Assembly (NCBI GenBank): GCA_963666345.1
Contig: OY762721.1
Coordinates: 2,848,001 to 2,912,000 of the forward strand
Origin: Desulfatiglandales bacterium
Lineage (GTDB): Bacteria > Desulfobacterota > DSM-4660 > Desulfatiglandales > Desulfatiglandaceae
DNA length: 64,000 nucleotides
Reading direction: 5' to 3'
Shown: piece after piece, positions 1 through 64,000 of the stretch
Layout of the letters: each line of letters begins with the position of its first letter
Numbering within the stretch: the stretch's first letter is position 1
Made by a program: the position numbers and the translations under genes
Notes under the pieces: generated by a model
Database searches by the model: none
What the model was told of the DNA's origin: nothing
What the model saw: only the letters and a program-made list of their open reading frames with translations

Positions 1-143
1 AGAAACTGGTTCAGTGTCATAGAGAAATATACGAAGCCATGGATGCAAGAGACGCTGATGCGGCAGCAAACAGCATGCGCGATCACTTCAGGTATACAAA
101 CAGACTTATAGCAAAGAGCGTAAATAGTAAAACCGATGATTAA
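1..143 (+). CDS. 3' end of a GntR/FadR-family regulator (FCD domain), truncated by window edge
   Basis: Frame 3 reads KLVQCHREIYEAMDARDADAAANSMRDHF...*, matching the FCD H..I..A...RD...A...M..H pattern. Confidence 0.65.
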   Translation, partial: KLVQCHREIYEAMDARDADAAANSMRDHFRYTNRLIAKSVNSKTDD

Positions 144-201
144 CAAAATAAAGTATCAAAAGCGTTATTTGAACAATATCTAACAGGAAGGGGGAGTGTT
201 T

Positions 202-957
202 ATGAAGGCAGATAAAGACAAATGTATTGCGTGCAAGCGGTGCTTCGCATATTGCCCGATGGGCAGGATACAGTCCGTTCACAGGCATGATGCAATTCCG
301 GGCAGATGCTATATCGAAATTGACCAGGATGCATGCACTGATTGCGGGATGTGCCTCAGGGCGGGCGTATGCCCGGTAAATGCCCTTTACCAGCCAACGG
401 AGACATGGCCGAGGGAGGTAAGGGGAATCCTTAGCAATCCGATGGTTGAATTTCTGGGGTCCCAGACGCCTGGTCGAGGTACTGAGGAGATGAAGACCAA
501 CGATGTGAAGGGGACCTTCCTGCCCGGCGAGGCAGGTGTAGGGGTAGAACTGGGCAGGCCGGGTATCGGCGCATATTTCAGGGATGTGGAAAAGGTTGCA
601 ATGGCACTGGCTCCACTAGGATACTACTTCGCAGCTGAAAACCCTGTTACCCATTTTATGGAAGACAAGAATACGGGAAAATTGAGGGAGGATGTTCTCG
701 GCGAGAAGGCAACATCGGCTATTATTGAAGGTAAATGCAAGCTTGAGGTGCTCCCCGAAGTATTGATGACCTTGAAAAAGGTGGCCAAAGAGGTGGATAC
801 CGTTTTTACCGTTGAGGTAATAACAAAGGTAACTCCGGAAGGGGATGTGCCGATCAAATCGGTGCTCGAAGATATGGGCATCTGGTATTCTCTGAACAGC
901 AAGAACAACTGCGGTTTAGGGGAACCTTATTTTAATTTCTACCCCGAAGCTAATTAG
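202..957 (+). CDS. 4Fe-4S dicluster protein with uncharacterised C-terminal domain
   Basis: CIACKRCFAYCP and CTDCGMCLRAGVCP motifs; GRGTEEMKTNDV segment; GGAAGGGGGAG RBS before ATG 202. Confidence 0.8.
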   Translation: MKADKDKCIACKRCFAYCPMGRIQSVHRHDAIPGRCYIEIDQDACTDCGMCLRAGVCPVNALYQPTETWPREVRGILSNPMVEFLGSQTPGRGTEEMKTNDVKGTFLPGEAGVGVELGRPGIGAYFRDVEKVAMALAPLGYYFAAENPVTHFMEDKNTGKLREDVLGEKATSAIIEGKCKLEVLPEVLMTLKKVAKEVDTVFTVEVITKVTPEGDVPIKSVLEDMGIWYSLNSKNNCGLGEPYFNFYPEAN

Positions 958-969
958 AGGAGGGAAATC

Positions 970-1617
970 ATGACCCATAGTCTGCATAGAAGGGGTAACT
1001 ATGAAAATCTCAAAGAAGACTTTGTAGTTCTAGGTTGCCCTGCAACAGGTGTTAATAAGGTAGGTTCGGCACCAAAGACAAGGAAATTTCTGCAAATATG
1101 TTATAAGCACGGTCCCGTAAATCTGGGTGATATGAAAACCGGAAATATCTATACCACTAACATGGAGACCATAATAAACAAGTGTACCGACGGGACAATT
1201 GTAGAGTGTACCTTCGATAATAAAGACAAGGTTGTCGAACTTCTGAAAGAACTCAAGAACGACAAGGCGGGTATTTCCGTCATTATTTCCGGAGTAACCG
1301 ATGTGGTTCAGGAGATTATGAATGAGGCGGGGCTGGGATATATCCATTCCCTTGAATATTCCCTTGGGACCTGGGGCCAGACCGAGCGACTTCCTGACTT
1401 TGAGGTCCTTGAACTGACTACAATGTGCGGGCATGCAATGATTGCTACGGATCTTGTAGGAAAACTGGCCCGGGATATCAAGCGAGGCCGCCGCACTTTG
1501 CACGATGCAGCAGTTGAAATCGCAAAATGCTGTACCTGCGGAAACCTGAATCTCACAAGAGCTATGAGTCTATTTAAAAAGTTGCTCCCCCTCTATACCA
1601 TTCATTCTCTATATTAA
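970..1617 (+). CDS. Conserved hypothetical Cys/His-containing protein
   Basis: MTHSLHRRG N-terminus, TMCGHAM and CCTCG motifs; RBS GAGGAGGG; 12 bp after previous gene. Confidence 0.7.
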   Translation: MTHSLHRRGNYENLKEDFVVLGCPATGVNKVGSAPKTRKFLQICYKHGPVNLGDMKTGNIYTTNMETIINKCTDGTIVECTFDNKDKVVELLKELKNDKAGISVIISGVTDVVQEIMNEAGLGYIHSLEYSLGTWGQTERLPDFEVLELTTMCGHAMIATDLVGKLARDIKRGRRTLHDAAVEIAKCCTCGNLNLTRAMSLFKKLLPLYTIHSLY

Positions 1618-1700
1618 AAAGAGAAATAAGTATGGCGGGTTTCTAAAGAGTAACTGCAAAACAGTGCCGGTGACATTGGATTTAAGGAAGGAGATAAAAA

Positions 1701-3011
1701 ATGAAATACATCATTATCGGAGGGAGCGCTGCTGCAATCAGTGCAATCGAGGCGATTCGATCAATCGACGCCACCTCGAAGATTGATCTTTTCAGTGACG
1801 AATCCACCCCTCTCTTCTCCAGAGTTCTTCTACCCTATTATGTGGCGGAAGAGCTTTCAAAACAACTGCTGAATTTCAGGCCGTTGACTTTTTTTGAAGA
1901 CAATAACGTGAATGCCCATATGGGCACCAGGATAGTAGATGTTTCTGCTGATTCAAAAACGGTAAAGACCGCAGAGGGCGTCAGCTACGAGTTCGACCGC
2001 CTGCTCATGGCTACAGGTGGCAATGCCATTGTTCCGCCTATCCCCGGAATCGAGATGGAAGGGGTTTCAACTCTGAAAACGATGGAAGATGCCGAGCGTG
2101 TCTACTCGATGAAGGGGAAAAAGGCCGTGGTCATAGGAGCGGGAAGTATAGGTGTCGAGTCATGCATAAGCCTTAAGCGAAGAGGCATGGAGGTGACTCT
2201 TATTGAGCAACTGGGCAGGGTCCTTCCGACGGTATTCGATGATGAGGCCTCCGGTATCATCCAGCGGCGAATGGAAGGCCTGGGTATCAGGGTTTTAACC
2301 GGTGAAAGAGCCAATAAATTTATCGGCAACGGCCATGTCGCCGGTGTTGTCGCCGATTCCGGGGAAATTCCCTGCGACATGGTGGTGCTGGCAATAGGTG
2401 TTAAGCCCTCTGTTGAGCTTGCAACAAAAGCCGGAGCCGAGGTGGGTGAACTCGGCGGGATCAAGGTGGATGACAGGATGATGACCACGACTCACAATAT
2501 CTATGCCGCAGGTGATGTTGCAGAGACCAGGGACATAGCGAGCGGGTCTATGGCGGTAAATGCGATCTGGCCCTGCGCGATGGAGCAGGGAAAGGTGGCC
2601 GGCCTTAACATGGCAGGGGAATCAACAGTCTATCCGGGTTCTCTCAGGACGAATTCGATAGGAAATTTCATAGGGCAACCCGCCATATCCATCGGCATGG
2701 TTAATGCCCCCGTTGAAGTGGCCGGGGCCGAGGCTGGCGAAAGCTATCAGGAAATCAAGAGAAGATCGAAGGATACCTATAGAAAACTTGTCCTGAAAGG
2801 AGACAGAATCGTAGGGGCCATTCTTGTCGGAGATACTCAGAAAGCGGGTATCATGACCCTTCTGATAAAGAAGAAAATACCCCTGGGCGAATTTGTTCCT
2901 GTCATTATGGGCAGCAGACTCAATTTTATGGATATCCTGCCTCTGATGAGGAGGTATGGCGAAAAGTTCAGTGAACTTGAATTCAAGGAACTCATGGACA
3001 CCGGCATTTGA
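1701..3011 (+). CDS. FAD-dependent pyridine nucleotide-disulfide oxidoreductase (NirB/FNOR-like)
   Basis: IIGGSAAA FAD motif, ATGG, VIGAGSIG NAD motif, IYAAGD. Confidence 0.9.
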   Translation: MKYIIIGGSAAAISAIEAIRSIDATSKIDLFSDESTPLFSRVLLPYYVAEELSKQLLNFRPLTFFEDNNVNAHMGTRIVDVSADSKTVKTAEGVSYEFDRLLMATGGNAIVPPIPGIEMEGVSTLKTMEDAERVYSMKGKKAVVIGAGSIGVESCISLKRRGMEVTLIEQLGRVLPTVFDDEASGIIQRRMEGLGIRVLTGERANKFIGNGHVAGVVADSGEIPCDMVVLAIGVKPSVELATKAGAEVGELGGIKVDDRMMTTTHNIYAAGDVAETRDIASGSMAVNAIWPCAMEQGKVAGLNMAGESTVYPGSLRTNSIGNFIGQPAISIGMVNAPVEVAGAEAGESYQEIKRRSKDTYRKLVLKGDRIVGAILVGDTQKAGIMTLLIKKKIPLGEFVPVIMGSRLNFMDILPLMRRYGEKFSELEFKELMDTGI

Positions 3012-3058
3012 TAAACGGTAGCCGATAAGTTTAAAGAAAAGAATATGAGGAGACTAAA

Positions 3059-3499
3059 ATGCAGATAATAATGGTAGATCCTGAAAAATGCACGGGATGC
3101 CATCAGTGCGAGCTGTGGTGCGCCAATGAGATTGCTTCCGAGTCCAAGGATATGCCTCTTTCTTTCACAGACGACCCTCAACCTGTACCAAGGGTCTTTG
3201 TAGAGGGAAAGGCATTTGCACTGCAGTGCAGGCACTGTCCCGATGCACCCTGTATCGAGGCCTGCCCGAACGGGACAATGAGGAGGAATCCCGAGACGGG
3301 AATGGTCTTTGTTAATGAACCGACCTGCATAGCCTGCTGGATGTGTGTGATGGTTTGTCCCTTTGGGGTGATAAATCCGTCATCAACCATGAAGGTCGCT
3401 GTAAAGTGTGACCGCTGTCAGCACATGGGTTTTCCCATCTGTGTCGAGGCCTGTCCCACTGACGCTCTTTATCTTACCGAACGTAAGGAAAGCGCTTAG
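3059..3499 (+). CDS. cooF: CooF-like 4x[4Fe-4S] electron transfer protein
   Basis: CTGCHQC, CRHCPDAPC, CIACWMCVMVCP, KCDRC...CVEACP motifs; directly upstream of cooS homolog. Confidence 0.8.
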   Translation: MQIIMVDPEKCTGCHQCELWCANEIASESKDMPLSFTDDPQPVPRVFVEGKAFALQCRHCPDAPCIEACPNGTMRRNPETGMVFVNEPTCIACWMCVMVCPFGVINPSSTMKVAVKCDRCQHMGFPICVEACPTDALYLTERKESA

Positions 3500-3552
3500 T
3501 TTAAACACAAAATTTATACCGGTTATGTATAGATGGGAGAAAGGAGAATAAA

Positions 3553-5268
3553 ATGGAGTTTATCCAAAAAAGATCACAAGACAGTGCCGTTGATCCGTTT
3601 CTTTTAAAGGCGGCAGATGAGGGTGTAGCCCTTGTGTGGGATCGCTATGAGGGACAGCTTCCTGAATGCGGTTTCTGTGAGGCGGGAATGAGCTGCAGGG
3701 ACTGTTTGCAGGGACCTTGCATCAGTCATCCCTTTAAGGGCGAAATAAACAAATCAGGAATTTGCGGAAAAGATAACGATACCCTTGCGGCCCACAGCCT
3801 TCTGAGGCTGGCGTTGAAGGGAACCATGGGTTATCTGGATCAGTTAAATGATCTATTGGAAGATCTTGAAAAAGGAAACATTGAGCCTGCCGACAAGGCT
3901 CAGACTGAAAAACTTGTCTCCCGGGCGAGGGACCTTTACAGGGTCGCGGGAAGTGAGGTGATCGATGCATTTCCGGAAACGATGTCCGAAAATTGGAGGA
4001 CTTCCGGAGTAGTTCCCCAGGGAGTTGCCAGGGATGTTATTAAGGCCTCTCAGAAACTTGAGGGTGGGATTGCCGATCTTAACGAGCTTGTGCTCTGGTC
4101 CTTTAAATGCTCCCTTCTGGGTGCGGTAGCCCAAAGGGCCGCAATAGCCCTTAAAAAGGCCGTTTTTGGAGATGTGACTCCTACCGAATTGTGCTTAAAC
4201 CTGGGTTGTCTGGCGGAAGAAAAACCGACGGTCCTTTTCTTCGGGAATGTTCCGACCGCATTGATCAGCAAGGTCTGTTCCCAGGCCGAGTCTGAAAATA
4301 TCGAAGTCGGGGGAGTTTGCACGGATACGCTTATATCCTCATACAAGATCTCACCGGTAACCAATTACGGGTCCCAGGAAGTTGCACTTATGACTGGTGC
4401 CGTGGATGTGATTGTTGTGGGGGATCAGTTTGTAAATCCCTCTCTTTCGGAGTTTGCTGAAAGATGGGAGGTAAAGATAATCAAGGCTCAGTCCATCAAG
4501 GGGCTCGGTAGTTATGATGTCGAGGCAAGCTCGATCATCGAGACGGCAAAAAGGGCCTTCGATACCCGCTCCAATGTTAAAAAGACTATCCCGGCGGCAA
4601 AAGACAGTGCCCTTATGGGTTATACCTCCGGACAGATCGATGCCGGAAAGATAATCAAGGCCCTTGATGAAGGTAAGATCAAGGGGGTGGCGCTTCTTTG
4701 CGGAAGCAATAATGTGAAATATTCTCAGGATAATGAGACGGTCGTCATGGCCGAGCATTTCCTGGAAAACGATATCCTCTGTTTTGCCGACGGTGAGGCG
4801 AGCATCACCCTGGCAAAAAAGGGATTTCTTAAGGCAGGGGAAAAGGGCGTATGCGGTGAAGGGCTTTCAAACGTTCTCGCAAGCCTGGGTGATGAAATCC
4901 CTGCGGTTATTGATATTACCTGCTACGGGGTAACCGATCTTCTGATTGATCTGGCAGGAGCCGCAGGAAAAGCGCTTTCCGAGTATCCTGTTTTCGCATG
5001 TTACCCGGAGGCCAACAGGACCATGGAGGTAACCAAGGCCCTGTGGACCGTGGCCATGGGAGTCCCAGTCTATTTCTGGCCGGCTCTGCCTGTAACCGGC
5101 AGTGCCAAGATGGTAAAGGCACTGAGCGAATTCTGCACGGAAACCTTCGGGGCAGGATTCAATATCATTGCAAGAAAGCGCCTTACCGCACTTGTGAAGG
5201 CCGGGAATATCGTGCAGGAAATGACAGGTGGCGAGAAAAAGAAGATGAGCGGCTACGAGTGGAGATAA
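3553..5268 (+). CDS. Divergent CooS/Ni-CODH (HCP superfamily) homolog with degenerate C-cluster
   Basis: WDRYEGQLPECGFC..GMSCRDCLQGPC..GICG (D/B clusters), NYGSQEVALMTGAVD, IKGVALLCGSNN, PVTGS motifs. Confidence 0.85.
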   Translation: MEFIQKRSQDSAVDPFLLKAADEGVALVWDRYEGQLPECGFCEAGMSCRDCLQGPCISHPFKGEINKSGICGKDNDTLAAHSLLRLALKGTMGYLDQLNDLLEDLEKGNIEPADKAQTEKLVSRARDLYRVAGSEVIDAFPETMSENWRTSGVVPQGVARDVIKASQKLEGGIADLNELVLWSFKCSLLGAVAQRAAIALKKAVFGDVTPTELCLNLGCLAEEKPTVLFFGNVPTALISKVCSQAESENIEVGGVCTDTLISSYKISPVTNYGSQEVALMTGAVDVIVVGDQFVNPSLSEFAERWEVKIIKAQSIKGLGSYDVEASSIIETAKRAFDTRSNVKKTIPAAKDSALMGYTSGQIDAGKIIKALDEGKIKGVALLCGSNNVKYSQDNETVVMAEHFLENDILCFADGEASITLAKKGFLKAGEKGVCGEGLSNVLASLGDEIPAVIDITCYGVTDLLIDLAGAAGKALSEYPVFACYPEANRTMEVTKALWTVAMGVPVYFWPALPVTGSAKMVKALSEFCTETFGAGFNIIARKRLTALVKAGNIVQEMTGGEKKKMSGYEWR

Positions 5269-5301
5269 TTCTCAGGCACAAATAGGATTTAATCCGTCAT
5301 A

Positions 5302-5324
5302 CCCCCACCTGTAACAGGTGGGGG
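5302..5324 (+). terminator. GC-rich hairpin after the cooS-like gene
   Basis: CCCCCACCTG-TAA-CAGGTGGGGG; no adjacent U-tract, so may be a processing/stability hairpin. Confidence 0.4.
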
Positions 5325-5435
5325 CTGTGACTCATTTTTAAAGGGGGTGATATCGAAATAAAGAGAAACCGGCTGAATTGAATCACTAAATTGTTCGGTC
5401 CTTTGCTAAAATTTTTCTACCAAGGAGGGTGACTT

Positions 5436-6476
5436 ATGGGAAAAAAAAGTGTATCGATCACAGCATTGTTTGTAGCACTGCTGTTTGCTTTCGGTCTGAT
5501 GAGCGCCGTGACGGCTGCTGCGGCTGATATCAAAAAACCTAATGACTTCCCCACAAGAAAAATTGAATGGAACCTCTGGTATGGACCGGGAGGCGGGACG
5601 GATATCTTTTCAAGGACTATCGGAATACCGGCCAGACGGTATCTCAAACCCGCACCCCTCGTAATAGTAAATATTCCCGGTGCATCCGGTGCAAACGGAA
5701 TGATCTACACTATGGAACAGCCGGCCGACGGATATTCGATAACCTCAATAGGAAACGATCTGCCCATAAACGATGTGCAGAAACGTGCCAAATTCGAAGG
5801 GAAGGCCCTTACTATTGACGATTTTGAGCCGATTATCCGTTGCCAGTACGATACTGCGACCATCCAGGTAAACAGCAAAAAGAGCAAGACCAAAGGCTCG
5901 GCATTCAAGGATGTAAAGGAATTTGTCGACTACGCAAAGAAAAATCCAAACAAGGTAATTATAGGAATCACCGGTTCTGCGGGATATGACGAGGTAGTCC
6001 TTTCCATGTGGCTCAATGCGGCAGGTATTACTGCCAAGGTCGTGCCTTATGATTCTGCGGGAAAGTGCCATGCAGCGTTGCTGGGCGGGCATGTCGATGC
6101 CATGTTTGAAGAGTTCGGCCCTACCGTTTCCCTCCTTGAGGGGGGACAGCTAAAGGCAATCCTTGTCTTCAAAGAAGAAAGGGTCAAGGATAAACGATTT
6201 GCCGACGTGCCCTGTTCCGTGGAACTCGGTTGGGATGTCACCATCGGCAGGTGGCGCGGTGTAGGCTGCAAAAAGGGGACCCCGCCAGAAAGAATCGAGT
6301 TCCTCCACCAGGTTTTCAAAAAGGCCATGGACCATTCAATATACAAAAACCTGGAAAAGGCTAATCTCCTTGATATCCGAGTAGGCTACATGGGACCGGC
6401 AGAACTTAAAGAGGCAATCAAGAAGGAGAAGGTGGTTTTTGAAAAGGTCCTCAAACAACTGGGTTATGTGAAATAA
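5436..6476 (+). CDS. tctC: Tripartite tricarboxylate transporter substrate-binding protein
   Basis: Signal peptide; GPGGGTD..R, NIPGASG, PADGY, LLGGHVD motifs. Confidence 0.92.
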   Translation: MGKKSVSITALFVALLFAFGLMSAVTAAAADIKKPNDFPTRKIEWNLWYGPGGGTDIFSRTIGIPARRYLKPAPLVIVNIPGASGANGMIYTMEQPADGYSITSIGNDLPINDVQKRAKFEGKALTIDDFEPIIRCQYDTATIQVNSKKSKTKGSAFKDVKEFVDYAKKNPNKVIIGITGSAGYDEVVLSMWLNAAGITAKVVPYDSAGKCHAALLGGHVDAMFEEFGPTVSLLEGGQLKAILVFKEERVKDKRFADVPCSVELGWDVTIGRWRGVGCKKGTPPERIEFLHQVFKKAMDHSIYKNLEKANLLDIRVGYMGPAELKEAIKKEKVVFEKVLKQLGYVK

Positions 6477-6510
6477 TCCGGCATAGTCCTGTTTGTTAAA
6501 TCCAATCAGA

Positions 6511-6535
6511 TCCTGAGGGCCAGGCGCCCTCAGGA
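6511..6535 (+). promoter_or_regulatory. Intercistronic hairpin after tctC (probable mRNA stabiliser)
   Basis: TCCTGAGGGC-CAGGC-GCCCTCAGGA, 10-bp stem. Confidence 0.45.
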
Positions 6536-6553
6536 CCCTAAAAGGGAACAGTT

Positions 6554-7072
6554 ATGTTTGGAAATCTATTGATGAGTCTTTCCGTGCTGGCAGGGTCTAT
6601 TTTCATGTATTACAAGGCCACCCAGCTCAGACAAATGCAGACGCAGGGCTATGAGTCGGTAGGGCCCGATTCCTGGCCGAAACTTATCTTGATATGCCTT
6701 ATCGCCCTGGGTGGTTATCTGAGTATCAAATATGCAGTGAAATTAGCGAAAAGCAGGGGTTCTTCAGAAAACGAAATCCCCAATCCTCCGGAACAGGGTG
6801 AAGGGAAGGAGGGTTGGATAAGGATAGGTATTACGACCCTTTTCATCGTGCTCTATATCTACCTCCTTAAGCCCCTGGGATTTATTGTTGCAAGCCCGCT
6901 TTTTATCATCGCAATGATGCTCTATATCAATCCCAATAAAAAGAGGATCATACCTGCAAGTGTCTTGGGTATCATGGTAATTATCTATCTGCTTTTCGGA
7001 AAACTTCTTTATATCCCCCTTCCCAAGGGAAGCGGTGTTTTTAGGCAGGTAAGCATTCTGCTTGGACTTTAG
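6554..7072 (+). CDS. tctB: TTT small membrane subunit
   Basis: GPDSWP motif, hydrophobic helices, LGFIVAS, LYIPLPKG. Confidence 0.88.
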   Translation: MFGNLLMSLSVLAGSIFMYYKATQLRQMQTQGYESVGPDSWPKLILICLIALGGYLSIKYAVKLAKSRGSSENEIPNPPEQGEGKEGWIRIGITTLFIVLYIYLLKPLGFIVASPLFIIAMMLYINPNKKRIIPASVLGIMVIIYLLFGKLLYIPLPKGSGVFRQVSILLGL

Positions 7073-7217
7073 TTTGTTGAAAAATCTGCTTTCTTCGACT
7101 GTTGAAACGTCTGGAAATATTAGTATGAAAATATACCCGTCAAGAATCTTAAGAGATTCCATCATTATGGGGAGATAGAGACGGAAAGGTGTTAACTTCC
7201 GTATGTAAGGAGATACG

Positions 7218-8714
7218 ATGTTAGACTACTGGGTAAGTGGTTTGTTTACAGCTATACAGCCGGGCAATCTTCTAGTCCTTGCCATTGGGACCTCTCTTGG
7301 GATACTATCAGGTGGTATCCCTGGGATAAGCGGGACAATGGCCATTGCTCTTGCCGTGCCGGTTACTTATACGATGGGTCCGGACAAGGCCTTGTTTCTT
7401 CTTGTATCACTTTATGCATCCTCTGTATATGCAGGATCCATAAGTGGAATCCTGTTCAGGACACCAGGCGCGCCGGAAGGAGCCGCTGCGACCCTGGACG
7501 GTCATATGATGACCAAAAAAGGTCTGGCCGGTGAGGCCTTGGGATGGGATATTGCAAGTTCGGTAACAGGGGGTATCTTCGGCACTATTGTGCTGGCCCT
7601 CGTTGCACCGCAGCTTGCCAAGGTTGCCCTTCAATTCGGTCCTCCCGAATATTTTGCCCTGGCATTCCTGGGTTTGAGCGTTGTCAGCAGCCTCGGTACA
7701 AAAAATACTGCCAAGGCCCTTGTCTCCGTTCTTATCGGTCTTATGGTTGCAACCGTTGGGATTGACAAAATTTCAGGCTTCAACCGATTTACCTTCGGTA
7801 CCAACACCCTTCTCGGGGGGATAAATTTTATTCCTACCATAATTGGACTTTTTGCTGTTGCCGAAGTTTTAAACAGGCTCAAGGAACAGCGGCAGATGGA
7901 GGGCATTCGGGCAAAGGCAAGGGCAAAACTTCCCAAATTAAAGGCCATGTGGAAACGGAAATGGCTGTATGCCAGATCGGCATGTATCGGCGCCTTTATC
8001 GGGATCCTTCCCGGTGTGGGTGCGACAACTGCTTCCTTTGTGGGTTTAAGTGAGGCGGTGCGATGGTCCAAGGAGCCGGAGAAATACGGCACAGGCATTC
8101 CTGAAGGGATAGCAGCGCCCGAAACGGCCAACAATGCCGCCTGCAGTGGCGCCATGGTGCCGCTTCTTACTATGGGCATCCCCGGAAGTGCCGCGACGGC
8201 ACTGATGCTGGGGGCTCTTTTAATCCACGGTCTGAAACCGGGGCCGCTACTTTTTCTTCAGCAGCCAAAACTGGTTTATTCTATATTCGTTGCCATGTTC
8301 CTAGCTAATGTACTTATCATATTCTTTGCCAAGGGTTTTATAAGGTATTTTTCAAAGATAATAGAGCTTCCCTACAACATACTGGGGCCGGGAATCATCA
8401 TCTTCTGCATAGGCGGCGTGTTTGCCATAAGGAACAACTTCGGCGATATCTGGATTATGATGGCGTTTGCCGTAGCCGGGGTCTTCATGGAAAAATATGA
8501 CTATCCTCTCGCCCCCCTTATCCTGGGCGTAGTGCTCGGCCCCATTGCCGAGGAAAACCTTCGCCAGGCCATGATTATCTCGGGAGGTGATTATTCGGTC
8601 TTTTTCAGCACCCCCATATCTATCTCTCTCATGGTGGTTGGAATAATGTCGTTATTTTCCCAGCAGATCAGGTTTCTCTTTAAGATGTCGTTCAAGAGAG
8701 GGAAAAGTGCGTGA
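7218..8714 (+). CDS. tctA: TTT large permease
   Basis: GGIPG, TPGAP..AATLDG, APETANNA, GIPGS, PGP motifs. Confidence 0.93.
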   Translation: MLDYWVSGLFTAIQPGNLLVLAIGTSLGILSGGIPGISGTMAIALAVPVTYTMGPDKALFLLVSLYASSVYAGSISGILFRTPGAPEGAAATLDGHMMTKKGLAGEALGWDIASSVTGGIFGTIVLALVAPQLAKVALQFGPPEYFALAFLGLSVVSSLGTKNTAKALVSVLIGLMVATVGIDKISGFNRFTFGTNTLLGGINFIPTIIGLFAVAEVLNRLKEQRQMEGIRAKARAKLPKLKAMWKRKWLYARSACIGAFIGILPGVGATTASFVGLSEAVRWSKEPEKYGTGIPEGIAAPETANNAACSGAMVPLLTMGIPGSAATALMLGALLIHGLKPGPLLFLQQPKLVYSIFVAMFLANVLIIFFAKGFIRYFSKIIELPYNILGPGIIIFCIGGVFAIRNNFGDIWIMMAFAVAGVFMEKYDYPLAPLILGVVLGPIAEENLRQAMIISGGDYSVFFSTPISISLMVVGIMSLFSQQIRFLFKMSFKRGKSA

Positions 8715-8786
8715 ATACCTTTTAAATGGGCAAAAATATAGACGGGGATCAGCTCGTTAATGTGAAACGGAAATTAAGGGGATATT

Positions 8787-9941
8787 ATGAATCTGTCACA
8801 CAGGGAAAGGGTCCTTAAAGCGGTAAACCACCAAAAACCGGACAGGGTCCCAAGGGATCTGGGAGGGGCGTTTACATCGAGTATTGCAAGTGTGGCCTAT
8901 GAAAACCTAGCCGATTTTCTTGGCCTTGATCTTGAAACAAGACTGATGCGAAAATGGGCACGTGTAGTTCATCCGGATGAGAAGATCCTCCGGCATTTTG
9001 ATATTGACACAAGGATGGTCGTTCCCAGATATGATGAAGGTTGGAACGAATACTGGAAAATTGCGCCGGTTGAAAATGAAGATGCATACATCGATGAGTG
9101 GGGCATCAAATGGAGCAGGCCGGAATCAAAGATGGGCCCGTATTTTATGACCACTCATCCGTTGGCTGATATCGAAAGTGTTGATGAACTGGAGAATTTC
9201 ATCTGGCCTGATCCTGAAGACCCGGCCCGCTATGAAGGTCTTGAGGAACAGGCTAGACGGCTTAAAAACGAGACTGATTATGCCGTAATAGGGGTTTTTC
9301 CACGGCCCATAGTGTCTCTGAGTCAGTTTATGAGAGGGTATGAAAAATGGTTTCTTGATTTTATGATGAATCGGGAACTCCTAGAGGCAATCATGGATAT
9401 CATAGTGGAGACCAATCTCAGAATAGGGAAAAATATCCTCGACAGAATAGGGAAATACATAGATCTTGCTTTTTTCCATGACGATCTGGCTACCCAGCAA
9501 AGCCTTATGGTCTCACCGGAGCACTATCGGGAGATAATAAAACCTCGTCATAAGAAACTCTTCGACCTTGTAAAAACCCATAGTGATGCTAAGATTATAT
9601 ACCATACGGACGGTGCGGTATTTCCGATCCTTGAGGATTTTATCGAAATAGGGGTAGACGCCCTCAATCCGGTGCAGACATCGGCCCAGGGCATGGATGG
9701 GAAGGCCCTGAGCAGTAGTTTCGGGGACAGGCTTTGCTTCTGGGGGGCGATTGAAAGCCAAAAGGTGCTGCCAACAGGCACACCCGAGGAAGTGTTTGAG
9801 GAGGTAAAAAGACAGATTTCCGATCTGGGAAAAAATGGCAATTACGTTCTCGGTGCCTGCCACAATATCCAGGACGATGTGTCGCCCGAAAATGTTATCG
9901 CCATGTTTGAGGCTGCAGATAGATTCGGTATCTATGATTGA
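8787..9941 (+). CDS. Uroporphyrinogen decarboxylase / MtaA-CmuA superfamily protein
   Basis: RERVLKAVNHQKPDRVP, DEWG, DDLATQ, HTDG, LNPVQ, FWGAI, CHNIQ. Confidence 0.85.
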   Translation: MNLSHRERVLKAVNHQKPDRVPRDLGGAFTSSIASVAYENLADFLGLDLETRLMRKWARVVHPDEKILRHFDIDTRMVVPRYDEGWNEYWKIAPVENEDAYIDEWGIKWSRPESKMGPYFMTTHPLADIESVDELENFIWPDPEDPARYEGLEEQARRLKNETDYAVIGVFPRPIVSLSQFMRGYEKWFLDFMMNRELLEAIMDIIVETNLRIGKNILDRIGKYIDLAFFHDDLATQQSLMVSPEHYREIIKPRHKKLFDLVKTHSDAKIIYHTDGAVFPILEDFIEIGVDALNPVQTSAQGMDGKALSSSFGDRLCFWGAIESQKVLPTGTPEEVFEEVKRQISDLGKNGNYVLGACHNIQDDVSPENVIAMFEAADRFGIYD

Positions 9942-9974
9942 GCCTATTATAAATAAGGAGGATTACCTGTTTAA

Positions 9975-10232
9975 ATGGCTTTTATTCCCACTGTTGATAA
10001 AGAAAAGTGCAAAGGCTGTGAAGAGTGTGTTGATATATGCAGCCCAGAGGTGTTCGAGATGCGCGGCGGAAAGGCCGAGGCGGTGAATAAGGACAGATGC
10101 GTCGGCTGTGAAAGCTGTGTGGAGGTGTGTGAAAACGACGCCATTACCGTGACCGATACGAGACATAAATTGTCTGACCAGTGTGCCTTCCTGTTCAGGG
10201 AGATCCTTGCAGAGGACGAGATGACCGGGTGA
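9975..10232 (+). CDS. 2x[4Fe-4S] ferredoxin with C-terminal extension
   Basis: CKGCEECVDICS and CVGCESCVEVCE. Confidence 0.88.
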   Translation: MAFIPTVDKEKCKGCEECVDICSPEVFEMRGGKAEAVNKDRCVGCESCVEVCENDAITVTDTRHKLSDQCAFLFREILAEDEMTG

Positions 10233-10294
10233 GGGCAGGTCCTGTCCCGGCAGAGCCCGAACAAAAAGCATGTAAGACGAAGACGGAAAAGGGA

Positions 10295-11455
10295 TTACCT
10301 CCCGTATTCATCAACCAGCCCCTTGAATATATCAAGCACCCTCTGAAGGTCCCTTCTGCTGGTGCCGAAGGTGGATATCTTCATTGATTTGGTAAGTCCA
10401 TGTTTTAGGCCGAAGATGTCGTTTTTTTTAAGCTCATTGTAAAGGAAGGCCCTCTTTTTGGGATGCACCTTTGAGATTTCATAGAATATATCCGTAATGA
10501 ACATCATGAGGTCGTGGTTGTGGGGCTTTTCCCCCATCTGGACGCAGCCCAAATTTTCGAGTTCCGATGAAAACCACCTGGCCTTTTCCACCTCCCCGTC
10601 CCAGTGCCTTACCCTTTCCACGACATCCGGAAAAGATGCCATGAGCGTAATCAGAGGGGTTCCCCTTACGGAACATCCCAGGCACTCAAGTTCCTTTCCC
10701 TTATTGGTGGGAGACTCCTGGCAGACAAGGTCTTCCCACTTCTTGTTGAGGCCCAGAACACCTATTGGACCGGCTGACGCCATGCTCTTGTGTCCGCTGC
10801 AGACAATGAAATCGGCGCCTATTTCGTTCATGTTTACAGGCATCCTGCCTACCGCATACGCGGCGTTCAGAAGAAAGGGAACCTCGTACTCCTGTGCAAT
10901 TTCACCAAGGCGACGGGCATTTGGAAGATTGCCCACATTCCCGTCCGGGTAGGTCAGCAAAAGAAGAGAGGGGCGGTGTTCCTTTATCAGTGGTATGTAA
11001 TCCTCCACGTCGATCAATCTTCTGTCATCATCTGAATTGGGAACCTTTACGATCTCAAGCCCTGCCCGCTGCGCGGCCACATCGGTTGAATAATGTCTGT
11101 TTCTGTCAACGACAATAACATCACCCGGTTTTGTAACGGAATGAATGACCATGAATTTTCCTTCACGGGCCCCATGGGTTATGCGGGTGGTGTCGGCGCC
11201 TATGAAGGCAGGCAGATCATTGAAGACAAATTCAGAGATAGGGGGATTCGATATCTTTTCAAGTGTACCTTTACAGTGATCACACACGGAGTAGCCGTCC
11301 CCGAATTCCTCAAGCGCCCTTCGGGCGGAAGGAGTGAGACGGGAGCCGGTCTGAAGCGGGTTTATGATTATACTTTCCCTGTGCTTTCTGGTGAGGTTTC
11401 CATATTTGTTCCTGAGTTTTTCCACATCGAGTGTTTTTTCAACTGCGTCTGCCAT
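10295..11455 (-). CDS. pscS: Sep-tRNA:Cys-tRNA synthase (SepCysS)
   Basis: INPLQTG, GDGYSVCDHC, GAREGK, HYS, PDGNVGN, SGHKSMA (PLP lysine), LGCSVRG, PHNHDL. Confidence 0.93.
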   Translation of the reverse strand: MADAVEKTLDVEKLRNKYGNLTRKHRESIIINPLQTGSRLTPSARRALEEFGDGYSVCDHCKGTLEKISNPPISEFVFNDLPAFIGADTTRITHGAREGKFMVIHSVTKPGDVIVVDRNRHYSTDVAAQRAGLEIVKVPNSDDDRRLIDVEDYIPLIKEHRPSLLLLTYPDGNVGNLPNARRLGEIAQEYEVPFLLNAAYAVGRMPVNMNEIGADFIVCSGHKSMASAGPIGVLGLNKKWEDLVCQESPTNKGKELECLGCSVRGTPLITLMASFPDVVERVRHWDGEVEKARWFSSELENLGCVQMGEKPHNHDLMMFITDIFYEISKVHPKKRAFLYNELKKNDIFGLKHGLTKSMKISTFGTSRRDLQRVLDIFKGLVDEYGR

Positions 11456-11475
11456 CTCTGCGTCCCTTCTAATAC

Positions 11476-12996
11476 CTATTTCCTCTCGTATGTCACGCTC
11501 AGAAATATAGGTCCTTTTACCATGGTTTTCTTGTGTTCTCCCGTCATGTGCTCCTTTATCTTCCTGGGCAACTGCAGGTTTATGTCGCCCAAGGTCTTTG
11601 CCATCCTCGTCCGGAACAGCTCGCTTTTTTGGCCTTTTTCAAATGCCTCTTCAATCTTTGCCGCCATTCCGTGTGAGATTCCCTGAATATAGCTGAAAAG
11701 CGCGTTGTTCTCCCCGCCTTCAAGTTGACTGAGGATGTTTCCGTCTTCAATATAGACCTCATTGAATGTGGCCGGGCCAACCAGCCTTTTGTTTTCCTCT
11801 TTTTCAATTACCTTGATAACCATCTCATCATCCTCGTAAGCGATGAATTCGCATGGTGAAGCCGCGTCTCTGTTCTTGCGGACCGAAGCCTCAATCGCCC
11901 CGGCTATATTTTTCCCTCTTTCAGTGGTGGGAAAATCGATATATATGAGCGATTCTTCGGCAGATTCATCAGAGTAGTTGAGTGCCCCGAATTGAGGGAA
12001 GACAAGTTCTCTTATGTCGGAGTAACCTTTTGTGACCATCGTAAGCCTTTCGATTCCGAACCCCGCATTGAATACGGGATATTTGATTCCGAAGTTGGCC
12101 AGGGAAATGGGAGAATACATGCCTATGTCTCCAATTTCGAGCCATTCGCCTTTCCACTCGGCAAAGACCTCTTCCTCAAGGTCCTTGGCGTAATACTTGG
12201 ATGTGGCCTTTTTCCGCTCGAACCTGGCATCGCTGAATCCGAGTTCAAGAAGGAACCGGCGGGTTATCTTTTTCCCAGCCTCAAGTGACATGTTAGGGTC
12301 CATCACTACCATTGAGGCCGAATTATGAACCCTGAGATGTCCTTTGTCCTCCCGCTGTTCGTTCCTGTACCTGAGACCTGCGGAGAAAAGGGCGATGGGA
12401 TAGTTGGACGTGTCCTGCAGGGCCGCCAGCGTATGGTACCATGTGCCTGTCATATGTGTCCTCAGGGTCATGTTTGTCGGCTGCGGGGTCAACTGCTTGA
12501 ATTCGGGAAAACAGCTTGAGAGAATCTGGGTGGCCTGTTCCATCTCGATGTCTAACTGTTTGACGAGCTCCTCAATGAAATCGTCTCCCTCTATCTCACC
12601 CTTTTTATATGATCTCAGGATATCTTGCAGTATTTCAGAATCAAATTCGCCTATGATGGATTCAATCTGATGTATTTTATCATAGCTTAGTCCAATATCG
12701 GGTCTGGGCAGCTTTGCCAGATAAAATGCCCTGTCCAGGATGACGGGGGATTCCGGACCGTACTGTTTGTATACATCCTCATCAGATATTATGGTCCTGT
12801 TCTCCATTTCTGAAAAGCCCATTTTGGAGAGGATTTCTCTGCACTCCTGAACGCATTCCCTTAACGGGTGCAAGGTTCCCTTCTGCTTTATGTTGACAGA
12901 GGTGTTGCGTGGGATAAGATCTGCTGTCTCAATCCAAGCCTTCTCAAAGTTTCCCTTTGATTTTTTTATTATCGTCTTAATAGGTAGTTCAGCCAC
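11476..12996 (-). CDS. sepS: O-phosphoserine-tRNA(Cys) ligase (SepRS)
   Basis: DVYKQYGPESPVILDRAFYLA.LPRPDIG, YKKGEIEGDD, TLRTHMT..W, RNEQRED, SKYY, GMYSPISL..FGI.YPVFNAGFGIERL. Confidence 0.93.
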   Translation of the reverse strand: MAELPIKTIIKKSKGNFEKAWIETADLIPRNTSVNIKQKGTLHPLRECVQECREILSKMGFSEMENRTIISDEDVYKQYGPESPVILDRAFYLAKLPRPDIGLSYDKIHQIESIIGEFDSEILQDILRSYKKGEIEGDDFIEELVKQLDIEMEQATQILSSCFPEFKQLTPQPTNMTLRTHMTGTWYHTLAALQDTSNYPIALFSAGLRYRNEQREDKGHLRVHNSASMVVMDPNMSLEAGKKITRRFLLELGFSDARFERKKATSKYYAKDLEEEVFAEWKGEWLEIGDIGMYSPISLANFGIKYPVFNAGFGIERLTMVTKGYSDIRELVFPQFGALNYSDESAEESLIYIDFPTTERGKNIAGAIEASVRKNRDAASPCEFIAYEDDEMVIKVIEKEENKRLVGPATFNEVYIEDGNILSQLEGGENNALFSYIQGISHGMAAKIEEAFEKGQKSELFRTRMAKTLGDINLQLPRKIKEHMTGEHKKTMVKGPIFLSVTYERK

Positions 12997-13469
12997 TTTA
13001 TGTTACCTTTCCGTTAATTGATGAATGTAACCGGATTCTGTTTTGAAAACCTCATATGAATATTCTTTTAATGTGTTTGTCTTATGTAAAAATCAGTATG
13101 CATAAAAAGCTGGTATTCAACATCATCGGAAAAATTTCATCAGGATATTTTCATTACATTGAAAAATTGTCAACAGCCCCGGATAGTTTTTTAAAAAAAG
13201 TGATGATCTTTTTCGTCTCGATAGATCTAGAAAATAAGGTGAAATAATGTGCCGTGTCAAGGAATATAGGATAACCCTGATCCTTCATTAATTTATCGTC
13301 TTTTCATATTATGGCATGTCTCAGAGATTTTATCGCAACAGGGCAAAAAACCTCATCGGTTCTGAAAAAAGGCCTGAATGATGAAACGGATCTTACGTCA
13401 ATTGAATGTGTTAACCGGCCGGTAAGGATATCGTAATCGGCTTTACCGGTGAAACGGATATCCCGGAAA

Positions 13470-14759
13470 TCAAATCATTTCCCTCTGCTGGCCTGTCGAC
13501 TCGATTACACTGTTCCACAATCTTCCTCTCGGATCTATCTTTTTCCTCTTTGATACTGCCAGCGGGATGGGGACATGGGTATAGTGACCGCTCCAATATC
13601 CCACCACCATGTTGGTTCTTCCGGCCATGCCCGCGTGTACCGCATTGTGCCCCAGTAATAGACAGAACACGGAGTCATGCGGGTTGGCGGGCATGCTTCT
13701 GATGGTGTAGCTGGGATCGATATACTTAAGATCCACCTTTATATCCAGACTCCGGAAATATGCCTTGATTTTGTCCCTGAGAAATATCCCTATATCCTGA
13801 AGCCTGATATTTCCGGAAGGGTCGTGACCTGAATCCTTTCCGACCATGTCCTGCCCCGCGCCTTCCGCAACAACAATCACCGCGTGCTTTCTGAGGAACA
13901 GCCGCTCTCTCAGTTGTTCAAACAGGATATCCAGGCTGAAGGGGACCTCGGGGATGAGACAGAAATTTACCTCACTGTTTGCAAGTGTGGCATTTGCGGC
14001 GATAAAACCCGATTCCCTGCCCATGAGTTTGACCAGGCCGATTCCGTTTCTGGCTGCAACCGCCTCGGCATGGGCACAGTAGATTGATGTCTTGGCCTCT
14101 GCTACTGCCGTTTCAAAGCCGAAGGACTTGTTCAGAAAAGATATGTCATTGTCAATGGTTTTTGGAATTCCTATCACGGAGATTTTCAGATTTCTTTCCC
14201 TGATCTCATCGGATATCGCCTGTGCCCCTCTCAGGGTGCCGTCCCCTCCGATGGCGAAAAGGATGCCGATATTCATCCTTTCAAGCGTATCCACCATCTC
14301 CGGGATATCCTGGGGGCCCCTTGAAGTCCCAAGTATGGTTCCTCCCTGCTGGTGAATATCCAAAACCTCGGAGGGTGTAAGTTCCAGGGGTTCGTGGCTG
14401 TACTTCGGAGACAGCCCCTCATAGCCGTAGCGGAAACCGAACACTGTCTTTACCCTATAATGGTACAAGAGACTGAGGACTATCGATCTGATCACGTCGT
14501 TTAGTCCCGGGCAAAGCCCTCCGCAGGTTACTATCCCGCATTTGAGCTTTGAGGCGTCAAAATAGATATGGCGCCTGGGGCCTGCCATTTCAAAAGAGGG
14601 GAGCGGCTTCCCATTACCGATGATTCGCTTCAAATCTTTTAGATTCGAGTAGTATAATACACGCTCATCTTCGTCTACAAACTGGGCTCCCTGCATGGGC
14701 GAGTCTATACGGCATGGTCCGAGTGTCTGTATCTCAAAATCCAGGCTCTCTGTTTTCAT
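13470..14759 (-). CDS. pfkA: ATP-dependent 6-phosphofructokinase
   Basis: TCGGLCPGLN, GGTILGTSRG, GGDGT, PKTIDND, MGR; start set at MKTESL after GGGGG RBS. Confidence 0.92.
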   Translation of the reverse strand: MKTESLDFEIQTLGPCRIDSPMQGAQFVDEDERVLYYSNLKDLKRIIGNGKPLPSFEMAGPRRHIYFDASKLKCGIVTCGGLCPGLNDVIRSIVLSLLYHYRVKTVFGFRYGYEGLSPKYSHEPLELTPSEVLDIHQQGGTILGTSRGPQDIPEMVDTLERMNIGILFAIGGDGTLRGAQAISDEIRERNLKISVIGIPKTIDNDISFLNKSFGFETAVAEAKTSIYCAHAEAVAARNGIGLVKLMGRESGFIAANATLANSEVNFCLIPEVPFSLDILFEQLRERLFLRKHAVIVVAEGAGQDMVGKDSGHDPSGNIRLQDIGIFLRDKIKAYFRSLDIKVDLKYIDPSYTIRSMPANPHDSVFCLLLGHNAVHAGMAGRTNMVVGYWSGHYTHVPIPLAVSKRKKIDPRGRLWNSVIESTGQQREMI

Positions 14760-15040
14760 GAAAAGGCCCCCTAGATCCGGTTTAGTTTTTTGAAAGGTAA
14801 TGTCTTCGATTCTTTCTGTCTGGAAAATGCGTCTCAAGCCGGTTAAATCAAAATTGAACTCATATTTGACGCGAAATTTACATCCCTGTTATCTGATATC
14901 GCCTATTGGAGAAGAATAGGCAAAGGTGCCTCCGGTGTCAAGAATCCGGTATCGCCCGGTTTTGACTTTTTCCCTGTCAATAAGTTATCCTTACGGATAG
15001 CTGTGAATCTAATCTTTTAAGAGAGGTTCGAAATCAGAAT

Positions 15041-16456
15041 ATGAGATATCTGGACATAAAGACAAAGATTATATGCACGATAGGTCCTTCCTGTGAAACC
15101 CCCGAAGCCATAAGAGAACTTATAGTCAACGGCATGAGTATGGCAAGGCTCAATTTTTCTCACGGGAAAAGAGAGGAGCATGCCAGCAAGATTTCCATAA
15201 TCAGGGATAGCGCAAAAAGGCTTGGAAGGCCTGTGGCGATACTCCAGGATCTGGCAGGGCCGAAGATAAGGGTGGGAACGATACCCAAGCCCGGGATAAA
15301 GCTTGATCCCGGAAAAGAACTTGTACTCACCACCGAAGATATCATAGGGGATAAAGACAGGGTGCATGTAAATTATAAGCCGCTTCCTGAAGAAGTGAGT
15401 CAGGGGGACAGGGTGCTACTTGCAGACGGCCTCATGGAACTCAGGGTAAGGGATGTAAAGGCCGGTGAGATCTATTGTGAGGTGATTACGGGCGGTGTGC
15501 TTACGTCCCACAAGGGGTTGAATCTTCCTTCCGGCACCATAAAGGCGCCTTCCATGACGGAAAAGGATAAGGTGGATCTTCTTTTCGGCCTGGCTCACGA
15601 CGTAGATTATGTGGGTGTTTCATTCGTTCGACAGGCGGATGATATTATACGGGTTCGCCGAATAATAAAAGAGGGGGGGAAAGATATCCCTATTATCGCG
15701 AAGATTGAAAAACATGAGGCGATAAAGAACCTTGATGATTTAATGGAGGCGGCCGACGGAATAATGGTCGCAAGGGGGGATCTTGGCGTGGAGATCCCGC
15801 TTGAGGAAGTCCCTCTTCTTCAAAAGACTCTGATCAGAAAGGCCAACTATATGGGAAAACCGGTAATTACGGCTACCCAGATGTTGAGGTCGATGGTCGA
15901 TTCGCCCAGACCGACCAGGGCGGAGGCCAATGATGTGGCCAACGCCGTTTTGGACGGAACTGACGCGGTGATGCTTTCGGAGGAAACCGCCATCGGCAGG
16001 TATCCGGTAGAGGCTGTCGGATTTATGGCCAAAATAATAAGAAACGCTGAAAAAGGATTCCCCCACCGGAAGTATCTTGAGATGACACCGAGAAAAGATG
16101 TGGCCGAATCGGTGGCTCACGCTGCCTGTATGCTTGCGGATCATCTTGATGCCGAGGCGATCGTTCCCACGACCGAGTCTGGAACAACCGCCATACATGT
16201 GTCGAGATTCAGGCCGAAAAGTACCGTTCTGGCCCTTTCGCCCAATGAGGAAATAGTCAGGCGCCTGTGCCTTTTCTGGGGATGCATCCCCATGCTGCTT
16301 CAGGACACCAAGGATACCGATGATATGATAGAAAAGGTCTCAAGCGCTGCAATCGCATCAGAGCTGGTCTCTAAAGGTGATACCGTTGTTATAACCGCAG
16401 GTCATCCGATATGGGTCGCCGGCACTACCAATATGGTACGCGTGAAACGCCTATAG
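15041..16456 (+). CDS. pyk: Pyruvate kinase
   Basis: TKIICTIGP, RLNFSHG, AKIE, MVARGDLG, TRAEANDV, MLSEETA. Confidence 0.97.
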   Translation: MRYLDIKTKIICTIGPSCETPEAIRELIVNGMSMARLNFSHGKREEHASKISIIRDSAKRLGRPVAILQDLAGPKIRVGTIPKPGIKLDPGKELVLTTEDIIGDKDRVHVNYKPLPEEVSQGDRVLLADGLMELRVRDVKAGEIYCEVITGGVLTSHKGLNLPSGTIKAPSMTEKDKVDLLFGLAHDVDYVGVSFVRQADDIIRVRRIIKEGGKDIPIIAKIEKHEAIKNLDDLMEAADGIMVARGDLGVEIPLEEVPLLQKTLIRKANYMGKPVITATQMLRSMVDSPRPTRAEANDVANAVLDGTDAVMLSEETAIGRYPVEAVGFMAKIIRNAEKGFPHRKYLEMTPRKDVAESVAHAACMLADHLDAEAIVPTTESGTTAIHVSRFRPKSTVLALSPNEEIVRRLCLFWGCIPMLLQDTKDTDDMIEKVSSAAIASELVSKGDTVVITAGHPIWVAGTTNMVRVKRL

Positions 16457-16457
16457 T

Positions 16458-16590
16458 TAGTGATCGTCCATGAATCAAGATTTATGGACTCACGCTATCA
16501 GCTGTCAGCTGTCAGCAAAACATTCGGAATATCAATTTATTTGCTGCTTGCTGAAAGCAGTATCCGGGTGTGAGCACTGGATTGGCACTA
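16458..16590. repeat. Family B miniature repeat element with TCAGCTG/TCAGCTA heptamers, between convergent pyk and argF
   Basis: Ends TAGTGATCGTCCA...TGGATTGGCACTA; reverse complement aligns with 58331-58488. Confidence 0.7.
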
Positions 16591-16625
16591 GTTATATGTA
16601 AAGCATCCAGGATGCAGAGGACCTA

Positions 16626-17603
16626 TTAAACCCTGCCCAGAGTGGAAATCATGACCGCCTTTATTGTGTGTACCCTGTTTTCCGCCTGCTCAAATACAAG
16701 GGAATTCTTCCCCTCGAACACCTCCTCGGCTGTTTCACATATATCAGGAAACTGCCTTGCCATGGACGTATCCCGATTGTGAAAACTCGGCAGGCAGTGA
16801 AGGAATATACAATCCGGATTTCCGGTATTATCAAGGGTTTCCCGGGTCACTCGAAACGGCTTTAGCAGTGCGATCCTTTCGGCGATTTTATCCTCCTCAC
16901 CCATCGAGGCCCATACGTCGGTATAGATGACATCGGCATCTTTTATCCCCTGATTTATCTGAGAGGTTATGAGGATTTTACCACCGCTTTTTTCTGCAAA
17001 CCGATCGGCGCTTTCTATTATATCACTTTCAGGTTGAAGCTCTTTCGCTGAGACCAGCCTGAAGTCCATTCCCATCTTTGCGGCACCGATAAGAAGAGAG
17101 TTTGCCATGTTGCTCCTGCCGTCTCCCATGTAGGCCAGTCTGATACCTTTTATGCGGCCTTTCGCCTCAAGGATTGTCATAAGATCGGCAAGCGCCTGCG
17201 TGGGGTGGAACCTGTCGGTAAGCCCGTTCCATACGGGCACTCCGGCAAACGCAGCCAGTTCTTCAACCGTGGAATGCTGGTAGCCCCTGAATTCAATGCC
17301 GTCAAACATCCTGCCGAGGACCCTTGCAGTGTCTTTGACCGATTCCTTTTTGCCCAGCTGGATGTCTCCTTTTCCAAGGTACTCGGCATGAGCGCCTTCA
17401 TCGTTGCTTGCTATGATAAAGGCACATCTGGTTCTGGTGGACGGTTTTTCAAAGATAAGGGAGATATTCAAGCCCTGCAGCCTGTTTTTCCTTATGCCCG
17501 CCTTTTTTTCCTTTTTAAGAGAAATGGAAAGATCAAGCAGAAATCTTATCTCCTCCTGGCTGTAATCAATAAGGGTCAATAAATTCTTGTTTTTTAAGTC
17601 CAT
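16626..17603 (-). CDS. argF: Ornithine carbamoyltransferase
   Basis: FEKPSTRTR, HPTQ, DVWASMG, HCLP, AENR. Confidence 0.95.
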   Translation of the reverse strand: MDLKNKNLLTLIDYSQEEIRFLLDLSISLKKEKKAGIRKNRLQGLNISLIFEKPSTRTRCAFIIASNDEGAHAEYLGKGDIQLGKKESVKDTARVLGRMFDGIEFRGYQHSTVEELAAFAGVPVWNGLTDRFHPTQALADLMTILEAKGRIKGIRLAYMGDGRSNMANSLLIGAAKMGMDFRLVSAKELQPESDIIESADRFAEKSGGKILITSQINQGIKDADVIYTDVWASMGEEDKIAERIALLKPFRVTRETLDNTGNPDCIFLHCLPSFHNRDTSMARQFPDICETAEEVFEGKNSLVFEQAENRVHTIKAVMISTLGRV

Positions 17604-17663
17604 GTTGTTTTGTCTCCTTGAGCAAAGGGAACCGGGGCTTGGACATTTTTCCGGAAAAGGGGC

Positions 17664-18893
17664 TTACTCCTCCGTGTCCATTTCGATCCGGCCCTGAGCC
17701 TCTTCAGGAAATTGTTTCAAAGGGATATGCCTGGCCTTTCTCAATTCCTCAATCTTGTTTAACGGCCTGTCCAGCTGCCGCCTTCTTGTGGAAGTCAGAA
17801 TTTCATATTCCTTGAGTGAGTCCCTTATCCTGTTGCCAAGGACCTCCATCTTTTTTGTAAATGTCTCCCACTGTTTTCGGAATGCCCCCAACAGGGAAAG
17901 TATCTCGTTTGATGTCTGTTCAAGCGCAAAATTTTCAACTGCCTGCCGTATCACCGCAAGAATGGCAAAAAGCGTGAAAGGAGAGCAGATTATTACCCTC
18001 ATTTTCATCCCTAAATCGATAATGGAACTGTCCTGTTCGTTTATAAAAGTATATACCTGTTCATTGGGTATGAAAAGCAATACATAGTCGAGCGTATTCT
18101 GCTCGGGATTTATGTATTCCCGCGTTGTGACCTCCTTTATCCTCGCTTTTACGTCCTTGAAGAAGTTGTTGAGAAGCGTCATTTTTTGATGGGGTGAAGT
18201 TTCGTCCAGATATTTCAAGTAGTTGTCAAGAGGAAACTTCACGTCCATATTCAGTTTATGGTCTTTCGGAAGAAAAAAGGTGAAATCGGGTCTCGTGCCT
18301 ATCCCCTCGATGGTCCTCTGTTTCTGATAGTTTATATTTTCAATGAATCCGCAGATCCTTAATACGTCCTCCGCCATCCTCTCTCCCCACTGCCCACGGT
18401 ACTTGCTGCTGGCGAAGGCCTCCCGGAGGGCGTTTGTGGTTTTCATGAGCGATGTGGTCTGTTCATTCGTATTTTTCAACTGGTTTGAAAGTTCCCCGAA
18501 TTTATTGACCCTGTCCCTTTCAAGCTCCTTGACCAGTAGTGAGATATTCTCGAATTCCGATGCCATGCGTTTGAGTTGTTCATCTATGAGCCCCTTTTTT
18601 GCCTCCATATCCTTGGTGCTGATTTCTCTTTCAGATTCAAATTTCTCCTTGGCAAGCTTCAGGAATTCCTCCGTGGATTTGGAAAGGGCATCAAGGGACA
18701 AATTGCCGAATATATCCTTTATATTGGAGGTGATCGCCTCCAGGTTTTCCCTGCGCTGTGATTCGGTTTCATTCAGCATTTCCCTGGCGATTTGGTAGGA
18801 GGCCTTTGAATGAAAAAGCCTGAATATGAAAGCAACGCCTATGCCGATCAAAAAACCGGCCAGAAAAGGGAAAAAGGTATTAACCCAACCCAT
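17664..18893 (-). CDS. rmuC: DNA recombination protein RmuC
   Basis: N-terminal TM and coiled coil, RGQWGE, RPD, DVKFP, FIPNE. Confidence 0.92.
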   Translation of the reverse strand: MGWVNTFFPFLAGFLIGIGVAFIFRLFHSKASYQIAREMLNETESQRRENLEAITSNIKDIFGNLSLDALSKSTEEFLKLAKEKFESEREISTKDMEAKKGLIDEQLKRMASEFENISLLVKELERDRVNKFGELSNQLKNTNEQTTSLMKTTNALREAFASSKYRGQWGERMAEDVLRICGFIENINYQKQRTIEGIGTRPDFTFFLPKDHKLNMDVKFPLDNYLKYLDETSPHQKMTLLNNFFKDVKARIKEVTTREYINPEQNTLDYVLLFIPNEQVYTFINEQDSSIIDLGMKMRVIICSPFTLFAILAVIRQAVENFALEQTSNEILSLLGAFRKQWETFTKKMEVLGNRIRDSLKEYEILTSTRRRQLDRPLNKIEELRKARHIPLKQFPEEAQGRIEMDTEE

Positions 18894-19263
18894 AAAACTC
18901 TCCGATTTGTTTCATCATAGAAGACCTGGTTTACTTAGCCGGCCGACGGCCGAGCGCCGGCAGCGTAAATACGGAAAAAGGCCATTGCCGGATGAGCCTC
19001 AATCCGGTCCCGAGTGCAGTAAATTTATTAGAGCAGTGCTGCCTTGTCAACGTAAATGGGATCAAAGGTGACTTGACCTGCAATTTCAAATGCCTTAATC
19101 ATAACGTTAAGCCATACGATGTGAACATGCGCTGTTAACGATTCAACCTGTAAGGGGAAATGCGTTCTTCCCTTTCTGTTCCGTCTTTTACCATACAAGA
19201 CATAAACTGTCCGATTGTTTCAAGTGCGGGCCCTTTTCCTGGATTTTTATCAAGGGGGTGATT

Positions 19264-20406
19264 ATGCGTCCACTGGATGGCATCAAGGTTGTTGAGATGG
19301 CGGGTCTTGCCCCATCTCCATACTGCGGAATGATCCTGGGTGATTTTGGCGCCGATGTGATTGTCGTTGACAGGCTTTCGGGTGCGGCTCCCGAGGTCCC
19401 CAACGTTATGAAAAAAAATCCTTTTGACCGGGGGAAAAGATCGATGCGGATCGACCTCAAAAAGGGCCCGGGAGTAAAGATCTTGAAAAGGATCGTCCGT
19501 GATTCAGATGTCCTGCTTGAGGGATACAGACCGGGCGTGATGGAGGCCATCGGTCTGGGGCCGAAAGAGGCGCATGAGACAAATCCGGGCCTTGTCTATG
19601 CCAGACTGACAGGCTGGGGACAGTCCGGACCCTATTCAGGCATGGCGGGTCATGACATAAACTACATTGCCGTGTCCGGGGCCTTGTCCCTTTTCAGGAG
19701 AAAAGGTGAAAGGCCTCTGCCGCCATGCAATCTCCTGGGTGATTTTGCCGGGGGCGGATTGCTATGCAGCCTCGGAATAGTGTTGGCGATCCTTGAAAAA
19801 AACAGGTCAGGCAAGGGACAGGTAATCGATTCAGCCATGGTGGAGGGGGCTGCGAATCTCTCCACTTTTTTTTACGGCCTTACGGCAAACGGGCTTATGT
19901 CTCTCGATATAGGAACGAACATGCTGGACAGCGGCGCCCCGTATTACCAGGTATACGAAACTGCGGACGGAAAATATATGTCAGTGGGAGCAATAGAGAC
20001 CAGGTTTTACGAAAACCTGCTTCAAGGCCTGGGATTGGAATCAACCTGCCTGCCGGAAAAGAACGACAAGAAAAAATGGCCGGAGGTCAAAGAGCTTTTC
20101 TCACGTGTATTCAAGACAAAAACTAGGCGGCAATGGGAAGGCATCTTTATCGGAAAGGATGCATGCGTAGCTCCGGTTCTGGAGTTAAGCGAGGTGAATG
20201 ATGACAAGCACAACCGCGAGAGAAACACCTTCGTAGATGTTGATGGATCTGTGCAGCCGTCGCCTGCGCCGAGGCTTTCAAGGACTCCCGCCGTGGCTTC
20301 AGACACCAATTTGCCCAGAGGCGCTCATACCGAAGAGATCCTCCTGGAGCTGGGGTACAAGGATGAGGAGCTGAAGGAGTTGTTTGAAACCGGGATCGTT
20401 GAATAA
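19264..20406 (+). CDS. CaiB/BaiF family III CoA-transferase / alpha-methylacyl-CoA racemase-like
   Basis: PLDGIKVVEMAG, DRGKRS, EGYRPGVME, GHDINY, GDFAGGG. Confidence 0.92.
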   Translation: MRPLDGIKVVEMAGLAPSPYCGMILGDFGADVIVVDRLSGAAPEVPNVMKKNPFDRGKRSMRIDLKKGPGVKILKRIVRDSDVLLEGYRPGVMEAIGLGPKEAHETNPGLVYARLTGWGQSGPYSGMAGHDINYIAVSGALSLFRRKGERPLPPCNLLGDFAGGGLLCSLGIVLAILEKNRSGKGQVIDSAMVEGAANLSTFFYGLTANGLMSLDIGTNMLDSGAPYYQVYETADGKYMSVGAIETRFYENLLQGLGLESTCLPEKNDKKKWPEVKELFSRVFKTKTRRQWEGIFIGKDACVAPVLELSEVNDDKHNRERNTFVDVDGSVQPSPAPRLSRTPAVASDTNLPRGAHTEEILLELGYKDEELKELFETGIVE

Positions 20407-20421
20407 GGTGCCGGCCCTCTT

Positions 20422-20919
20422 TTATCCGTTGTCAATCGCGCAGTCTGAAGTATCTCCGGACAGTTTGTGAACTGCGTGATAAAGGGCCGGAAGCACTACC
20501 GCCAGATTGTCCCTTACCCCGCCCGGACTTCCAGGCAGATTGATTATGAGGCAGCTCTTTCTTACCCCCGCCATTGCTCTTGATATCATGGCATGGGGCG
20601 TTATTTTAAGACTTGCAGCCCGCATGGCTTCAGCCATGCCGGGGATCTCATAGTCGATTACTTCCATCATGGCCTGGGGCGTGACATCGGTGGGGCTGAG
20701 GCCCGTTCCCCCTGTAGTTACTATCAGAGAAAGCCCCTCATGGTCCACCCATCCTTTAAGGGTGTCTTCAATAATAGCCTGATCATCAGGCACGATTTCC
20801 TGTTTTACAACAGGAAATCGATTTTCCTCCAGGATGCCACAGGCGATCTTTCCGCTTTCATCAGGCCGAAGACCCCTTGATCCTTTGTCACTTATGGTCA
20901 AAACCCCGGATTTTGTCAT
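20422..20919 (-). CDS. mog: Molybdopterin adenylyltransferase (MogA/MoaB)
   Basis: LTISDKG..G.R.DESG, TTGGTG..PTDVTP, NLPGSP. Confidence 0.88.
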   Translation of the reverse strand: MTKSGVLTISDKGSRGLRPDESGKIACGILEENRFPVVKQEIVPDDQAIIEDTLKGWVDHEGLSLIVTTGGTGLSPTDVTPQAMMEVIDYEIPGMAEAMRAASLKITPHAMISRAMAGVRKSCLIINLPGSPGGVRDNLAVVLPALYHAVHKLSGDTSDCAIDNG

Positions 20920-21105
20920 TTGAATCCAAAAAAGATTATATGTTGGCAGGGAGCCTTTTAAAAAAAACAAAGCGACTGAAGTGAATTAAATTAAGGCCAC
21001 TTCAAATTGAGATGTCGTCCAATTATCCTTAAAAGCAGAGGCCTTTCACGCTGGTGAACTTTTTTAAGGTATTCCAGATCCCGGTGCCCTCTATACAGAG
21101 GGGTA

Positions 21106-21139
21106 AATAAATGCCCGGTAATATCTCCGGGCATTTATT
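21106..21139 (-). terminator. Intrinsic terminator downstream of EF-G-like gene
   Basis: AATAAATGCCCGG...CCGGGCATTTATT inverted repeat 8 bp after the stop. Confidence 0.65.
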
Positions 21140-21147
21140 ATTGAGTG

Positions 21148-23226
21148 CTATTCCTTTTGTTGTGCCGCGGTTACAATCTTTTCCGCCAGCTGCGCCGGGA
21201 CTTCCTCGTAGTGGGAGTTCTCCATGGTGAACACGCCGCGACCACCGCTGAGGGAATTAAGATCCAGGGCGTAGTTCAGGACTTCCGACATGGGGACCTG
21301 GGCCTTGATTATCTGGTATCTGCCCTGACTGTCCATGCCCAGGACCCGACCTCTTCTGCCGTTTAGATCGCCCATAACGTCTCCCATAACGTCTTCCGGC
21401 ACGGTTATTTCAAGCTTCATGATCGGTTCGAGCAGGATGGGATTGGCCTCCTGAAGGGCCTTTTTAAAGCACATGCTGGCGGCAATCTTGAAGGCCATTT
21501 CAGAGGAGTCTACATCATGGGACTTTCCGTCAAAAAAACGCACCTTCAGATCCACAACCGGATAGCCAGCAAGAGACCCGCTGTTTAACGATTCCTGAAG
21601 GCCTTTTTCAACGGCCGGAACAAAGTTGCGGGGAACGTTCATCCCGACCAACGCCTCTTCAAATTCAAAGCCGGCGTCTCTTTCCTTGGGAGACAGATCA
21701 AAATGCACCTCGGCGAATTGCCCGCGTCCTCCGGACTGCTTCTTGTGCCTGTAAACCACGCCTTTGACCTCTTTTTTTATGGTTTCCCTGTAAGGCACGG
21801 TGACGGGACTCAGGGTTACCTCAACACCGAATTTTCTGGCAAGTTTTTCGCAGGTGGTTTCAAGATGTATCTGTCCCGTACCGGAGATAATAATTTCAGC
21901 CGTTGTCTGGTCCCTGCCCAGCCGCAATGTGGGATCTTCGGCAAGCAGCTTGGAAAGAGAGGAAAAGACCTTGTCTTCATTTCCCTGGACCTTCGCTCCT
22001 GCGGCATATGAGATAACCGTAGGCAGCGGCTCCGCAGGTGTAAAAATGATAGGATCATTAGGAGCGGAAAAGGTATCTCCTGTCTCTGATTCCTTCAGCT
22101 TTGCTATGGCCACAATGTCACCTGGTCCGGCTTCATCTATGTGCTGCTGCTTTTTCCCTTCCATAATAAGAAGCTGGCCGGCCTTTTCCTTTGTCTGCTT
22201 ACCCGTATTAAGAAAGATCGTGTCCGACTTGAGTGAACCGCTGAATATCCGGAAAATTGTAAGTTTTCCTGCAAATGGATCCGCAACGGTCTTGAAAACG
22301 AGCGCTGAAAAAGGCTCTTCCGGTGAGGGATTCCTTACAATCTCCTCATCGGTTCCCGGTTTAATACCCTTTTTCGGTCCCCTTTCAGAGGGTGAGGGAA
22401 GTCCGTCCACTATCAGATTCATAAGCTGAGGAACACCTATGTTAAGAAGCGCGGAACCACACATGATGGGGGTTATGAGGCCTGATTTAATCCCCTGGAT
22501 GAGGGTGTCTTCAATGTCGCTGTCCGAAAGCTCTTCGCCTTCCAGGTATTTTTCCATGAGGTCGTCATTTACTTCGACGATATTCTCTATCATTTTTTCC
22601 CGCCATTCACTTACCAACTCTTCCATGTCCGACGGTATGTCGCCGCTTTCAAATTTCCCGCTTCCGTCTTTAGTGAAGTTGTAGGCCTTCATCTTTATCA
22701 GGTCTACCACCCCGCTGAAACTGTCTTCAGAACCTATGGGAAGGCAGACAGGCGTAGCCTTTATCTGAAAGGCGTTTGTCGTTTCATCGAGTACCTTGAA
22801 AAAGTCGGACCTTTCCCTGTCCAGTTTGTTTATGAAGATGATTCTGGGAAGTTCCTGTTCATCCGCAAAGGACCATACCTTTTCAGTTCCTACCTTTACT
22901 CCTGCTGTCGCATCAATAAGGACGACTGTACCATCGGCGGCCTGGAGAGAAAACCTGGTGTCAGAGAGAAAATTATAATCACCGGGTGTATCCAGAAGAT
23001 TGATCGTGTGTTTTTTCCATGAGCAGTGGTGAAAAGATGTCCCTATTGATATCTTTCTTTTTATCTCTTCCGGCTCATAATCCAGATTGGACGAGCCTTC
23101 ATCAACTTTTCCAAGCCTTGAGGTGGCCTTTCCGTTCAGCAGTATGGCTTCGGCCAAAGATGTTTTGCCTGAGCCCACATGTGCGATGAAGGCCACGTTT
23201 TTCAGTTGGTCGGTTCTTTTTTCCAT
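21148..23226 (-). CDS. fusA: Elongation factor G paralog (EF-G2 type)
   Basis: AHVGSGKT, RKISI (vs canonical RGITI), DTPG, NKLD, HKKQSGGRGQF, HDVDSSEMAF; not in the str operon. Confidence 0.88.
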   Translation of the reverse strand: MEKRTDQLKNVAFIAHVGSGKTSLAEAILLNGKATSRLGKVDEGSSNLDYEPEEIKRKISIGTSFHHCSWKKHTINLLDTPGDYNFLSDTRFSLQAADGTVVLIDATAGVKVGTEKVWSFADEQELPRIIFINKLDRERSDFFKVLDETTNAFQIKATPVCLPIGSEDSFSGVVDLIKMKAYNFTKDGSGKFESGDIPSDMEELVSEWREKMIENIVEVNDDLMEKYLEGEELSDSDIEDTLIQGIKSGLITPIMCGSALLNIGVPQLMNLIVDGLPSPSERGPKKGIKPGTDEEIVRNPSPEEPFSALVFKTVADPFAGKLTIFRIFSGSLKSDTIFLNTGKQTKEKAGQLLIMEGKKQQHIDEAGPGDIVAIAKLKESETGDTFSAPNDPIIFTPAEPLPTVISYAAGAKVQGNEDKVFSSLSKLLAEDPTLRLGRDQTTAEIIISGTGQIHLETTCEKLARKFGVEVTLSPVTVPYRETIKKEVKGVVYRHKKQSGGRGQFAEVHFDLSPKERDAGFEFEEALVGMNVPRNFVPAVEKGLQESLNSGSLAGYPVVDLKVRFFDGKSHDVDSSEMAFKIAASMCFKKALQEANPILLEPIMKLEITVPEDVMGDVMGDLNGRRGRVLGMDSQGRYQIIKAQVPMSEVLNYALDLNSLSGGRGVFTMENSHYEEVPAQLAEKIVTAAQQKE

Positions 23227-23581
23227 GCTTACACCCTTTCCTGAAAAGACTGAGATTTTGTTTTGCAGAATTTTGTTGTAAAAAGACTCATGCCGGCATT
23301 TTCAACAAGGCACCCTCTGAAACCAGCAAAATTCAGGTAAAGCCCGGGCTCATGTCGCTCAGTGATGTCTTAAGAGAACATGCAGGCATTATTTCCAAAA
23401 GGCCGGTAGGCCTGACAGTCAGGTAGAGCTGAAAAAATAAACTAAATCACAAACGTATATCAATAACAAAATCAAAGTCAAGATAAGAAAAAGGCGCCAT
23501 ATTTTTTAATTGCCAATTCCGGTAAAAGTGATAAAGTCAAAACCTTTTTAAAATTAGGTCATGGAGTGACAGGATAGCGGT

Positions 23582-24535
23582 TTGATATGGGAGAGGCTTG
23601 TTTTGTTTCTAAGTGAGCTCATAGCGGTCTTTATCAGTTATCTTAAGTATCAGAGGGGATTTTCCCTTCACACGCTCAGAAACTATCAGACAGACCTGAA
23701 ACAGTTTCAGTTGTTTCTTGAAGGGGGCATGGAAAACGGGCAAGGAAAAAAACATGCTGAAATCAGGATAGAATCCATTGATGCCGATAAGATAAGGGAA
23801 TATCTGGGAGGACTATACGGATACCTGAGCAAGTCCACTATTTCCAGGAAACTATCCTCTCTGAGGTCCTTTTTTCATTTTCTTGAGAAAAAAGGACTTA
23901 ACGGTGGAAACCCGGCAGCCGAAGTCTTATCAACCAAGATCGATAAAAAGGTGCCCAATTATCTGCCTGTCGATGATGTTTTCAGACTCCTGGATAGACC
24001 TGACAGGAATGACCCCCTCGGTCTCAGAGATCTGGCGATTTTGGAAGTTCTATATTCTTGTGGTATAAGGGTAAGTGAGCTTGAATCGCTTGACTTATCA
24101 AGCGTGGATATGGAGGAGCGTGTTGTAAAGGTGCTGGGCAAGGGTAATAAGGAAAGAATCGTGCCGATAGGAAAACGCGCCCTGGATGCTGTAAGGCGGT
24201 ATCTTGATGGAACCGGACATTTGCGGAACCGGCCGAAAAACGGGGAAAGGACGGCAGATGCCCTTTTTATAAACTTTCGGGGAGGAAGGCTGTCGGCCCG
24301 CAGCATAAACCGGATGATCAAAAGATATGCCCTGGAATGCGGTCTGAGTCCTGAAGTCAGCCCTCATTCGATGAGGCATTCCTTTGCCACTCATCTGCTG
24401 GACGGTGGTGCCGACCTGCGTTCGGTTCAGGAATTACTAGGCCATTCAAGCCTTTCCACCACTCAGAAATATACCCACGTAAGCCTTGACAGGCTTATGG
24501 AGGTTTATGACAAGGCGCATCCCAGAAGCAAATAA
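23582..24535 (+). CDS. xerC: Tyrosine recombinase XerC
   Basis: RDLAILEVLYSCGIRVSE, GKGNKER, SPHSMRHSFATH, LGH, TTQKYT; upstream of hslVU. Confidence 0.9.
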   Translation: MIWERLVLFLSELIAVFISYLKYQRGFSLHTLRNYQTDLKQFQLFLEGGMENGQGKKHAEIRIESIDADKIREYLGGLYGYLSKSTISRKLSSLRSFFHFLEKKGLNGGNPAAEVLSTKIDKKVPNYLPVDDVFRLLDRPDRNDPLGLRDLAILEVLYSCGIRVSELESLDLSSVDMEERVVKVLGKGNKERIVPIGKRALDAVRRYLDGTGHLRNRPKNGERTADALFINFRGGRLSARSINRMIKRYALECGLSPEVSPHSMRHSFATHLLDGGADLRSVQELLGHSSLSTTQKYTHVSLDRLMEVYDKAHPRSK

Positions 24536-24601
24536 CCTTTTATGGAGCGAGGCTTGGGGGTGCGCTCTAATTTAACCGGATTGGAGAAAAACTTGATTAT
24601 A

Positions 24602-25153
24602 ATGGACGATAAAGAGAGAAGAAAGATAAGGGCGACAACGATCCTTTCAGTCAGAAAGGATGGAAAGACCGTCATGGCGGGGGACGGCCAGGTTACGCTG
24701 GGGGATACGATCATGAAGCACAAGGCCACCAAGGTTCGATACATGTTCAATGACCAGGTGCTTGTAGGATTTGCCGGCGCGGCCGCAGATGCCTTTAATC
24801 TTTTCGAGAGGCTGGAGGCCAAGCTTGAAAGTTTTAACGGGAACCTCACAAGGTCTGCGGTTGAACTGGCAAAGGACTGGAGGACGGATAAGATATTGAG
24901 AAGGCTGGAGGCACTCCTGCTTGCCGCGGACAAGGAGCATACCCTGATAATCTCAGGAACGGGGGATGTCATAGAACCTGATGAATCGGTTGCCGCAATA
25001 GGTTCGGGAGGCCCCTATGCTTTCGCGGCTGCCAGAGCGATGGTTGAACACTCAAGCCTGGACAGCGTTACCATAGCAATGGAGGCGATGAAGATCGCGG
25101 CATCTATTTGTCTTTATACGAACGATGAAATAATGGTCCATGAACTTGACTGA
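24602..25153 (+). CDS. hslV: ATP-dependent protease subunit HslV
   Basis: [25 protein letters not shown]. Confidence 0.96.
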
Positions 25154-25211
25154 CATGCTGATCCGGATCAAGTCTTGAGGGCATCGGAGTTACCGGGAGA
25201 ATAAACCGAAC

Positions 25212-27466
<2,255 letters not shown>

Positions 27467-27600
27467 CCATGTTATAGGCCCTTTACCAAAATTTATTTGT
27501 GCTTTTTGAATCATAAATATCCTTAAGGGGATGTTTTTTTATATCACCTGAAAGGATCTTGCTGAATCTAAATCTGATGGAAATATGAAAGGATAATATT

Positions 27601-28803
27601 ATGGAACTGGAGGATAAAAGCGAAAATACCATACGGCTTGCCGACAAATATATGTTTCCCACATATGCAAGATTCCCGGTCTCTATTATCAAGGGAGAAG
27701 GATGCAGGGTCTGGGACGAACAGGGGAAGGAGTATCTCGATTTTGTCGGCGGAATAGCCGTTTGCGCGCTCGGGCACTGTTCACCTGTCGTAAGCAGGGC
27801 GCTTGAAAAACAGGCAAAAACCCTTGTGCATGTGTCAAATCTTTATTACACGAGGCCTCAGGCCGAACTGGCAAGGCTGCTGGTTGAAAATTCCTTTGCA
27901 GACCGGGTATTTTTCTGTAACAGCGGCGCGGAGGCCAACGAGGCCGCGATAAAACTTGCCAGAAGATACATCAACGACACACGGGGACCCCAAAGGCAGA
28001 ATATCCTGTCGATGGAAAACTCTTTCCACGGCAGGACCATGGCAACCCTTTCCGCCACAGGGCAATACAAGGTACGGAAAGGCTATGATCCTCTTCTTCA
28101 GGGATTCAAATTTGTCCCGTTCAACGATCTTGAGAGCCTTGACAACGCACTGGACGAAACGGTATGCGCTGTGATGCTTGAGCCTATTCAGGGGGAGGGA
28201 GGCGTTGTCTGCCCTGATCCTGAATACCTGAAAGGCGTAAGGAAGATCTGCACGGAACGTGACGCCCTGTTGATCTTTGATGAAGTTCAGGTCGGAATGG
28301 GACGTACGGGGAGCCTTTTTGCCTATGAAAATTTCGGTGTGGAGCCTGACATAATGTCGCTCGCAAAGGCTCTTGGAAACGGACTGCCGATAGGCGCCAT
28401 GCTTTCAAAGGAAAAGTACAGCTCCTCGTTCGGGCCGGGAAGTCACGCGACCACCTTTGGTGGAACCCCGCTCGTTACGGCGGCTGCAACCGCGGTTGTG
28501 GAAAGTCTGTTAAACGACGGCTGGCTCAAAAACTGCAGAGAGATGGGGCAATACTTCAGGTCAAGGCTCGATGAACTGGTTTCGAGATATGATTTTGTAA
28601 AGGAAACAAGAGGTATGGGGTTGATTGTCGGGCTGAATCTGGACCGGCCCTGCGGGGATATCGTAAATGAATGCCTTAAGAGGGGATTCCTGATAAACTG
28701 CGCCCATGAGACGGTTTTAAGATTTGTGCCGCCTCTTATAGTGGGAAAGGCAGAGATTGATTCTCTCGTGGACACCCTTACCGATATCTTGGATAATATA
28801 TAA
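27601..28803 (+). CDS. argD: Acetylornithine aminotransferase
   Basis: NSGAEANE, FHGRT, EPIQGEGG, DEVQ, AKALGNG. Confidence 0.94.
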   Translation: MELEDKSENTIRLADKYMFPTYARFPVSIIKGEGCRVWDEQGKEYLDFVGGIAVCALGHCSPVVSRALEKQAKTLVHVSNLYYTRPQAELARLLVENSFADRVFFCNSGAEANEAAIKLARRYINDTRGPQRQNILSMENSFHGRTMATLSATGQYKVRKGYDPLLQGFKFVPFNDLESLDNALDETVCAVMLEPIQGEGGVVCPDPEYLKGVRKICTERDALLIFDEVQVGMGRTGSLFAYENFGVEPDIMSLAKALGNGLPIGAMLSKEKYSSSFGPGSHATTFGGTPLVTAAATAVVESLLNDGWLKNCREMGQYFRSRLDELVSRYDFVKETRGMGLIVGLNLDRPCGDIVNECLKRGFLINCAHETVLRFVPPLIVGKAEIDSLVDTLTDILDNI

Positions 28804-28899
28804 ATCCGGTCTATAGCTTGAATCCATTGATTTGTGTGTGGGCATTAATTTGAAGGCCTTTGGATATGAGCCTGAGGCCTGAAAAAAAGGAGTTATAAA

Positions 28900-30114
28900 T
28901 TGAAAGAAGATATAAAAAAGATTGTTCTGGCCTATTCCGGGGGATTGGACACATCCGTCATCCTGACCTGGCTAAAGGAGACCTACGGATGTCAGGTCAT
29001 CGCCTATGCCGCCGACGTGGGACAGGGTGCGGAGCTTGAGGGGATAAGGGAAAAAGCCCTGGCTACCGGGGCGGATGACGCCATAGTTGAAGATCTTAAA
29101 GAGGAATTCGTGGGTGATTTCGTGTGGCCCGCAATGAGGGCGAATGCGATTTATGAATCAAGCTATCTTCTGGGCACGTCTCTGGCAAGGCCCCCCATAG
29201 CAAGGGGCCAGGTTGAGGTTGCACGGAGGCTCGGTGCGGATGCGGTATGCCACGGTTCAACCGGAAAGGGCAATGACCAGGTAAGATTTGAACTGGTGTA
29301 TATGGGCCTTGAGCCTGGTCTTAAGATTATCGCCCCCTGGAGAATCTGGAATTTCAGCGGGAGGGAGGACCTTATAGATTACGCCCGATCACGGGGCATC
29401 CCTGTTCCGGTTACAAAAGAGAAACCCTATTCAAGCGACCGGAATCTCCTTCATATAAGCTTTGAGGGAGGGGTCCTGGAAGATACCTGGAATGAACCGC
29501 CGGAAGATATGTTCGTCCTTTCCGTTTCACCCGAAAGGGCGCCTGATGAACCTACCTTCTGTGAAATAGCGTTCAGACAGGGCAATCCAGTTTCCATCGA
29601 CGGCGAAGACATGTCTCCTGCCGGGCTTCTTGAGACACTAAACGATATGGGCGGGAAAAACGGCATAGGCAGGGTCGATATGGTGGAAAACAGATTCGTG
29701 GGAATGAAGTCAAGAGGGGTTTACGAGACCCCGGGAGGAACCATCATCAGACAGGCGCACATGGCGATCGAGACCCTGACCATGGATAGAGAGGTGGCCC
29801 ATATACGTGACGGCCTTATCCAGCGCTACGCCGAGATGATTTATTATGGTTACTGGTTTTCCCCTGAAAGAAGAATGCTTCAGGCCCTTATTGATGAAAC
29901 ACAGAGGAATGTGAACGGGGTGGCAAGGTTGAAGCTCTACAAGGGGAACTGTACGGTCGTGGGCCTGAAATCCGACAATTCCCTTTATGACCCGAGGTTC
30001 GCCACCTTCGAGGGTGATGATGTGTATAATCAGAAAGATGCCGAGGGCTTCATAAGGTTGAGCGGTCTGAGACTTAAGATAGCCAGGCTTCTTGAACAGA
30101 ATAAAGGATATTGA
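28900..30114 (+). CDS. argG: Argininosuccinate synthase
   Basis: [27 protein letters not shown]. Confidence 0.97.
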
Positions 30115-30130
30115 AGAGGTTTATAAAGGT

Positions 30131-31507
30131 ATGTCCCAGAAATTGTGGGGAGGACGTTTTCGAGAAGAGACCGACTCTCTGGTAAATGACCTGAACGCCT
30201 CCATAGGCTTTGACAGAAGACTCTACTCCCAGGATATCGAAGGAAGCATAGCCCATTGCGGCATGCTGGCGAAACAGGGAATAATCGCCCGGGAGGAGGC
30301 GTCAAAGATAATCGAGGCGCTTGGTGAGATCAGAAGGGCACTCGACAGAGGAGAACTGCCTTTTGAAGGCTATGAGGATATCCACAGCCTGGTTGAGTCT
30401 GCCCTTATAGAAAAGGTGGGGGCATCGGGTGAAAAGCTTCACACGGGAAGGAGCAGAAACGACCAGGTAGCCCTGGATGTAAGGCTTTTTGTTCGTGATG
30501 CCGCTTCATCCGTAATAAGGCTTATAAAAAATGCCCAGCGCACGATCGTGGCCCTGGCAGAGGATAATCAAGGCCTGATGATGCCCGGTTATACCCATAT
30601 GCAGCGCGCGCAACCGGTTTTGCTGGCCCATCACCTCATGGCCTACTATGAAATGCTCAAAAGAGACGGAGAGCGTTTTACGGAATGCCGCTGCCGCACG
30701 AACGTGCTTCCGCTCGGCAGTGCGGCGCTTGCAGGTTCTACATTCGATCTGGACAGGCAGATGGTTGCCGAGGAACTGGGCTTTGATTCCGTAAGCGCAA
30801 ACAGCATGGACGCGGTAAGCGACAGGGATTTTGTCCTTGATTTCCTGTTCGCCTCCTCCGTCCTTATGATGCATTTGAGCAGGATCAGCGAGGAACTGGT
30901 CATATGGTCGACCCGGGAATTCGGTTTTGTAAATATCCCTGACAGCTACTGCACCGGAAGCAGTATCATGCCTCAGAAAAAAAACCCTGATCTTCCAGAA
31001 TTGCTGAGGGGAAAAACAGGCAGGGTTTACGGTGATTTAATGGCCCTTCTTACTACCATGAAAGGATTGCCCTTAAGCTATAACAAGGATATGCAGGAAG
31101 ATAAGGAGGGGCTTTTCGACGCGGTAGATACGGTCGAAATCTCCCTTGAGGTTATAGCAAGGCTGCTTGGAGAGGTCACATTTAACGGTGACAGGATGAG
31201 GAATGCCTCAAAGACCGGTTTTTTGGTGGCTACGGATCTGGCTGATTATCTTGTAAGAAAAGGCGTCACCTTCAGGGAGGCCCACGAGATTGTGGGAAAG
31301 ATGGTCCTTTTCGCAATCGATGAGGGAAGGGAACTGCACGATCTGAAGATGGATGAGATGAGAGGGTTTTCAAGGCAGATCGAGGACGATGTCTACGGCT
31401 GGCTCGACCCTGAGGCATCCTTGAAAAAGCGGAACATAAAGGGAGGCACGGGGCCTGACAGCGTAATGCTGGAGATAGCGGCGGCAAAAGGGGAGCTTGA
31501 AGATTGA
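30131..31507 (+). CDS. argH: Argininosuccinate lyase
   Basis: LWGGRF, HTGRSRNDQ, GSSIMPQKKNPD. Confidence 0.97.
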   Translation: MSQKLWGGRFREETDSLVNDLNASIGFDRRLYSQDIEGSIAHCGMLAKQGIIAREEASKIIEALGEIRRALDRGELPFEGYEDIHSLVESALIEKVGASGEKLHTGRSRNDQVALDVRLFVRDAASSVIRLIKNAQRTIVALAEDNQGLMMPGYTHMQRAQPVLLAHHLMAYYEMLKRDGERFTECRCRTNVLPLGSAALAGSTFDLDRQMVAEELGFDSVSANSMDAVSDRDFVLDFLFASSVLMMHLSRISEELVIWSTREFGFVNIPDSYCTGSSIMPQKKNPDLPELLRGKTGRVYGDLMALLTTMKGLPLSYNKDMQEDKEGLFDAVDTVEISLEVIARLLGEVTFNGDRMRNASKTGFLVATDLADYLVRKGVTFREAHEIVGKMVLFAIDEGRELHDLKMDEMRGFSRQIEDDVYGWLDPEASLKKRNIKGGTGPDSVMLEIAAAKGELED

Positions 31508-31935
31508 AAAAGGGAAATATTTTCTTTCTGGTTGTTATGATTATGGCGCCTTTGTTCCTTTTTTCCTGCGGGAAAAAGGCCCCGCCTTTTCTTCCTTCAC
31601 AGGTGACGGACCTTACGGTTGAGCATCTTGAGGCTGAATGGCGGGATGATGTCCTGGTGCTCAAGGGAGACGTAAAAGGGGCCTTATCTTCAGTAAAGGG
31701 TTGCAGACTCTATCATGCCGGATACGCCATAGAGGACAGTCCCTGCAGGGGTTGTCCGGTAAACTTTGCGCCGGTCAGGGAGGTCGAAGGCAAGGTTGTA
31801 TCTGAAAACGGCTTTTACTGCGAATTTGCCTTTCCCAGGGAAAAGGGGGTGCATTTTTTCAGTGTGGCGCTTCTGGACGGAAAAGGCGGCGCAGGTCCCC
31901 TTTCCGAAAGGACGGATATAATATTAGACGATTAA
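31504..31935 (+). CDS. Hypothetical lipoprotein
   Basis: Lipobox LFSC followed by GKKAPP; CRGCP motif; overlaps argH stop. Confidence 0.75.
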   Translation: MKKGNIFFLVVMIMAPLFLFSCGKKAPPFLPSQVTDLTVEHLEAEWRDDVLVLKGDVKGALSSVKGCRLYHAGYAIEDSPCRGCPVNFAPVREVEGKVVSENGFYCEFAFPREKGVHFFSVALLDGKGGAGPLSERTDIILDD

Positions 31936-31959
31936 ATAAAGTTTTTTCAAGAGGTTTTC

Positions 31960-33225
31960 ATGCATCATTTTCAATACAAAGGAAAGGCCCTCTACTGTGA
32001 AGATGTCCCTGTAGCGGATATCGCAGCACGGATGGGTACCCCGCTTTATCTCTATTCCCACGCAACCCTGGTGCAGCATTTCAAGGCCTTTGACGGTGCC
32101 TTTGAGGGAATGGACCACTTGACCTGCTTTTCGGTGAAATCCAACTCGAACGTGGCGATATTGAAACTCTTTGCCAAAGAAGGCGGAGGCATGGATATCG
32201 TATCGGCGGGAGAGCTGTTCAGGGCTTTAAGGGCAGGTGTGGACCCCCGAAAAATCGTTTATTCAGGGGTGGGGAAAAAGGAAGCGGACCTGGAATACGC
32301 ACTGTCATCCAATATCCTTTTGTTTAACATAGAATCCGTTCAGGAGATAAGGAAATTAAATGAGATAGCGGCAGGGATGGGAATAAAAGCCGGTGTCTCA
32401 TTCAGGGTAAACCCGGATGTCGATCCGAAGACCCATCCCTATATATCCACCGGGCTTAAGGAAAACAAGTTCGGCATAGACATAAAAGAGGCGGTCGATC
32501 ACTACAAGATGGCTTCAGGGCTTTCGAATGTCGCGGTTAAAGGAGTATCCTGTCATATAGGCTCCCAGCTTACACAGGTATCACCTTTTGTGGATGCCCT
32601 GAAAAAGGTTGAAGGGCTGATAGACGACCTTGCCGGGGAGGGAATCAAGATAGAATTTCTGGATCTGGGTGGAGGCCTCGGTATCACCTATGATAAGGAG
32701 ACCCCTCCTAATCCGAAGGATTATGCCGGGTCAATAGAAAATGAACTGGGAGGCAGGGGTATCAAGCTTATCTTGGAACCCGGGCGGGTTATAATGGGAA
32801 ATGCCGGCATATTTGTCAGCAGGGTCCTTTATACGAAATCATCCGGAGAGAAAAATTTCTTTGTCGTAGACGGGGCCATGAATGATCTTATGAGACCCAG
32901 CCTTTACAATTCATTTCATGCCATACAGGAGGTAAACCTTTCGGGGCGTGAAACGGTCAAGGCGGATGTGGTCGGTCCGATCTGCGAGTCGGGCGATTTC
33001 CTGGCAAAATCAAGGGAGATGAAAAGGCTTGAACCGGGAGAACTTATAGCGGTTATGAGTGCCGGCGCCTACGGTTTCAGCATGTCCTCCAATTACAACT
33101 CAAGGCCAAGGGTCTGCGAGGTGATGGTGAAGGGGGATCGTTTTTACACCATAAGATCGAGAGAGAATCTTGAAGACCTCGTTAGGGGAGAGGTTATTCC
33201 CGAGTTTTTGATGGGAGAAAACTGA
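31960..33225 (+). CDS. lysA: Diaminopimelate decarboxylase
   Basis: VKSN, HIGSQ, GGG, EPGR, GPICESGD, GAYG. Confidence 0.96.
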   Translation: MHHFQYKGKALYCEDVPVADIAARMGTPLYLYSHATLVQHFKAFDGAFEGMDHLTCFSVKSNSNVAILKLFAKEGGGMDIVSAGELFRALRAGVDPRKIVYSGVGKKEADLEYALSSNILLFNIESVQEIRKLNEIAAGMGIKAGVSFRVNPDVDPKTHPYISTGLKENKFGIDIKEAVDHYKMASGLSNVAVKGVSCHIGSQLTQVSPFVDALKKVEGLIDDLAGEGIKIEFLDLGGGLGITYDKETPPNPKDYAGSIENELGGRGIKLILEPGRVIMGNAGIFVSRVLYTKSSGEKNFFVVDGAMNDLMRPSLYNSFHAIQEVNLSGRETVKADVVGPICESGDFLAKSREMKRLEPGELIAVMSAGAYGFSMSSNYNSRPRVCEVMVKGDRFYTIRSRENLEDLVRGEVIPEFLMGEN

Positions 33226-33228
33226 GAC

Positions 33229-34050
33229 ATGGAACAGATCGAATTCTGGAAGATGAGCGGTAGCGGAAATGATTTCATCATTATCGATAACAGGGATCGA
33301 CATATAAAAGATAAGGATATGTCCCGAATCGTTTCAAGGGCCTGCAGACGGAGGGAATCGGTAGGCGCTGACGGGGTTATATTCGTAGTCGATTCGGATT
33401 CTTCCGATTTTGCCTGGCGGTTTTTCAACGCCGACGGCGGGGAGGTTGAAATGTGCGGAAACGGCAGCCGGTGCGTGGCCCGTTTCGCCTATTTGAAGGG
33501 CATTGCCGGGCAGGAAATGACATTCGATACCATGAACGGTCCTGTCTCGGCGCGGGTCGAAGGAAGAAGGGTAAAGGTCCTGATGCCCAAGCCGACCGGC
33601 CTGTCGATTGATATACCCGTTAAGCACAAAGAGGGCTGGAAAAGCGCCGATTTTATCGATACCGGGGTCCCGCATCTGGTGGTGGAGGTCGGTGACCTGA
33701 AGGACCATCCGGTTTTTGAACAGGGAAGGACTGCCAGATATGACGAATTCTTCGCCCCTTCAGGCACAAACGTCGATTTCATGAAAAAGGCCGGCGAAGA
33801 TCACCTGGAGATAAGGACATATGAGAGGGGAGTGGAAGATGAGACGCTGGCCTGCGGTACCGGTTGCATCGCCTGTGCGCTTGTTTCTTCCCTCAAAGGG
33901 GCCGTGAAATCCCCTGTGAGCGTAACCACGAAAAGCGGCGAGGATCTTATCATAAGCTTTTCACGAAACCGGGAATCTTTTGAAGAGGTATGGATGGAGG
34001 GTAATACCTCTATCATTTACCGAGCCGGCCTTGACCATGAGGCCCTTTGA
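33229..34050 (+). CDS. dapF: Diaminopimelate epimerase
   Basis: GNDF, EMCGNG, ERGVEDETLACGTG. Confidence 0.96.
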   Translation: MEQIEFWKMSGSGNDFIIIDNRDRHIKDKDMSRIVSRACRRRESVGADGVIFVVDSDSSDFAWRFFNADGGEVEMCGNGSRCVARFAYLKGIAGQEMTFDTMNGPVSARVEGRRVKVLMPKPTGLSIDIPVKHKEGWKSADFIDTGVPHLVVEVGDLKDHPVFEQGRTARYDEFFAPSGTNVDFMKKAGEDHLEIRTYERGVEDETLACGTGCIACALVSSLKGAVKSPVSVTTKSGEDLIISFSRNRESFEEVWMEGNTSIIYRAGLDHEAL

Positions 34051-34084
34051 TCAAGGCATCGCACGAATGCGGGAAAATCTCACA

Positions 34085-34120
34085 CCCGGAAAAGGGAAAT
34101 CATGATTTCCCTTTTCCGGG
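34085..34120. repeat. Perfect 36-bp palindrome between dapF and dapA
   Basis: CCCGGAAAAGGGAAATCA|TGATTTCCCTTTTCCGGG. Confidence 0.85.
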
Positions 34121-34148
34121 CTAACAATATTTTTTATAGGAGGACATC

Positions 34149-35021
34149 ATGTTTAAAGGATCTATAGTTGCCATTGTTACACCCTTTAAAGAGGGCAGGG
34201 TGGATGAGGACTCCTTTAGAGACCTGATAGAATTCCAGATCGAAAACGGAACCAGCGGGATAGTGCCCTGCGGTACCACGGGGGAATCAGCGACCCTGAC
34301 GGTGGAAGAGCATGGCCGGGTCATAGATATAACGGTTGAAGCGGTTAAAGGAAGGGTTCCGGTCATTGCGGGAACAGGCGGAAACAGTACGGCCGAGGCA
34401 ATTGAACTTACAGGGCACGCAAAGGCGTCAGGAGTCGATGCAACGCTTCAGGTGACCCCCTATTATAACAAACCTACCCAGGAGGGCCTTTATCAACATT
34501 TCAAGGCAATCGCCGAGGCGGTCTCTCTTCCCCAGATACTTTACAATATACCTGGAAGAACGGGCGTGAATATGCTGCCCGAGACAATCGCCCGGCTTGC
34601 GGACATCCCGGAGGTGGTGGCCGTCAAGGAGGCATCCGGCAGCCTTGCTCAGATGGCCGAGGTGGTTCAGCTTGCAGGAGAAAAGATAACCCTCCTTGCA
34701 GGTGATGACAATGTTATCCTTCCGGTACTTTCATTGGGAGGAAAGGGTGTCATCTCCGTTATAGCAAACATGGTGCCCGGGCAGACCGCGGATATTATCA
34801 GGACTTGGGAAGAGGGGGATATAAACAGGGCAAGAGATCTTTTCTACGGACTTCTTCCCCTGTGCAGGGCCATGTTTTACGAGACAAACCCTATCCCTGT
34901 AAAGACCTCACTGGCGCTTATGGGAAAAATTAAGGGGGAATTCAGGCTTCCTATGACTCCGATGCTTCCTGAAAATCTCGAAAGACTCAAAAAGGCCTTG
35001 TCCGAATTCGGTCTTATCTGA
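34149..35021 (+). CDS. dapA: 4-hydroxy-tetrahydrodipicolinate synthase
   Basis: GTTGE, PYYNKP, YNIPGRT, KEASG. Confidence 0.97.
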   Translation: MFKGSIVAIVTPFKEGRVDEDSFRDLIEFQIENGTSGIVPCGTTGESATLTVEEHGRVIDITVEAVKGRVPVIAGTGGNSTAEAIELTGHAKASGVDATLQVTPYYNKPTQEGLYQHFKAIAEAVSLPQILYNIPGRTGVNMLPETIARLADIPEVVAVKEASGSLAQMAEVVQLAGEKITLLAGDDNVILPVLSLGGKGVISVIANMVPGQTADIIRTWEEGDINRARDLFYGLLPLCRAMFYETNPIPVKTSLALMGKIKGEFRLPMTPMLPENLERLKKALSEFGLI

Positions 35022-35090
35022 GGATGTTTTGGGGAGACATGTAAAAGAAAGCCGGTTGTTTCCGGTTGCGATATGAGGGAGGAATCTTAG

Positions 35091-35894
35091 ATGGCAAATG
35101 TAGCCGTGGCAGGTGCCGCCGGAAGGATGGGGGTGCGGATTATAAATCTTATCAGCCAGAATGACGCTCTTCTGCTTGCCGGCGCACTTGAGCGACCGGG
35201 GCATCCGAGGCTGGGAGAGGATGCAGGCCTTGTTGCAGGCCTTGGACAAACCGGCGTGGTAATATCTTCATCTCTTGAAGATGTCATTGACAGGGCTGAT
35301 GTGCTGATAGATTTTACCGAGGCCGGAGCCACTGTTCAAAACGCCCGGATCGTATCCTCCCTCAACAAATCCATGGTAATAGGCACTACCGGCATAACCG
35401 GTGAGATGCGCATTGAGATTGAAGCCTTGTGTCAGGACATGAGATGCGTCATGGCCCCCAACATGAGCGTGGGGGTGAATGTCATGTTCAAGATAGCAGG
35501 GGAAATGGCGCGAATACTGGGCAATGATTACGATCTGGAGGTTATAGAGGCCCATCACAGGTTTAAAAAGGATGCCCCCAGCGGCACGGCCGTTCATCTT
35601 GGAAGGCTTCTTTCCGAGGCGGTGGGGCGCGATTTTGACGAGGTGGCGGTTTTTGAACGAAATGGTATTACCGGGCAAAGGAGCGAAAGGGAGATAGGTC
35701 TTCAAAGCGTAAGGGCCGGAGACATAACCGGGGATCATACTGTTATCTTCGGTGGCATAGGAGAAAGGCTGGAACTGATTCACAGGGCCCATAACCGTGA
35801 CAACTTTGCCAAAGGCGCCTTGAGGGCCGCTGAATGGGTGGTTTCTCAGCCTAACGGCCTCTACAGTATGCAGGATGTACTGGGGCTTAAATGA
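35091..35894 (+). CDS. dapB: 4-hydroxy-tetrahydrodipicolinate reductase
   Basis: GAAGRMG, IDFT, GTTG, EAHHRFKKDAPSGTA. Confidence 0.96.
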   Translation: MANVAVAGAAGRMGVRIINLISQNDALLLAGALERPGHPRLGEDAGLVAGLGQTGVVISSSLEDVIDRADVLIDFTEAGATVQNARIVSSLNKSMVIGTTGITGEMRIEIEALCQDMRCVMAPNMSVGVNVMFKIAGEMARILGNDYDLEVIEAHHRFKKDAPSGTAVHLGRLLSEAVGRDFDEVAVFERNGITGQRSEREIGLQSVRAGDITGDHTVIFGGIGERLELIHRAHNRDNFAKGALRAAEWVVSQPNGLYSMQDVLGLK

Positions 35895-35956
35895 CCCGAT
35901 GGGTCTTTGGAACCCAAGTTAAAGAAGAACCACAAATCAGAAAGGGATTTCTACAG

Positions 35957-37129
35957 ATGGGGATATTTGAAAAGGCAGAAAGATTAAAGAAACTTCCACC
36001 TTATCTTTTCAAGGAGATAGATCGTAAAAAGGATGAAATAAGGGGCAGGGGGATCGATATCATAGATCTGGGAGTAGGGGATCCCGATCTGCCCACGCCG
36101 GGTAACATCATAGCCGCCCTCAAGGAGGCCTCGGAGGATCGCGCGAATCACCGTTACCCTTCCTATTCAGGAATGAATGATTTCAAGACCGCTGTTGCCG
36201 AGTGGTATGATAAGAGATTCGGTGTCGATCTTGATGAGAAAAGCGAGGTGGTTTCACTTATCGGCAGCAAGGAAGGCATAGCGCATTTTCCTCTGGCATT
36301 TATAAATCCGGGGGATATCGCCCTTGTCCCGTCTCCTGCCTATCCGGTCTATAACGTGGCGACCCTGTTTGCGGGGGGGGAGTCCTGTTTCATGCCTCTT
36401 TTGAGGGAAAATCGCTTTCTTCCCGACCTCGACTCCATACCGGAGGATGTCTGCTCAAGGGCAAGGATCATGTTCATAAACTACCCGAATAATCCTACCT
36501 CCGCTGTCGCCGATGTTGCATTTTTTTCCCGGGTCGTCCGGTTTGCAAAAGAAAACAATATAATAGTGTGCCATGATGCCGCATACTCCGAGATGGCCTT
36601 TGACGGCCATAAACCGATGAGCTTCCTTGAGGTCGAAGGCGCAAAAGATGTGGGGATCGAGTTCCATTCTCTGTCCAAGACCTACAACATGACAGGGTGG
36701 AGGATAGGCTTTGCCGTGGGTAACCGGGAGGCCGTCGAGGGGCTCGGGACTGTAAAGAGCAACATAGACTCGGGTATTTTTCAGGCCGTCCAGATGGCGG
36801 GGATAGAGGCCCTTAGAGGTGATCAGGCCTGCGTTGGAGAAGTTATAGAGGTATATACACGCAGGAGAGATCTTATGGTAAAGGGCCTGAGAGAGGCGGG
36901 GTTTGAGCTTGAGACACCCAGTGCCACCTTTTACCTCTGGGTAAGGGTGCCTGAAGGCTACACATCGGCTGCGATCACCGAGCGCCTGCTTGAGGAGGCG
37001 GGTGTGGTGGTCACCCCTGGTAACGGTTTCGGTGAGCCGGGTGAGGGATATTTCCGCATCGCCCTTACCCAGACAAGGGAAAGGCTTGAAGATGCGATCG
37101 GTCGGATTAAGGGCCTTAATCTAATGTGA
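35957..37129 (+). CDS. dapL: LL-diaminopimelate aminotransferase
   Basis: LPPYLF, LGVGDPD, GSKEG, NYPNNP, SLSKTYNMTGWR; follows dapB. Confidence 0.88.
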   Translation: MGIFEKAERLKKLPPYLFKEIDRKKDEIRGRGIDIIDLGVGDPDLPTPGNIIAALKEASEDRANHRYPSYSGMNDFKTAVAEWYDKRFGVDLDEKSEVVSLIGSKEGIAHFPLAFINPGDIALVPSPAYPVYNVATLFAGGESCFMPLLRENRFLPDLDSIPEDVCSRARIMFINYPNNPTSAVADVAFFSRVVRFAKENNIIVCHDAAYSEMAFDGHKPMSFLEVEGAKDVGIEFHSLSKTYNMTGWRIGFAVGNREAVEGLGTVKSNIDSGIFQAVQMAGIEALRGDQACVGEVIEVYTRRRDLMVKGLREAGFELETPSATFYLWVRVPEGYTSAAITERLLEEAGVVVTPGNGFGEPGEGYFRIALTQTRERLEDAIGRIKGLNLM

Positions 37130-37136
37130 CAAACAG

Positions 37137-37599
37137 GGATCATCTCCCGATTAGTTGGTTTTAAACAGGGCTAAATAAAGAAATCCTTCTTATTTAAGCG
37201 GGTTAGACCTCGTAGGATTCAAGGGGTCGAGGATTCAAGGATTCCAGTGCTCCATTGAAACGGCGGATAAAACCGCTAAAGCATAACAAAGATTTAAAGC
37301 TGTTGCATAAATCCTGCGAACGCTTTTTCAGGTATATAGAATAAATGAAGAATTCTCAAATAACATGAGCTACACAGAGATCGATAAATTGTTAAAAATG
37401 CTGATAAAGTCTTTAGAAAACAAACCCTTGACCCCTTGACCCCTTGAAACCGGGAACCCGCTGCGAAGCAGTGGGACTGAGCAAAGCGCAAGCGGAGCAA
37501 AGAAACCGGGAACCCGCTGCGAAGCAGTGAGACTGAGCTGAGCTAAGCGAGGGTGAAAAATCCTTGGACCCTCTTCGCCAACTAAGTTGGGGAAGAACC
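37137..37599 (+). mobile_element. Family A MITE-like element, copy 1, with four-helix-bundle remnant and two 56-bp modules
   Basis: Imperfect TIRs GGATCATCTCCCGATTAGTTGG / CCAACTAAGTTGGGGAAGAACC; flanks ACAAACAG / ATAAATAG (decayed 8-bp TSD); homologous to 42579-42920. Confidence 0.8.
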
Positions 37600-37640
37600 A
37601 TAAATAGTAATTTGCGTTACGGCCCGGACAGGTATTATCT

Positions 37641-38141
37641 ATGGCGACTTCCGCCTTTATCGGGATCGGCTCAAATCTGGGAGACAGGGTCAAAAACTGC
37701 CTTGACGCGATAGAATCAATAAGAGATATCCCCGGGTGCGCTGTTGAGTCGAGATCCGATCTTTTCACTACAGAGCCTCAGGGAGTCAGGGACCAGGACT
37801 GGTTTGTCAACGGGGTGGTTTCCGTTTATACCTGTCTGGGGGCGTCTCAACTTCTTTCCGGTCTCATGGCTATCGAAAGTGTCATGGGAAGGGTGAGGGA
37901 GAAAAAATGGGGACCCAGGAATATCGATCTTGACATCCTTTTTTTTGGTCGGGAGATAATAGAAACGGAGGATCTGATCGTTCCTCACCCCATGGTCCAG
38001 GAGCGCAGGTTCGTGCTTGTGCCTATGGTGCAGCTGGCACCCGATTTCAAACATCCGCTGCTCATGAAGAGTATGGCCGATTTGCTGGATGATCTTAACA
38101 AGGACGGGCAGGCCGTTTTCCCCTTAAAGGAGGAACCTTGA
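37641..38141 (+). CDS. folK: HPPK, folate biosynthesis
   Basis: IGIGSNLGDR, QDWFVN, WGPRNIDLDI, PHP, RRFVL. Confidence 0.95.
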   Translation: MATSAFIGIGSNLGDRVKNCLDAIESIRDIPGCAVESRSDLFTTEPQGVRDQDWFVNGVVSVYTCLGASQLLSGLMAIESVMGRVREKKWGPRNIDLDILFFGREIIETEDLIVPHPMVQERRFVLVPMVQLAPDFKHPLLMKSMADLLDDLNKDGQAVFPLKEEP

Positions 38142-38425
38142 TAAAGCTTATAGTGATAGGTTTTCTCGTGTGGCTTGTCTACAGGACCCTTAAGGGAATT
38201 TTTTCAGTCAAGAAGGAACAGGGCAGCGTAAATGAGCAGATAAGTGAAATGGTTCAGGATCCATCCTGCCTGACCTTTATTCCCAAAACAGATGCCAGAA
38301 GGCGGGTGATCAACGGCAAGACCTATTATTTCTGCAGTGATGAGTGCGCGGCCAGGTTCGAAAAGGCTGGAAAGGTGCGGGAGCAAATTAGTATAAATGA
38401 CAATAAACAGCAGGAGGATTTATGA
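38138..38425 (+). CDS. Small membrane-anchored YHS/TRASH domain protein
   Basis: N-terminal TM; MVQDPSC...YYFCSDEC. Confidence 0.75.
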
Positions 38426-39063
38426 AATTTTTTATTGATACTGCCAATGTGGAAGAGATCAAAAAGGCGAGCGCCCTTGGAATGGTGGACGGGGTGACGA
38501 CAAATCCCTCGCTTGTGTCAAAAGAGGGACGTGAATTTAAAGGACTTATCAAAGAGATATGCGGGATCGTGGATGGTCCCGTGAGCGCGGAGGTCGTGAG
38601 CGTTGATTCGGACGGAATGGTGGCTGAGGCGCGTGACCTTGTAAAAATTGCGGATAACATAGTGGTAAAGATCCCGCTTCTGGAAGAAGGGTTAAAGGCG
38701 GTAAAGATCCTGGCGGAAGAAGGTATACGCACCAATGTCACACTCTGCTTTTCTCCCGTGCAGGCTCTTATGGCGGCAAAGGCGGGGGCTGCCTACATCA
38801 GTCCTTTCGTTGGAAGGCTGGATGATATCAGCCATCAGGGAATGGAGCTGGTTGAGCAGATTATCACCATCTACGATAACTATGGTTTCGAAACAGAGGT
38901 CATAGTCGCAAGTGTGAGAAATCCCCTCCATGTCGTGGATGCGGCCCTCATGGGGGCGGACATAGCCACCATCCCCTTTAAGGTTATAAGCCAGCTTGTA
39001 AAGCACCCCCTTACGGATATCGGCCTTGAAAAGTTCCTGGCTGACTGGAAAAAACAGGGATAA
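38422..39063 (+). CDS. fsa: Transaldolase / fructose-6-phosphate aldolase
   Basis: [31 protein letters not shown]. Confidence 0.93.
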
Positions 39064-39064
39064 T

Positions 39065-39649
39065 ATGGCTCTGAAGTCTTTTGCAGGCATTTTAACAGTG
39101 GCCTTTGTCCTGATATCATACATGGTGCCTCCTGCCTATGGTGATATATATCGGTATAAGGACAAAAATGGAGTCGTACATTTTGCCAATGTAAAAAGCG
39201 ACAAGCGCTACAGGATCTATATAAGGACAATCAAAAAGACGCCTGCCCAGTATATAAATCAATATGAGGGTATAATAAAGCAGGCGGCAAAGAGGTTCGG
39301 CGTCGACCGTAATCTGATAAAGGCGGTCATAAAGGCCGAGTCGGATTTCAATCACAAGGCCGTTTCCAGAAAAGGTGCCCAGGGGCTTATGCAGCTCATG
39401 CCCGGGACCGCAGATGAAATGGACGTGGATAATCCCTTTAATGCCGAGGAAAATATATTCGGAGGCACCCGTTATCTCAGCCTTCTTTTGAAGCGTTTCA
39501 AGGGCGATACCCGTCTGGCCCTGGCGGCCTACAATGCCGGACCCGAGGCGGTCGAGTCGAACAATAGAATTCCACGGATACCTGAGACTCAGGAATTCGT
39601 CAAAAAGGTGATGCGTTATTTTGAGATCTACCGATCCAAGAGGGGTTAG
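39065..39649 (+). CDS. SLT-family lytic transglycosylase
   Basis: AES..N, GAQGLMQLMP, ALAAYNAG, ETQ.FV; N-terminal IYRYKD..G.VHF. Confidence 0.9.
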   Translation: MALKSFAGILTVAFVLISYMVPPAYGDIYRYKDKNGVVHFANVKSDKRYRIYIRTIKKTPAQYINQYEGIIKQAAKRFGVDRNLIKAVIKAESDFNHKAVSRKGAQGLMQLMPGTADEMDVDNPFNAEENIFGGTRYLSLLLKRFKGDTRLALAAYNAGPEAVESNNRIPRIPETQEFVKKVMRYFEIYRSKRG

Positions 39650-39662
39650 AAAAGGGGCGGAA

Positions 39663-40247
39663 ATGATGGACTCGGAGTTCAAAAAAAGTATCTCTAATAT
39701 ACCCAATACCCTCACGATAATGAGGCTTGCCTCTATCCCGCTTATCCTGGTATGTCTTTTATTTGAGGGACGGGTGGGGAGTTTTCTGGGAGGGCTTTTT
39801 TTTACGATAGCATCGGTCACGGATATCCTGGACGGCTATGTTGCAAGGAAATATAATTCCGTTACGGTTCTGGGTAAATTTCTTGACCCCCTTGCGGACA
39901 AACTGCTCGTATCAATGACCATGATCATGCTTATTCCACTTGGTCGTATTCCTTTCTGGGTGGTTATGGTCATAGTGGCCAGAGAGATGGCGGTTACGGG
40001 GTTAAGGGGGATCGCAGTTACCGAGGGAATAGTCCTTCAGGCAAGCCCGCTGGGAAAATTCAAGACCATCTTTCAGTCCGTCGCCATTGCGGGTCTGTGC
40101 CTTCATTACGAATACCTGGGCCTTGTCGATACGCATGTGGTGGGCATGTTCTTTCTGTGGTGTGCCCTGGTATTGACGCTTTGGTCCGGGTATGATTATT
40201 TCAGCCAGTTCAGCCATGTTCTTCACAAAAAACCTGATCCGGACTGA
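39663..40247 (+). CDS. pgsA: CDP-diacylglycerol--glycerol-3-phosphate 3-phosphatidyltransferase
   Basis: NIPNTLT, DILDGYVAR, GKFLDPLADK. Confidence 0.94.
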   Translation: MMDSEFKKSISNIPNTLTIMRLASIPLILVCLLFEGRVGSFLGGLFFTIASVTDILDGYVARKYNSVTVLGKFLDPLADKLLVSMTMIMLIPLGRIPFWVVMVIVAREMAVTGLRGIAVTEGIVLQASPLGKFKTIFQSVAIAGLCLHYEYLGLVDTHVVGMFFLWCALVLTLWSGYDYFSQFSHVLHKKPDPD

Positions 40248-40279
40248 TTTATAATTTGTTTGTTTCCAGAGTTTTTCTG

Positions 40280-40307
40280 TTGACAAAACAGAAGCGTGTA
40301 GTAAAAT
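40280..40307 (+). promoter_or_regulatory. Sigma70-type promoter of the tRNA operon
   Basis: TTGACA-16 bp-TAAAAT, 13 bp upstream of tRNA-Gly. Confidence 0.65.
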
Positions 40308-40320
40308 ATAGAGTCTCTTT

Positions 40321-40396
40321 GCGGGAATAGCTCAGCTGGTAGAGCTCTACGTTGCCAACGTAGTTGTCGCGGGTTCAAGTCCCGTTTCCCGCTCCA
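40321..40396 (+). tRNA. tRNA-Gly(GCC)
   Basis: GCGGGAA/TTCCCGC acceptor stem, CTACG-TTGCCAA-CGTAG anticodon arm, GTTCAAGT T-loop, CCA. Confidence 0.97.
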
Positions 40397-40407
40397 TAAG
40401 TTAAAAA

Positions 40408-40483
40408 GGCGGCATAGCCAAGTTGGTAAGGCAGCGGTCTGCAAAACCGTTATTCACCAGTTCAAATCTGGTTGCCGCCTCCA
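40408..40483 (+). tRNA. tRNA-Cys(GCA)
   Basis: GGCGGCA/TGCCGCC acceptor stem, GCGGT-CTGCAAA-ACCGT anticodon arm, U73, CCA. Confidence 0.97.
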
Positions 40484-40492
40484 TCATTTAGG

Positions 40493-40531
40493 AAGGGGTC
40501 TGCATCGTATATGTGTGCAGGCCCCTTTTTT
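40493..40531 (+). terminator. Intrinsic terminator of the tRNA operon
   Basis: AAGGGGTCTGCA...TGCAGGCCCC followed by T-run. Confidence 0.75.
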
Positions 40532-40594
40532 ATTTTCTGCTACCATTTTGCTACCACTTTGGGCAAAAACTGCATTTCCCAGTATAGTTATCAA

Positions 40595-40687
40595 TCATTT
40601 AGGGATGACATCGAGGTCGTACCGCTCGATAAGTGCCGAATACCCTGCAGGTTTGAGTATCGATTTATTCTGTTTGTTTTCAATCAT
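40595..40687 (-). pseudogene. Possible N-terminal fragment of a Fic-family gene
   Basis: KPAGYSALIERYDLDVIP resembles the N-terminus of long Fic proteins, then an early stop. Confidence 0.35.
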
Positions 40688-40921
40688 AATTTTCTCTTGA
40701 AAAATAGTTATATTCCCGAAAAATTGATTGCAAATCGGGCTATCGGGAGATTTTTTGTTACGCTGTGTGTCCAAGGTCAGCCCACTCCCGATCACGTTGC
40801 CTGCCCTGGCAGACCGCCCTGTTTCCGTACATATCCCGCTTAGGGGTACGATAAGTTTTAAATGAGTCGTAAGGCCGGCACGGGGGAAGGAAAATCCTGT
40901 ATTTCAACGGCGGGCGGTTTA

Positions 40922-42502
40922 TCAGTCATCAAGCAGTAGCAGGGGAATCCAGGGCATATCTTTATTATCCGGTTTATCCTTGAAAAAGGCCTTTATGTTG
41001 ACATTGGTGTTACCATAGTAGTCGGTTACATCCTCGAAATCACTTCCATTGTAACTTATAAAGCTTTCTCCGGGATTTGCGCTTGTTACCGCATAGCCGC
41101 CTATGGGTCTTTCAATAGGGATAGGGGTTTTGTTTTCTTCTCCTGGGGGGTCTGTGAATTTTATCACCACGCAAAACGGATCATTTCCCGATACCTCTAC
41201 CGGTGCCGGCAGCAGGACCGTATAGTAGCCCCTGTATTCAACCTGACCGGATACGGCGGTACCCAGCAGAGGGTCTGAAAAATGAACATCAGGGGAGACT
41301 CCCGTCATGGTATCATATATCTGTATCTCATAGTCCATCCCTGATGTGGGGGCATAAAGGCCTATTCCGGTAATGGTTCCGTCCGCCGCCGGGGTAAAAC
41401 GATTCGCGCCCCAGCCGTCCCTCTGAGTGCCATAGCCGATGGTACCGGTCCATCCCAGGGGATCGTACTGAAGTATGCTGTCGAATGAAAGGAGGGAGTC
41501 ATCAGTGTCTTGATAATAGCCAAGCGATGTGAACCCTATACTCTCATCGTAATAAGACACGTAAAAGTAGCCGTCCTCCCCCCATGCGTCTCCCCAGGAA
41601 TTTCTGACTATAAAGGCGCCCGGCTGGGAGGCGCCCGTAACCTTATCATCGTCCCAGCCCACGATGGTGACGCAGTGGTTGGAGTTATTGAAGGAATCGG
41701 TCGGATCATCGTAATAAAAGGTATGGTCTGTTTCGTTGAAATTTCCCTCAGACCATTCTATTGAAGTATGAAGCGCCCCATGCCCGGAAATTGCATCCTT
41801 TATATAGTCGATGCTTGAGGCCGGGTCTGAGCGTACCGGCAGGAAAACTCCATTGTCTATGTATCGAGTAGGATCGCAGCCGGTACAATAGGAGGTGTCC
41901 GTGCAGGCCTCGGCGTCATATGGATCATCCGTCTCCATTACTGGGCCCGCATACCTTGCAAAATAGGCCAAACCCATTTCCATGTTACCGCCGTCATCCG
42001 GGCCGTATGCGAATCCATGGGCGCGGCTCAGATGCTTTTCGGAATAATCGTTTGAATTATCTGAAAGGCCGAACTCGGCCTTAAGGTGGCTTTCCACTAC
42101 ACCGTAGGTAGTAAATGCCCAGCAGGTATTACACTGCCCCTGATTCCTTACAGGCGTAAGGAGGCTGTCTGACGTGTCCCCGTCGCCATCTGGGTCCCTC
42201 ATGTCATATTCGGCGTCACCGGCTGAAGCCCCACACGGTGCGAGTCCCTCAATTTCAAGCTGTGTGTCGGGCTCATGAATTTCAGGTGCGATCGGGCCGG
42301 GTATGTATCCAAGGCCGAAACCGTTTTCAGCCGCCCCGTATGCCCTTAATAGAAGATCTTCCTCTTTCTGATGGAATGCCGTAAAGGCCGGGTTAACAGG
42401 GGCGAGCATTGATTCCGGCCTCTGGGCGCAGGCATTCTGTAAAGCCATCGGTGCTATGGTGCCTGAAATAAAGTAAAAGGCGCAAAGGATAATCAGTCTC
42501 AT
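40922..42502 (-). CDS. Secreted papain-family (C1A) cysteine protease with lectin-like domain and PWIPLLL tail
   Basis: Signal peptide; QGQCNTCWAF, NHCVTIVGWDD, RNSWG catalytic motifs; QYDPLGW; ends DMPWIPLLLLDD. Confidence 0.9.
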   Translation of the reverse strand: MRLIILCAFYFISGTIAPMALQNACAQRPESMLAPVNPAFTAFHQKEEDLLLRAYGAAENGFGLGYIPGPIAPEIHEPDTQLEIEGLAPCGASAGDAEYDMRDPDGDGDTSDSLLTPVRNQGQCNTCWAFTTYGVVESHLKAEFGLSDNSNDYSEKHLSRAHGFAYGPDDGGNMEMGLAYFARYAGPVMETDDPYDAEACTDTSYCTGCDPTRYIDNGVFLPVRSDPASSIDYIKDAISGHGALHTSIEWSEGNFNETDHTFYYDDPTDSFNNSNHCVTIVGWDDDKVTGASQPGAFIVRNSWGDAWGEDGYFYVSYYDESIGFTSLGYYQDTDDSLLSFDSILQYDPLGWTGTIGYGTQRDGWGANRFTPAADGTITGIGLYAPTSGMDYEIQIYDTMTGVSPDVHFSDPLLGTAVSGQVEYRGYYTVLLPAPVEVSGNDPFCVVIKFTDPPGEENKTPIPIERPIGGYAVTSANPGESFISYNGSDFEDVTDYYGNTNVNIKAFFKDKPDNKDMPWIPLLLLDD

Positions 42503-42578
42503 AAAAGAAAACCTTATTATGGATGGATGGAAAAGCCCCGGTAAATGGATGCCGGTATCTTGGAAACATTAAAATTTA

Positions 42579-42920
42579 GGATCATCTCCCGATTAGTTGG
42601 TGTTAAACAGGGCTAAGCAATGAAATCCTTCTTATTTAAGCGGCTGAGAGCTAGTAGGGTTCAAGGATTCCAGTGTTCCATTGAAACGGCGGATAAAACC
42701 CCTAAAGCATTACAAAGATTTAAAGCTGTTGCAGAAATCCTGCGAATGCCTTTCAGGTATATAGAATAAATGAAAAATTCTCAAATAACATGAGGTACAC
42801 AGAGATCGATAAATTGCTAAAAATGCCTATAAAGTCTTTAGAAAACAAACACTTGACCCCTTGACCCCTTGACCCCTTGGGTCCTTGGACCCTCTTGGCC
42901 AACTAAGTTGGAGAAGGACC
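42579..42920 (+). mobile_element. Family A MITE-like element, copy 2
   Basis: Same TIRs; perfect 8-bp TSD AAAATTTA at 42571-42578 and 42921-42928. Confidence 0.85.
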
Positions 42921-43317
42921 AAAATTTAAAATGCCTGTTATCGGATTTTCAGGTAAAGGAAAAAGGTATTTTGCGGAATAGTATAGACATTCCCTCAGAA
43001 TCTGTCACCACAGAAAATGTGAAATTTGTCTGTTTAGACCCCTGTCTGCCGTTTCTTAGGAAATCTTTATCCTGGTGGATATAGATATGGGCCACAAAAA
43101 AGAAAACGGGGCGGTCGTATGTCATTTAACCTGTCGATATATCAATAAAGAAAATTGGTGCTACCTGATTTTGTTAAGTGTTTTATAGGCATTAATTTGG
43201 TATATATTCCAAATTAATTTTAAAGAAGATAAAAGAGGTGCTGTTGACATTTAATGAAGAGTTGTGATACCTGATAATATCTCAAAATATTCATATAGTT
43301 TCCAGCATTTGGTTTTA

Positions 43318-43400
43318 ATCACACTGTGAAAAAGCCAAACCCCGAGCAATCGAGGGACGGAAAGCCACGGGTCTTGAAAAGACAGCCGGGTTGCCGAAAG
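43318..43400 (+). ncRNA. c-di-GMP-I (GEMM-I) riboswitch, copy 1
   Basis: GCCAAACCCCGA-GCAA-TCGAGGGACGGAAAGCCACGGGTC...GACAGCCGGGTTGCC: GNRA loop and conserved core. Confidence 0.88.
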
Positions 43401-43419
43401 GTGGCCCGGCTTTTTGTTT
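43384..43419 (+). terminator. Riboswitch expression-platform terminator
   Basis: AGCCGGGTTGCC-GAAA-GGTGGCCCGGCT plus TTTTGTTT; 5' arm shared with the aptamer. Confidence 0.8.
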
Positions 43420-43708
43420 GTGCGCCCGGCAGGGCGCACTCACTTGGAGGTGAAAGTCCTCTACACGCCCGTCAGGGGGAAGTGTTAGCTGAACGGCAAC
43501 TGCGTCACCGTGAGGTGAGGTGGGGAGGAAGCTGAAGGCAAAGCGCTGGCCCGACGAACAGGAATCGCATATTAGGCGGTCATGCCGGATGAGGAGGCAA
43601 ATATCTCTAAAGTCCAATACCTGACCGGAAGGCATGGGCGTATATGCGGCGGGCATAAGCGTGAAGGTGGGTGTGCATTACCCGGGGAGACCTCATGGTA
43701 TGCCGTGA

Positions 43709-45235
43709 GTGCTACTTCTGCCGAGAGGCAGAGGGATGTGCCGTGAGGAGTCAGCCGAGGCCATAGTAGTCCAAACGACCATGGGTGAAGGGCCGAACCT
43801 TATGTTAACGACAGGGTCTTTAGCTGTGCGAGCGAGAGTAGACATAGAAGGTTATGCTGAGATGCATGGCGCTACAGGGAAGTGTACCGGGCGGAACCCG
43901 GGAGTGGTCTTTGGTAGTGTGTCAAAGCGCCCATTGGCGGAAGGGAACCCTGTTGACGAGCAAGCGCAACTGATGGAGCGAGTGGTCGAACGCTCGAACA
44001 TGCAACAGGCCTATCGACGTGTGAAGGTAAATAGAGGAGCACCAGGAGTTGATGGTATGAGTACGGATCGTCTTGGTGCATATTTATGTAAACACTGGCC
44101 TGAGATCAAGCAACGATTGTGTAAGGGCAGTTACAAACCGATGCCAGTAAGGCGAGTACAGATTCCAAAGGCAAATGGTGGAGTCCGCCTACTTGGCATT
44201 CCAACTGTATTAGATAGACTTATTCAGCAGGCATTGCATCAGGTGTTGAGTCCATTGTATGAGCCGGGATTCTCGGAGCACAGCTATGGATTCCGTAAAG
44301 GTCGCAGTGCTCATCAGGCGGTGGTTGCAGAGCAGAAGTACCAGCATGAGGGCAAACGCTGGGTAGTTGATATGGACCTGGCGCAGTTTTTCGATGAAGT
44401 AAATCACGACAAACTGATGTCTCGATTAGGAGCGAAGGTCAGGGATCAGAGGGTAAAGGGTTTGATCCGTAGCTACCTTCGAGCTGGGGTGCTTCTGGGC
44501 GGAGTGGTGTCAGTTCAGAGCAAAGGAACGCCGCAAGGCGGTCCTATCTCTCCCCTGCTGTCCAACATTGTGCTGGATGAACTGGATAAGGAGTTGGAGA
44601 AGCGAGGCCATAGGTTCTGCCGCTATGCCGACGACTGCAATATCTACGTAGGCAGTCGTCGAAGCGGGGATCGTGTAATGGCGTCTGTGACACGTTTTGT
44701 TGAGGAGAGGCTGAAGCTGAGGGTAAACAGGCAAAAGAGTGCTGTAGCAAGGCCATGGCAGCGCAAATTTCTTGGTTATACGTTCAGCTGGCACAGGAAG
44801 AGTCGAATCCGTGCAGCCGCAGAATCGATAAAGCGGCTCAGAGCTAATTTGAAGGCGTTGTTCCGTAAGGGCAGGGGCCGCAATGTAAAGCGGTTTATCC
44901 AGGAGGAACTCAACCCTGTTGTCAGGGGATGGAGTAACTACTTCAGACTGTCGGAGTTTCTAGGATTTGCAAGGGAACTTGATCAGTGGGTTCGTCGTCA
45001 CCTTAGATGTATTCTATGGCGACAATGGAAGAGACCCTGGAAACGGTTTCAGATGCTTATGGATTTGGGACTGTCTGAGCAACAGGCCGCTTATTCTGCT
45101 TTTAATCAGAGAGGGGCATGGTTCAATGCAGGTGCAGCGCATATGAACCGGGCCATACCCAAACGTTACCTTGATCAGCTTGGACTAGTATCTACGCTCG
45201 ATACACTGCGCAGGCTTGGAGGAAAATTAACTTAA
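43709..45235 (+). CDS. ltrA: Group II intron reverse transcriptase/maturase; true start probably downstream (e.g. 43973)
   Basis: [40 protein letters not shown]; no endonuclease domain. Confidence 0.93.
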
Positions 45236-45297
45236 GGAACCGCCGTGGTACGTGGACCGTATGCCCGGTGGTGTGAGCTTACTATTACCCATAAGTA

Positions 45298-46770
45298 TCA
45301 TAGCTGATCCGCCAGTTTCAAGCCTTCACTCAGATCTGCAAGACGCTTCCATCCTCTCCATAATGTGATAGTACCAGGAGGCCCATCGTTTTTTCGGGCT
45401 AGGTGACCTCCTAGTTTTGCAATCCAGATGACTACAATACCAATGGTTGGTGGCTTTTTCGGTATAGGTTTGTTTATATTTGCATGCAGGAAAAGGGCTT
45501 TCCACTCCTGATCGGTAAGGAAAGTTGAGCAGGGTGTTGTCGGATCGGTACGAGCGATCAAGGTAATCATGAAGATCCTCCAAGCTACAATGCTCATAAC
45601 TGTGAGGTATTTTGCCAGCCGATCGGCATGCCCTAGCCGACATGATTCGACCCTAAAACCGGACTTTAAGACCTTGAAGTACATTTCAATTCGCCAGCGT
45701 AAGCAGTACCACAAAACTTTTTCATAAGCATCTTCATACGACATGACTGGAAGATTGGTCAGGAGCATCCACTCGATAGCTTCCTCGCTATCAGGCGGAT
45801 TTGTTTCTATAACATAGACTGCGTGCATCTCAATGTCTGGAAGTTTCTCAGTGCTGTGCCTGATACTATTGCGGGGAGGATTGAGGGTAAAAGAGCCGAA
45901 ACGTACAGAGACCATCGCGGTGCGTGCTTCCCTTTCTTTGGCATGCTTCGACTTAGACCTTTTCGCGATTTCTACCACGTAAGAACCTGAATCAGGCTGT
46001 TTTCGCATATTCTCCCAAAGTTTTTCGACATTCTTTTCTGCATAACGGGATTTACGATTTATAATCCTATCTACGTTTGCTCGAACGAGGACAGGGGCAT
46101 TGATTTGATGGCTACGCATAAAGAAATCGTATAGATCGGCTTCTCGATCGCAGACTGTGACGATTCGGGTACAACCTGTTAATTCCTTAGTGTTTTCTAA
46201 TGCCTCAAGCCATCTATAGCTTTCCTTTTCCTCTATCGGGAGATTGGCGTGAGGTTTTGCTTTTTTGTTATCCTTTTTCCGGAGTTTCCGTGAAAATATT
46301 TTTTGATCCAACAGTCCGAGTGGGAGGCCTTTAGTTGTTACAGCCAGACATGTATGCATTATCAGGCCGTTGGAATAGATATTTTTCACGTTTTTACCCT
46401 TCTTTAAAGACATCTTCCCGAGTCCTTCGGTCTTCGGATGGTCAGTATAGACAAAATAACTGGTATCTTGGAGTGCAAGAACCGTTTTGTGTTCCTTAGT
46501 ACGCTGAGCTGTTTTACATCGGTGGGCCGCCAACATCTTACCAACCTCAACTTTGTTGTTTTGAAAAAAACGATAAGCAGCTTTGGTCTCTGCCCAATCC
46601 ACGCATGCTTGGTTGATGGGGCTCTCTGGAGCATCCGAAAATCTATCACACAGCTTAATCAGCCTTGCATCGAGTCTTTTATCTCCGAGCTTGACCTCTG
46701 CAAACTCTTCCGCCGCCCAACTTGATCTATTTTTTGGGTTCATTGAACGCCTCCCATTAAAAGTTGACAT
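45298..46770 (-). CDS. IS4-family (IS50/Tn5-like) transposase
   Basis: LGDKRL, LQDTS, CDREAD, YCLRWRIEMYFK (YREK motif), GPPG..TLWRGW. Confidence 0.93.
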   Translation of the reverse strand: MSTFNGRRSMNPKNRSSWAAEEFAEVKLGDKRLDARLIKLCDRFSDAPESPINQACVDWAETKAAYRFFQNNKVEVGKMLAAHRCKTAQRTKEHKTVLALQDTSYFVYTDHPKTEGLGKMSLKKGKNVKNIYSNGLIMHTCLAVTTKGLPLGLLDQKIFSRKLRKKDNKKAKPHANLPIEEKESYRWLEALENTKELTGCTRIVTVCDREADLYDFFMRSHQINAPVLVRANVDRIINRKSRYAEKNVEKLWENMRKQPDSGSYVVEIAKRSKSKHAKEREARTAMVSVRFGSFTLNPPRNSIRHSTEKLPDIEMHAVYVIETNPPDSEEAIEWMLLTNLPVMSYEDAYEKVLWYCLRWRIEMYFKVLKSGFRVESCRLGHADRLAKYLTVMSIVAWRIFMITLIARTDPTTPCSTFLTDQEWKALFLHANINKPIPKKPPTIGIVVIWIAKLGGHLARKNDGPPGTITLWRGWKRLADLSEGLKLADQL

Positions 46771-46824
46771 TTGTATAGTAGACGTATTATATACGTCTAC
46801 TATTACGATAGGGAGGTGTCAAGG

Positions 46825-47136
46825 ATGAATCCTGTCAAAAAACGAAATGATCTTTTAAAAAAATTAGCCCAATTCCCTGAATTTGTTCGCGGGTCGATTA
46901 CAAGCGTTTGTTCCACATGCAACAGAGCGAGATGCATATGCTCAAAAAAGTCATCCCGGATGGCATATCGGCTGACCTATAAGGATAGCCAACAAAAAAC
47001 ACGTAGCGTTTATGTTAAAAGAGACCAGTTAACCAGAATGCGAAAGATGATCGCCAATTATGCCCGACTAAGGAAACTGATCGAGCAACTTGTTGAGGCA
47101 AATATTGAGGCTTTTAAGGAAGAAACTCGGCGATAA
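46825..47136 (+). CDS. Small basic Cys-rich protein inside the IS (DUF6788-like)
   Basis: GGGAGG RBS; RGSI..CSTCNRARCIC; LTYK....TRSVYV; lies wholly inside the TIRs. Confidence 0.6.
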   Translation: MNPVKKRNDLLKKLAQFPEFVRGSITSVCSTCNRARCICSKKSSRMAYRLTYKDSQQKTRSVYVKRDQLTRMRKMIANYARLRKLIEQLVEANIEAFKEETRR

Positions 47137-47403
47137 AATCGTCTAGACTTATGGGTAATAGTAAGGTGGTGTGAGAGAGGGAGGTCGCGAGGCCTCCCCC
47201 TACTCGATTGTGCTTTGGAGATGTATGTTTTTCGAATAACGCTGAATCACCTTTAACAAAACGGATTAATCCAAGGCAAATAACGGCGTATATAATAGGT
47301 CTCTAATGCTAATAGGCATAAAACAGCAATACAGAGTGGATGTTTGGATCTAACTGAATCGAAGGACTAATCCACTGGCATGCCAGTGGCATGAATCGGG
47401 AGA

Positions 47404-50400
47404 TTGAAAATGGTACGTGTTAGGAAATGGATGCTGTTATCACTTTCAGCCGTAATTTTGTTCTCTCTAGTGTTCTATGTGAATGCTGAACCTGTAGCGG
47501 AAAAAATGGCTCAGAGCGCAGCGCAGTCTTTCCTTCATAAAGAGCAGAGAACTCTGCCCAAAATGGTGACTAAGGCAAAGGCTGAGCATTTTGTCAGCGA
47601 TATGGCTAGTGGTCTTACTATTGGAGAGCTTCATCCTATAAAAGATAGCCATGGTGAAATACTTGCATATATTCAGGAACTGGAACCTGAGGGATTCATC
47701 ATTACTTCAGCCGATGATAGCATAAGGCCGGTTCTTGGTTTTTCGTTCTCAGGAGAATTCTCTTATGATGCACACAATCCATTGCTTAATCTTATAAAGA
47801 CAGATACCAAAACCCGCCTAAGACTTTTGTCTTATGGTGGGGAAAAGGCGCAAAATATGATTAAGTTGAGCGGAGAACAATGGATAGCCGATACTTCATA
47901 TACGTTAGAACTGGACACATCCCTACTTTCAAAGTCAATCTCAACCCTGTCAGAGACTATATGGGGTGACGAAAACGGTTACATTCAGACAGAATGGAAT
48001 CAAAGAAATCCCTGGAACGCACAATGCCCATATAAAGTCGAAGACGATATCGGTGGCTCTAGACGACCTGTTGGGTGTGTAGCAACGGCAACAGCACAGA
48101 TAATAAACTTCTGGGAATACCCAAAGAGTGTGTCAATTTCTGATAATGACTATATAAATATAGATGGCACATCGCACTACATAAGTACATCTTCAGGTTA
48201 CGGGCTACCATCAGTGTCAGAACTTAGAAGCGAAATGGGATCACTCCTTTATGGAGCTCCCGATACTGATGAACAAGCTTATTTGTGTCTTACCGCAGGG
48301 CTTAAACTTCATATGAACTACAGATCTAAAACAACTCAGCATGGCGGTATTGAATACGGCTCTGCAGCTAGTACCTCAAGTGTTGGAGAAGTCCTCACGA
48401 GCAATTTTTTGTATGGAAGTGCCGATATGGATAAATGGGGTAATGTTTGGTCGGAAAATTACAGCACAATTGTTGATAATATGAAAAATGCTCAGCCTGT
48501 TCAAATCGGAATCAAGAATTCAGGAAAGACAGGCGGGCATTCCGTAATCGTAGATGGATATCGTGAGGGGGACCATTTTTTTCATGTAAATTTCGGTTGG
48601 TCAGATTCTGGTAATTCTAATACATGGTACAATATTCCAAACTTTGAGCCACAACCATATTGGGAGGATTATTATTATGATGTAGTGCACACCGTTGTAT
48701 TCAATATTGCCAAATACCAGGGGTGGAACCAATATGGTGCAAATGCACAAAATACATTTGGAACTATCTATGCGGCACCATATAAGAAAAACGAAATCAA
48801 ACAGAAATGGCGTGCTACCTGCCCATCTGAATTTGCCTTCAGGCATATCGCGATCGGAACTTCCAATCATATTTATGCCGCTGTTTCCCCTAACGCTTCT
48901 ACCGGCCACTCGTTTATATATGTAATAGATCAATTTGGTACTAAATTAAAAGAAATCGAAATAAATCGGGACGGCAAAATTGATTTTATGTGCCAAGATG
49001 AAGCCGGAGACCTATTTGTAGCAGTTGAGGATGGATACATCTATCGAGTTGATCCAGAAACAAGTTCAGCAGTTCAGATTTTTGAAGAACCTTATGGGGG
49101 ACAAATCAATACGCTCAAGATTGATAAAGATGGTTGGCTTTTCGCTGTTACGTTTGATCGCGTTTATGCCCTTACACGGTCTGGCACCTCTCGTTGGCCC
49201 TCCCCATTTGTCGTACCGTCAGGATCAATGTTCATGGGGAGTCGGTCGATTCCAGCGATTGACGTGTCCCGGCAGCGAATTTATGCTACTTACTACAACA
49301 GCACCACGGATCATGCTTACCTCGTGGCGATAAATAGGCTAAACGGGGAGATCGTGCAGGTACGAGATTTTGCGGCAATATCAGTGCCACTTATGAAAGT
49401 TCCTTCCATTGGCCCTGATGGTACGGTCTACATCGGTATGCCAGGCATACTATATGCTTTGAATCCGGATGATTTTCTTGGCACTCCTAAATGGACAAAG
49501 TCACTGCTTATTAGCCATACGCCTGCGGTAGGCCGCGATGGTACTTTATATTTCCCTTACTGGGAGCAAATTGCCGATATATGGTACAATAAATTGGGCG
49601 CTTTTGATCCATCAAATTGTGCGGAGCGATGGAGCATACCATTTCAACTAGACACCTCAGAAGAGTCTATATTCCAACCCTATATCGGCGGTAACGGTGT
49701 TGTTCTTTTCACAATAGAGCACGACGGATCACCTAAAACATACACTCTGCATGGATACAAGGACAACGGCTCAAGCTCTGAGGAACTATGGGATTACAAT
49801 GCAGGAAGCTCTGGAGGTAACTATGCATTCGGCCCTGGTCGGACAGTGTATGCATGGGGAATGACAGGTTTGGCGAAAACAATCTATGCGCTTACCGATG
49901 GGGAAATTGGTGACCCCTACGGAGCAGGGATGGATTTTGAGAACAATAATACTCCTATTCCTGCATCTAATCCGAGCCCTGCAGATGGTGCCGTGGAGCA
50001 ATCCTTCACAAGTGTTCAACTTTCGTGGAGTTGCTCTGATCCTGATGGGCATGATCTGAAATATGATATTTATGGCTGTGCCTTAGTGGAGGGAGAAGAA
50101 GCGGCTATGGTGCCTCTGGTAACTCAGTTAACTGAAAATTCATACACTTTGTCGAATTTGCAAGGAGGAACGGAATATCTTTGGATGGTCGTTGCTACTG
50201 ACGGGCAGGCCATTGCAGAAGGACCTACATGGAGTTTTACAACAGAAATAGAAGATTTATGCCCCGATGATCCAAACAAAACAGAACCCGGGATATGCGG
50301 CTGTGGAGTACCAGATACAGATACAGACGGAGATGAAACGGCCGACTGTATAGATGCCTTTCCAAGTGATCCAACTGAATGGGCTGATAACGATAATGAT

Positions 50401-50616
50401 AATATAGGCGACAATGCTGATACAGACGATGATGATGATGGTATGCCCGATGTATGGGAAGAACAATATGAAGGTCTGAATCCCCTCGTAGATGATGCTT
50501 CCGATGATCTGGATGGTGATGGAATCCTAAATCTAACAGAATACCAGAATGGAACAGATCCCGCTCGGTTTAATTCGAAGTATCTGCCCTTTATACCATT
50601 ACTTTTGGGGGATTAG
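47404..50616 (+). CDS. Secreted streptopain-family (C10) protease with propeptide, beta-propeller, Ig/FN3-like and TSP3-like repeats, and PFIPLLL tail
   Basis: Signal peptide; FIITSADD..PVLGFS; WNQ..PWN, GCVATATAQI, GGHSVIVDGY, HVNFGW; ends KYLPFIPLLLGD. Confidence 0.9.
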   Translation: MKMVRVRKWMLLSLSAVILFSLVFYVNAEPVAEKMAQSAAQSFLHKEQRTLPKMVTKAKAEHFVSDMASGLTIGELHPIKDSHGEILAYIQELEPEGFIITSADDSIRPVLGFSFSGEFSYDAHNPLLNLIKTDTKTRLRLLSYGGEKAQNMIKLSGEQWIADTSYTLELDTSLLSKSISTLSETIWGDENGYIQTEWNQRNPWNAQCPYKVEDDIGGSRRPVGCVATATAQIINFWEYPKSVSISDNDYINIDGTSHYISTSSGYGLPSVSELRSEMGSLLYGAPDTDEQAYLCLTAGLKLHMNYRSKTTQHGGIEYGSAASTSSVGEVLTSNFLYGSADMDKWGNVWSENYSTIVDNMKNAQPVQIGIKNSGKTGGHSVIVDGYREGDHFFHVNFGWSDSGNSNTWYNIPNFEPQPYWEDYYYDVVHTVVFNIAKYQGWNQYGANAQNTFGTIYAAPYKKNEIKQKWRATCPSEFAFRHIAIGTSNHIYAAVSPNASTGHSFIYVIDQFGTKLKEIEINRDGKIDFMCQDEAGDLFVAVEDGYIYRVDPETSSAVQIFEEPYGGQINTLKIDKDGWLFAVTFDRVYALTRSGTSRWPSPFVVPSGSMFMGSRSIPAIDVSRQRIYATYYNSTTDHAYLVAINRLNGEIVQVRDFAAISVPLMKVPSIGPDGTVYIGMPGILYALNPDDFLGTPKWTKSLLISHTPAVGRDGTLYFPYWEQIADIWYNKLGAFDPSNCAERWSIPFQLDTSEESIFQPYIGGNGVVLFTIEHDGSPKTYTLHGYKDNGSSSEELWDYNAGSSGGNYAFGPGRTVYAWGMTGLAKTIYALTDGEIGDPYGAGMDFENNNTPIPASNPSPADGAVEQSFTSVQLSWSCSDPDGHDLKYDIYGCALVEGEEAAMVPLVTQLTENSYTLSNLQGGTEYLWMVVATDGQAIAEGPTWSFTTEIEDLCPDDPNKTEPGICGCGVPDTDTDGDETADCIDAFPSDPTEWADNDNDNIGDNADTDDDDDGMPDVWEEQYEGLNPLVDDASDDLDGDGILNLTEYQNGTDPARFNSKYLPFIPLLLGD

Positions 50617-50623
50617 GCAGTAC

Positions 50624-50676
50624 TGTAAATGGTCGTTTAAAAGTGAGCCATTTTGGGTCGTGAAAACTGAGTCACC
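50624..50676 (+). mobile_element. Isolated IS21-like terminus
   Basis: TGTAAATGGTCG..AAAAGTGAGCCA..GGTCG..AAAACTGAGTCA: TG start with internal direct repeats. Confidence 0.45.
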
Positions 50677-50681
50677 TTATC

Positions 50682-51599
50682 CTAATCTTCCAAGAGCAAC
50701 TGTAACCATGGCATAAATTTAGGTTCAGGCGGATCAACCGGAAGGCTCAGATCAGATAAATCCGGGACCCCATCTCCGTCTGTATCATTGGTATCCTGAA
50801 TTATAACCAGCCACTTCTGGTAGTCCGGCCAGGAAGTATCAAGATCACCATCAGAAAGCTCAACTAATGCAGTATATGTATTGCCATCTCGTGAAAAAAT
50901 TGTGGCAGGGAATGATTCCACCGCATTTATTCTGATGTTATCTTCATCTATTATATCGTAAGTGGCTTCATAAGTTTCTTCAGATTGCATCAAAGTCGAA
51001 GTATATGCAACTGTGATACTGTTACTTGTTTTTGAGTAATCAAGAGTGCCAGATAGTTCTCCAACAGTGTAATTTCCTGACATACTCATATCACCGGCAT
51101 AATAGGTATTATGCGCCGTCAAACTGTATGTTCCTATAGCGGAATTTGCAGCTTTGCTAAGAGATCCGCTTATGAGCCCGCCTGTATTATTTTGGCTGTA
51201 CCAATTCCCTGTGATATTTTTGTTAAACGGCATTGATTTTTCACAGACATCATCAATACCATTACCGTTAACGTCATCAGAACCAAGATTAAGGGAAATT
51301 TCACCGTAATCACCGACAGTATAAGTATCTACTATCATTAAATAATCTGTTTTATATAGACTTCCAACCTTTTTTAATTCCTGACTGTAATAATAATATC
51401 CGTTATCATAATCATATAACGGCATAGAGTATCTATTACCGTCATAAGTAGTAAAGTATGTTTCAAGTAGATGGTACTCTATATAAGAGGAACATTTTTC
51501 AAGGCTGATGGAATACGAAATCCCGCCAATACTTGCAGTATTGGCAAACGCTGAAGACGTGACAATTAAAACCGCGAATACCAAGCTGAAGTATTTCAT
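50682..51599 (-). CDS. Hypothetical secreted Tyr/Ser/Thr-rich protein with PWLQLLL tail
   Basis: Signal peptide ending AFA; DxDGD motifs; ends KFMPWLQLLLED. Confidence 0.8.
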   Translation of the reverse strand: MKYFSLVFAVLIVTSSAFANTASIGGISYSISLEKCSSYIEYHLLETYFTTYDGNRYSMPLYDYDNGYYYYSQELKKVGSLYKTDYLMIVDTYTVGDYGEISLNLGSDDVNGNGIDDVCEKSMPFNKNITGNWYSQNNTGGLISGSLSKAANSAIGTYSLTAHNTYYAGDMSMSGNYTVGELSGTLDYSKTSNSITVAYTSTLMQSEETYEATYDIIDEDNIRINAVESFPATIFSRDGNTYTALVELSDGDLDTSWPDYQKWLVIIQDTNDTDGDGVPDLSDLSLPVDPPEPKFMPWLQLLLED

Positions 51600-51954
51600 T
51601 TTTTATGCTCCAAAACACAAGTCTATTTCTTTAAGCTGGATTGAAAACAAGTGGCTTCTTCTGCCCTATTGTAACCGTCCACTAAAATAGTACCAGCAAA
51701 AAGTGGAGGATTGCGTTACCCCTGAGACTGTGAGTCGGAGCGAAGCGGCGCTGGTATTTTTAAACTGTTGTTGTAGCTATGGTAAAGTCGTCGCTGCCTG
51801 ATTTTATTATGTTTTTTATAGGTAACATTTTGGTATATATTTTTACATTGATTTCAAAAAATACGAAAAAGGTGTTATTGATATTTAATGAATAATTATA
51901 GTGCTTAATATTCCGTCTCAAAATATTCATATAGATTCCAGCATTTGGTTTTAA

Positions 51955-52035
51955 TCATACTGTGAAAAAGCCAAACCCCGAGTGATCGAGGGATGGAAAG
52001 CCACGGGTCTTAAATAGACAGCCGGGTTGCCGAGA
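51955..52035 (+). ncRNA. c-di-GMP-I riboswitch, copy 2
   Basis: GCCAAACCCCGA-GTGA-TCGAGGGATGGAAAGCCACGGGTC...GACAGCCGGGTTGCC, followed by the same hairpin. Confidence 0.82.
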
Positions 52036-52310
52036 GGTGGCCCGGCTGTCTGTTGCTCAATGCCATATCTTTAATTTCTTAATAGTATCGATTCAATGCT
52101 TTAGCGGTTTTATCCGCCGTTTCAATGGAGCACTTGAATCCTTGGCCCCTTGAAACCGGGAACCCGCTGCGAAGCAGTGGGACTGAGCGAAGCGCAAGCG
52201 GAGCAAAGAAACCGGGAACCCGCTGCGAAGCAGTGGGACTGAGCGAAGCTAAGCTAAGCGAGGGCGAAGAATCCTACGAGTTATCAGCCGCTTAAATAAT
52301 AAAGATTTCT

Positions 52311-52756
52311 GGATCATCTCCAAAAGAGTTGGTCTAAATGAAGGATTCGAGGGTTCAAGGGGCCGCGGGTTCGAGTGAAAAGCTTAAAGATCATAGGCGG
52401 TTAAACGTTATGCAAAAATCGTATACACCTTGTTTGCATATGTATAAAGAAACGAAACGTCTTTTTAAAGATGAGCAATAGGGTCTTATCCGAGGTTTCC
52501 ATACCATGGAATATCGTCTGAGAATATGTGAGATTTCTCTATATTGCATATGGTTCAGGCTGTGAACCGGAAATCCTGATCCATGATACCGGGTGAGTCG
52601 GGTTATCCTTGAAACTGGGAACCCGCCCCGAGCTTGTCGAGGGGTGGGACTGAGCGAAGCGTAAGCGGAGCAAAGAACCCTTGAACCCTTGAACCCTTGA
52701 ACCCTTGAATCCTGGAACCCTTGGACCCTCTTCGACAACTAAGTTGGAGAAGAACC
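52311..52756 (+). mobile_element. Family A element, copy 4, nested in copy 3
   Basis: TIRs GGATCATCTCCAAAAGAGTTGG / ACAACTAAGTTGGAGAAGAACC; perfect 8-bp TSD AGATTTCT at 52303-52310 and 52757-52764. Confidence 0.85.
52383..52575 (+). pseudogene. Decayed four-helix-bundle (23S rRNA IVP/Avd-like) gene
   Basis: LKDHRRLNVMQKSYTPCLHMYKETKRLFKDEQ*GL, then EYVRFLYIAYGSGCEPE in another frame. Confidence 0.7.
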
Positions 52757-52876
52757 AGATTTCTTTATTCAGCCCTGTTTAACACCAACTAATCGGGAGG
52801 TGGTCCTAAAAAGGTAATTGAGTAGATATTGGTGGCTGTGTATAACGGAAATATTCAGTATCTACAACCACTTAAA

Positions 52877-52948
52877 CTAACGTTCACCCATAAAACAAGG
52901 TTTATGGTTTAAGGCTGTCAGCAATCAGCTTTCAGCTGTCAGCAAAAC
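52877..52948. repeat. Truncated family B repeat
   Basis: CAAGGTTTATGG..GCTGTCAGCAATCAGCTTTCAGCTGTCAGCAAAAC matches about 16476-16521. Confidence 0.55.
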
Positions 52949-53045
52949 TGATGTTTACCCCATTTAGTGGACACCCAGAAAAGATAAATGTAAAATTAAC
53001 ACATAGGAAGTGTGTCCATGGAAAATGGGAGAAGACGCCGCAGGC
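52949..53045 (+). mobile_element. IS3-family left-end remnant
   Basis: TGATGTTTACCCCATTTAGTGGACAC...AGGAAGTGTGTCC-ATG (MENGRRRR); no transposase follows. Confidence 0.45.
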
Positions 53046-53346
53046 CCTATGATCGGTAAGAATTGTGTGATAGGCTCGACCCCATGATTCCCGATGCATC
53101 CGGTGACATATAACCACTGTCAGGCCGGTTCCCAAAAATTTTTGTCGGATGCTGATTCCTTGAATCAAAATGATCCCGGGCCTCGGGCGTTGCCTTGGGC
53201 CCTTATATTATTCGGAGAATAGCCCACTTTTTAAGAGGCCATCATTTTTAAATGGGCACGGCTCGCAATGATATGGGCAGAGCAAGGATTTCTTGAATAG
53301 CGGGTAAATCAACGAAATCATAAATCCACATTAAGAGGTCGCAGCC

Positions 53347-56300
53347 TTGCGCAAGTATACCGTTTATCTCTGTCTTGCTATGTTGATGCTGCTGTTTGGG
53401 GCGGAAATCGTTTTTGCCGCCCTGAAAAGCGCTGAAACAAGTGTTCCGGGCCAAAAGGCTGTGATAGTGGCCGGCACGGAGGCGAGCGTACTCATCCGTT
53501 CGCCTGAGACAGAGCATCTGTTTGACGCAAGCGACACCGAAAGCACCGGGGTCATAATCATTCAACCCGGTCCCGCAGCTGCGCCCGGAGATTCCTTACC
53601 AGGTGAAGACTATGCATTGTGGGACTGGAGTGGTTCGATATCTATTCCTGACGGTCCGGACGGTTCGTGGGTAGGCGTCAACAACACACCGACATCGCCG
53701 CCCGATGGGTGCCAGGTAACGAAAATCACAATTCGCCACGCGGTGACCCACACCTATATCGGTGATTTGGAGTGCAAGGTATATAACGACAGCGGGCACT
53801 CATGGATGGTTCGTGACAATGAAGGGGTCTCTGCGGATGACTTTGATGAGACCGAGACTGAATACACGATCTTTGACGGGGATAATCCCAAACAGAACTG
53901 GTCCTATAGTGTTCGCGACACGGTCGAAGACGATACTGGTACCCTCGATATCGTGCAGCTATATGTTTACTATGAAACCACGGAGCCGGACATCCGAGTT
54001 GAGCCCACGACGCTCAATTTTAACGACAACCCTGAGCCCTCCATCTCTTCGTTCAAGTCGACACTTGCTCCGCTGGAGTTTGCAGCTACGGCAAGCGACG
54101 GTTCTCTGTCTGTAACCATCGAAAGCGGCGCCTTGAACATAAACCCCGCCGGTGATTATGTGGCCTTAAGCATGGATGGCTATGATACGCGCATGTCGCC
54201 CGGCGATCCCATGCTCCCTTTGCGTGTCGTGCGTATGGCCCTGCCGCCGGACGCCGATCTCGATACGGTGACTGTCTCCCATTCAGTCCTTGCCGCAAGA
54301 GTACTGGACTCTACCTATTCGGTTGCCCCTGCACCTCCTATGGCGACATGGGAGGGAACCCAGACGATCATCGATTGGGGCGAGGGCAAGGACATCGTCG
54401 ACGGCCGCAACATGAACGTCTACGGCTCGGACGCCTTTTTCGTGGCCGAATCCGTCAAACCCGAGCCTTACAGCCGGTTGCGTAAATGGAAGATGGCCCG
54501 GTTTTTCTTTTATCCTGTCCAATATAACCCGGTCACCGGCAAACTGCGCGTTATCGATAGTGTCAAGGTCGATATTACGTACGACCTTGAGTCCGAAGCT
54601 AAAAGTGCGCTGAACTCCTCGTCGGCAGATGACGGCATGGAAGCCGCGGCTTCCCTACTCATCGATAACTATGACCAGGCCAAGCCCTGGTACCTCTATG
54701 AAGCTAAACTAAGCCCATCGGTTGCTTACGATTACGTCATCGTAACCACCGAGGACATTTTCGATAACGCTTCTTACCTCGATGACTTTGAGACCTTTAA
54801 GGAGAACCAGGGTTATAACGTGGCGACTGTCACAGAAAGCGGTTTCTACACATCGGTCGGTGGTTCGAGCAGTGACTCGGGCTGGGGCGGAGGCACGGGC
54901 GATGCGGCGGCCGAGAACATTCGATCCTGGCTCCAGGGCAACTACTTATCCCTGGGAATCGACTATGTCCTGCTTATTGGCGATCCAAGCCCCGCCTCCG
55001 GGGACGTGCCGATGAAAATGTGCTGGCCGCGTAAGGGTGCTACGATCGAACCGGACTATGATGAAGCGCCCACGGATTACTATTATGCTGAACTTACCGG
55101 AAACTGGGATCTGGATGGCGACGGAGATTATGGGGAATACGACGGCGATTTCGGCTCGGGTGGCATCGACACGAATGTGGAAATCTATGTCGGCCGCATT
55201 CCCGTTTACTCCTCATCCATGACCGCCCTCGACGGCATCTTGCAGAAGACCATAGACTATGGAACCGAGTCAGGTGATCTTGGCTGGCGTGAAAAGGTTC
55301 TGCTTCCCATGGAGCCGTCCGATTCGTCAACTCACGGCTGGCCCCTGGCCGAAAACATCCGCAGCGACTACGCCAATCCGGCGGGTTGGGATTCCTATCG
55401 CATCTATGATGAGGATTACGACAAGAGCCCAGAGCAAACGCCGTGCAACATGACCAACGTCCAAAACGAATGGCAGAACTTCTACGGGCTTGTTACATGG
55501 TGGACACACGGCTCGGAGACCAGCGCTGCAGACGTCTTTAGCAGCAGCCTGTGCGGCAATCTCGATGACGATCATCCAGCCTTCACGTTCCAGTGCTCAT
55601 GCAACAACGGCTATCCTGAAAATACCGGCAATCTCGGCTACTCGTTGCTCGAAAACGGTGCCATCGGAACGATTTCCGCAACACGCGTTTCGTGGTACTA
55701 CGTAGGCGACTCAAACTGGGAAATGAGTGGCGGCAACTCGTACATGGCCGACAGGTACTCGGAAAAGATCATCAACACGGATCGATCCGGTAAGGCCCTC
55801 TTCGATATGAAGATGGCAGCATCTCACAGTGATATGGACCAATGGATGAATTTTCTGGTTTTTAATCTCTACGGCGATCCCGCTCTGAAAATTGACGACA
55901 CCGGCGGCTCGACTCCACCCGGAGATGGTGAATTCGGGATCTACAACGACGGAACGGATACGCTTGAAGTCAGCAGCATTACTAAAAGCAAGAGCTGGCT
56001 GCTCCTTGATACCGCAGGACCTCTTACGATCTCAGAGGGCGAAAACCATATTGTTTCTGCTTCGGTGGATTGGGACCAGGTTCCGGCAGGAGGGGATTCC
56101 GATACCATTCAGGTCAATTCAAACGATCCTGACGAGGGGACGGTCAACGTCGCCGTGACTGCTATTCAGCCTCGCAGTTTATCGGTCTCATCGAGCAGCG
56201 GCGGCTTGGTTTCACAGCCTGGCGAAGGTTATTTTGAATACACATTGGGGGCTGTAGTCTCTCTTGTGGTATTGGCAGATTCTGACTGGCACTTTGACCG

Positions 56301-57735
56301 GTGGACAGGGACTGCGGTTGATGCGGGCAGGGTAGGGGACCCGGATTCCGGGGCTACGACGGTCACGATGGATGGTGACTATACCCTTTATGCAAACTTT
56401 GCCATTGATCAGCATGAGCTGCAGATATCGTCAAGCGCAGGGGGATCGGTTACGACGCCGGGTGAGGGCGAGCTGCATTACGATCACGGGACAGTGGTAA
56501 CGATTGAGGCGACAGGTGATGCCAACTTTCATTTTGTAAACTGGACGGGAACGGCGGTTGACGCGGGCAGGGTAGGGGATGCGGATTCCGGGGCTACGAC
56601 GGTCACGATGGATGGTGACTATACGCTTTATGCGAACTTTGCCATTGATCAGCACGCGCTGCAGATATCGTCAAGCGCAGGGGGATCGGTTACGACGCCG
56701 GGTGAGGGCGAGCTGCATTACGATCACGGGACAGTGGTAACGATTGAGGCGACAGGTGATGCCAACTTTCATTTTGTAAACTGGACGGGAACGGCGGTTG
56801 ACGCGGGCAGGGTAGGGGATGCGGATTCCGGGGCTACGACGGTCACGATGGATGGTGACTATACGCTTTATGCGAACTTTGCCATTGATCAGCACGAGTT
56901 GCAGATATCGTCAAGCGCAGGGGGATCGGTTACGACGCCGGGTGAGGGCGAGCTGCATTACGATCACGGGACAGTGGTAACGATTGGGGCGGCATCTGAT
57001 GCCGATTTTCATTTTGTAAACTGGACGGGAACGGCGGTTGACGCGGGCAGGGTAGGGGATGCGGATTCCGGGGCTACGACGGTCACGATGGATGGTGACT
57101 ATACGCTTTATGCGAACTTTGCCATTGATCAGCACGAGTTGCAGATATCGTCAAGCGCAGGGGGATCTGTTACGACGCCGGGTGAGGGCGAGCTGCATTA
57201 CGATCACGGGACAGTGGTAACGATTGAGGTGGCATCTGATGCCAATTTTCATTTTGTAAACTGGACGGGAACGGCGGTTGACGCGGGCAGGGTAGGGAAC
57301 CCGGATTCCGGGGCTACGACGGTTACGATGGATGGTGACTATACCCTTTATGCGAATTTTGCCATCGATGATGAAGATGAAGACGGCGTTCCGGATTTAA
57401 CTGATAATTGCCCGGTGACACCGAATTCGGATCAAGCGGACTCTGATGGAGATGAGGTCGGGGATGCCTGCGATCAATGCCCTGATGATTCCAACAAGAG
57501 TAATCCAGGCGTTTGTGGATGTGGAGAACCTGATACTGACAGCGAACCTGATGGAATGGTTGATTGCTGGGAATGGGAATACGGTCTTGATCCTTCAGTG
57601 AATGACGCTGGAGAAGATATTGATGGGGATGGATTTTCAAACCTCATAGAATTTCAGCGAGGAACAGATCCCGGTGATTATTATTCTACCCCTCCAATCG
57701 TTATGCCCTGGATACCACTGCTTTTGGGTGATTAG
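53347..57735 (+). CDS. Secreted gingipain-family (C25) protease with P-domain, propeptide, InlB B-repeat-like units, TSP3-like repeats and PWIPLLL tail
   Basis: Signal peptide; HTYIGDL; PGDPMLP; YVLLIGD, TDYYY, VGRIP, THG, CSC, NLYGDP; ends VMPWIPLLLGD. Confidence 0.9.
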   Translation: MRKYTVYLCLAMLMLLFGAEIVFAALKSAETSVPGQKAVIVAGTEASVLIRSPETEHLFDASDTESTGVIIIQPGPAAAPGDSLPGEDYALWDWSGSISIPDGPDGSWVGVNNTPTSPPDGCQVTKITIRHAVTHTYIGDLECKVYNDSGHSWMVRDNEGVSADDFDETETEYTIFDGDNPKQNWSYSVRDTVEDDTGTLDIVQLYVYYETTEPDIRVEPTTLNFNDNPEPSISSFKSTLAPLEFAATASDGSLSVTIESGALNINPAGDYVALSMDGYDTRMSPGDPMLPLRVVRMALPPDADLDTVTVSHSVLAARVLDSTYSVAPAPPMATWEGTQTIIDWGEGKDIVDGRNMNVYGSDAFFVAESVKPEPYSRLRKWKMARFFFYPVQYNPVTGKLRVIDSVKVDITYDLESEAKSALNSSSADDGMEAAASLLIDNYDQAKPWYLYEAKLSPSVAYDYVIVTTEDIFDNASYLDDFETFKENQGYNVATVTESGFYTSVGGSSSDSGWGGGTGDAAAENIRSWLQGNYLSLGIDYVLLIGDPSPASGDVPMKMCWPRKGATIEPDYDEAPTDYYYAELTGNWDLDGDGDYGEYDGDFGSGGIDTNVEIYVGRIPVYSSSMTALDGILQKTIDYGTESGDLGWREKVLLPMEPSDSSTHGWPLAENIRSDYANPAGWDSYRIYDEDYDKSPEQTPCNMTNVQNEWQNFYGLVTWWTHGSETSAADVFSSSLCGNLDDDHPAFTFQCSCNNGYPENTGNLGYSLLENGAIGTISATRVSWYYVGDSNWEMSGGNSYMADRYSEKIINTDRSGKALFDMKMAASHSDMDQWMNFLVFNLYGDPALKIDDTGGSTPPGDGEFGIYNDGTDTLEVSSITKSKSWLLLDTAGPLTISEGENHIVSASVDWDQVPAGGDSDTIQVNSNDPDEGTVNVAVTAIQPRSLSVSSSSGGLVSQPGEGYFEYTLGAVVSLVVLADSDWHFDRWTGTAVDAGRVGDPDSGATTVTMDGDYTLYANFAIDQHELQISSSAGGSVTTPGEGELHYDHGTVVTIEATGDANFHFVNWTGTAVDAGRVGDADSGATTVTMDGDYTLYANFAIDQHALQISSSAGGSVTTPGEGELHYDHGTVVTIEATGDANFHFVNWTGTAVDAGRVGDADSGATTVTMDGDYTLYANFAIDQHELQISSSAGGSVTTPGEGELHYDHGTVVTIGAASDADFHFVNWTGTAVDAGRVGDADSGATTVTMDGDYTLYANFAIDQHELQISSSAGGSVTTPGEGELHYDHGTVVTIEVASDANFHFVNWTGTAVDAGRVGNPDSGATTVTMDGDYTLYANFAIDDEDEDGVPDLTDNCPVTPNSDQADSDGDEVGDACDQCPDDSNKSNPGVCGCGEPDTDSEPDGMVDCWEWEYGLDPSVNDAGEDIDGDGFSNLIEFQRGTDPGDYYSTPPIVMPWIPLLLGD
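56180..57370 (+). repeat. Intragenic tandem repeat, 240-bp (80-aa) unit, about five copies
   Basis: GCCATTGATCAGC recurs at 56401, 56641, 56881 and 57121; variant at 57361. Confidence 0.95.
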
Positions 57736-57805
57736 GATCTGAGTATTTTTAAAAGGCCAGTGTTTGAAGCCTTTTGCCCTGATGACGCTGCTCAGGGGCA
57801 CATGG

Positions 57806-58192
57806 TCAATGCCGGGGTTCCCCTTTCCACCAAAAGTCGTTGTTGTCCACAGGGTCATAACACTTCTTTTTCCCATAAACATAAATCTCAGGTGAATATT
57901 TGAGCTCATCTCTGCCGCATCTTATTAGCCGATCACAGGTCATTAGCCAACCCAGGATGATGCCATGCTCCTTAAGGCAATGCAGGCTGTAGGAGGAACA
58001 ACCGGGGTACATGGGACATTCCGATCTTTTCACTGCCTTTAGGTGATTTAAAGGCCCCTGATAAAACCGGATAAGTGCTGTCAACGGGTTTAAGCATGCC
58101 GGTGAACCCTTTCCTGCCGCGCCCTTGTGGGCACAGCCTGAAAGGCAGAGCAGGAAAAGCAGCGTAAGAGAGAGGGTCTTGAAAATTCCCAT
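57806..58192 (-). CDS. YidD-like protein with N-terminal lipoprotein signal
   Basis: IRFYQ, CPMYPGCSSY, GWLMTCDRLIRC, YDPV; lipobox LSGC. Confidence 0.75.
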   Translation of the reverse strand: MGIFKTLSLTLLFLLCLSGCAHKGAAGKGSPACLNPLTALIRFYQGPLNHLKAVKRSECPMYPGCSSYSLHCLKEHGIILGWLMTCDRLIRCGRDELKYSPEIYVYGKKKCYDPVDNNDFWWKGEPRH

Positions 58193-58330
58193 TTATTAAC
58201 ACCCGCCGGGCCTGATTAATACGCAAACAATTCAGTTTTAAGCCCGCCTGTAAAGTGATCGACTCAAAAAGCCCCTGTCCTTTGAGCTTTCATTTTTGTT
58301 GGTGTCTATCCATTAATGGGAGGACACTAT

Positions 58331-58488
58331 CAGTACCCATCCAGAAATTGCTCACTTCCGGATACTGTTTTCAGCCGTCAGCTATCAGCAAGTAGCCAAT
58401 AGGTTGATATCCCTAACATTTTACTGACAGCTGAGAGCTGATTGCCGATAGCGTTAGCCCGTAAATCTTGATTAATGGATGAGCACCA
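58331..58488. repeat. Family B miniature repeat, preceded by a 30-bp palindrome made of similar end sequences (58300-58329)
   Basis: Ends CAGTACCCATCCAGAAAT...ATTAATGGATGAGCACCA; TCAGC heptamers facing GCTGA heptamers. Confidence 0.7.
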
Positions 58489-58498
58489 GGCGATATGT

Positions 58499-60193
58499 CT
58501 ATTGCTGAGTGATTCTGAATACCTCTTCTATCGTGGTTATTCCATCCAATACCTTTTGAGCGCCATCTTGCCTGAGGGTATCCATTCCCTCACTTATGGC
58601 CAGGTTTTTTATCGCATTTGAATCAGAGGTCTTCAGGATCATGCTCCTGATACTGTCACTTAAGATCATTAACTCAAAGATGCCTGTTCTCCCCCTGTAT
58701 CCGGTATTAAGGCATGACGGACATCCCCTTCCTCTGCAAACGGTTTTTCCTGCGAGCACTTCCGGGTCTATTCCGATATTGCGGAGTGATTCATCATCGG
58801 GGATATAATGCTCCTTGCAATCTTCACAGATAACTCTCACAAGCCGCTGGGCAAGAATCGCGAGCACGGATGAAGTAACCAGAAAAGGCTCTATTCCCAT
58901 ATCAATAAGCCGGGTAACGGCACTTGCCGAGTCATTGGTATGAAGGGTCGAGAAAACGAGATGACCCGTAAGCGCGGACTGAATGGCTATCTCAGCCGTT
59001 TCAAGATCCCTGATCTCTCCTACCAATATTACGTCGGGGTCCTGCCTTACTATTGAGCGCAACCCATTAGCAAAGGTAAGATCTATCTTGGGATTTATCT
59101 GTATCTGCCCTATGCCTTCAATCTGGTATTCGATCGGATCTTCGATAGTGATGATGTTTATATCTGGGGTGTTTATGGTGGAAAGCGCACCGTAAAGGGT
59201 GGTTGTCTTGCCGCTGCCTGTCGGGCCTGTGACAAGGACTATGCCATGGGCGGAGCGTATTATCCCGTCAAAGACCTTTCTCCTGTTTTTGGGCATGCCG
59301 AGGTCCGATACCTCTAGGAGCACGCTGCTCTTATCCAGCAGCCTCAGCACCACCCTCTCTCCGAATGCCGTAGGAAGAGTCGATACCCTTATGTCGACAT
59401 TTTTATCGGCGATCCTGATCTCTATCCTGCCGTCCTGCGGCAGCCTTTTTTCGGCTATGTTAAGCTTTGCCATTATTTTTATTCGAGATATAAGTGGAGA
59501 CTGTATATGTTTGGGGGGGGTTAATTTGTTATACAGGATTCCATCCACACGGTACCTGATTTTGAGTTTAGTTTGAGAGGGTTCAATGTGGATGTCACTT
59601 GCCCGCTCTTTTACAGCCTGAGAAAGCATCAAATTAACCAGTTTTATTATAGGGGCGTTACTTGTATCCTCCAGCAAATCTCCGGTCTCTTCGATCTCTG
59701 AAATGATCCGGTCCGTGTCATCCTCATGCATGCCCTCTATGACCTGCTCGGCAGAATCCCTGCTCATATCATAGGCAAAATTTATCACTGAGACAATCGC
59801 CGAGGAGGGAGACAGAACAACTTGAGCCTCCTTTAGATCCAGTAAAAGGCAGAGGTCATCCATCGGCTGGAATAAAAGAGGATCATTTACGGCAATTTCA
59901 ACACGCTCCTCTGTTATCACGGGGACCATCTTGAATTTCTTGAGAAACATTATGGGCACCCTTTCAGCAAACTCCGTATTGAGGCCCTCTGTCTGCAGGG
60001 TTTTCCTGAAGGGTATTTTGAACTGAGCGCTCAGTATCTTCAGGATATCACTTTCAAGAAGCCCATCCTGATTTTGAAGAATTTCCCCTATCCTGCCGCC
60101 CTTTTCTTGTTGGAATTTTATCGCCTTTTCAAGTGTCTCTTCAGAAATCTTTCCACGCTCAGATGCAATCTCCCCAAACAGCTTTCTTTCCAT
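58499..60193 (-). CDS. gspE: Type II secretion ATPase GspE
   Basis: ASDIHIEP, GPTGSGKTT, RQDPD..VGEIRD, TLHTND, two CxxC motifs. Confidence 0.93.
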   Translation of the reverse strand: MERKLFGEIASERGKISEETLEKAIKFQQEKGGRIGEILQNQDGLLESDILKILSAQFKIPFRKTLQTEGLNTEFAERVPIMFLKKFKMVPVITEERVEIAVNDPLLFQPMDDLCLLLDLKEAQVVLSPSSAIVSVINFAYDMSRDSAEQVIEGMHEDDTDRIISEIEETGDLLEDTSNAPIIKLVNLMLSQAVKERASDIHIEPSQTKLKIRYRVDGILYNKLTPPKHIQSPLISRIKIMAKLNIAEKRLPQDGRIEIRIADKNVDIRVSTLPTAFGERVVLRLLDKSSVLLEVSDLGMPKNRRKVFDGIIRSAHGIVLVTGPTGSGKTTTLYGALSTINTPDINIITIEDPIEYQIEGIGQIQINPKIDLTFANGLRSIVRQDPDVILVGEIRDLETAEIAIQSALTGHLVFSTLHTNDSASAVTRLIDMGIEPFLVTSSVLAILAQRLVRVICEDCKEHYIPDDESLRNIGIDPEVLAGKTVCRGRGCPSCLNTGYRGRTGIFELMILSDSIRSMILKTSDSNAIKNLAISEGMDTLRQDGAQKVLDGITTIEEVFRITQQ

Positions 60194-60208
60194 TGATTTA
60201 ACCTCTGC

Positions 60209-62326
60209 CTACTCGGAGGTCCTGTCTTCTTTTTTCTTATACATCTTAATCACTCCCTCTTTGACCTTGTCTATCTGTTCTTTTTTCACCTTATACACTT
60301 CATCTGCCTCCTCGGGGTTCTCAATTATATGGGGGGTAAGAAAAATAAACAGATTGGTCTGTTCATTCGCTTTGGACATGGACTGAAAGGCCTTCCCAAT
60401 GATAGGCACACTTCCCAGACAGGGGACCTCATAATCTACATTTGTTGTATCATCCCCGATGAGTCCGCCTATTACAACCGTATTGCCGTCCTTTATGATT
60501 ACCGTTGTCTGGGTAGAGCGCTTAAATGTGGTGGGTCTACCCTCACCCAGACCTTCGGCCTCTATAAGCCGGGTAACCTCCTGAAACAGGTTCAAACGAA
60601 CGAAACGTTCCTGGTTTATCTGCGGGGTAATCTTCAGGGTAACGCCGACATCCTTATATTCATAACTTGTATAATCAACATTTGCCGAAGAGGTGTCCTG
60701 CCTTGTGATATAAGGGACATTCTTTCCCACGGTTATCTCCGCCTCTTCATTGTCAGTTGTCATAATCTGAGGTGTTGACAGTATGTGGACATCATTGTCT
60801 TTCTGGTACGCACGCAGTACCGCGCCAAGGGTCGGGAAAAAAAGGCTGCCTATTTTTATCCCCTCACCCAGGACGCCTACCGAAAACGCCGATGGGAAGG
60901 CCAGGGTCGTGCCTGTGGTAACAGTACCAGGAAAGATGCTGTAAGCGCCGTCCGCCCCTCCTCCACCTGACCCGGCAAAAACTCCGATTGCTCCGTCGTC
61001 ATGACTTCCACTCTGGTCTCCTATACGCCACTCCACGCCCAAGGAAAAATCCTTGTTCACATTGACCTCCATTATGAGGGCCTCTATGTAAACCATACGC
61101 CTGGGAATATCCAGTTTGCCTATCACTTCTTCAAGTACCAGGAAATCATCCTTTTTGGCTGTAATAACAAGGGCATTAGTGGCCTTGTCCGCGACAATTT
61201 GAACGTCTTTGGATATGACCGGGGTCTTTCCCTCTTTCTTGCCGTCGCTGGTTGGAATAGCAGACAGGACCTTTGACAATTCCTCGGCGTCGGCATTCTG
61301 GAGGTAATAGACATGAATATCACCTTCACCCTTTGGGGGTTCTTTGTCCAGAAGGGCAATCAATTCCTTTATTCTTTGGGCCGCATCCTCAGAGGCCATT
61401 ATGATGAGGGCGTTTGTCCTTTCATCCGCAACAATTTTTATCCCCGGCTCAGAAAGCGTACCCTTTTGAGCCGTTCTTTCCCTTTTCTGAAAAAGGGTTG
61501 TCAGTGATTTTGCCAGGGCTTCAGCCGTTGCATGTTCAAGCGGCACCACGGAAATCTCCTCACCTATCCCCCCCACGTCGATGACTTCTATTATTTTGAT
61601 AAGCCTCTTTATATTTGAAAGGACGTCGGTGACTATAAGCATACCAGTGGGTGAATAAGACACCATGACGCTGCTTTTGGAAACAAGCGGTGTAAAAAGT
61701 CGCTTTATCTGTTCCGGATCGGCAAATCTCAGGGGAATGATCTGGGTGACGATCCTGTCTTCTCTACCTTTCGCCTGGCCCATAAGCATTGTGGCCACAT
61801 CTTTTGAACGTGCCACTGCAGCCGGAACTACCTTTATGATGCTCCCGGCAGGTACTGTTGTAAAACCATGAACCTCCAAAACCGATTCAAATACCCGATA
61901 TGCCTCTTTTATACTGATTTTGGTCGGCGATATTATTGTGACATTGCCCTTGACGGCCTTATCGACGACAAAATTCTTGCCTGTGAGTTCGCTTATGAAT
62001 TTTATGAAAACATTCAGGTCAACATTGTTAAAATCTATGGTCACATATCTTTCATCTGAGGCTTCTGCTTTTTGAGCCCTTTCCGCCCTTTTGCGGACTT
62101 TGACAACCTGACCGGATCTTTCTTCAACCGCGGGCCTGATTTTTTTCGAGGCCTTTGGGAGAGTTTTTATCTCTTTTACCGGCCTGTCGCTTTTCACCGA
62201 ACCGCCTGAGCTGATGACACCTTCTTCACCCGTAACCCTTGCTGCAAAGGATTGGGAACCAACCTCTGACACGAATAGAAATATAACAAAACAAATAAAA
62301 AAAATTATACTTTTTCTATATTTCAT
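60209..62326 (-). CDS. gspD: Type II secretion secretin GspD
   Basis: N0 domain (ISELTGKNF), ADERTNAL repeats, YKDVGVTLKITPQI, VIGGLI, FLTPHII. Confidence 0.93.
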   Translation of the reverse strand: MKYRKSIIFFICFVIFLFVSEVGSQSFAARVTGEEGVISSGGSVKSDRPVKEIKTLPKASKKIRPAVEERSGQVVKVRKRAERAQKAEASDERYVTIDFNNVDLNVFIKFISELTGKNFVVDKAVKGNVTIISPTKISIKEAYRVFESVLEVHGFTTVPAGSIIKVVPAAVARSKDVATMLMGQAKGREDRIVTQIIPLRFADPEQIKRLFTPLVSKSSVMVSYSPTGMLIVTDVLSNIKRLIKIIEVIDVGGIGEEISVVPLEHATAEALAKSLTTLFQKRERTAQKGTLSEPGIKIVADERTNALIIMASEDAAQRIKELIALLDKEPPKGEGDIHVYYLQNADAEELSKVLSAIPTSDGKKEGKTPVISKDVQIVADKATNALVITAKKDDFLVLEEVIGKLDIPRRMVYIEALIMEVNVNKDFSLGVEWRIGDQSGSHDDGAIGVFAGSGGGGADGAYSIFPGTVTTGTTLAFPSAFSVGVLGEGIKIGSLFFPTLGAVLRAYQKDNDVHILSTPQIMTTDNEEAEITVGKNVPYITRQDTSSANVDYTSYEYKDVGVTLKITPQINQERFVRLNLFQEVTRLIEAEGLGEGRPTTFKRSTQTTVIIKDGNTVVIGGLIGDDTTNVDYEVPCLGSVPIIGKAFQSMSKANEQTNLFIFLTPHIIENPEEADEVYKVKKEQIDKVKEGVIKMYKKKEDRTSE

Positions 62327-62361
62327 AATAATTATATGCCTTTATGCTAATTGTGGTATGA

Positions 62362-63030
62362 TTATTTATGCTTATCAACTCTATTTATCATTTGTTCAAA
62401 TTCCGAAATGCCCTTCAGATTCATGAAATCAGCATCTTCCTTAGCCCAAAGTCTTGTAACAGGATCAATGCTGACAGCCTTTTTCAGATAATGAATGCTG
62501 GCTGAAATTTCCCCTTTTATGGCATAGAGACAAGCCAGATTGTAAAGGGAGTCCACGTAAGACGGCCTTAAATGAATAGCCTTTTCAAGAAGCCTCTGAG
62601 CTGAATTGTGCTCTTTTTCACTCATATGCACGACAGCCAGATTATTCAGCGCCTTCACATCACCCGGGTCTTTACTCAAGATCTTTCCGTATATTGCTTG
62701 TGCCTTGTTGAATTCTCGATTTTTTATAAAGACCTTCGCCCTTTCATTAAGATCATCCGGATCAAAAGAGGCAACCCTGTTTTTCTTCTCCGGTAGAGCC
62801 CTTGCTGTCTTGACCCGTTCAGTCCGATTTTCTGCCGGCATAATATCCAGCCATGAATATATGACTACAGCAAAGATAATGGCTGCTGCGATAAGGGCCG
62901 GGCCCTTAGCCGACCTTTTATTCAAGAATGTCTTTTTGGCATTATCTACGGATACCACCCGGGCACCGGCCCTGTTAAAATTATCCTTTTCTTTCTGTGC
63001 CTTTTTCAGGGCCTCATGGATATAGCTCAT
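62362..63030 (-). CDS. ExeB/GspB-like membrane-anchored TPR protein
   Basis: MSYIHEALKKA N-terminus typical of GspB, one TM, TPR repeats (ALNNLA, LYNLAC); overlaps exeA. Confidence 0.7.
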   Translation of the reverse strand: MSYIHEALKKAQKEKDNFNRAGARVVSVDNAKKTFLNKRSAKGPALIAAAIIFAVVIYSWLDIMPAENRTERVKTARALPEKKNRVASFDPDDLNERAKVFIKNREFNKAQAIYGKILSKDPGDVKALNNLAVVHMSEKEHNSAQRLLEKAIHLRPSYVDSLYNLACLYAIKGEISASIHYLKKAVSIDPVTRLWAKEDADFMNLKGISEFEQMINRVDKHK

Positions 63031-64000
63031 ATTTTTCAGCCATCTGATATAAGAGCGCCAAAGTCTTTGAACCTGGTATGCCGTCGGCATTCAGACCGAA
63101 ATCCTTTTGAAACCTGGTCAGCTCTTTTAATGTCTTTTGATCGAAAAATCCGCTCGTATCCAAAAGATATCCCCGTTCACCAAGTATCTTCTGGATCATC
63201 AACACGGCTGGAGAGGTCGTTCCGATATTGCTGTCTATTTCAAGAAAGGGAAATATGCAGGAAACACTCCCATCCCATTTCCTCATAAGAAATTTCCGCT
63301 CTATTCTTCGTTTTTTCCCTGATGAGTCTTCAACCAGAACACCGTCTTTTTCTACAGAACAGACTACAAGATATAATGAAGAGGAAGGCTTTTTATTATT
63401 GCCTGAGCAAACCCTTACCCTGAACGGTTTATTAAACGTGACATAATATTCAGGTTTTATGTCGAAGGAAACAAGCTTCCAGTCAATATCTGAATCAGAG
63501 ATGCCTTCAGCGGCAGCCTCCCGGGAGAAGTTTGTAAAAAGTGCCGATATGCTGCTTTGAGCATCCATGTAAATGTCCGCCAATTTTCCGCCTTTATATT
63601 TTTTCGGATATTTAACCGGGGCAGAAAATTTAGGCTCATTGACCCCTATATTTTCCGTTGAAAACAGTTCGATATCGCCCATCATTATCCATCCGGCGCA
63701 TGTGCCTACTATAACAAGGATAAAAATCAAAACGCACTGGAAAAGGGATACTTTTTTTAACTGATCTGAAAAAGAGATCCCAAACCCTTTTTCCCCTTTA
63801 ATATCCTTGATCGCCTTTTTTGTGATATCCCCTGAAATGTCCTTTTTTTCAAGCGTATACGCTACAAGAAGTGATCTGTCACCTATCGTATTAATACGTC
63901 TTGGATTACCTTTCGAAAAATTGTATATCTCATCGATAGCACTGTCCCTGAACAGGACTGATCCATCGTTGCCTGCCACCGTCATCCGATGTTCAACATA
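63014..64000 (-). CDS. exeA: ExeA/GspA-like AAA protein, 3' part, with C-terminal peptidoglycan-binding domain
   Basis: YVEHRM..AG, SKGNPRRINTIGDRSL, TM, FQKDFGLNADGIPGSKT; runs off the window. Confidence 0.8.
   Translation of the reverse strand, partial: YVEHRMTVAGNDGSVLFRDSAIDEIYNFSKGNPRRINTIGDRSLLVAYTLEKKDISGDITKKAIKDIKGEKGFGISFSDQLKKVSLFQCVLIFILVIVGTCAGWIMMGDIELFSTENIGVNEPKFSAPVKYPKKYKGGKLADIYMDAQSSISALFTNFSREAAAEGISDSDIDWKLVSFDIKPEYYVTFNKPFRVRVCSGNNKKPSSSLYLVVCSVEKDGVLVEDSSGKKRRIERKFLMRKWDGSVSCIFPFLEIDSNIGTTSPAVLMIQKILGERGYLLDTSGFFDQKTLKELTRFQKDFGLNADGIPGSKTLALLYQMAEKYELYP

Follow-up and report, generated by a model that had tools for sequence, protein, structure and literature searches.

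We found that the genome of a Desulfatiglandales bacterium (GenBank assembly GCA_963666345.1, contig OY762721.1) carries two intact, adjacent genes for archaeal-type tRNA-dependent cysteine synthesis, encoding O-phosphoseryl-tRNA(Cys) synthetase (SepRS) and SepCysS, the Sep-tRNA:Cys-tRNA synthase, and that, because cysteinyl-tRNA synthetase (CysRS) is undetectable in the genome, this indirect route looks like the only route to Cys-tRNA open to the cell. We consider it probable that the operon was gained horizontally and that CysRS was lost afterward, the indirect route being left as the sole source of Cys-tRNA. Coordinates below refer to the window, the 64,000-nucleotide stretch of the contig that was analysed (positions 2,848,001 to 2,912,000), unless genome coordinates are indicated.

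The SepRS and SepCysS genes

The sepS gene (11476..12996, minus strand) encodes a SepRS of 506 aa from a GTG start codon, and inspection of the sequence places a ribosome-binding site, GGAAAGG, approximately 8 nt 5′ of that codon. In an NCBIfam profile search the protein scored 431.9 bits against TIGR00470 (sepS; E 3e-129; equivalog cut-off 380.65), and the match covers model positions 7-530 of 533, so the enzyme is full length with its C-terminal anticodon-binding domain included. A Pfam search detected the class II core (PF01409, 156 bits), and comparison with M. jannaschii SepRS (2du7) gave 362 bits with residues 5-504 of 506 aligned, the anticodon-binding domain showing a 14-residue gap relative to the archaeal enzyme. 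The Asn-X-Gly motif is present as N310-A311-G312 (N-L-G in M. jannaschii), and N310 and G312 are invariant across 24 aligned homologues.

The pscS/sepCysS gene (10295..11455, minus strand, ATG start) encodes a PLP enzyme of 386 aa that scored 481.8 bits against TIGR02539 in the NCBIfam profile search (E 1.3e-144; equivalog cut-off 365.25) and 421.5 bits against A. fulgidus SepCysS (2e7i). Its N-terminus begins 22 residues ahead of the first matched position of the model and has no extra domain. Across 25 aligned homologues no variation is seen at C58, C61, C261 or the PLP lysine K223, and these positions align with the corresponding residues of the A. fulgidus enzyme. The alignment to 2e7i has a four-residue gap exactly at chain residues 144-147 and no gap near 234-235, i.e., no 8-residue insertion at 234/235. 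The missing 144-147 loop and the lack of that insertion (A. fulgidus numbering) are the signature of bacterial-type SepCysS given in the available portion of PMC5424206.

The sequence-only reading had named both enzymes from their hallmark motifs, and the equivalog scores and intact catalytic motifs bear this out. It had also asked whether the proteins would group instead with PheRS-alpha or generic PLP enzymes, which they do not: SepRS reached 102.8 bits with the PheS model, far under the cut-off of 237.45, and SepCysS only 48 bits with the SufS model (cut-off 475.1). PylRS identity was likewise rejected for SepRS (PylS model, 32.9 bits only). Could the two proteins serve some other role, acting on a different amino acid or in a non-translational tRNA reaction? 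Repurposed SepRS-like homologues do exist, and the accessible text of PMC8762117 describes degenerate genes of this kind in Thermoplasmata and some putative Deltaproteobacteria, in which the Asn-X-Gly motif is lost. However, the motif is intact here, both proteins score above their equivalog cut-offs, sepS is paired with an intact SepCysS, and a different role would leave the cell with no source of Cys-tRNA at all, and we therefore regard this explanation as very unlikely.

At the locus no SepCysE or SepCysSn adaptor is found between the genes or fused to them, sepS directly preceding sepCysS; SepCysE is reported in the literature as absent from bacteria. A complex prediction with the full-length SepRS and SepCysS chains returned a score of 0.00, which counts neither for nor against direct binding.

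Operon structure and genomic context

As the sequence-only reading had noted, the two intact open frames are 20 bp apart. The spacer (11456..11475, minus strand) contains a ribosome-binding site for sepCysS, AGAAGGG, and among 70 related loci with both genes, 63 keep this order and adjacency. We predict that sepS and sepCysS form one operon. A consensus scan found a promoter-like site, TTGACA-18-TATTTT (13231..13260, minus strand; 10/12 matches), approximately 235 nt upstream of sepS, from which it is separated by an AT-rich leader (12997-13230), and the ends of RNA-library contigs at 13220 and 13200, near this site, are no more than a weak hint. No Rfam family was matched in 9500-15200 (E up to 0.1) that would indicate an RNA element in the leader. 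The sole terminator-like site detected in 9800-13600 is a hairpin (10283..10305, minus strand) that overlaps the sepCysS stop codon. RNA-library contigs also extend over both genes; they may reflect DNA carry-over and are uninformative on transcription, strand or ends.

The left neighbor is a convergent 2x[4Fe-4S] ferredoxin gene (9975..10232, plus strand; Pfam Fer4 families) and the right neighbor is the host's ATP-dependent 6-phosphofructokinase (PFK) gene (13470..14837, minus strand; NF005301 equivalog, 671 bits). The other flanking genes, pyruvate kinase, ornithine carbamoyltransferase, RmuC and TctABC, are ordinary bacterial housekeeping genes, so the description of the flanks as bacterial holds. 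So does the claim that mobile-element marks are missing: within 20 kb a single integrase-family gene occurs (23582-24535), which lies directly before hslV-hslU and resembles a XerC-type housekeeping recombinase. Of 24 family relatives, 12 have a PFK orthologue with 68-72% identity, in a different neighborhood each time, and synteny defines no insertion site for the operon, as PFK sits in five unrelated neighborhoods among the five relatives examined.

An assembly chimera at the junctions had been named as the outcome that would undo the observation, and since the nearest labeled relatives of both proteins are archaeal, archaeal contamination also had to be weighed. Two independent contigs, one of 29,112 bp from an independent marine-sediment run that spans 9970-16500 with 12 differences and the other a 98.6-kb metagenome contig that matches 9970-22996 at 99.89%, run from ferredoxin through SepCysS and SepRS to PFK at 99.8-99.9% identity, and contigs of a second organism-labeled run cover 10541-16500. 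Both operon junctions are real, and because independent contigs bridge them junction chimerism is ruled out. Leftward of 9970, a strain-level breakpoint, the two independent contigs are diverged or replaced. With the flanking genes of Desulfobacterales type and the codon use matching that of the host, chimerism or contamination of the locus as a whole is hardly credible. Neither gene stands out from the genome in GC, GC3 or synonymous codon use: among the 1637 ORFs of 300 aa or more, the pair lies at percentiles 57-58 for GC3 and 80-89 for codon likelihood. Both genes are compositionally native, and the composition test is uninformative on foreign origin.

Absence of CysRS

The genome is a single contig of 4.16 Mb with a marker-gene completeness of 96.7%. 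The best match in it to the CysRS model TIGR00435 reached 36.6 bits against a cut-off of 340, PF01406 matches were limited to open frames of 666 and 954 aa that we have taken as putative other class I synthetases, and tblastn with the CysRS proteins of relatives gave a best E of 4.6e-4. As a control, the CysRS search detected the enzyme in 13 of 14 named genomes, the sole miss being M. jannaschii, and CysRS scored above cut-off in all 40 relatives of the same family and order, usually in two copies.

Both ancestral sites are empty. Three relatives share the order ispF/GSU2086-family gene-cysS-uvrB; here ispF (genome coordinates 3829611-3830078) and uvrB (3827400-3829382) are 228 bp apart with cysS missing between them, which shows what looks like a clean deletion of cysS from the ispF-uvrB site. 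A gene encoding a CysM/K-CysRS fusion is also missing between conserved flanks, as judged against one relative (G008). The 0.5 kb searched at the two sites gave no cysS remnant at E<0.09, only noise with a best E of 0.09. Cysteine-synthase-CysRS fusions are widespread in the order to which the bacterium belongs. Our literature search for a CysRS-less sulfate reducer or a CysK/M-CysRS fusion returned nothing specific.

The sequence-only reading had seen in the operon an alternative route to Cys-tRNA. That word does not fit a genome with no detectable CysRS, in which SepRS-SepCysS appears, from gene content, to be the sole source. It might be argued that the route is only auxiliary or conditional, as it is in methanogens with both systems, and that a CysRS was missed since it lies on an unassembled plasmid or is too divergent. 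In favor of this are the coexistence of CysRS and SepRS in two of the five SepRS-bearing bacterial MAGs tested, a common situation therefore, and a completeness that falls short of 100%. Nevertheless, two different profile searches and tblastn with the proteins of close relatives failed to find a CysRS, both chromosomal sites are empty between conserved flanks, and the enzyme is among the most readily detected of families, as the controls and relatives illustrate, all of which makes an auxiliary role unlikely.

tRNA-Cys and cysteine supply

ARAGORN scans of the window and of the entire genome detected a single tRNA-Cys among 47 tRNA genes and one tmRNA (40408..40483, plus strand), with a GCA anticodon, A37, U73 and an encoded CCA. 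This is the presumed SepRS substrate, and in 13 relatives the tRNA-Cys has the same acceptor stem, discriminator and anticodon arm. The genome also contains a NifS-CysE-CysK operon, in which CysK scored 449 bits, above its cut-off, and the serine O-acetyltransferase beside it scored 156 bits with NF041874 (cut-off 150) and 162.5 bits with TIGR01172 (below the cut-off of 210.65). SerC is encoded as well (477 bits). Free cysteine synthesis via CysE-CysK is thus predicted to be retained, and the class I methanogen case, in which the indirect route is the only cysteine biosynthesis, is ruled out here by CysE-CysK. The genome-wide search for cysS, cysE/cysK and extra tRNA-Cys copies that had been proposed as a check therefore ended with cysS not found, CysE-CysK found and a single tRNA-Cys.

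Two further suggestions of the sequence-only reading have to be revised. A route for de novo cysteine is not needed in a cell with a NifS-CysE-CysK operon, and use of this SepRS as a tool for genetic code expansion is doubtful in bacteria because the enzyme is without the m1G37-recognition helix and the host has an ordinary A37/U73 tRNA-Cys; such a SepRS would probably charge the tRNA-Cys of a bacterial host as well.

Origin of the operon

SepRS was found in none of the 40 family and order relatives and in one of 400 other genomes of the phylum (G116). In quick tree searches with SH-aLRT support only, SepRS falls in a 12-row clade with rows labeled Woesearchaeota/Nanoarchaeia (SH-aLRT 98-99), apart from a Chloroflexi clade, and the SepCysS tree is congruent, a 27-row clade (SH-aLRT 99) standing against Chloroflexi plus Parcubacteria; the host labels of the nearest sequences are the titles of MAG records. 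The closest non-self SepRS (P0002) is 64% identical, and nothing outside the own species exceeds that value. These data support the view that sepS and sepCysS arrived together by horizontal transfer, as had been proposed from the sequence, and the proposal that bacterial cases are rare and mainly metagenomic is in line with the literature, to the extent that its text was available. Because codon use is host-like, the argument for a horizontal origin comes entirely from the distribution and the trees. Vertical inheritance of an operon ancestral in the bacterial lineage and lost everywhere else would agree with the host-like composition and with the presence of SepRS in a second genome of the phylum. 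It is highly improbable, however, given the 0/40 and 1/400 distribution, the different type of the G116 enzyme (a tRNA-Thr-ED fusion, 41% identical, on the opposite side of the tree), and the contrast between housekeeping ArgG, 81% identical to that of other Desulfobacterales, and a SepRS at 64% or less outside its own species.

Horizontal gain followed by CysRS loss would have proceeded as follows. A Desulfobacterales-type bacterium may have gained the SepRS-SepCysS operon as one unit from a sequence pool now found mainly in Woesearchaeota/Nanoarchaeia-labeled (DPANN) genomes, and the acquired genes would then have turned compositionally native while the lineage went on to lose both ancestral CysRS genes, the canonical cysS at ispF-uvrB and the CysM/K-CysRS fusion. 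Such a history predicts an intermediate with both systems. In the present cell O-phosphoserine would be supplied by SerC, a role assigned from family membership, and joined by SepRS to the single ordinary bacterial tRNA-Cys (GCA, A37, U73). SepCysS would convert Sep-tRNA-Cys to Cys-tRNA-Cys with PLP, its three conserved cysteines and a sulfide or persulfide donor, presumably with no SepCysE-type adaptor taking part. Cysteine made by CysE-CysK would serve other needs and could not be loaded on tRNA.

Nearly all other known bacterial SepRS-SepCysS operons come from fragmentary metagenome bins, where the absence of CysRS can never be proved; a single contig, empty syntenic sites and 40 CysRS-positive relatives together build a case that a universal synthetase has truly been replaced. 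We suggest, tentatively and with slightly more doubt than confidence, that this is perhaps the first bacterial lineage, on a single-contig, organism-named genome, in which a two-step pathway of archaeal type, acquired horizontally, has taken the place of an essential aminoacyl-tRNA synthetase, with both ancestral CysRS gone, fusion included, and free-cysteine synthesis kept. If so, cysteine coding would no longer be coupled to the pool of free cysteine but would depend on the supply of phosphoserine and sulfide, and the bacterium would be an experimentally reachable model for asking “Why do cells choose the indirect route?” The usual explanation, that the route exists to synthesize cysteine, does not apply because the bacterium still makes free cysteine. 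Candidates for the selective force are a sulfide-rich habitat, a high Fe-S demand and avoidance of free cysteine. Should a culture of the organism exist, a bacterial SepRS system could for the first time be studied in vivo for its essentiality, its tRNA recognition and its sulfur donors.

Comparison with known systems

Bacterial SepRS-SepCysS operons were already known from Chloroflexi/Dehalococcoidia and Ca. Parcubacteria (Mukai 2017, PMC5424206; Mukai 2022, PMC8762117, as far as their text was available), and according to the accessible part of PMC5424206 the Chloroflexi and Parcubacteria enzymes charge A37 tRNA-Cys with Sep and then convert Sep to Cys in vitro. The present operon is like theirs in having the same two genes in the same order and adjacency with no SepCysE, a SepCysS without the A. 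fulgidus 144-147 loop, a SepRS without the helix beside the m1G37 site and an A37 bacterial tRNA-Cys as substrate. It differs in that its proteins are only 50-54% (SepRS) and 57-60% (SepCysS) identical to theirs and form a separate, well-supported clade in both trees, its host is a Desulfobacterales-type bacterium, and CysRS is missing from a single-contig genome whereas it is kept in two of three Chloroflexi MAGs tested.

The nearest labeled relatives are the Woesearchaeota/Nanoarchaeia-labeled (DPANN) clusters, with 58-61% identity for SepRS and 61-66% for SepCysS, the same clade in both trees and the same gene order. There, however, the pair sits in a larger cysteine/Fe-S cluster (SDH_alpha-family gene, alpha/beta hydrolase, SepRS, SepCysS), to which some loci add CoaB, SufC, SufBD and a PALP enzyme after SepCysS, while here the two core genes stand alone amid glycolysis and arginine genes of the host. 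Three of the DPANN-labeled loci have a GC content of 31-34%, versus 48% here. The G116 genome offers another bacterial SepRS from the same phylum, of a tRNA-Thr-ED-SepRS fusion type known from the available text of Mukai 2022 (PMC8762117), and that MAG, 90% complete, likewise yielded no CysRS. Its SepRS has an archaeal ThrRS editing domain (PF08915) fused to its N-terminus, is 41% identical and lies in a different clade, and we therefore count it as an independent acquisition.

With the class I methanogen transsulfursome (M. jannaschii SepRS-SepCysE-SepCysS; PDB 5x6b/5x6c) the present system would share the same two-step chemistry, and the missing CysRS suggests a dependence on the indirect route like that of class I methanogens without the enzyme. 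M. jannaschii SepRS is about 45% identical by eye from the printed alignment (362 bits), but here SepCysE is missing beside the genes, SepRS lacks the m1G37-binding helix and A37 is present in the tRNA. The methanogens make cysteine by this route alone, whereas the present bacterium keeps CysE-CysK. The operon itself, then, is a known type of system, and it is its CysRS-less, single-contig host that goes beyond what had been read from the sequence before.

Identity of the sepS-sepCysS operon

The sequence-only reading had described two intact genes 20 bp apart, with hallmark motifs, as a SepRS-SepCysS pair, and our analyses bear this out. Both lie on the minus strand with a 20-bp spacer: sepS (11476-12996; 506 aa), encoding the O-phosphoseryl-tRNA(Cys) synthetase SepRS, and sepCysS (10295-11455; 386 aa), encoding SepCysS, the Sep-tRNA:Cys-tRNA synthase. 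They pass the cut-offs of the NCBIfam equivalog models TIGR00470 (431.9 bits; cut-off 380.65) and TIGR02539 (481.8 bits; cut-off 365.25), respectively, Pfam profiles are consistent with these identities, and the proteins align to the structures of M. jannaschii SepRS (end to end, 362 bits) and A. fulgidus SepCysS (421.5 bits). Models for PheRS-alpha, PylRS and cysteine desulfurase scored far under their cut-offs. The SepRS Asn-X-Gly motif (N310-A-G312) is invariant in an alignment of 24 homologues; a passage of PMC8762117 describes it as perfectly conserved in true SepRS and changed in repurposed SepRS-like genes. K223, the PLP lysine of SepCysS, and three of its cysteines (C58, C61 and C261) do not vary across 25 aligned homologues.

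Plausible ribosome-binding sites precede both genes. A promoter-like site stands approximately 235 nt upstream of sepS, and at the sepCysS stop there is a terminator-like hairpin. Between the promoter-like site and sepS itself runs a long AT-rich leader (12997-13230, minus strand) in which we found no Rfam match. The two genes form a genuine and intact SepRS-SepCysS operon, of a system type already known, whose enzymes are probably active. Two marine-sediment metatranscriptome runs gave short near-identical contigs on both genes, which are no proof of transcription; the operon is presumably expressed.

Integrity and genomic setting of the locus

The host genome is a single contig of 4,162,108 bp (no N, 48% GC, 47 tRNA genes plus tmRNA), and GC3 and synonymous codon use of sepS and sepCysS are typical of it. 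As the sequence-only reading had it, the neighboring genes are ordinary bacterial ones: the TctCBA transporter, a URO-D/MtaA-like methyltransferase, ferredoxin, ATP-PFK, pyruvate kinase, OTC, RmuC, EF-G, a XerC-like recombinase before hslVU, and argB/D/G/H, with ArgG at 81% identity to proteins that carry the names Desulfobacteraceae, Desulfobacterales, Deltaproteobacteria and Desulfococcus.

An assembly chimera at the junctions, which would have undone that reading, is excluded. The 6-kb stretch 9000-15000 is present in 13 public runs from 10 studies, and contigs were compared at the locus for four of these runs. One marine-sediment run gave a 29,112-bp contig over 9970-16500 with 12 differences, bridging both the ferredoxin|SepCysS and SepRS|PFK junctions, and three contigs from a run deposited under a different organism code cover 10541-16500 with 4 differences in total. 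A separate 98.6-kb metagenome contig has 99.89% identity over 9970-22996. Both long contigs depart from the window left of 9970 and therefore derive from other strains, independent of this assembly.

The breakpoint at 9970 marks the end, at the ferredoxin gene start, of a strain-variable cassette (6341-9969). Two independent contigs, L126 and one from run X3, match the window at 99.8-99.9% identity rightwards of 9970, carry different sequence of similar length in place of 6341-9969, and return to 95% identity from 6340 leftwards. The swapped stretch holds part of the Tct transporter and, directly after it, the URO-D family gene (8787-9941, plus strand), whose product most resembles methylcobamide methyltransferases of the MtaA/CmuA type, though at 73 bits it scores far below cut-off.

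Origin of the operon

Copies of SepRS from the same species are 98-100% identical, the nearest outside it is unlabelled (64%), and the nearest labelled ones come from Woesearchaeota, Nanoarchaeia and 'Methanosarcinales' MAGs (58-61%), followed by Parcubacteria (51-54%) and Dehalococcoidia (50-54%); SepCysS gives the same ranking. For the SepRS tree, 140 candidates were reduced to 74 rows by a greedy 78%-identity filter, leaving out locus rows with fewer than 440 aligned residues. The window protein joins homologue P0002 (SH-aLRT 98) within a 12-row clade (98) that includes Woesearchaeota and Nanoarchaeia rows, apart from a 17-row Chloroflexi clade (100) and from P0025, a partial sequence carrying a Desulfobacterales label. 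The placement was the same in a 42-row subset picked by hand. The SepCysS tree (58 of 107 rows retained, 82% filter) is congruent, its 27-row clade (99) standing against Chloroflexi plus Parcubacteria (99).

Among 86 related loci, 70 have both genes, and the adjacent same-strand order sepS-sepCysS in 63 of these argues that the pair moved as an operon. The horizontal acquisition proposed earlier is likely, its source and direction probably being those that the trees suggest. In the nearest DPANN-labelled loci (L127:121-7595, L128:4653-13637, L024 and L026, some of 31-34% GC) the pair belongs to a larger, conserved cluster that comprises, in this order, an SDH_alpha-family protein (PF03313), an alpha/beta hydrolase, SepRS, SepCysS, CoaB (PF04127), a SufC-like ABC ATPase, SufBD and a PALP enzyme, and looks like a cysteine/Fe-S/CoA module, whereas the window has the two core genes only.

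Absence and probable loss of CysRS

Searches of the host genome for CysRS, the direct cysteine-charging enzyme, found none. TIGR00435, which recovered CysRS in 13 of 14 control genomes, gave at best 36.6 bits (cut-off 340); PF01406 matched only open frames of 666 and 954 aa, taken to be other class I synthetases; and tblastn with relatives' CysRS had its best match, with E 4.6e-4, in one of these two frames. All 40 relatives searched (24 of the same family, 16 of the same order) have CysRS over cut-off and none has SepRS. Across the phylum, SepRS was found in one of 400 other sampled genomes, G116, a MAG (90% complete, 6% contaminated) in which we found no CysRS; its SepRS (L125, G116:C242:1-2876) differs in being a 648-aa fusion of a tRNA-Thr editing domain with SepRS (tRNA-Thr-ED-SepRS), followed by a CoaB gene and 41% identical to ours.

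Most relatives have two CysRS copies: the canonical one has about 490 aa, the other is an ORF of about 780 aa (frames of about 770-865 aa). In relative G003 the latter (L104:7664-9997, plus strand; 777 aa) joins an N-terminal CysM/K-type cysteine synthase to CysRS (365 bits for the cysKM half, 395.8 bits for the CysRS half, profiles having been scanned in this genome only), and tblastn indicates the same architecture in G008 (L106:8406-10757, minus strand). A literature search turned up no account of such a fusion, which would link cysteine synthesis and tRNA charging within a single protein. In three relatives canonical cysS lies between an ispF/GSU2086-family gene (ispF itself identified in G002) and uvrB. 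The orthologous ispF and uvrB of the host are 228 bp apart with no recognizable cysS remnant between them, and the fusion gene is also gone from between conserved flanks (comparison with G008). There is thus good support for a gain of SepRS-SepCysS and a later loss of both CysRS genes in a bacterium still making free cysteine.

Cysteine accounts for 1.25% of the residues of long ORFs in the host, which has a single tRNA-Cys gene (40408-40483; GCA anticodon, A37, U73). Cys-tRNA is therefore required, and its only visible source is SepRS-SepCysS. What had been read as an alternative route is therefore probably the sole one. It need not serve the de novo cysteine synthesis also proposed for it: the genome encodes a NifS-CysE-CysK operon, so the route, for which SerC provides phosphoserine, is not required for making cysteine itself. 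The tRNA-Cys matches those of 13 CysRS-using relatives in acceptor stem, discriminator and anticodon arm, and, apart from a compensated T-stem pair, differs from all 13 only at two D-loop positions. The D-loop changes (U/G in place of G/C at raw positions 17 and 19, shifting the G18-G19 register) could reflect drift after CysRS loss or adaptation to SepRS.

SelA and tRNA-Sec are also encoded, placing bacterial Sec coding alongside indirect Cys coding. Bacterial Sec synthesis is not known to pass through Sep-tRNA, so cross-talk between the two is not expected. Approximately 3 kb separate selA (genome 3833068-3834435, outside the window) from the ispF-uvrB interval, which holds cysS in relatives and is empty here.

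Comparison with known systems

In passages of PMC5424206, PMC8762117 and PMC9499178, SepRS-SepCysS operons are described from bacteria, among them Chloroflexi, Parcubacteria and 'a putative deltaproteobacterium', with activity on A37 tRNA-Cys shown in vitro, and the methanogen adaptor SepCysE is stated to be absent from bacteria. Our SepCysS is missing precisely residues 144-147 (A. fulgidus numbering) and carries no insertion at 234/235, both features that PMC5424206 gives for the bacterial-operon lineage, and the 14-residue deletion in the SepRS anticodon-binding domain relative to M. jannaschii falls where the same paper places loss of the helix beside the m1G37 contact. Among five SepRS-bearing bacterial MAGs tested, two have CysRS and three, like G116, show none; these MAGs are incomplete bins. 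Our literature searches found no description of a CysRS-less sulfate reducer. Whereas class I methanogens need the indirect route to make cysteine, this bacterium does not, and what it adds to the known system is a well-supported case for the loss of both CysRS genes after operon gain in an organism that makes free cysteine.

Follow-up and report, generated by a model that had tools for sequence, protein, structure and literature searches.

Four proteins encoded in a 64,000-nucleotide stretch of Desulfatiglandales DNA (the window) end in the same short peptide, which behaves in sequence comparisons as a portable address or anchor without a transmembrane (TM) helix: it ends unrelated proteins that carry signal peptides, and it replaces other sorting and anchoring domains in their homologues. 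The tag lies outside the folded core, and further sequence may flank it on either side. It is very probably a genuine sorting or anchoring tag, and the tagged proteins probably leave by the type II secretion system (T2SS). A role of the tag in the T2SS step is proposed more tentatively.

The tagged proteins of the window

The consensus of the four endings is [ML]P[WF][LIM]xLLL(G/E/L)D at the C-terminus. ORF and domain searches identified the first protein as a C1A papain-family peptidase with a lectin-like domain and a signal-peptide-like N-terminus, encoded on the reverse strand (40922..42502) and terminated by the tag DMPWIPLLLLDD and a stop codon (40922..40960). The C10 peptidase, on the forward strand (47404..50616), contains an I69 propeptide, fn3 and an acidic TSP3-like module, and its translation closes with YLPFIPLLLGD and the stop (50581..50616). 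A predicted exported protein of 305 residues, without a known family, has an acidic, proline-containing linker and the ending FMPWLQLLLED-stop; it is encoded on the reverse strand (50682..51599, tag at 50682..50717). The C25 (gingipain-family) peptidase on the forward strand (53347..57735) combines a P-domain, five InlB-B-like repeats and a TSP3-like module with the ending VMPWIPLLLGD-stop (57700..57735). On re-translation, all four ORFs and their endings were exactly those of the first-pass annotation.

The cores had been described as non-homologous. The C1 peptidase with its lectin-like domain, the C10 peptidase, the protein without a family and the C25 peptidase are indeed unrelated, but an acidic TSP3-like module of about 120 residues directly before the tag is common to the C10 and C25 proteins (E 1e-19), which are therefore not fully independent. 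The C1 and 305-residue proteins have only the tag in common in pairwise comparison. The tag is not a DNA repeat, because its codons differ synonymously among the four coding sequences while the residues match. In the AF2 model of the C1 protein the core stops at residue 509, and the tail (residues 511-526) is of low confidence, with no confident structure.

Two c-di-GMP-I riboswitches (Rfam RF03167) are found on the forward strand among these genes. The first (43325..43399, 70.2 bits) is 4.0 kb upstream of the C10 gene, from which it is separated by a group II intron and an insertion sequence (43504..46770; reverse transcriptase at 43709-45235 on the forward strand, IS4/Tn5-type transposase at 45298-46770 on the reverse strand). 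The second (51961..52035, 66.7 bits) is 1.3 kb upstream of the C25 gene. All three c-di-GMP-I matches of this genome precede tagged genes, but only 4 of 28 riboswitch matches in relatives do so, and none of eight in Desulfosarcina alkanivorans. We infer from the arrangement in this genome that its tagged set, proteases and adhesin-like proteins, may be under joint c-di-GMP control. Forward-strand genes for tRNA-Gly and tRNA-Cys found by tRNA search (40321..40483), a possible integration site, border the cluster on its left.

Position, spread and cargo of the tag

Beyond the window, this genome contains a fifth copy of the tag, a looser sixth copy, and the sister tail FPWxxFLPA on two further proteins. 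The pattern P[WF][LIM]xLL[LF] has nine matches in the 3397 gene-like ORFs of the genome, five of them no more than 3 residues from the stop (binomial P 2e-8). The independent test of C-terminal enrichment is a scan of GTDB with a stop-free pattern, because the genome pattern was built from these same proteins; there, 50 of the 55 long-frame matches end within 2 codons of the stop. All six profile matches of D. alkanivorans PL12 are at most 3 residues from the protein end. By a crude signal-peptide rule (not SignalP), all six tagged ORFs of this genome pass, compared with 581 of the 3397 ORFs (P 2e-5), so that enrichment is seen here too. Elsewhere 36 of 48 complete tagged ORFs pass the rule and 12 fail, several of which look broken or mis-started. 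Among the ten most acidic of the 404 signal-peptide-like proteins of this genome, eight carry the tag, a loose variant or the FPW sister tail.

The tag had been called C-terminal, and most copies are. Four copies, however, are followed by 6, 17, 18 and 13 further residues, one is internal with 198 residues after it, and one lies immediately downstream of a signal-peptide-like stretch. The tag is thus better described as terminal than as strictly C-terminal, and by its placement in these sequences it appears not to require a free C-terminus. Nor is it narrowly lineage-specific, as had been supposed, since it occurs in at least four families of Desulfobacterota, in named Desulfosarcina records and in sporadic records of other phyla. 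In a profile search of the phylum, with scoring limited to 29 candidates per genome, at least 42 of 301 genomes had a match at E<=0.05; these matches are mostly single and borderline, and ORFs were read through for 8 genomes only. Genomes carry from 1 to 15 tags.

Sixty tagged proteins fall into 27 core clusters. The domains found in the 36 that were scanned include S8, C10 and C13 peptidases, transglutaminase, FG-GAP, LRR, RCC1, NHL, Kelch, PKD, CARDB, LamG and SBBP; judged by these domains, the cargo comprises extracellular enzymes and adhesins that are unrelated to one another. Homologues of tagged proteins have a T9SS-like, dockerin-like or PEP-CTERM-like tail in the slot of the tag. The expected T9SS C-terminal domain in the matching slot was found as a T9SS-like domain in homologues of the C1 peptidase and of a small tagged module. 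This small module also has a PamT match below the cut-off, which concerns the module and not the tag (excerpt of PMC13278184). An export or surface-anchoring signal, as suggested by the first-pass annotation, is what we too infer from the exchange of tails and from the enrichment at C-termini and in signal-peptide proteins.

Comparison with known sorting signals

The hydrophobic core of the tag comprises 8-9 residues, and the highest 19-residue Kyte-Doolittle mean over 48 tails is 1.42, in keeping with the earlier statement that it is too short for a TM helix. A terminal basic cluster is absent. The tags end in D, E, N or G; an acidic end is usual, as had been noted, but not obligatory, and endings in G-N, N, G-G and Y exist. 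No Pfam or NCBIfam model matches the tag, and the check for an earlier description in these collections found none. The motif is likewise undescribed in the literature searched, whose scope did not extend to subscription journals and bioRxiv supplements, where a mention is possible.

The tripartite signals (LPXTG, PEP-CTERM, GlyGly-CTERM and MYXO-CTERM) resemble the tag in that their motif is close to the C-terminus, occurs several times in a genome and belongs to proteins with signal peptides, but in them a TM helix and a terminal basic cluster come after the motif, and the tag has neither. The CTERM systems (GlyGly-CTERM/rhombosortase, TIGR03501 and TIGR03902; PEP-CTERM/exosortase; MYXO-, JDVT-, Synerg- and CGP-CTERM) are also short, recur within a genome, end unrelated signal-peptide proteins and exchange between homologues. 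The tag differs in that no matching sortase was found in searches for exosortase and rhombosortase, and in that it does not need the C-terminal place. Rhombosortase was above the cut-off in none of 17 tagged genomes, and exosortase is missing in 5 of the 17, including this one. The T9SS type A C-terminal domain (TIGR04183, PF18962) is found in the same slot in homologues and shares the C10 and C25 cargo families, but it is a 72-position model of an Ig-like domain of about 70 residues, compared with about 11 for the tag. Neither model matches the four window proteins, and SprA was detected in 0 of 17 tagged genomes and in both Bacteroidota controls.

The β-signal recognized by BAM is a terminal aromatic residue on an amphipathic strand, whereas the tag ends in D, E, N or G and its cargo consists of soluble domains rather than outer-membrane barrels. 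Dockerin-cohesin anchoring does not apply, as no dockerin match was found on tagged proteins; cohesin occurs in one of five genomes searched, and was rejected as a receptor of the tag because there is none in this genome. A lipobox-like pattern is present in only 2 of 48 complete tagged ORFs, unlike in lipoproteins.

The tag also resembles sister short tails, FPWxxFLPA(I/F), [FY]LPL[VI]xR/K and P[AI]hxLLL, none of which was found in print in the literature searched. They are short, proline-containing hydrophobic ends that take the slot of the tag, and intermediate forms such as FLPAIYLLLL exist. Their consensus differs from that of the tag, and they are candidate relatives only. The [FY]LPL[VI]xR/K tail, which has two named Anaerolineae/Chloroflexota matches, is presumably of Chloroflexota type. 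The FPW pattern was found in 0 of 60 relatives.

Secretion machinery and possible modes of action

The T2SS ATPase GspE (58499..60193, TIGR02533 above cut-off) and secretin GspD (60209..62326, TIGR02517 above cut-off) are encoded on the reverse strand of the window. The operon runs beyond the window end, where GspK was identified by PF21687 and the remaining genes were labelled by inspection. With the c-di-GMP-binding motif model NF053729, whose cut-off is 38 bits, the N-terminus of GspE reaches 37.9 bits. In this genome (G000; other G-numbers denote further tagged genomes) and in G154 and G015, tagged genes and T2SS core genes are no more than 2 kb apart. This compares with a crude expectation of 0.24 for 103 tagged ends (P 0.002), a post hoc figure that includes the discovery genome; two cases remain without it (P about 0.02, calculated by hand), and the cluster in this genome also adjoins the tRNA genes. 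No tag was found within 100 kb of a secretin gene in G094, G354 and G355. The tagged genomes include two T2SS subtypes. GspK is present in 16 of 17 tagged genomes and in 5/5, 3/3 and 9/10 genomes of tag-holding families; its co-occurrence with the tag (P 0.018 for 8 genomes, 0.13 for 4 families) is weak because GspK is common in the phylum anyway (182/301). Most T2SS-positive genomes showed no tag in the phylum search. The GspD-N0 profile matches 272 of 301 genomes and so does not discriminate. GspC-PDZ was considered as a universal reader of the tag and dropped, since the T2SS operons examined in G094 and G154 showed no homologue.

The explanation that we favor, though without firm confidence, is that the tag would serve as a non-cleaved hydrophobic docking peptide for T2SS export and surface retention. 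The protein would first be exported by Sec and then fold in the periplasm, leaving the hydrophobic segment of 8-9 residues (M-P-W-L-x-L-L-L) exposed. A hydrophobic groove or membrane interface at the T2SS would bind this segment non-covalently, without cleavage, and a protein so bound would be committed to export. Once outside, it may be retained by the same segment at the outer surface or within the matrix. Like known T2SS substrates, the cargo would be Sec-exported, folded extracellular enzymes, and the T2SS is present and sometimes adjacent. Known signals, however, are held to be conformational and linear ones excluded in the systems studied (excerpt of a review, PMC9251779), whereas the tag is linear. 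The cargo of GlyGly-CTERM depends on the T2SS to arrive at the surface (excerpt of 10.1101/2023.06.07.544157).

It is rather doubtful, but the strongest of the alternatives, that the folded protein decides export and the tag works solely after secretion, as an anchor or sticky patch on the outer-membrane surface, on a matrix polymer or by self-association. Anchoring tails, dockerin-like ones among them, take the place of the tag in homologues, it often follows a Ca-binding TSP3-like module, and c-di-GMP control would suit surface or matrix proteins. One genome contains three distinct hydrophobic variants, which points to a physical property more than to an exact code, and the spacing of four between the variable positions +3 and +7 would place them on a single face of a helix. 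Furthermore, a perfect tag occurs on one Anaerolineales chromosome that has neither secretin nor GspK. Against this, the summed interface hydrophobicity of the core is about -3.7 kcal/mol, or -2.2 with the acidic end, a weak hold for proteins as large as 50-200 kDa. Across families K-A-M-P-W is more strongly conserved than a membrane patch needs, although the search patterns partly impose this, and T2SS operons adjoin tagged genes in three genomes.

It is quite improbable that the tag is cut or modified by a dedicated enzyme or carrier of the periplasm or outer membrane, as happens in sortase-type systems or with PorU. The tag shares several features by which sorting signals are recognized, namely a conserved signature near the C-terminus, several copies per genome and signal peptides (excerpt of 10.1101/2023.06.07.544157). 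It has no TM helix or basic cluster for presentation to an intramembrane protease, and N-terminal, internal and extended copies exist. Its occurrence does not follow that of exosortase, rhombosortase or SprA, copies per genome are few, and no gene family recurs beside tagged genes when 813 ORFs from 78 loci are clustered. That the tail has no sorting role and merely ends a mobile TSP3-like cassette spread by domain shuffling is highly improbable: the TSP3-like pattern directly precedes the tag in 38 of 60 tagged proteins, two window proteins share the module and orphan tags occur in short frames, but the same pattern is absent in 22 of the 60, the tag may directly follow a lectin-like, SBBP, NHL, Kelch, PKD, FG-GAP or 50-residue module, and its residues are kept across several families though the codons differ.

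A broader reading of the T2SS docking tag, which we regard as unlikely, is that it is a transplantable linear T2SS recognition peptide and a member of a superfamily of short proline-containing hydrophobic tails (PWxxLLL, PAIxLLL, FPWxxFLPA and [FY]LPLV), which would mark extracellular proteins in several phyla without a sortase. If this were true, 11 residues fused to either end would suffice to export a periplasmic protein. How the T2SS chooses its substrates is an open question, and a movable 11-residue tag on unrelated cargo makes linear signals directly testable; D. alkanivorans PL12, with its six profile matches, is a cultured strain. Sorting and anchoring tails can evidently be TM-free and located at either end, and a set of secreted proteases is linked here to c-di-GMP control. 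Whatever reads the tag, it can serve as a new marker by which to recognize the extracellular proteome in sulfate reducers and their kin.

Tagged proteins and anatomy of the tag

Four exported proteins of the window end in a tag of about 11 residues, [ML]P[WF][LIM]xLLL(G/E/L)D. When the open reading frames (ORFs) were re-read, all four and their endings were exactly as the first-pass annotation had given them. According to Pfam, the proteins are a C1 peptidase with a lectin-like domain (window 40922-42502), a C10 peptidase with I69 and fn3 domains (window 47404-50616) and a C25 peptidase with a P-domain, InlB-B-like repeats and TSP3 (window 53347-57735); the protein at window 50682-51599 is without any Pfam match. 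The cores had been described as non-homologous, and they are unrelated. The C10 and C25 proteins nevertheless share an acidic module of ~120 residues ahead of the tag, while the C1 peptidase and the 50682-51599 protein have only the tag in common.

The genome, one contig of 4.16 Mb that presumably belongs to Desulfobacterota given the named records with the motif, carries two further copies: the fifth, on a C10 paralogue (3583833-3586670), and the sixth, a looser match ending in ILLLLLGD (1965001-1966482). The motif expression matches 9 times in 3397 gene-like ORFs, and 5 of the 9 matches lie within 3 residues of the stop codon (P = 2e-8). The signal peptides reported for the tagged proteins are supported, as all six tagged ORFs of the genome satisfy a crude rule that 581 of the 3397 satisfy overall.

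Residue counts were made on 49 rows from the numbered genomes, about four of which are probably chance and whose core letters were imposed by the search pattern. Position -3 has K (24) or R (7); the tag has M (33) or L (9), then P, and W (44) or F (5); its middle consists of L (39), I (6) or M (4), a variable position (P 19, M 13, Q 6) and three leucines; it ends in G (25), E (7) or L (5) followed by D (28), E (7) or N (7). The hydrophobic core is 8-9 residues long. None of the tagged tails examined reaches transmembrane-level hydropathy, and no basic cluster was seen in them. The tag may be helical, judging by how far apart its two variable positions lie. In the AF2 model of the C1 peptidase (pLDDT 88.8) the core ends at residue 509 and the tail (pLDDT 50-64) has no confident structure, so the tag is an appended piece outside the fold. 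Copies with C-terminal extensions of 6, 13, 17 and 18 residues, an internal copy with a 198-residue domain after it, and a copy at locus L101 right behind a signal-peptide-like stretch (a single case, where the gene start looks frameshifted and the upstream gene ends in ALPLLLGD) indicate that the tag does not need a free carboxyl end.

Sixty tagged proteins form 27 core clusters, the largest of which (32 proteins) is chained through shared modules. Pfam domains on 36 of them comprise S8, C10, C13, transglutaminase and GSDH, as well as FG-GAP, LRR, RCC1, NHL, Kelch, PKD, CARDB, LamG, SBBP and beta-helix, a typical extracellular repertoire. The median net acidity of tagged proteins is 0.07, compared to -0.008 for the signal-peptide-like proteins of the genome. 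Eight of the ten most acidic of these 404 proteins are tagged, namely the six tag copies and two tandem ELWxxDGT-repeat proteins, both with a sister-tail end, FPWEIFLPAFIKK, also written FPWEIFLPAFIKKSTP (genome 2478776-2480164 and 2480583-2481974, minus strand; loci L195 and L196). Among the ten, a barrel-like protein and GspK lack a tag.

Spread of the tag and its sister tails

GTDB was scanned with the back-translated core M-P-W-[LIMVF]-P-L-L-L-x-[DE], the stop codon being left out of the pattern. The scan gave 83 stretches, and 79 distinct matches were kept from the 77 listed loci read. C-terminal enrichment was confirmed independently: among the 55 matches that have 100 or more residues ahead of them, the stop is at most 2 codons away in 50 and within 20 codons in 52, the three internal ones belonging to Novosphingobium, Bacteroides and Saprospiraceae records. 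Record titles with Desulfo-, Syntroph-, Delta- or Thermodesulfobacteriota account for 54 matches, of which 50 stop within 2 codons; under all other titles 13 of 25 stop within 4. Beyond the phylum, records of Gammaproteobacteria, Anaerolineales, Balneolales, Paceibacterota and Eubacteriales contain terminal copies, several of them on short, possibly mis-binned contigs. A 20-position tag profile, which recovers all five copies of the genome, has matches at E<=0.05 in 42 of 301 phylum genomes (8 of the 42 verified by reading). All six profile matches are terminal in Desulfosarcina alkanivorans PL12, and 14 of 15 in another Desulfosarcina lie at most 2 residues from the stop. Altogether, 103 distinct tagged ORF ends were gathered. 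Orphan tags in short frames (L163 ~3880-4020, L330, L359, L361-L363) are apparently remnants of decayed tagged genes.

Among 120 C1 peptidase homologues, 3 (self included) end in the tag, 4 in ITPIIMLLLGE and 2 more, judged by eye, in related tails; the remaining ends include T9SS CTD, dockerin, SLH, DUF4214 and GGGCF tails. P0241 of Desulfosarcina (L105:6115-6432, minus strand) carries almost nothing besides the tag. It is a secreted module of ~50 residues, ending in GFW, with many different anchor tails among its 629 relatives at E<=0.001. Its match to the CPR tip pilin PamT is below the cut-off (E 1e-6), and NCBIfam has no family above cut-off for the module. The short tails of 150 representatives are PWxxLLL (19, over-represented because the query profile included the tag), P[AI]hxLLL variants (7), LPAI (2) and [FY]LPL[VI] (15); the rest have a transmembrane segment plus basic tail (9), dockerin-like (21), T9SS-like (2) or unclassified (75) ends. 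Since homologues swap it for T9SS-, dockerin- and SLH-type ends, the tag occupies the slot used by known sorting and anchoring signals.

The sister tail FPWxxFLPA is a second undescribed short tail. Of 77 distinct matches read in a metagenome scan, 64 have at least 80 residues upstream, and 24 of the 64 stop within 15 codons. These terminal copies are on other exported proteins; the remaining matches are mostly internal and belong to a single family of membrane proteins. Of 120 ELWxxDGT homologues, seven carry [FY]LPxV at the end. The tail [FY]LPL[VI]x[RK], for which the literature searched holds no description, recurs on exported proteins (P0132, P0137, P0153, P0170, P0175, P0177, P0230, P0269 and others), the named cases being from Anaerolineae/Chloroflexota. 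Two riboswitch-led exported proteins of another genome, G055 (L427:1260-2711; first gene past the riboswitch in L431), have in common the end module G[LY]GYW[VI]KV...C[ST]WTY, possibly another terminal anchor.

c-di-GMP riboswitches

The tagged cluster contains two c-di-GMP-I riboswitches, one upstream of the C10 gene and the other upstream of the C25 gene. The genome's third and last match, with 150 of the 312 candidates scored, precedes the tagged C10 paralogue by ~70 bases. The GspE ATPase of the genome has a borderline c-di-GMP-binding motif. In five relatives only 4 of 28 riboswitch matches precede tagged genes, and most of the 20 regions read there lead to other surface proteins (e.g. 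PEP-CTERM-like, dockerin-like, pilin-like). The association is therefore a general one, with extracellular proteins under c-di-GMP control. At window 43325-47136, one riboswitch is separated from the C10 gene by a group II intron and an IS4/Tn5-type transposase, which may have uncoupled the gene from riboswitch control. Short repeats surround the second riboswitch (window 51700-52700), with GCGAAGCAGTGGGACTGAGCGAAGC present twice and runs of AACCCTTG.

Secretion machinery and possible mode of action

The tag resembles a C-terminal sorting signal in the way it is used, yet it belongs neither to the tripartite sorting-signal families nor to the T9SS CTDs. The T9SS translocon SprA was found in none of 17 tagged genomes and in both controls. 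No prior catalogued model emerged, in line with the novelty originally proposed: Pfam and NCBIfam match none of 52 tag peptides at E<=10 (20-residue queries are insensitive), no model matches the ends of the full tagged proteins, and the literature searched does not describe the motif. The tag is real and, as far as searched, undescribed, and it very probably serves for sorting or anchoring in one form or another.

GspK of the type II secretion system (T2SS) was found in 16 of the 17 genomes; the exception, an Anaerolineales chromosome, has a single tagged gene and lacks a secretin. This signal is weak, because GspK is already present in 182 of 301 background genomes and kinship has to be counted. 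Tagged genes adjoin T2SS genes in three genomes, against a crude expectation of 0.24: in the window's genome the T2SS operon starts 763 bases past the last tagged gene of the cluster, in G154 the distance between tagged gene and gspE is 1.7 kb, and in G015 the tagged gene shares the strand of gspD and lies 1.4 kb downstream of it. Against a T2SS link, the cluster has tRNA-Gly/Cys beside it as well and a group II intron and an IS inside it, such adjacency is missing from three large assemblies, two T2SS subtypes occur among tagged genomes, and no recurrent gene is found beside tagged genes.

Genes for a YidD-like protein (window 57806-58192, minus strand) and a TPR-containing membrane protein (genome 2921680-2922615, plus strand) flank the T2SS operon. 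In G154 such genes (L190:3862-5217) are side by side, adjoining an MSHA-like operon. The secretin of the MSHA-like operon in the window's genome (2068996-2070625, minus strand) is split across two frames by a frameshift or sequencing error.

That the tag is an anchor acting only after secretion is conceivable, though rather unlikely. Handling by a putative processing enzyme or carrier is improbable; rhombosortase never reached the cut-off in the 17 tagged genomes, and exosortase is absent in five, the window's genome among them. A mere hitch-hiking tail is very improbable. Our tentative preference is for a non-cleaved hydrophobic docking peptide. The tag would dock, uncleaved, at the T2SS or the membrane near it, and may afterwards keep the protein on the cell surface.
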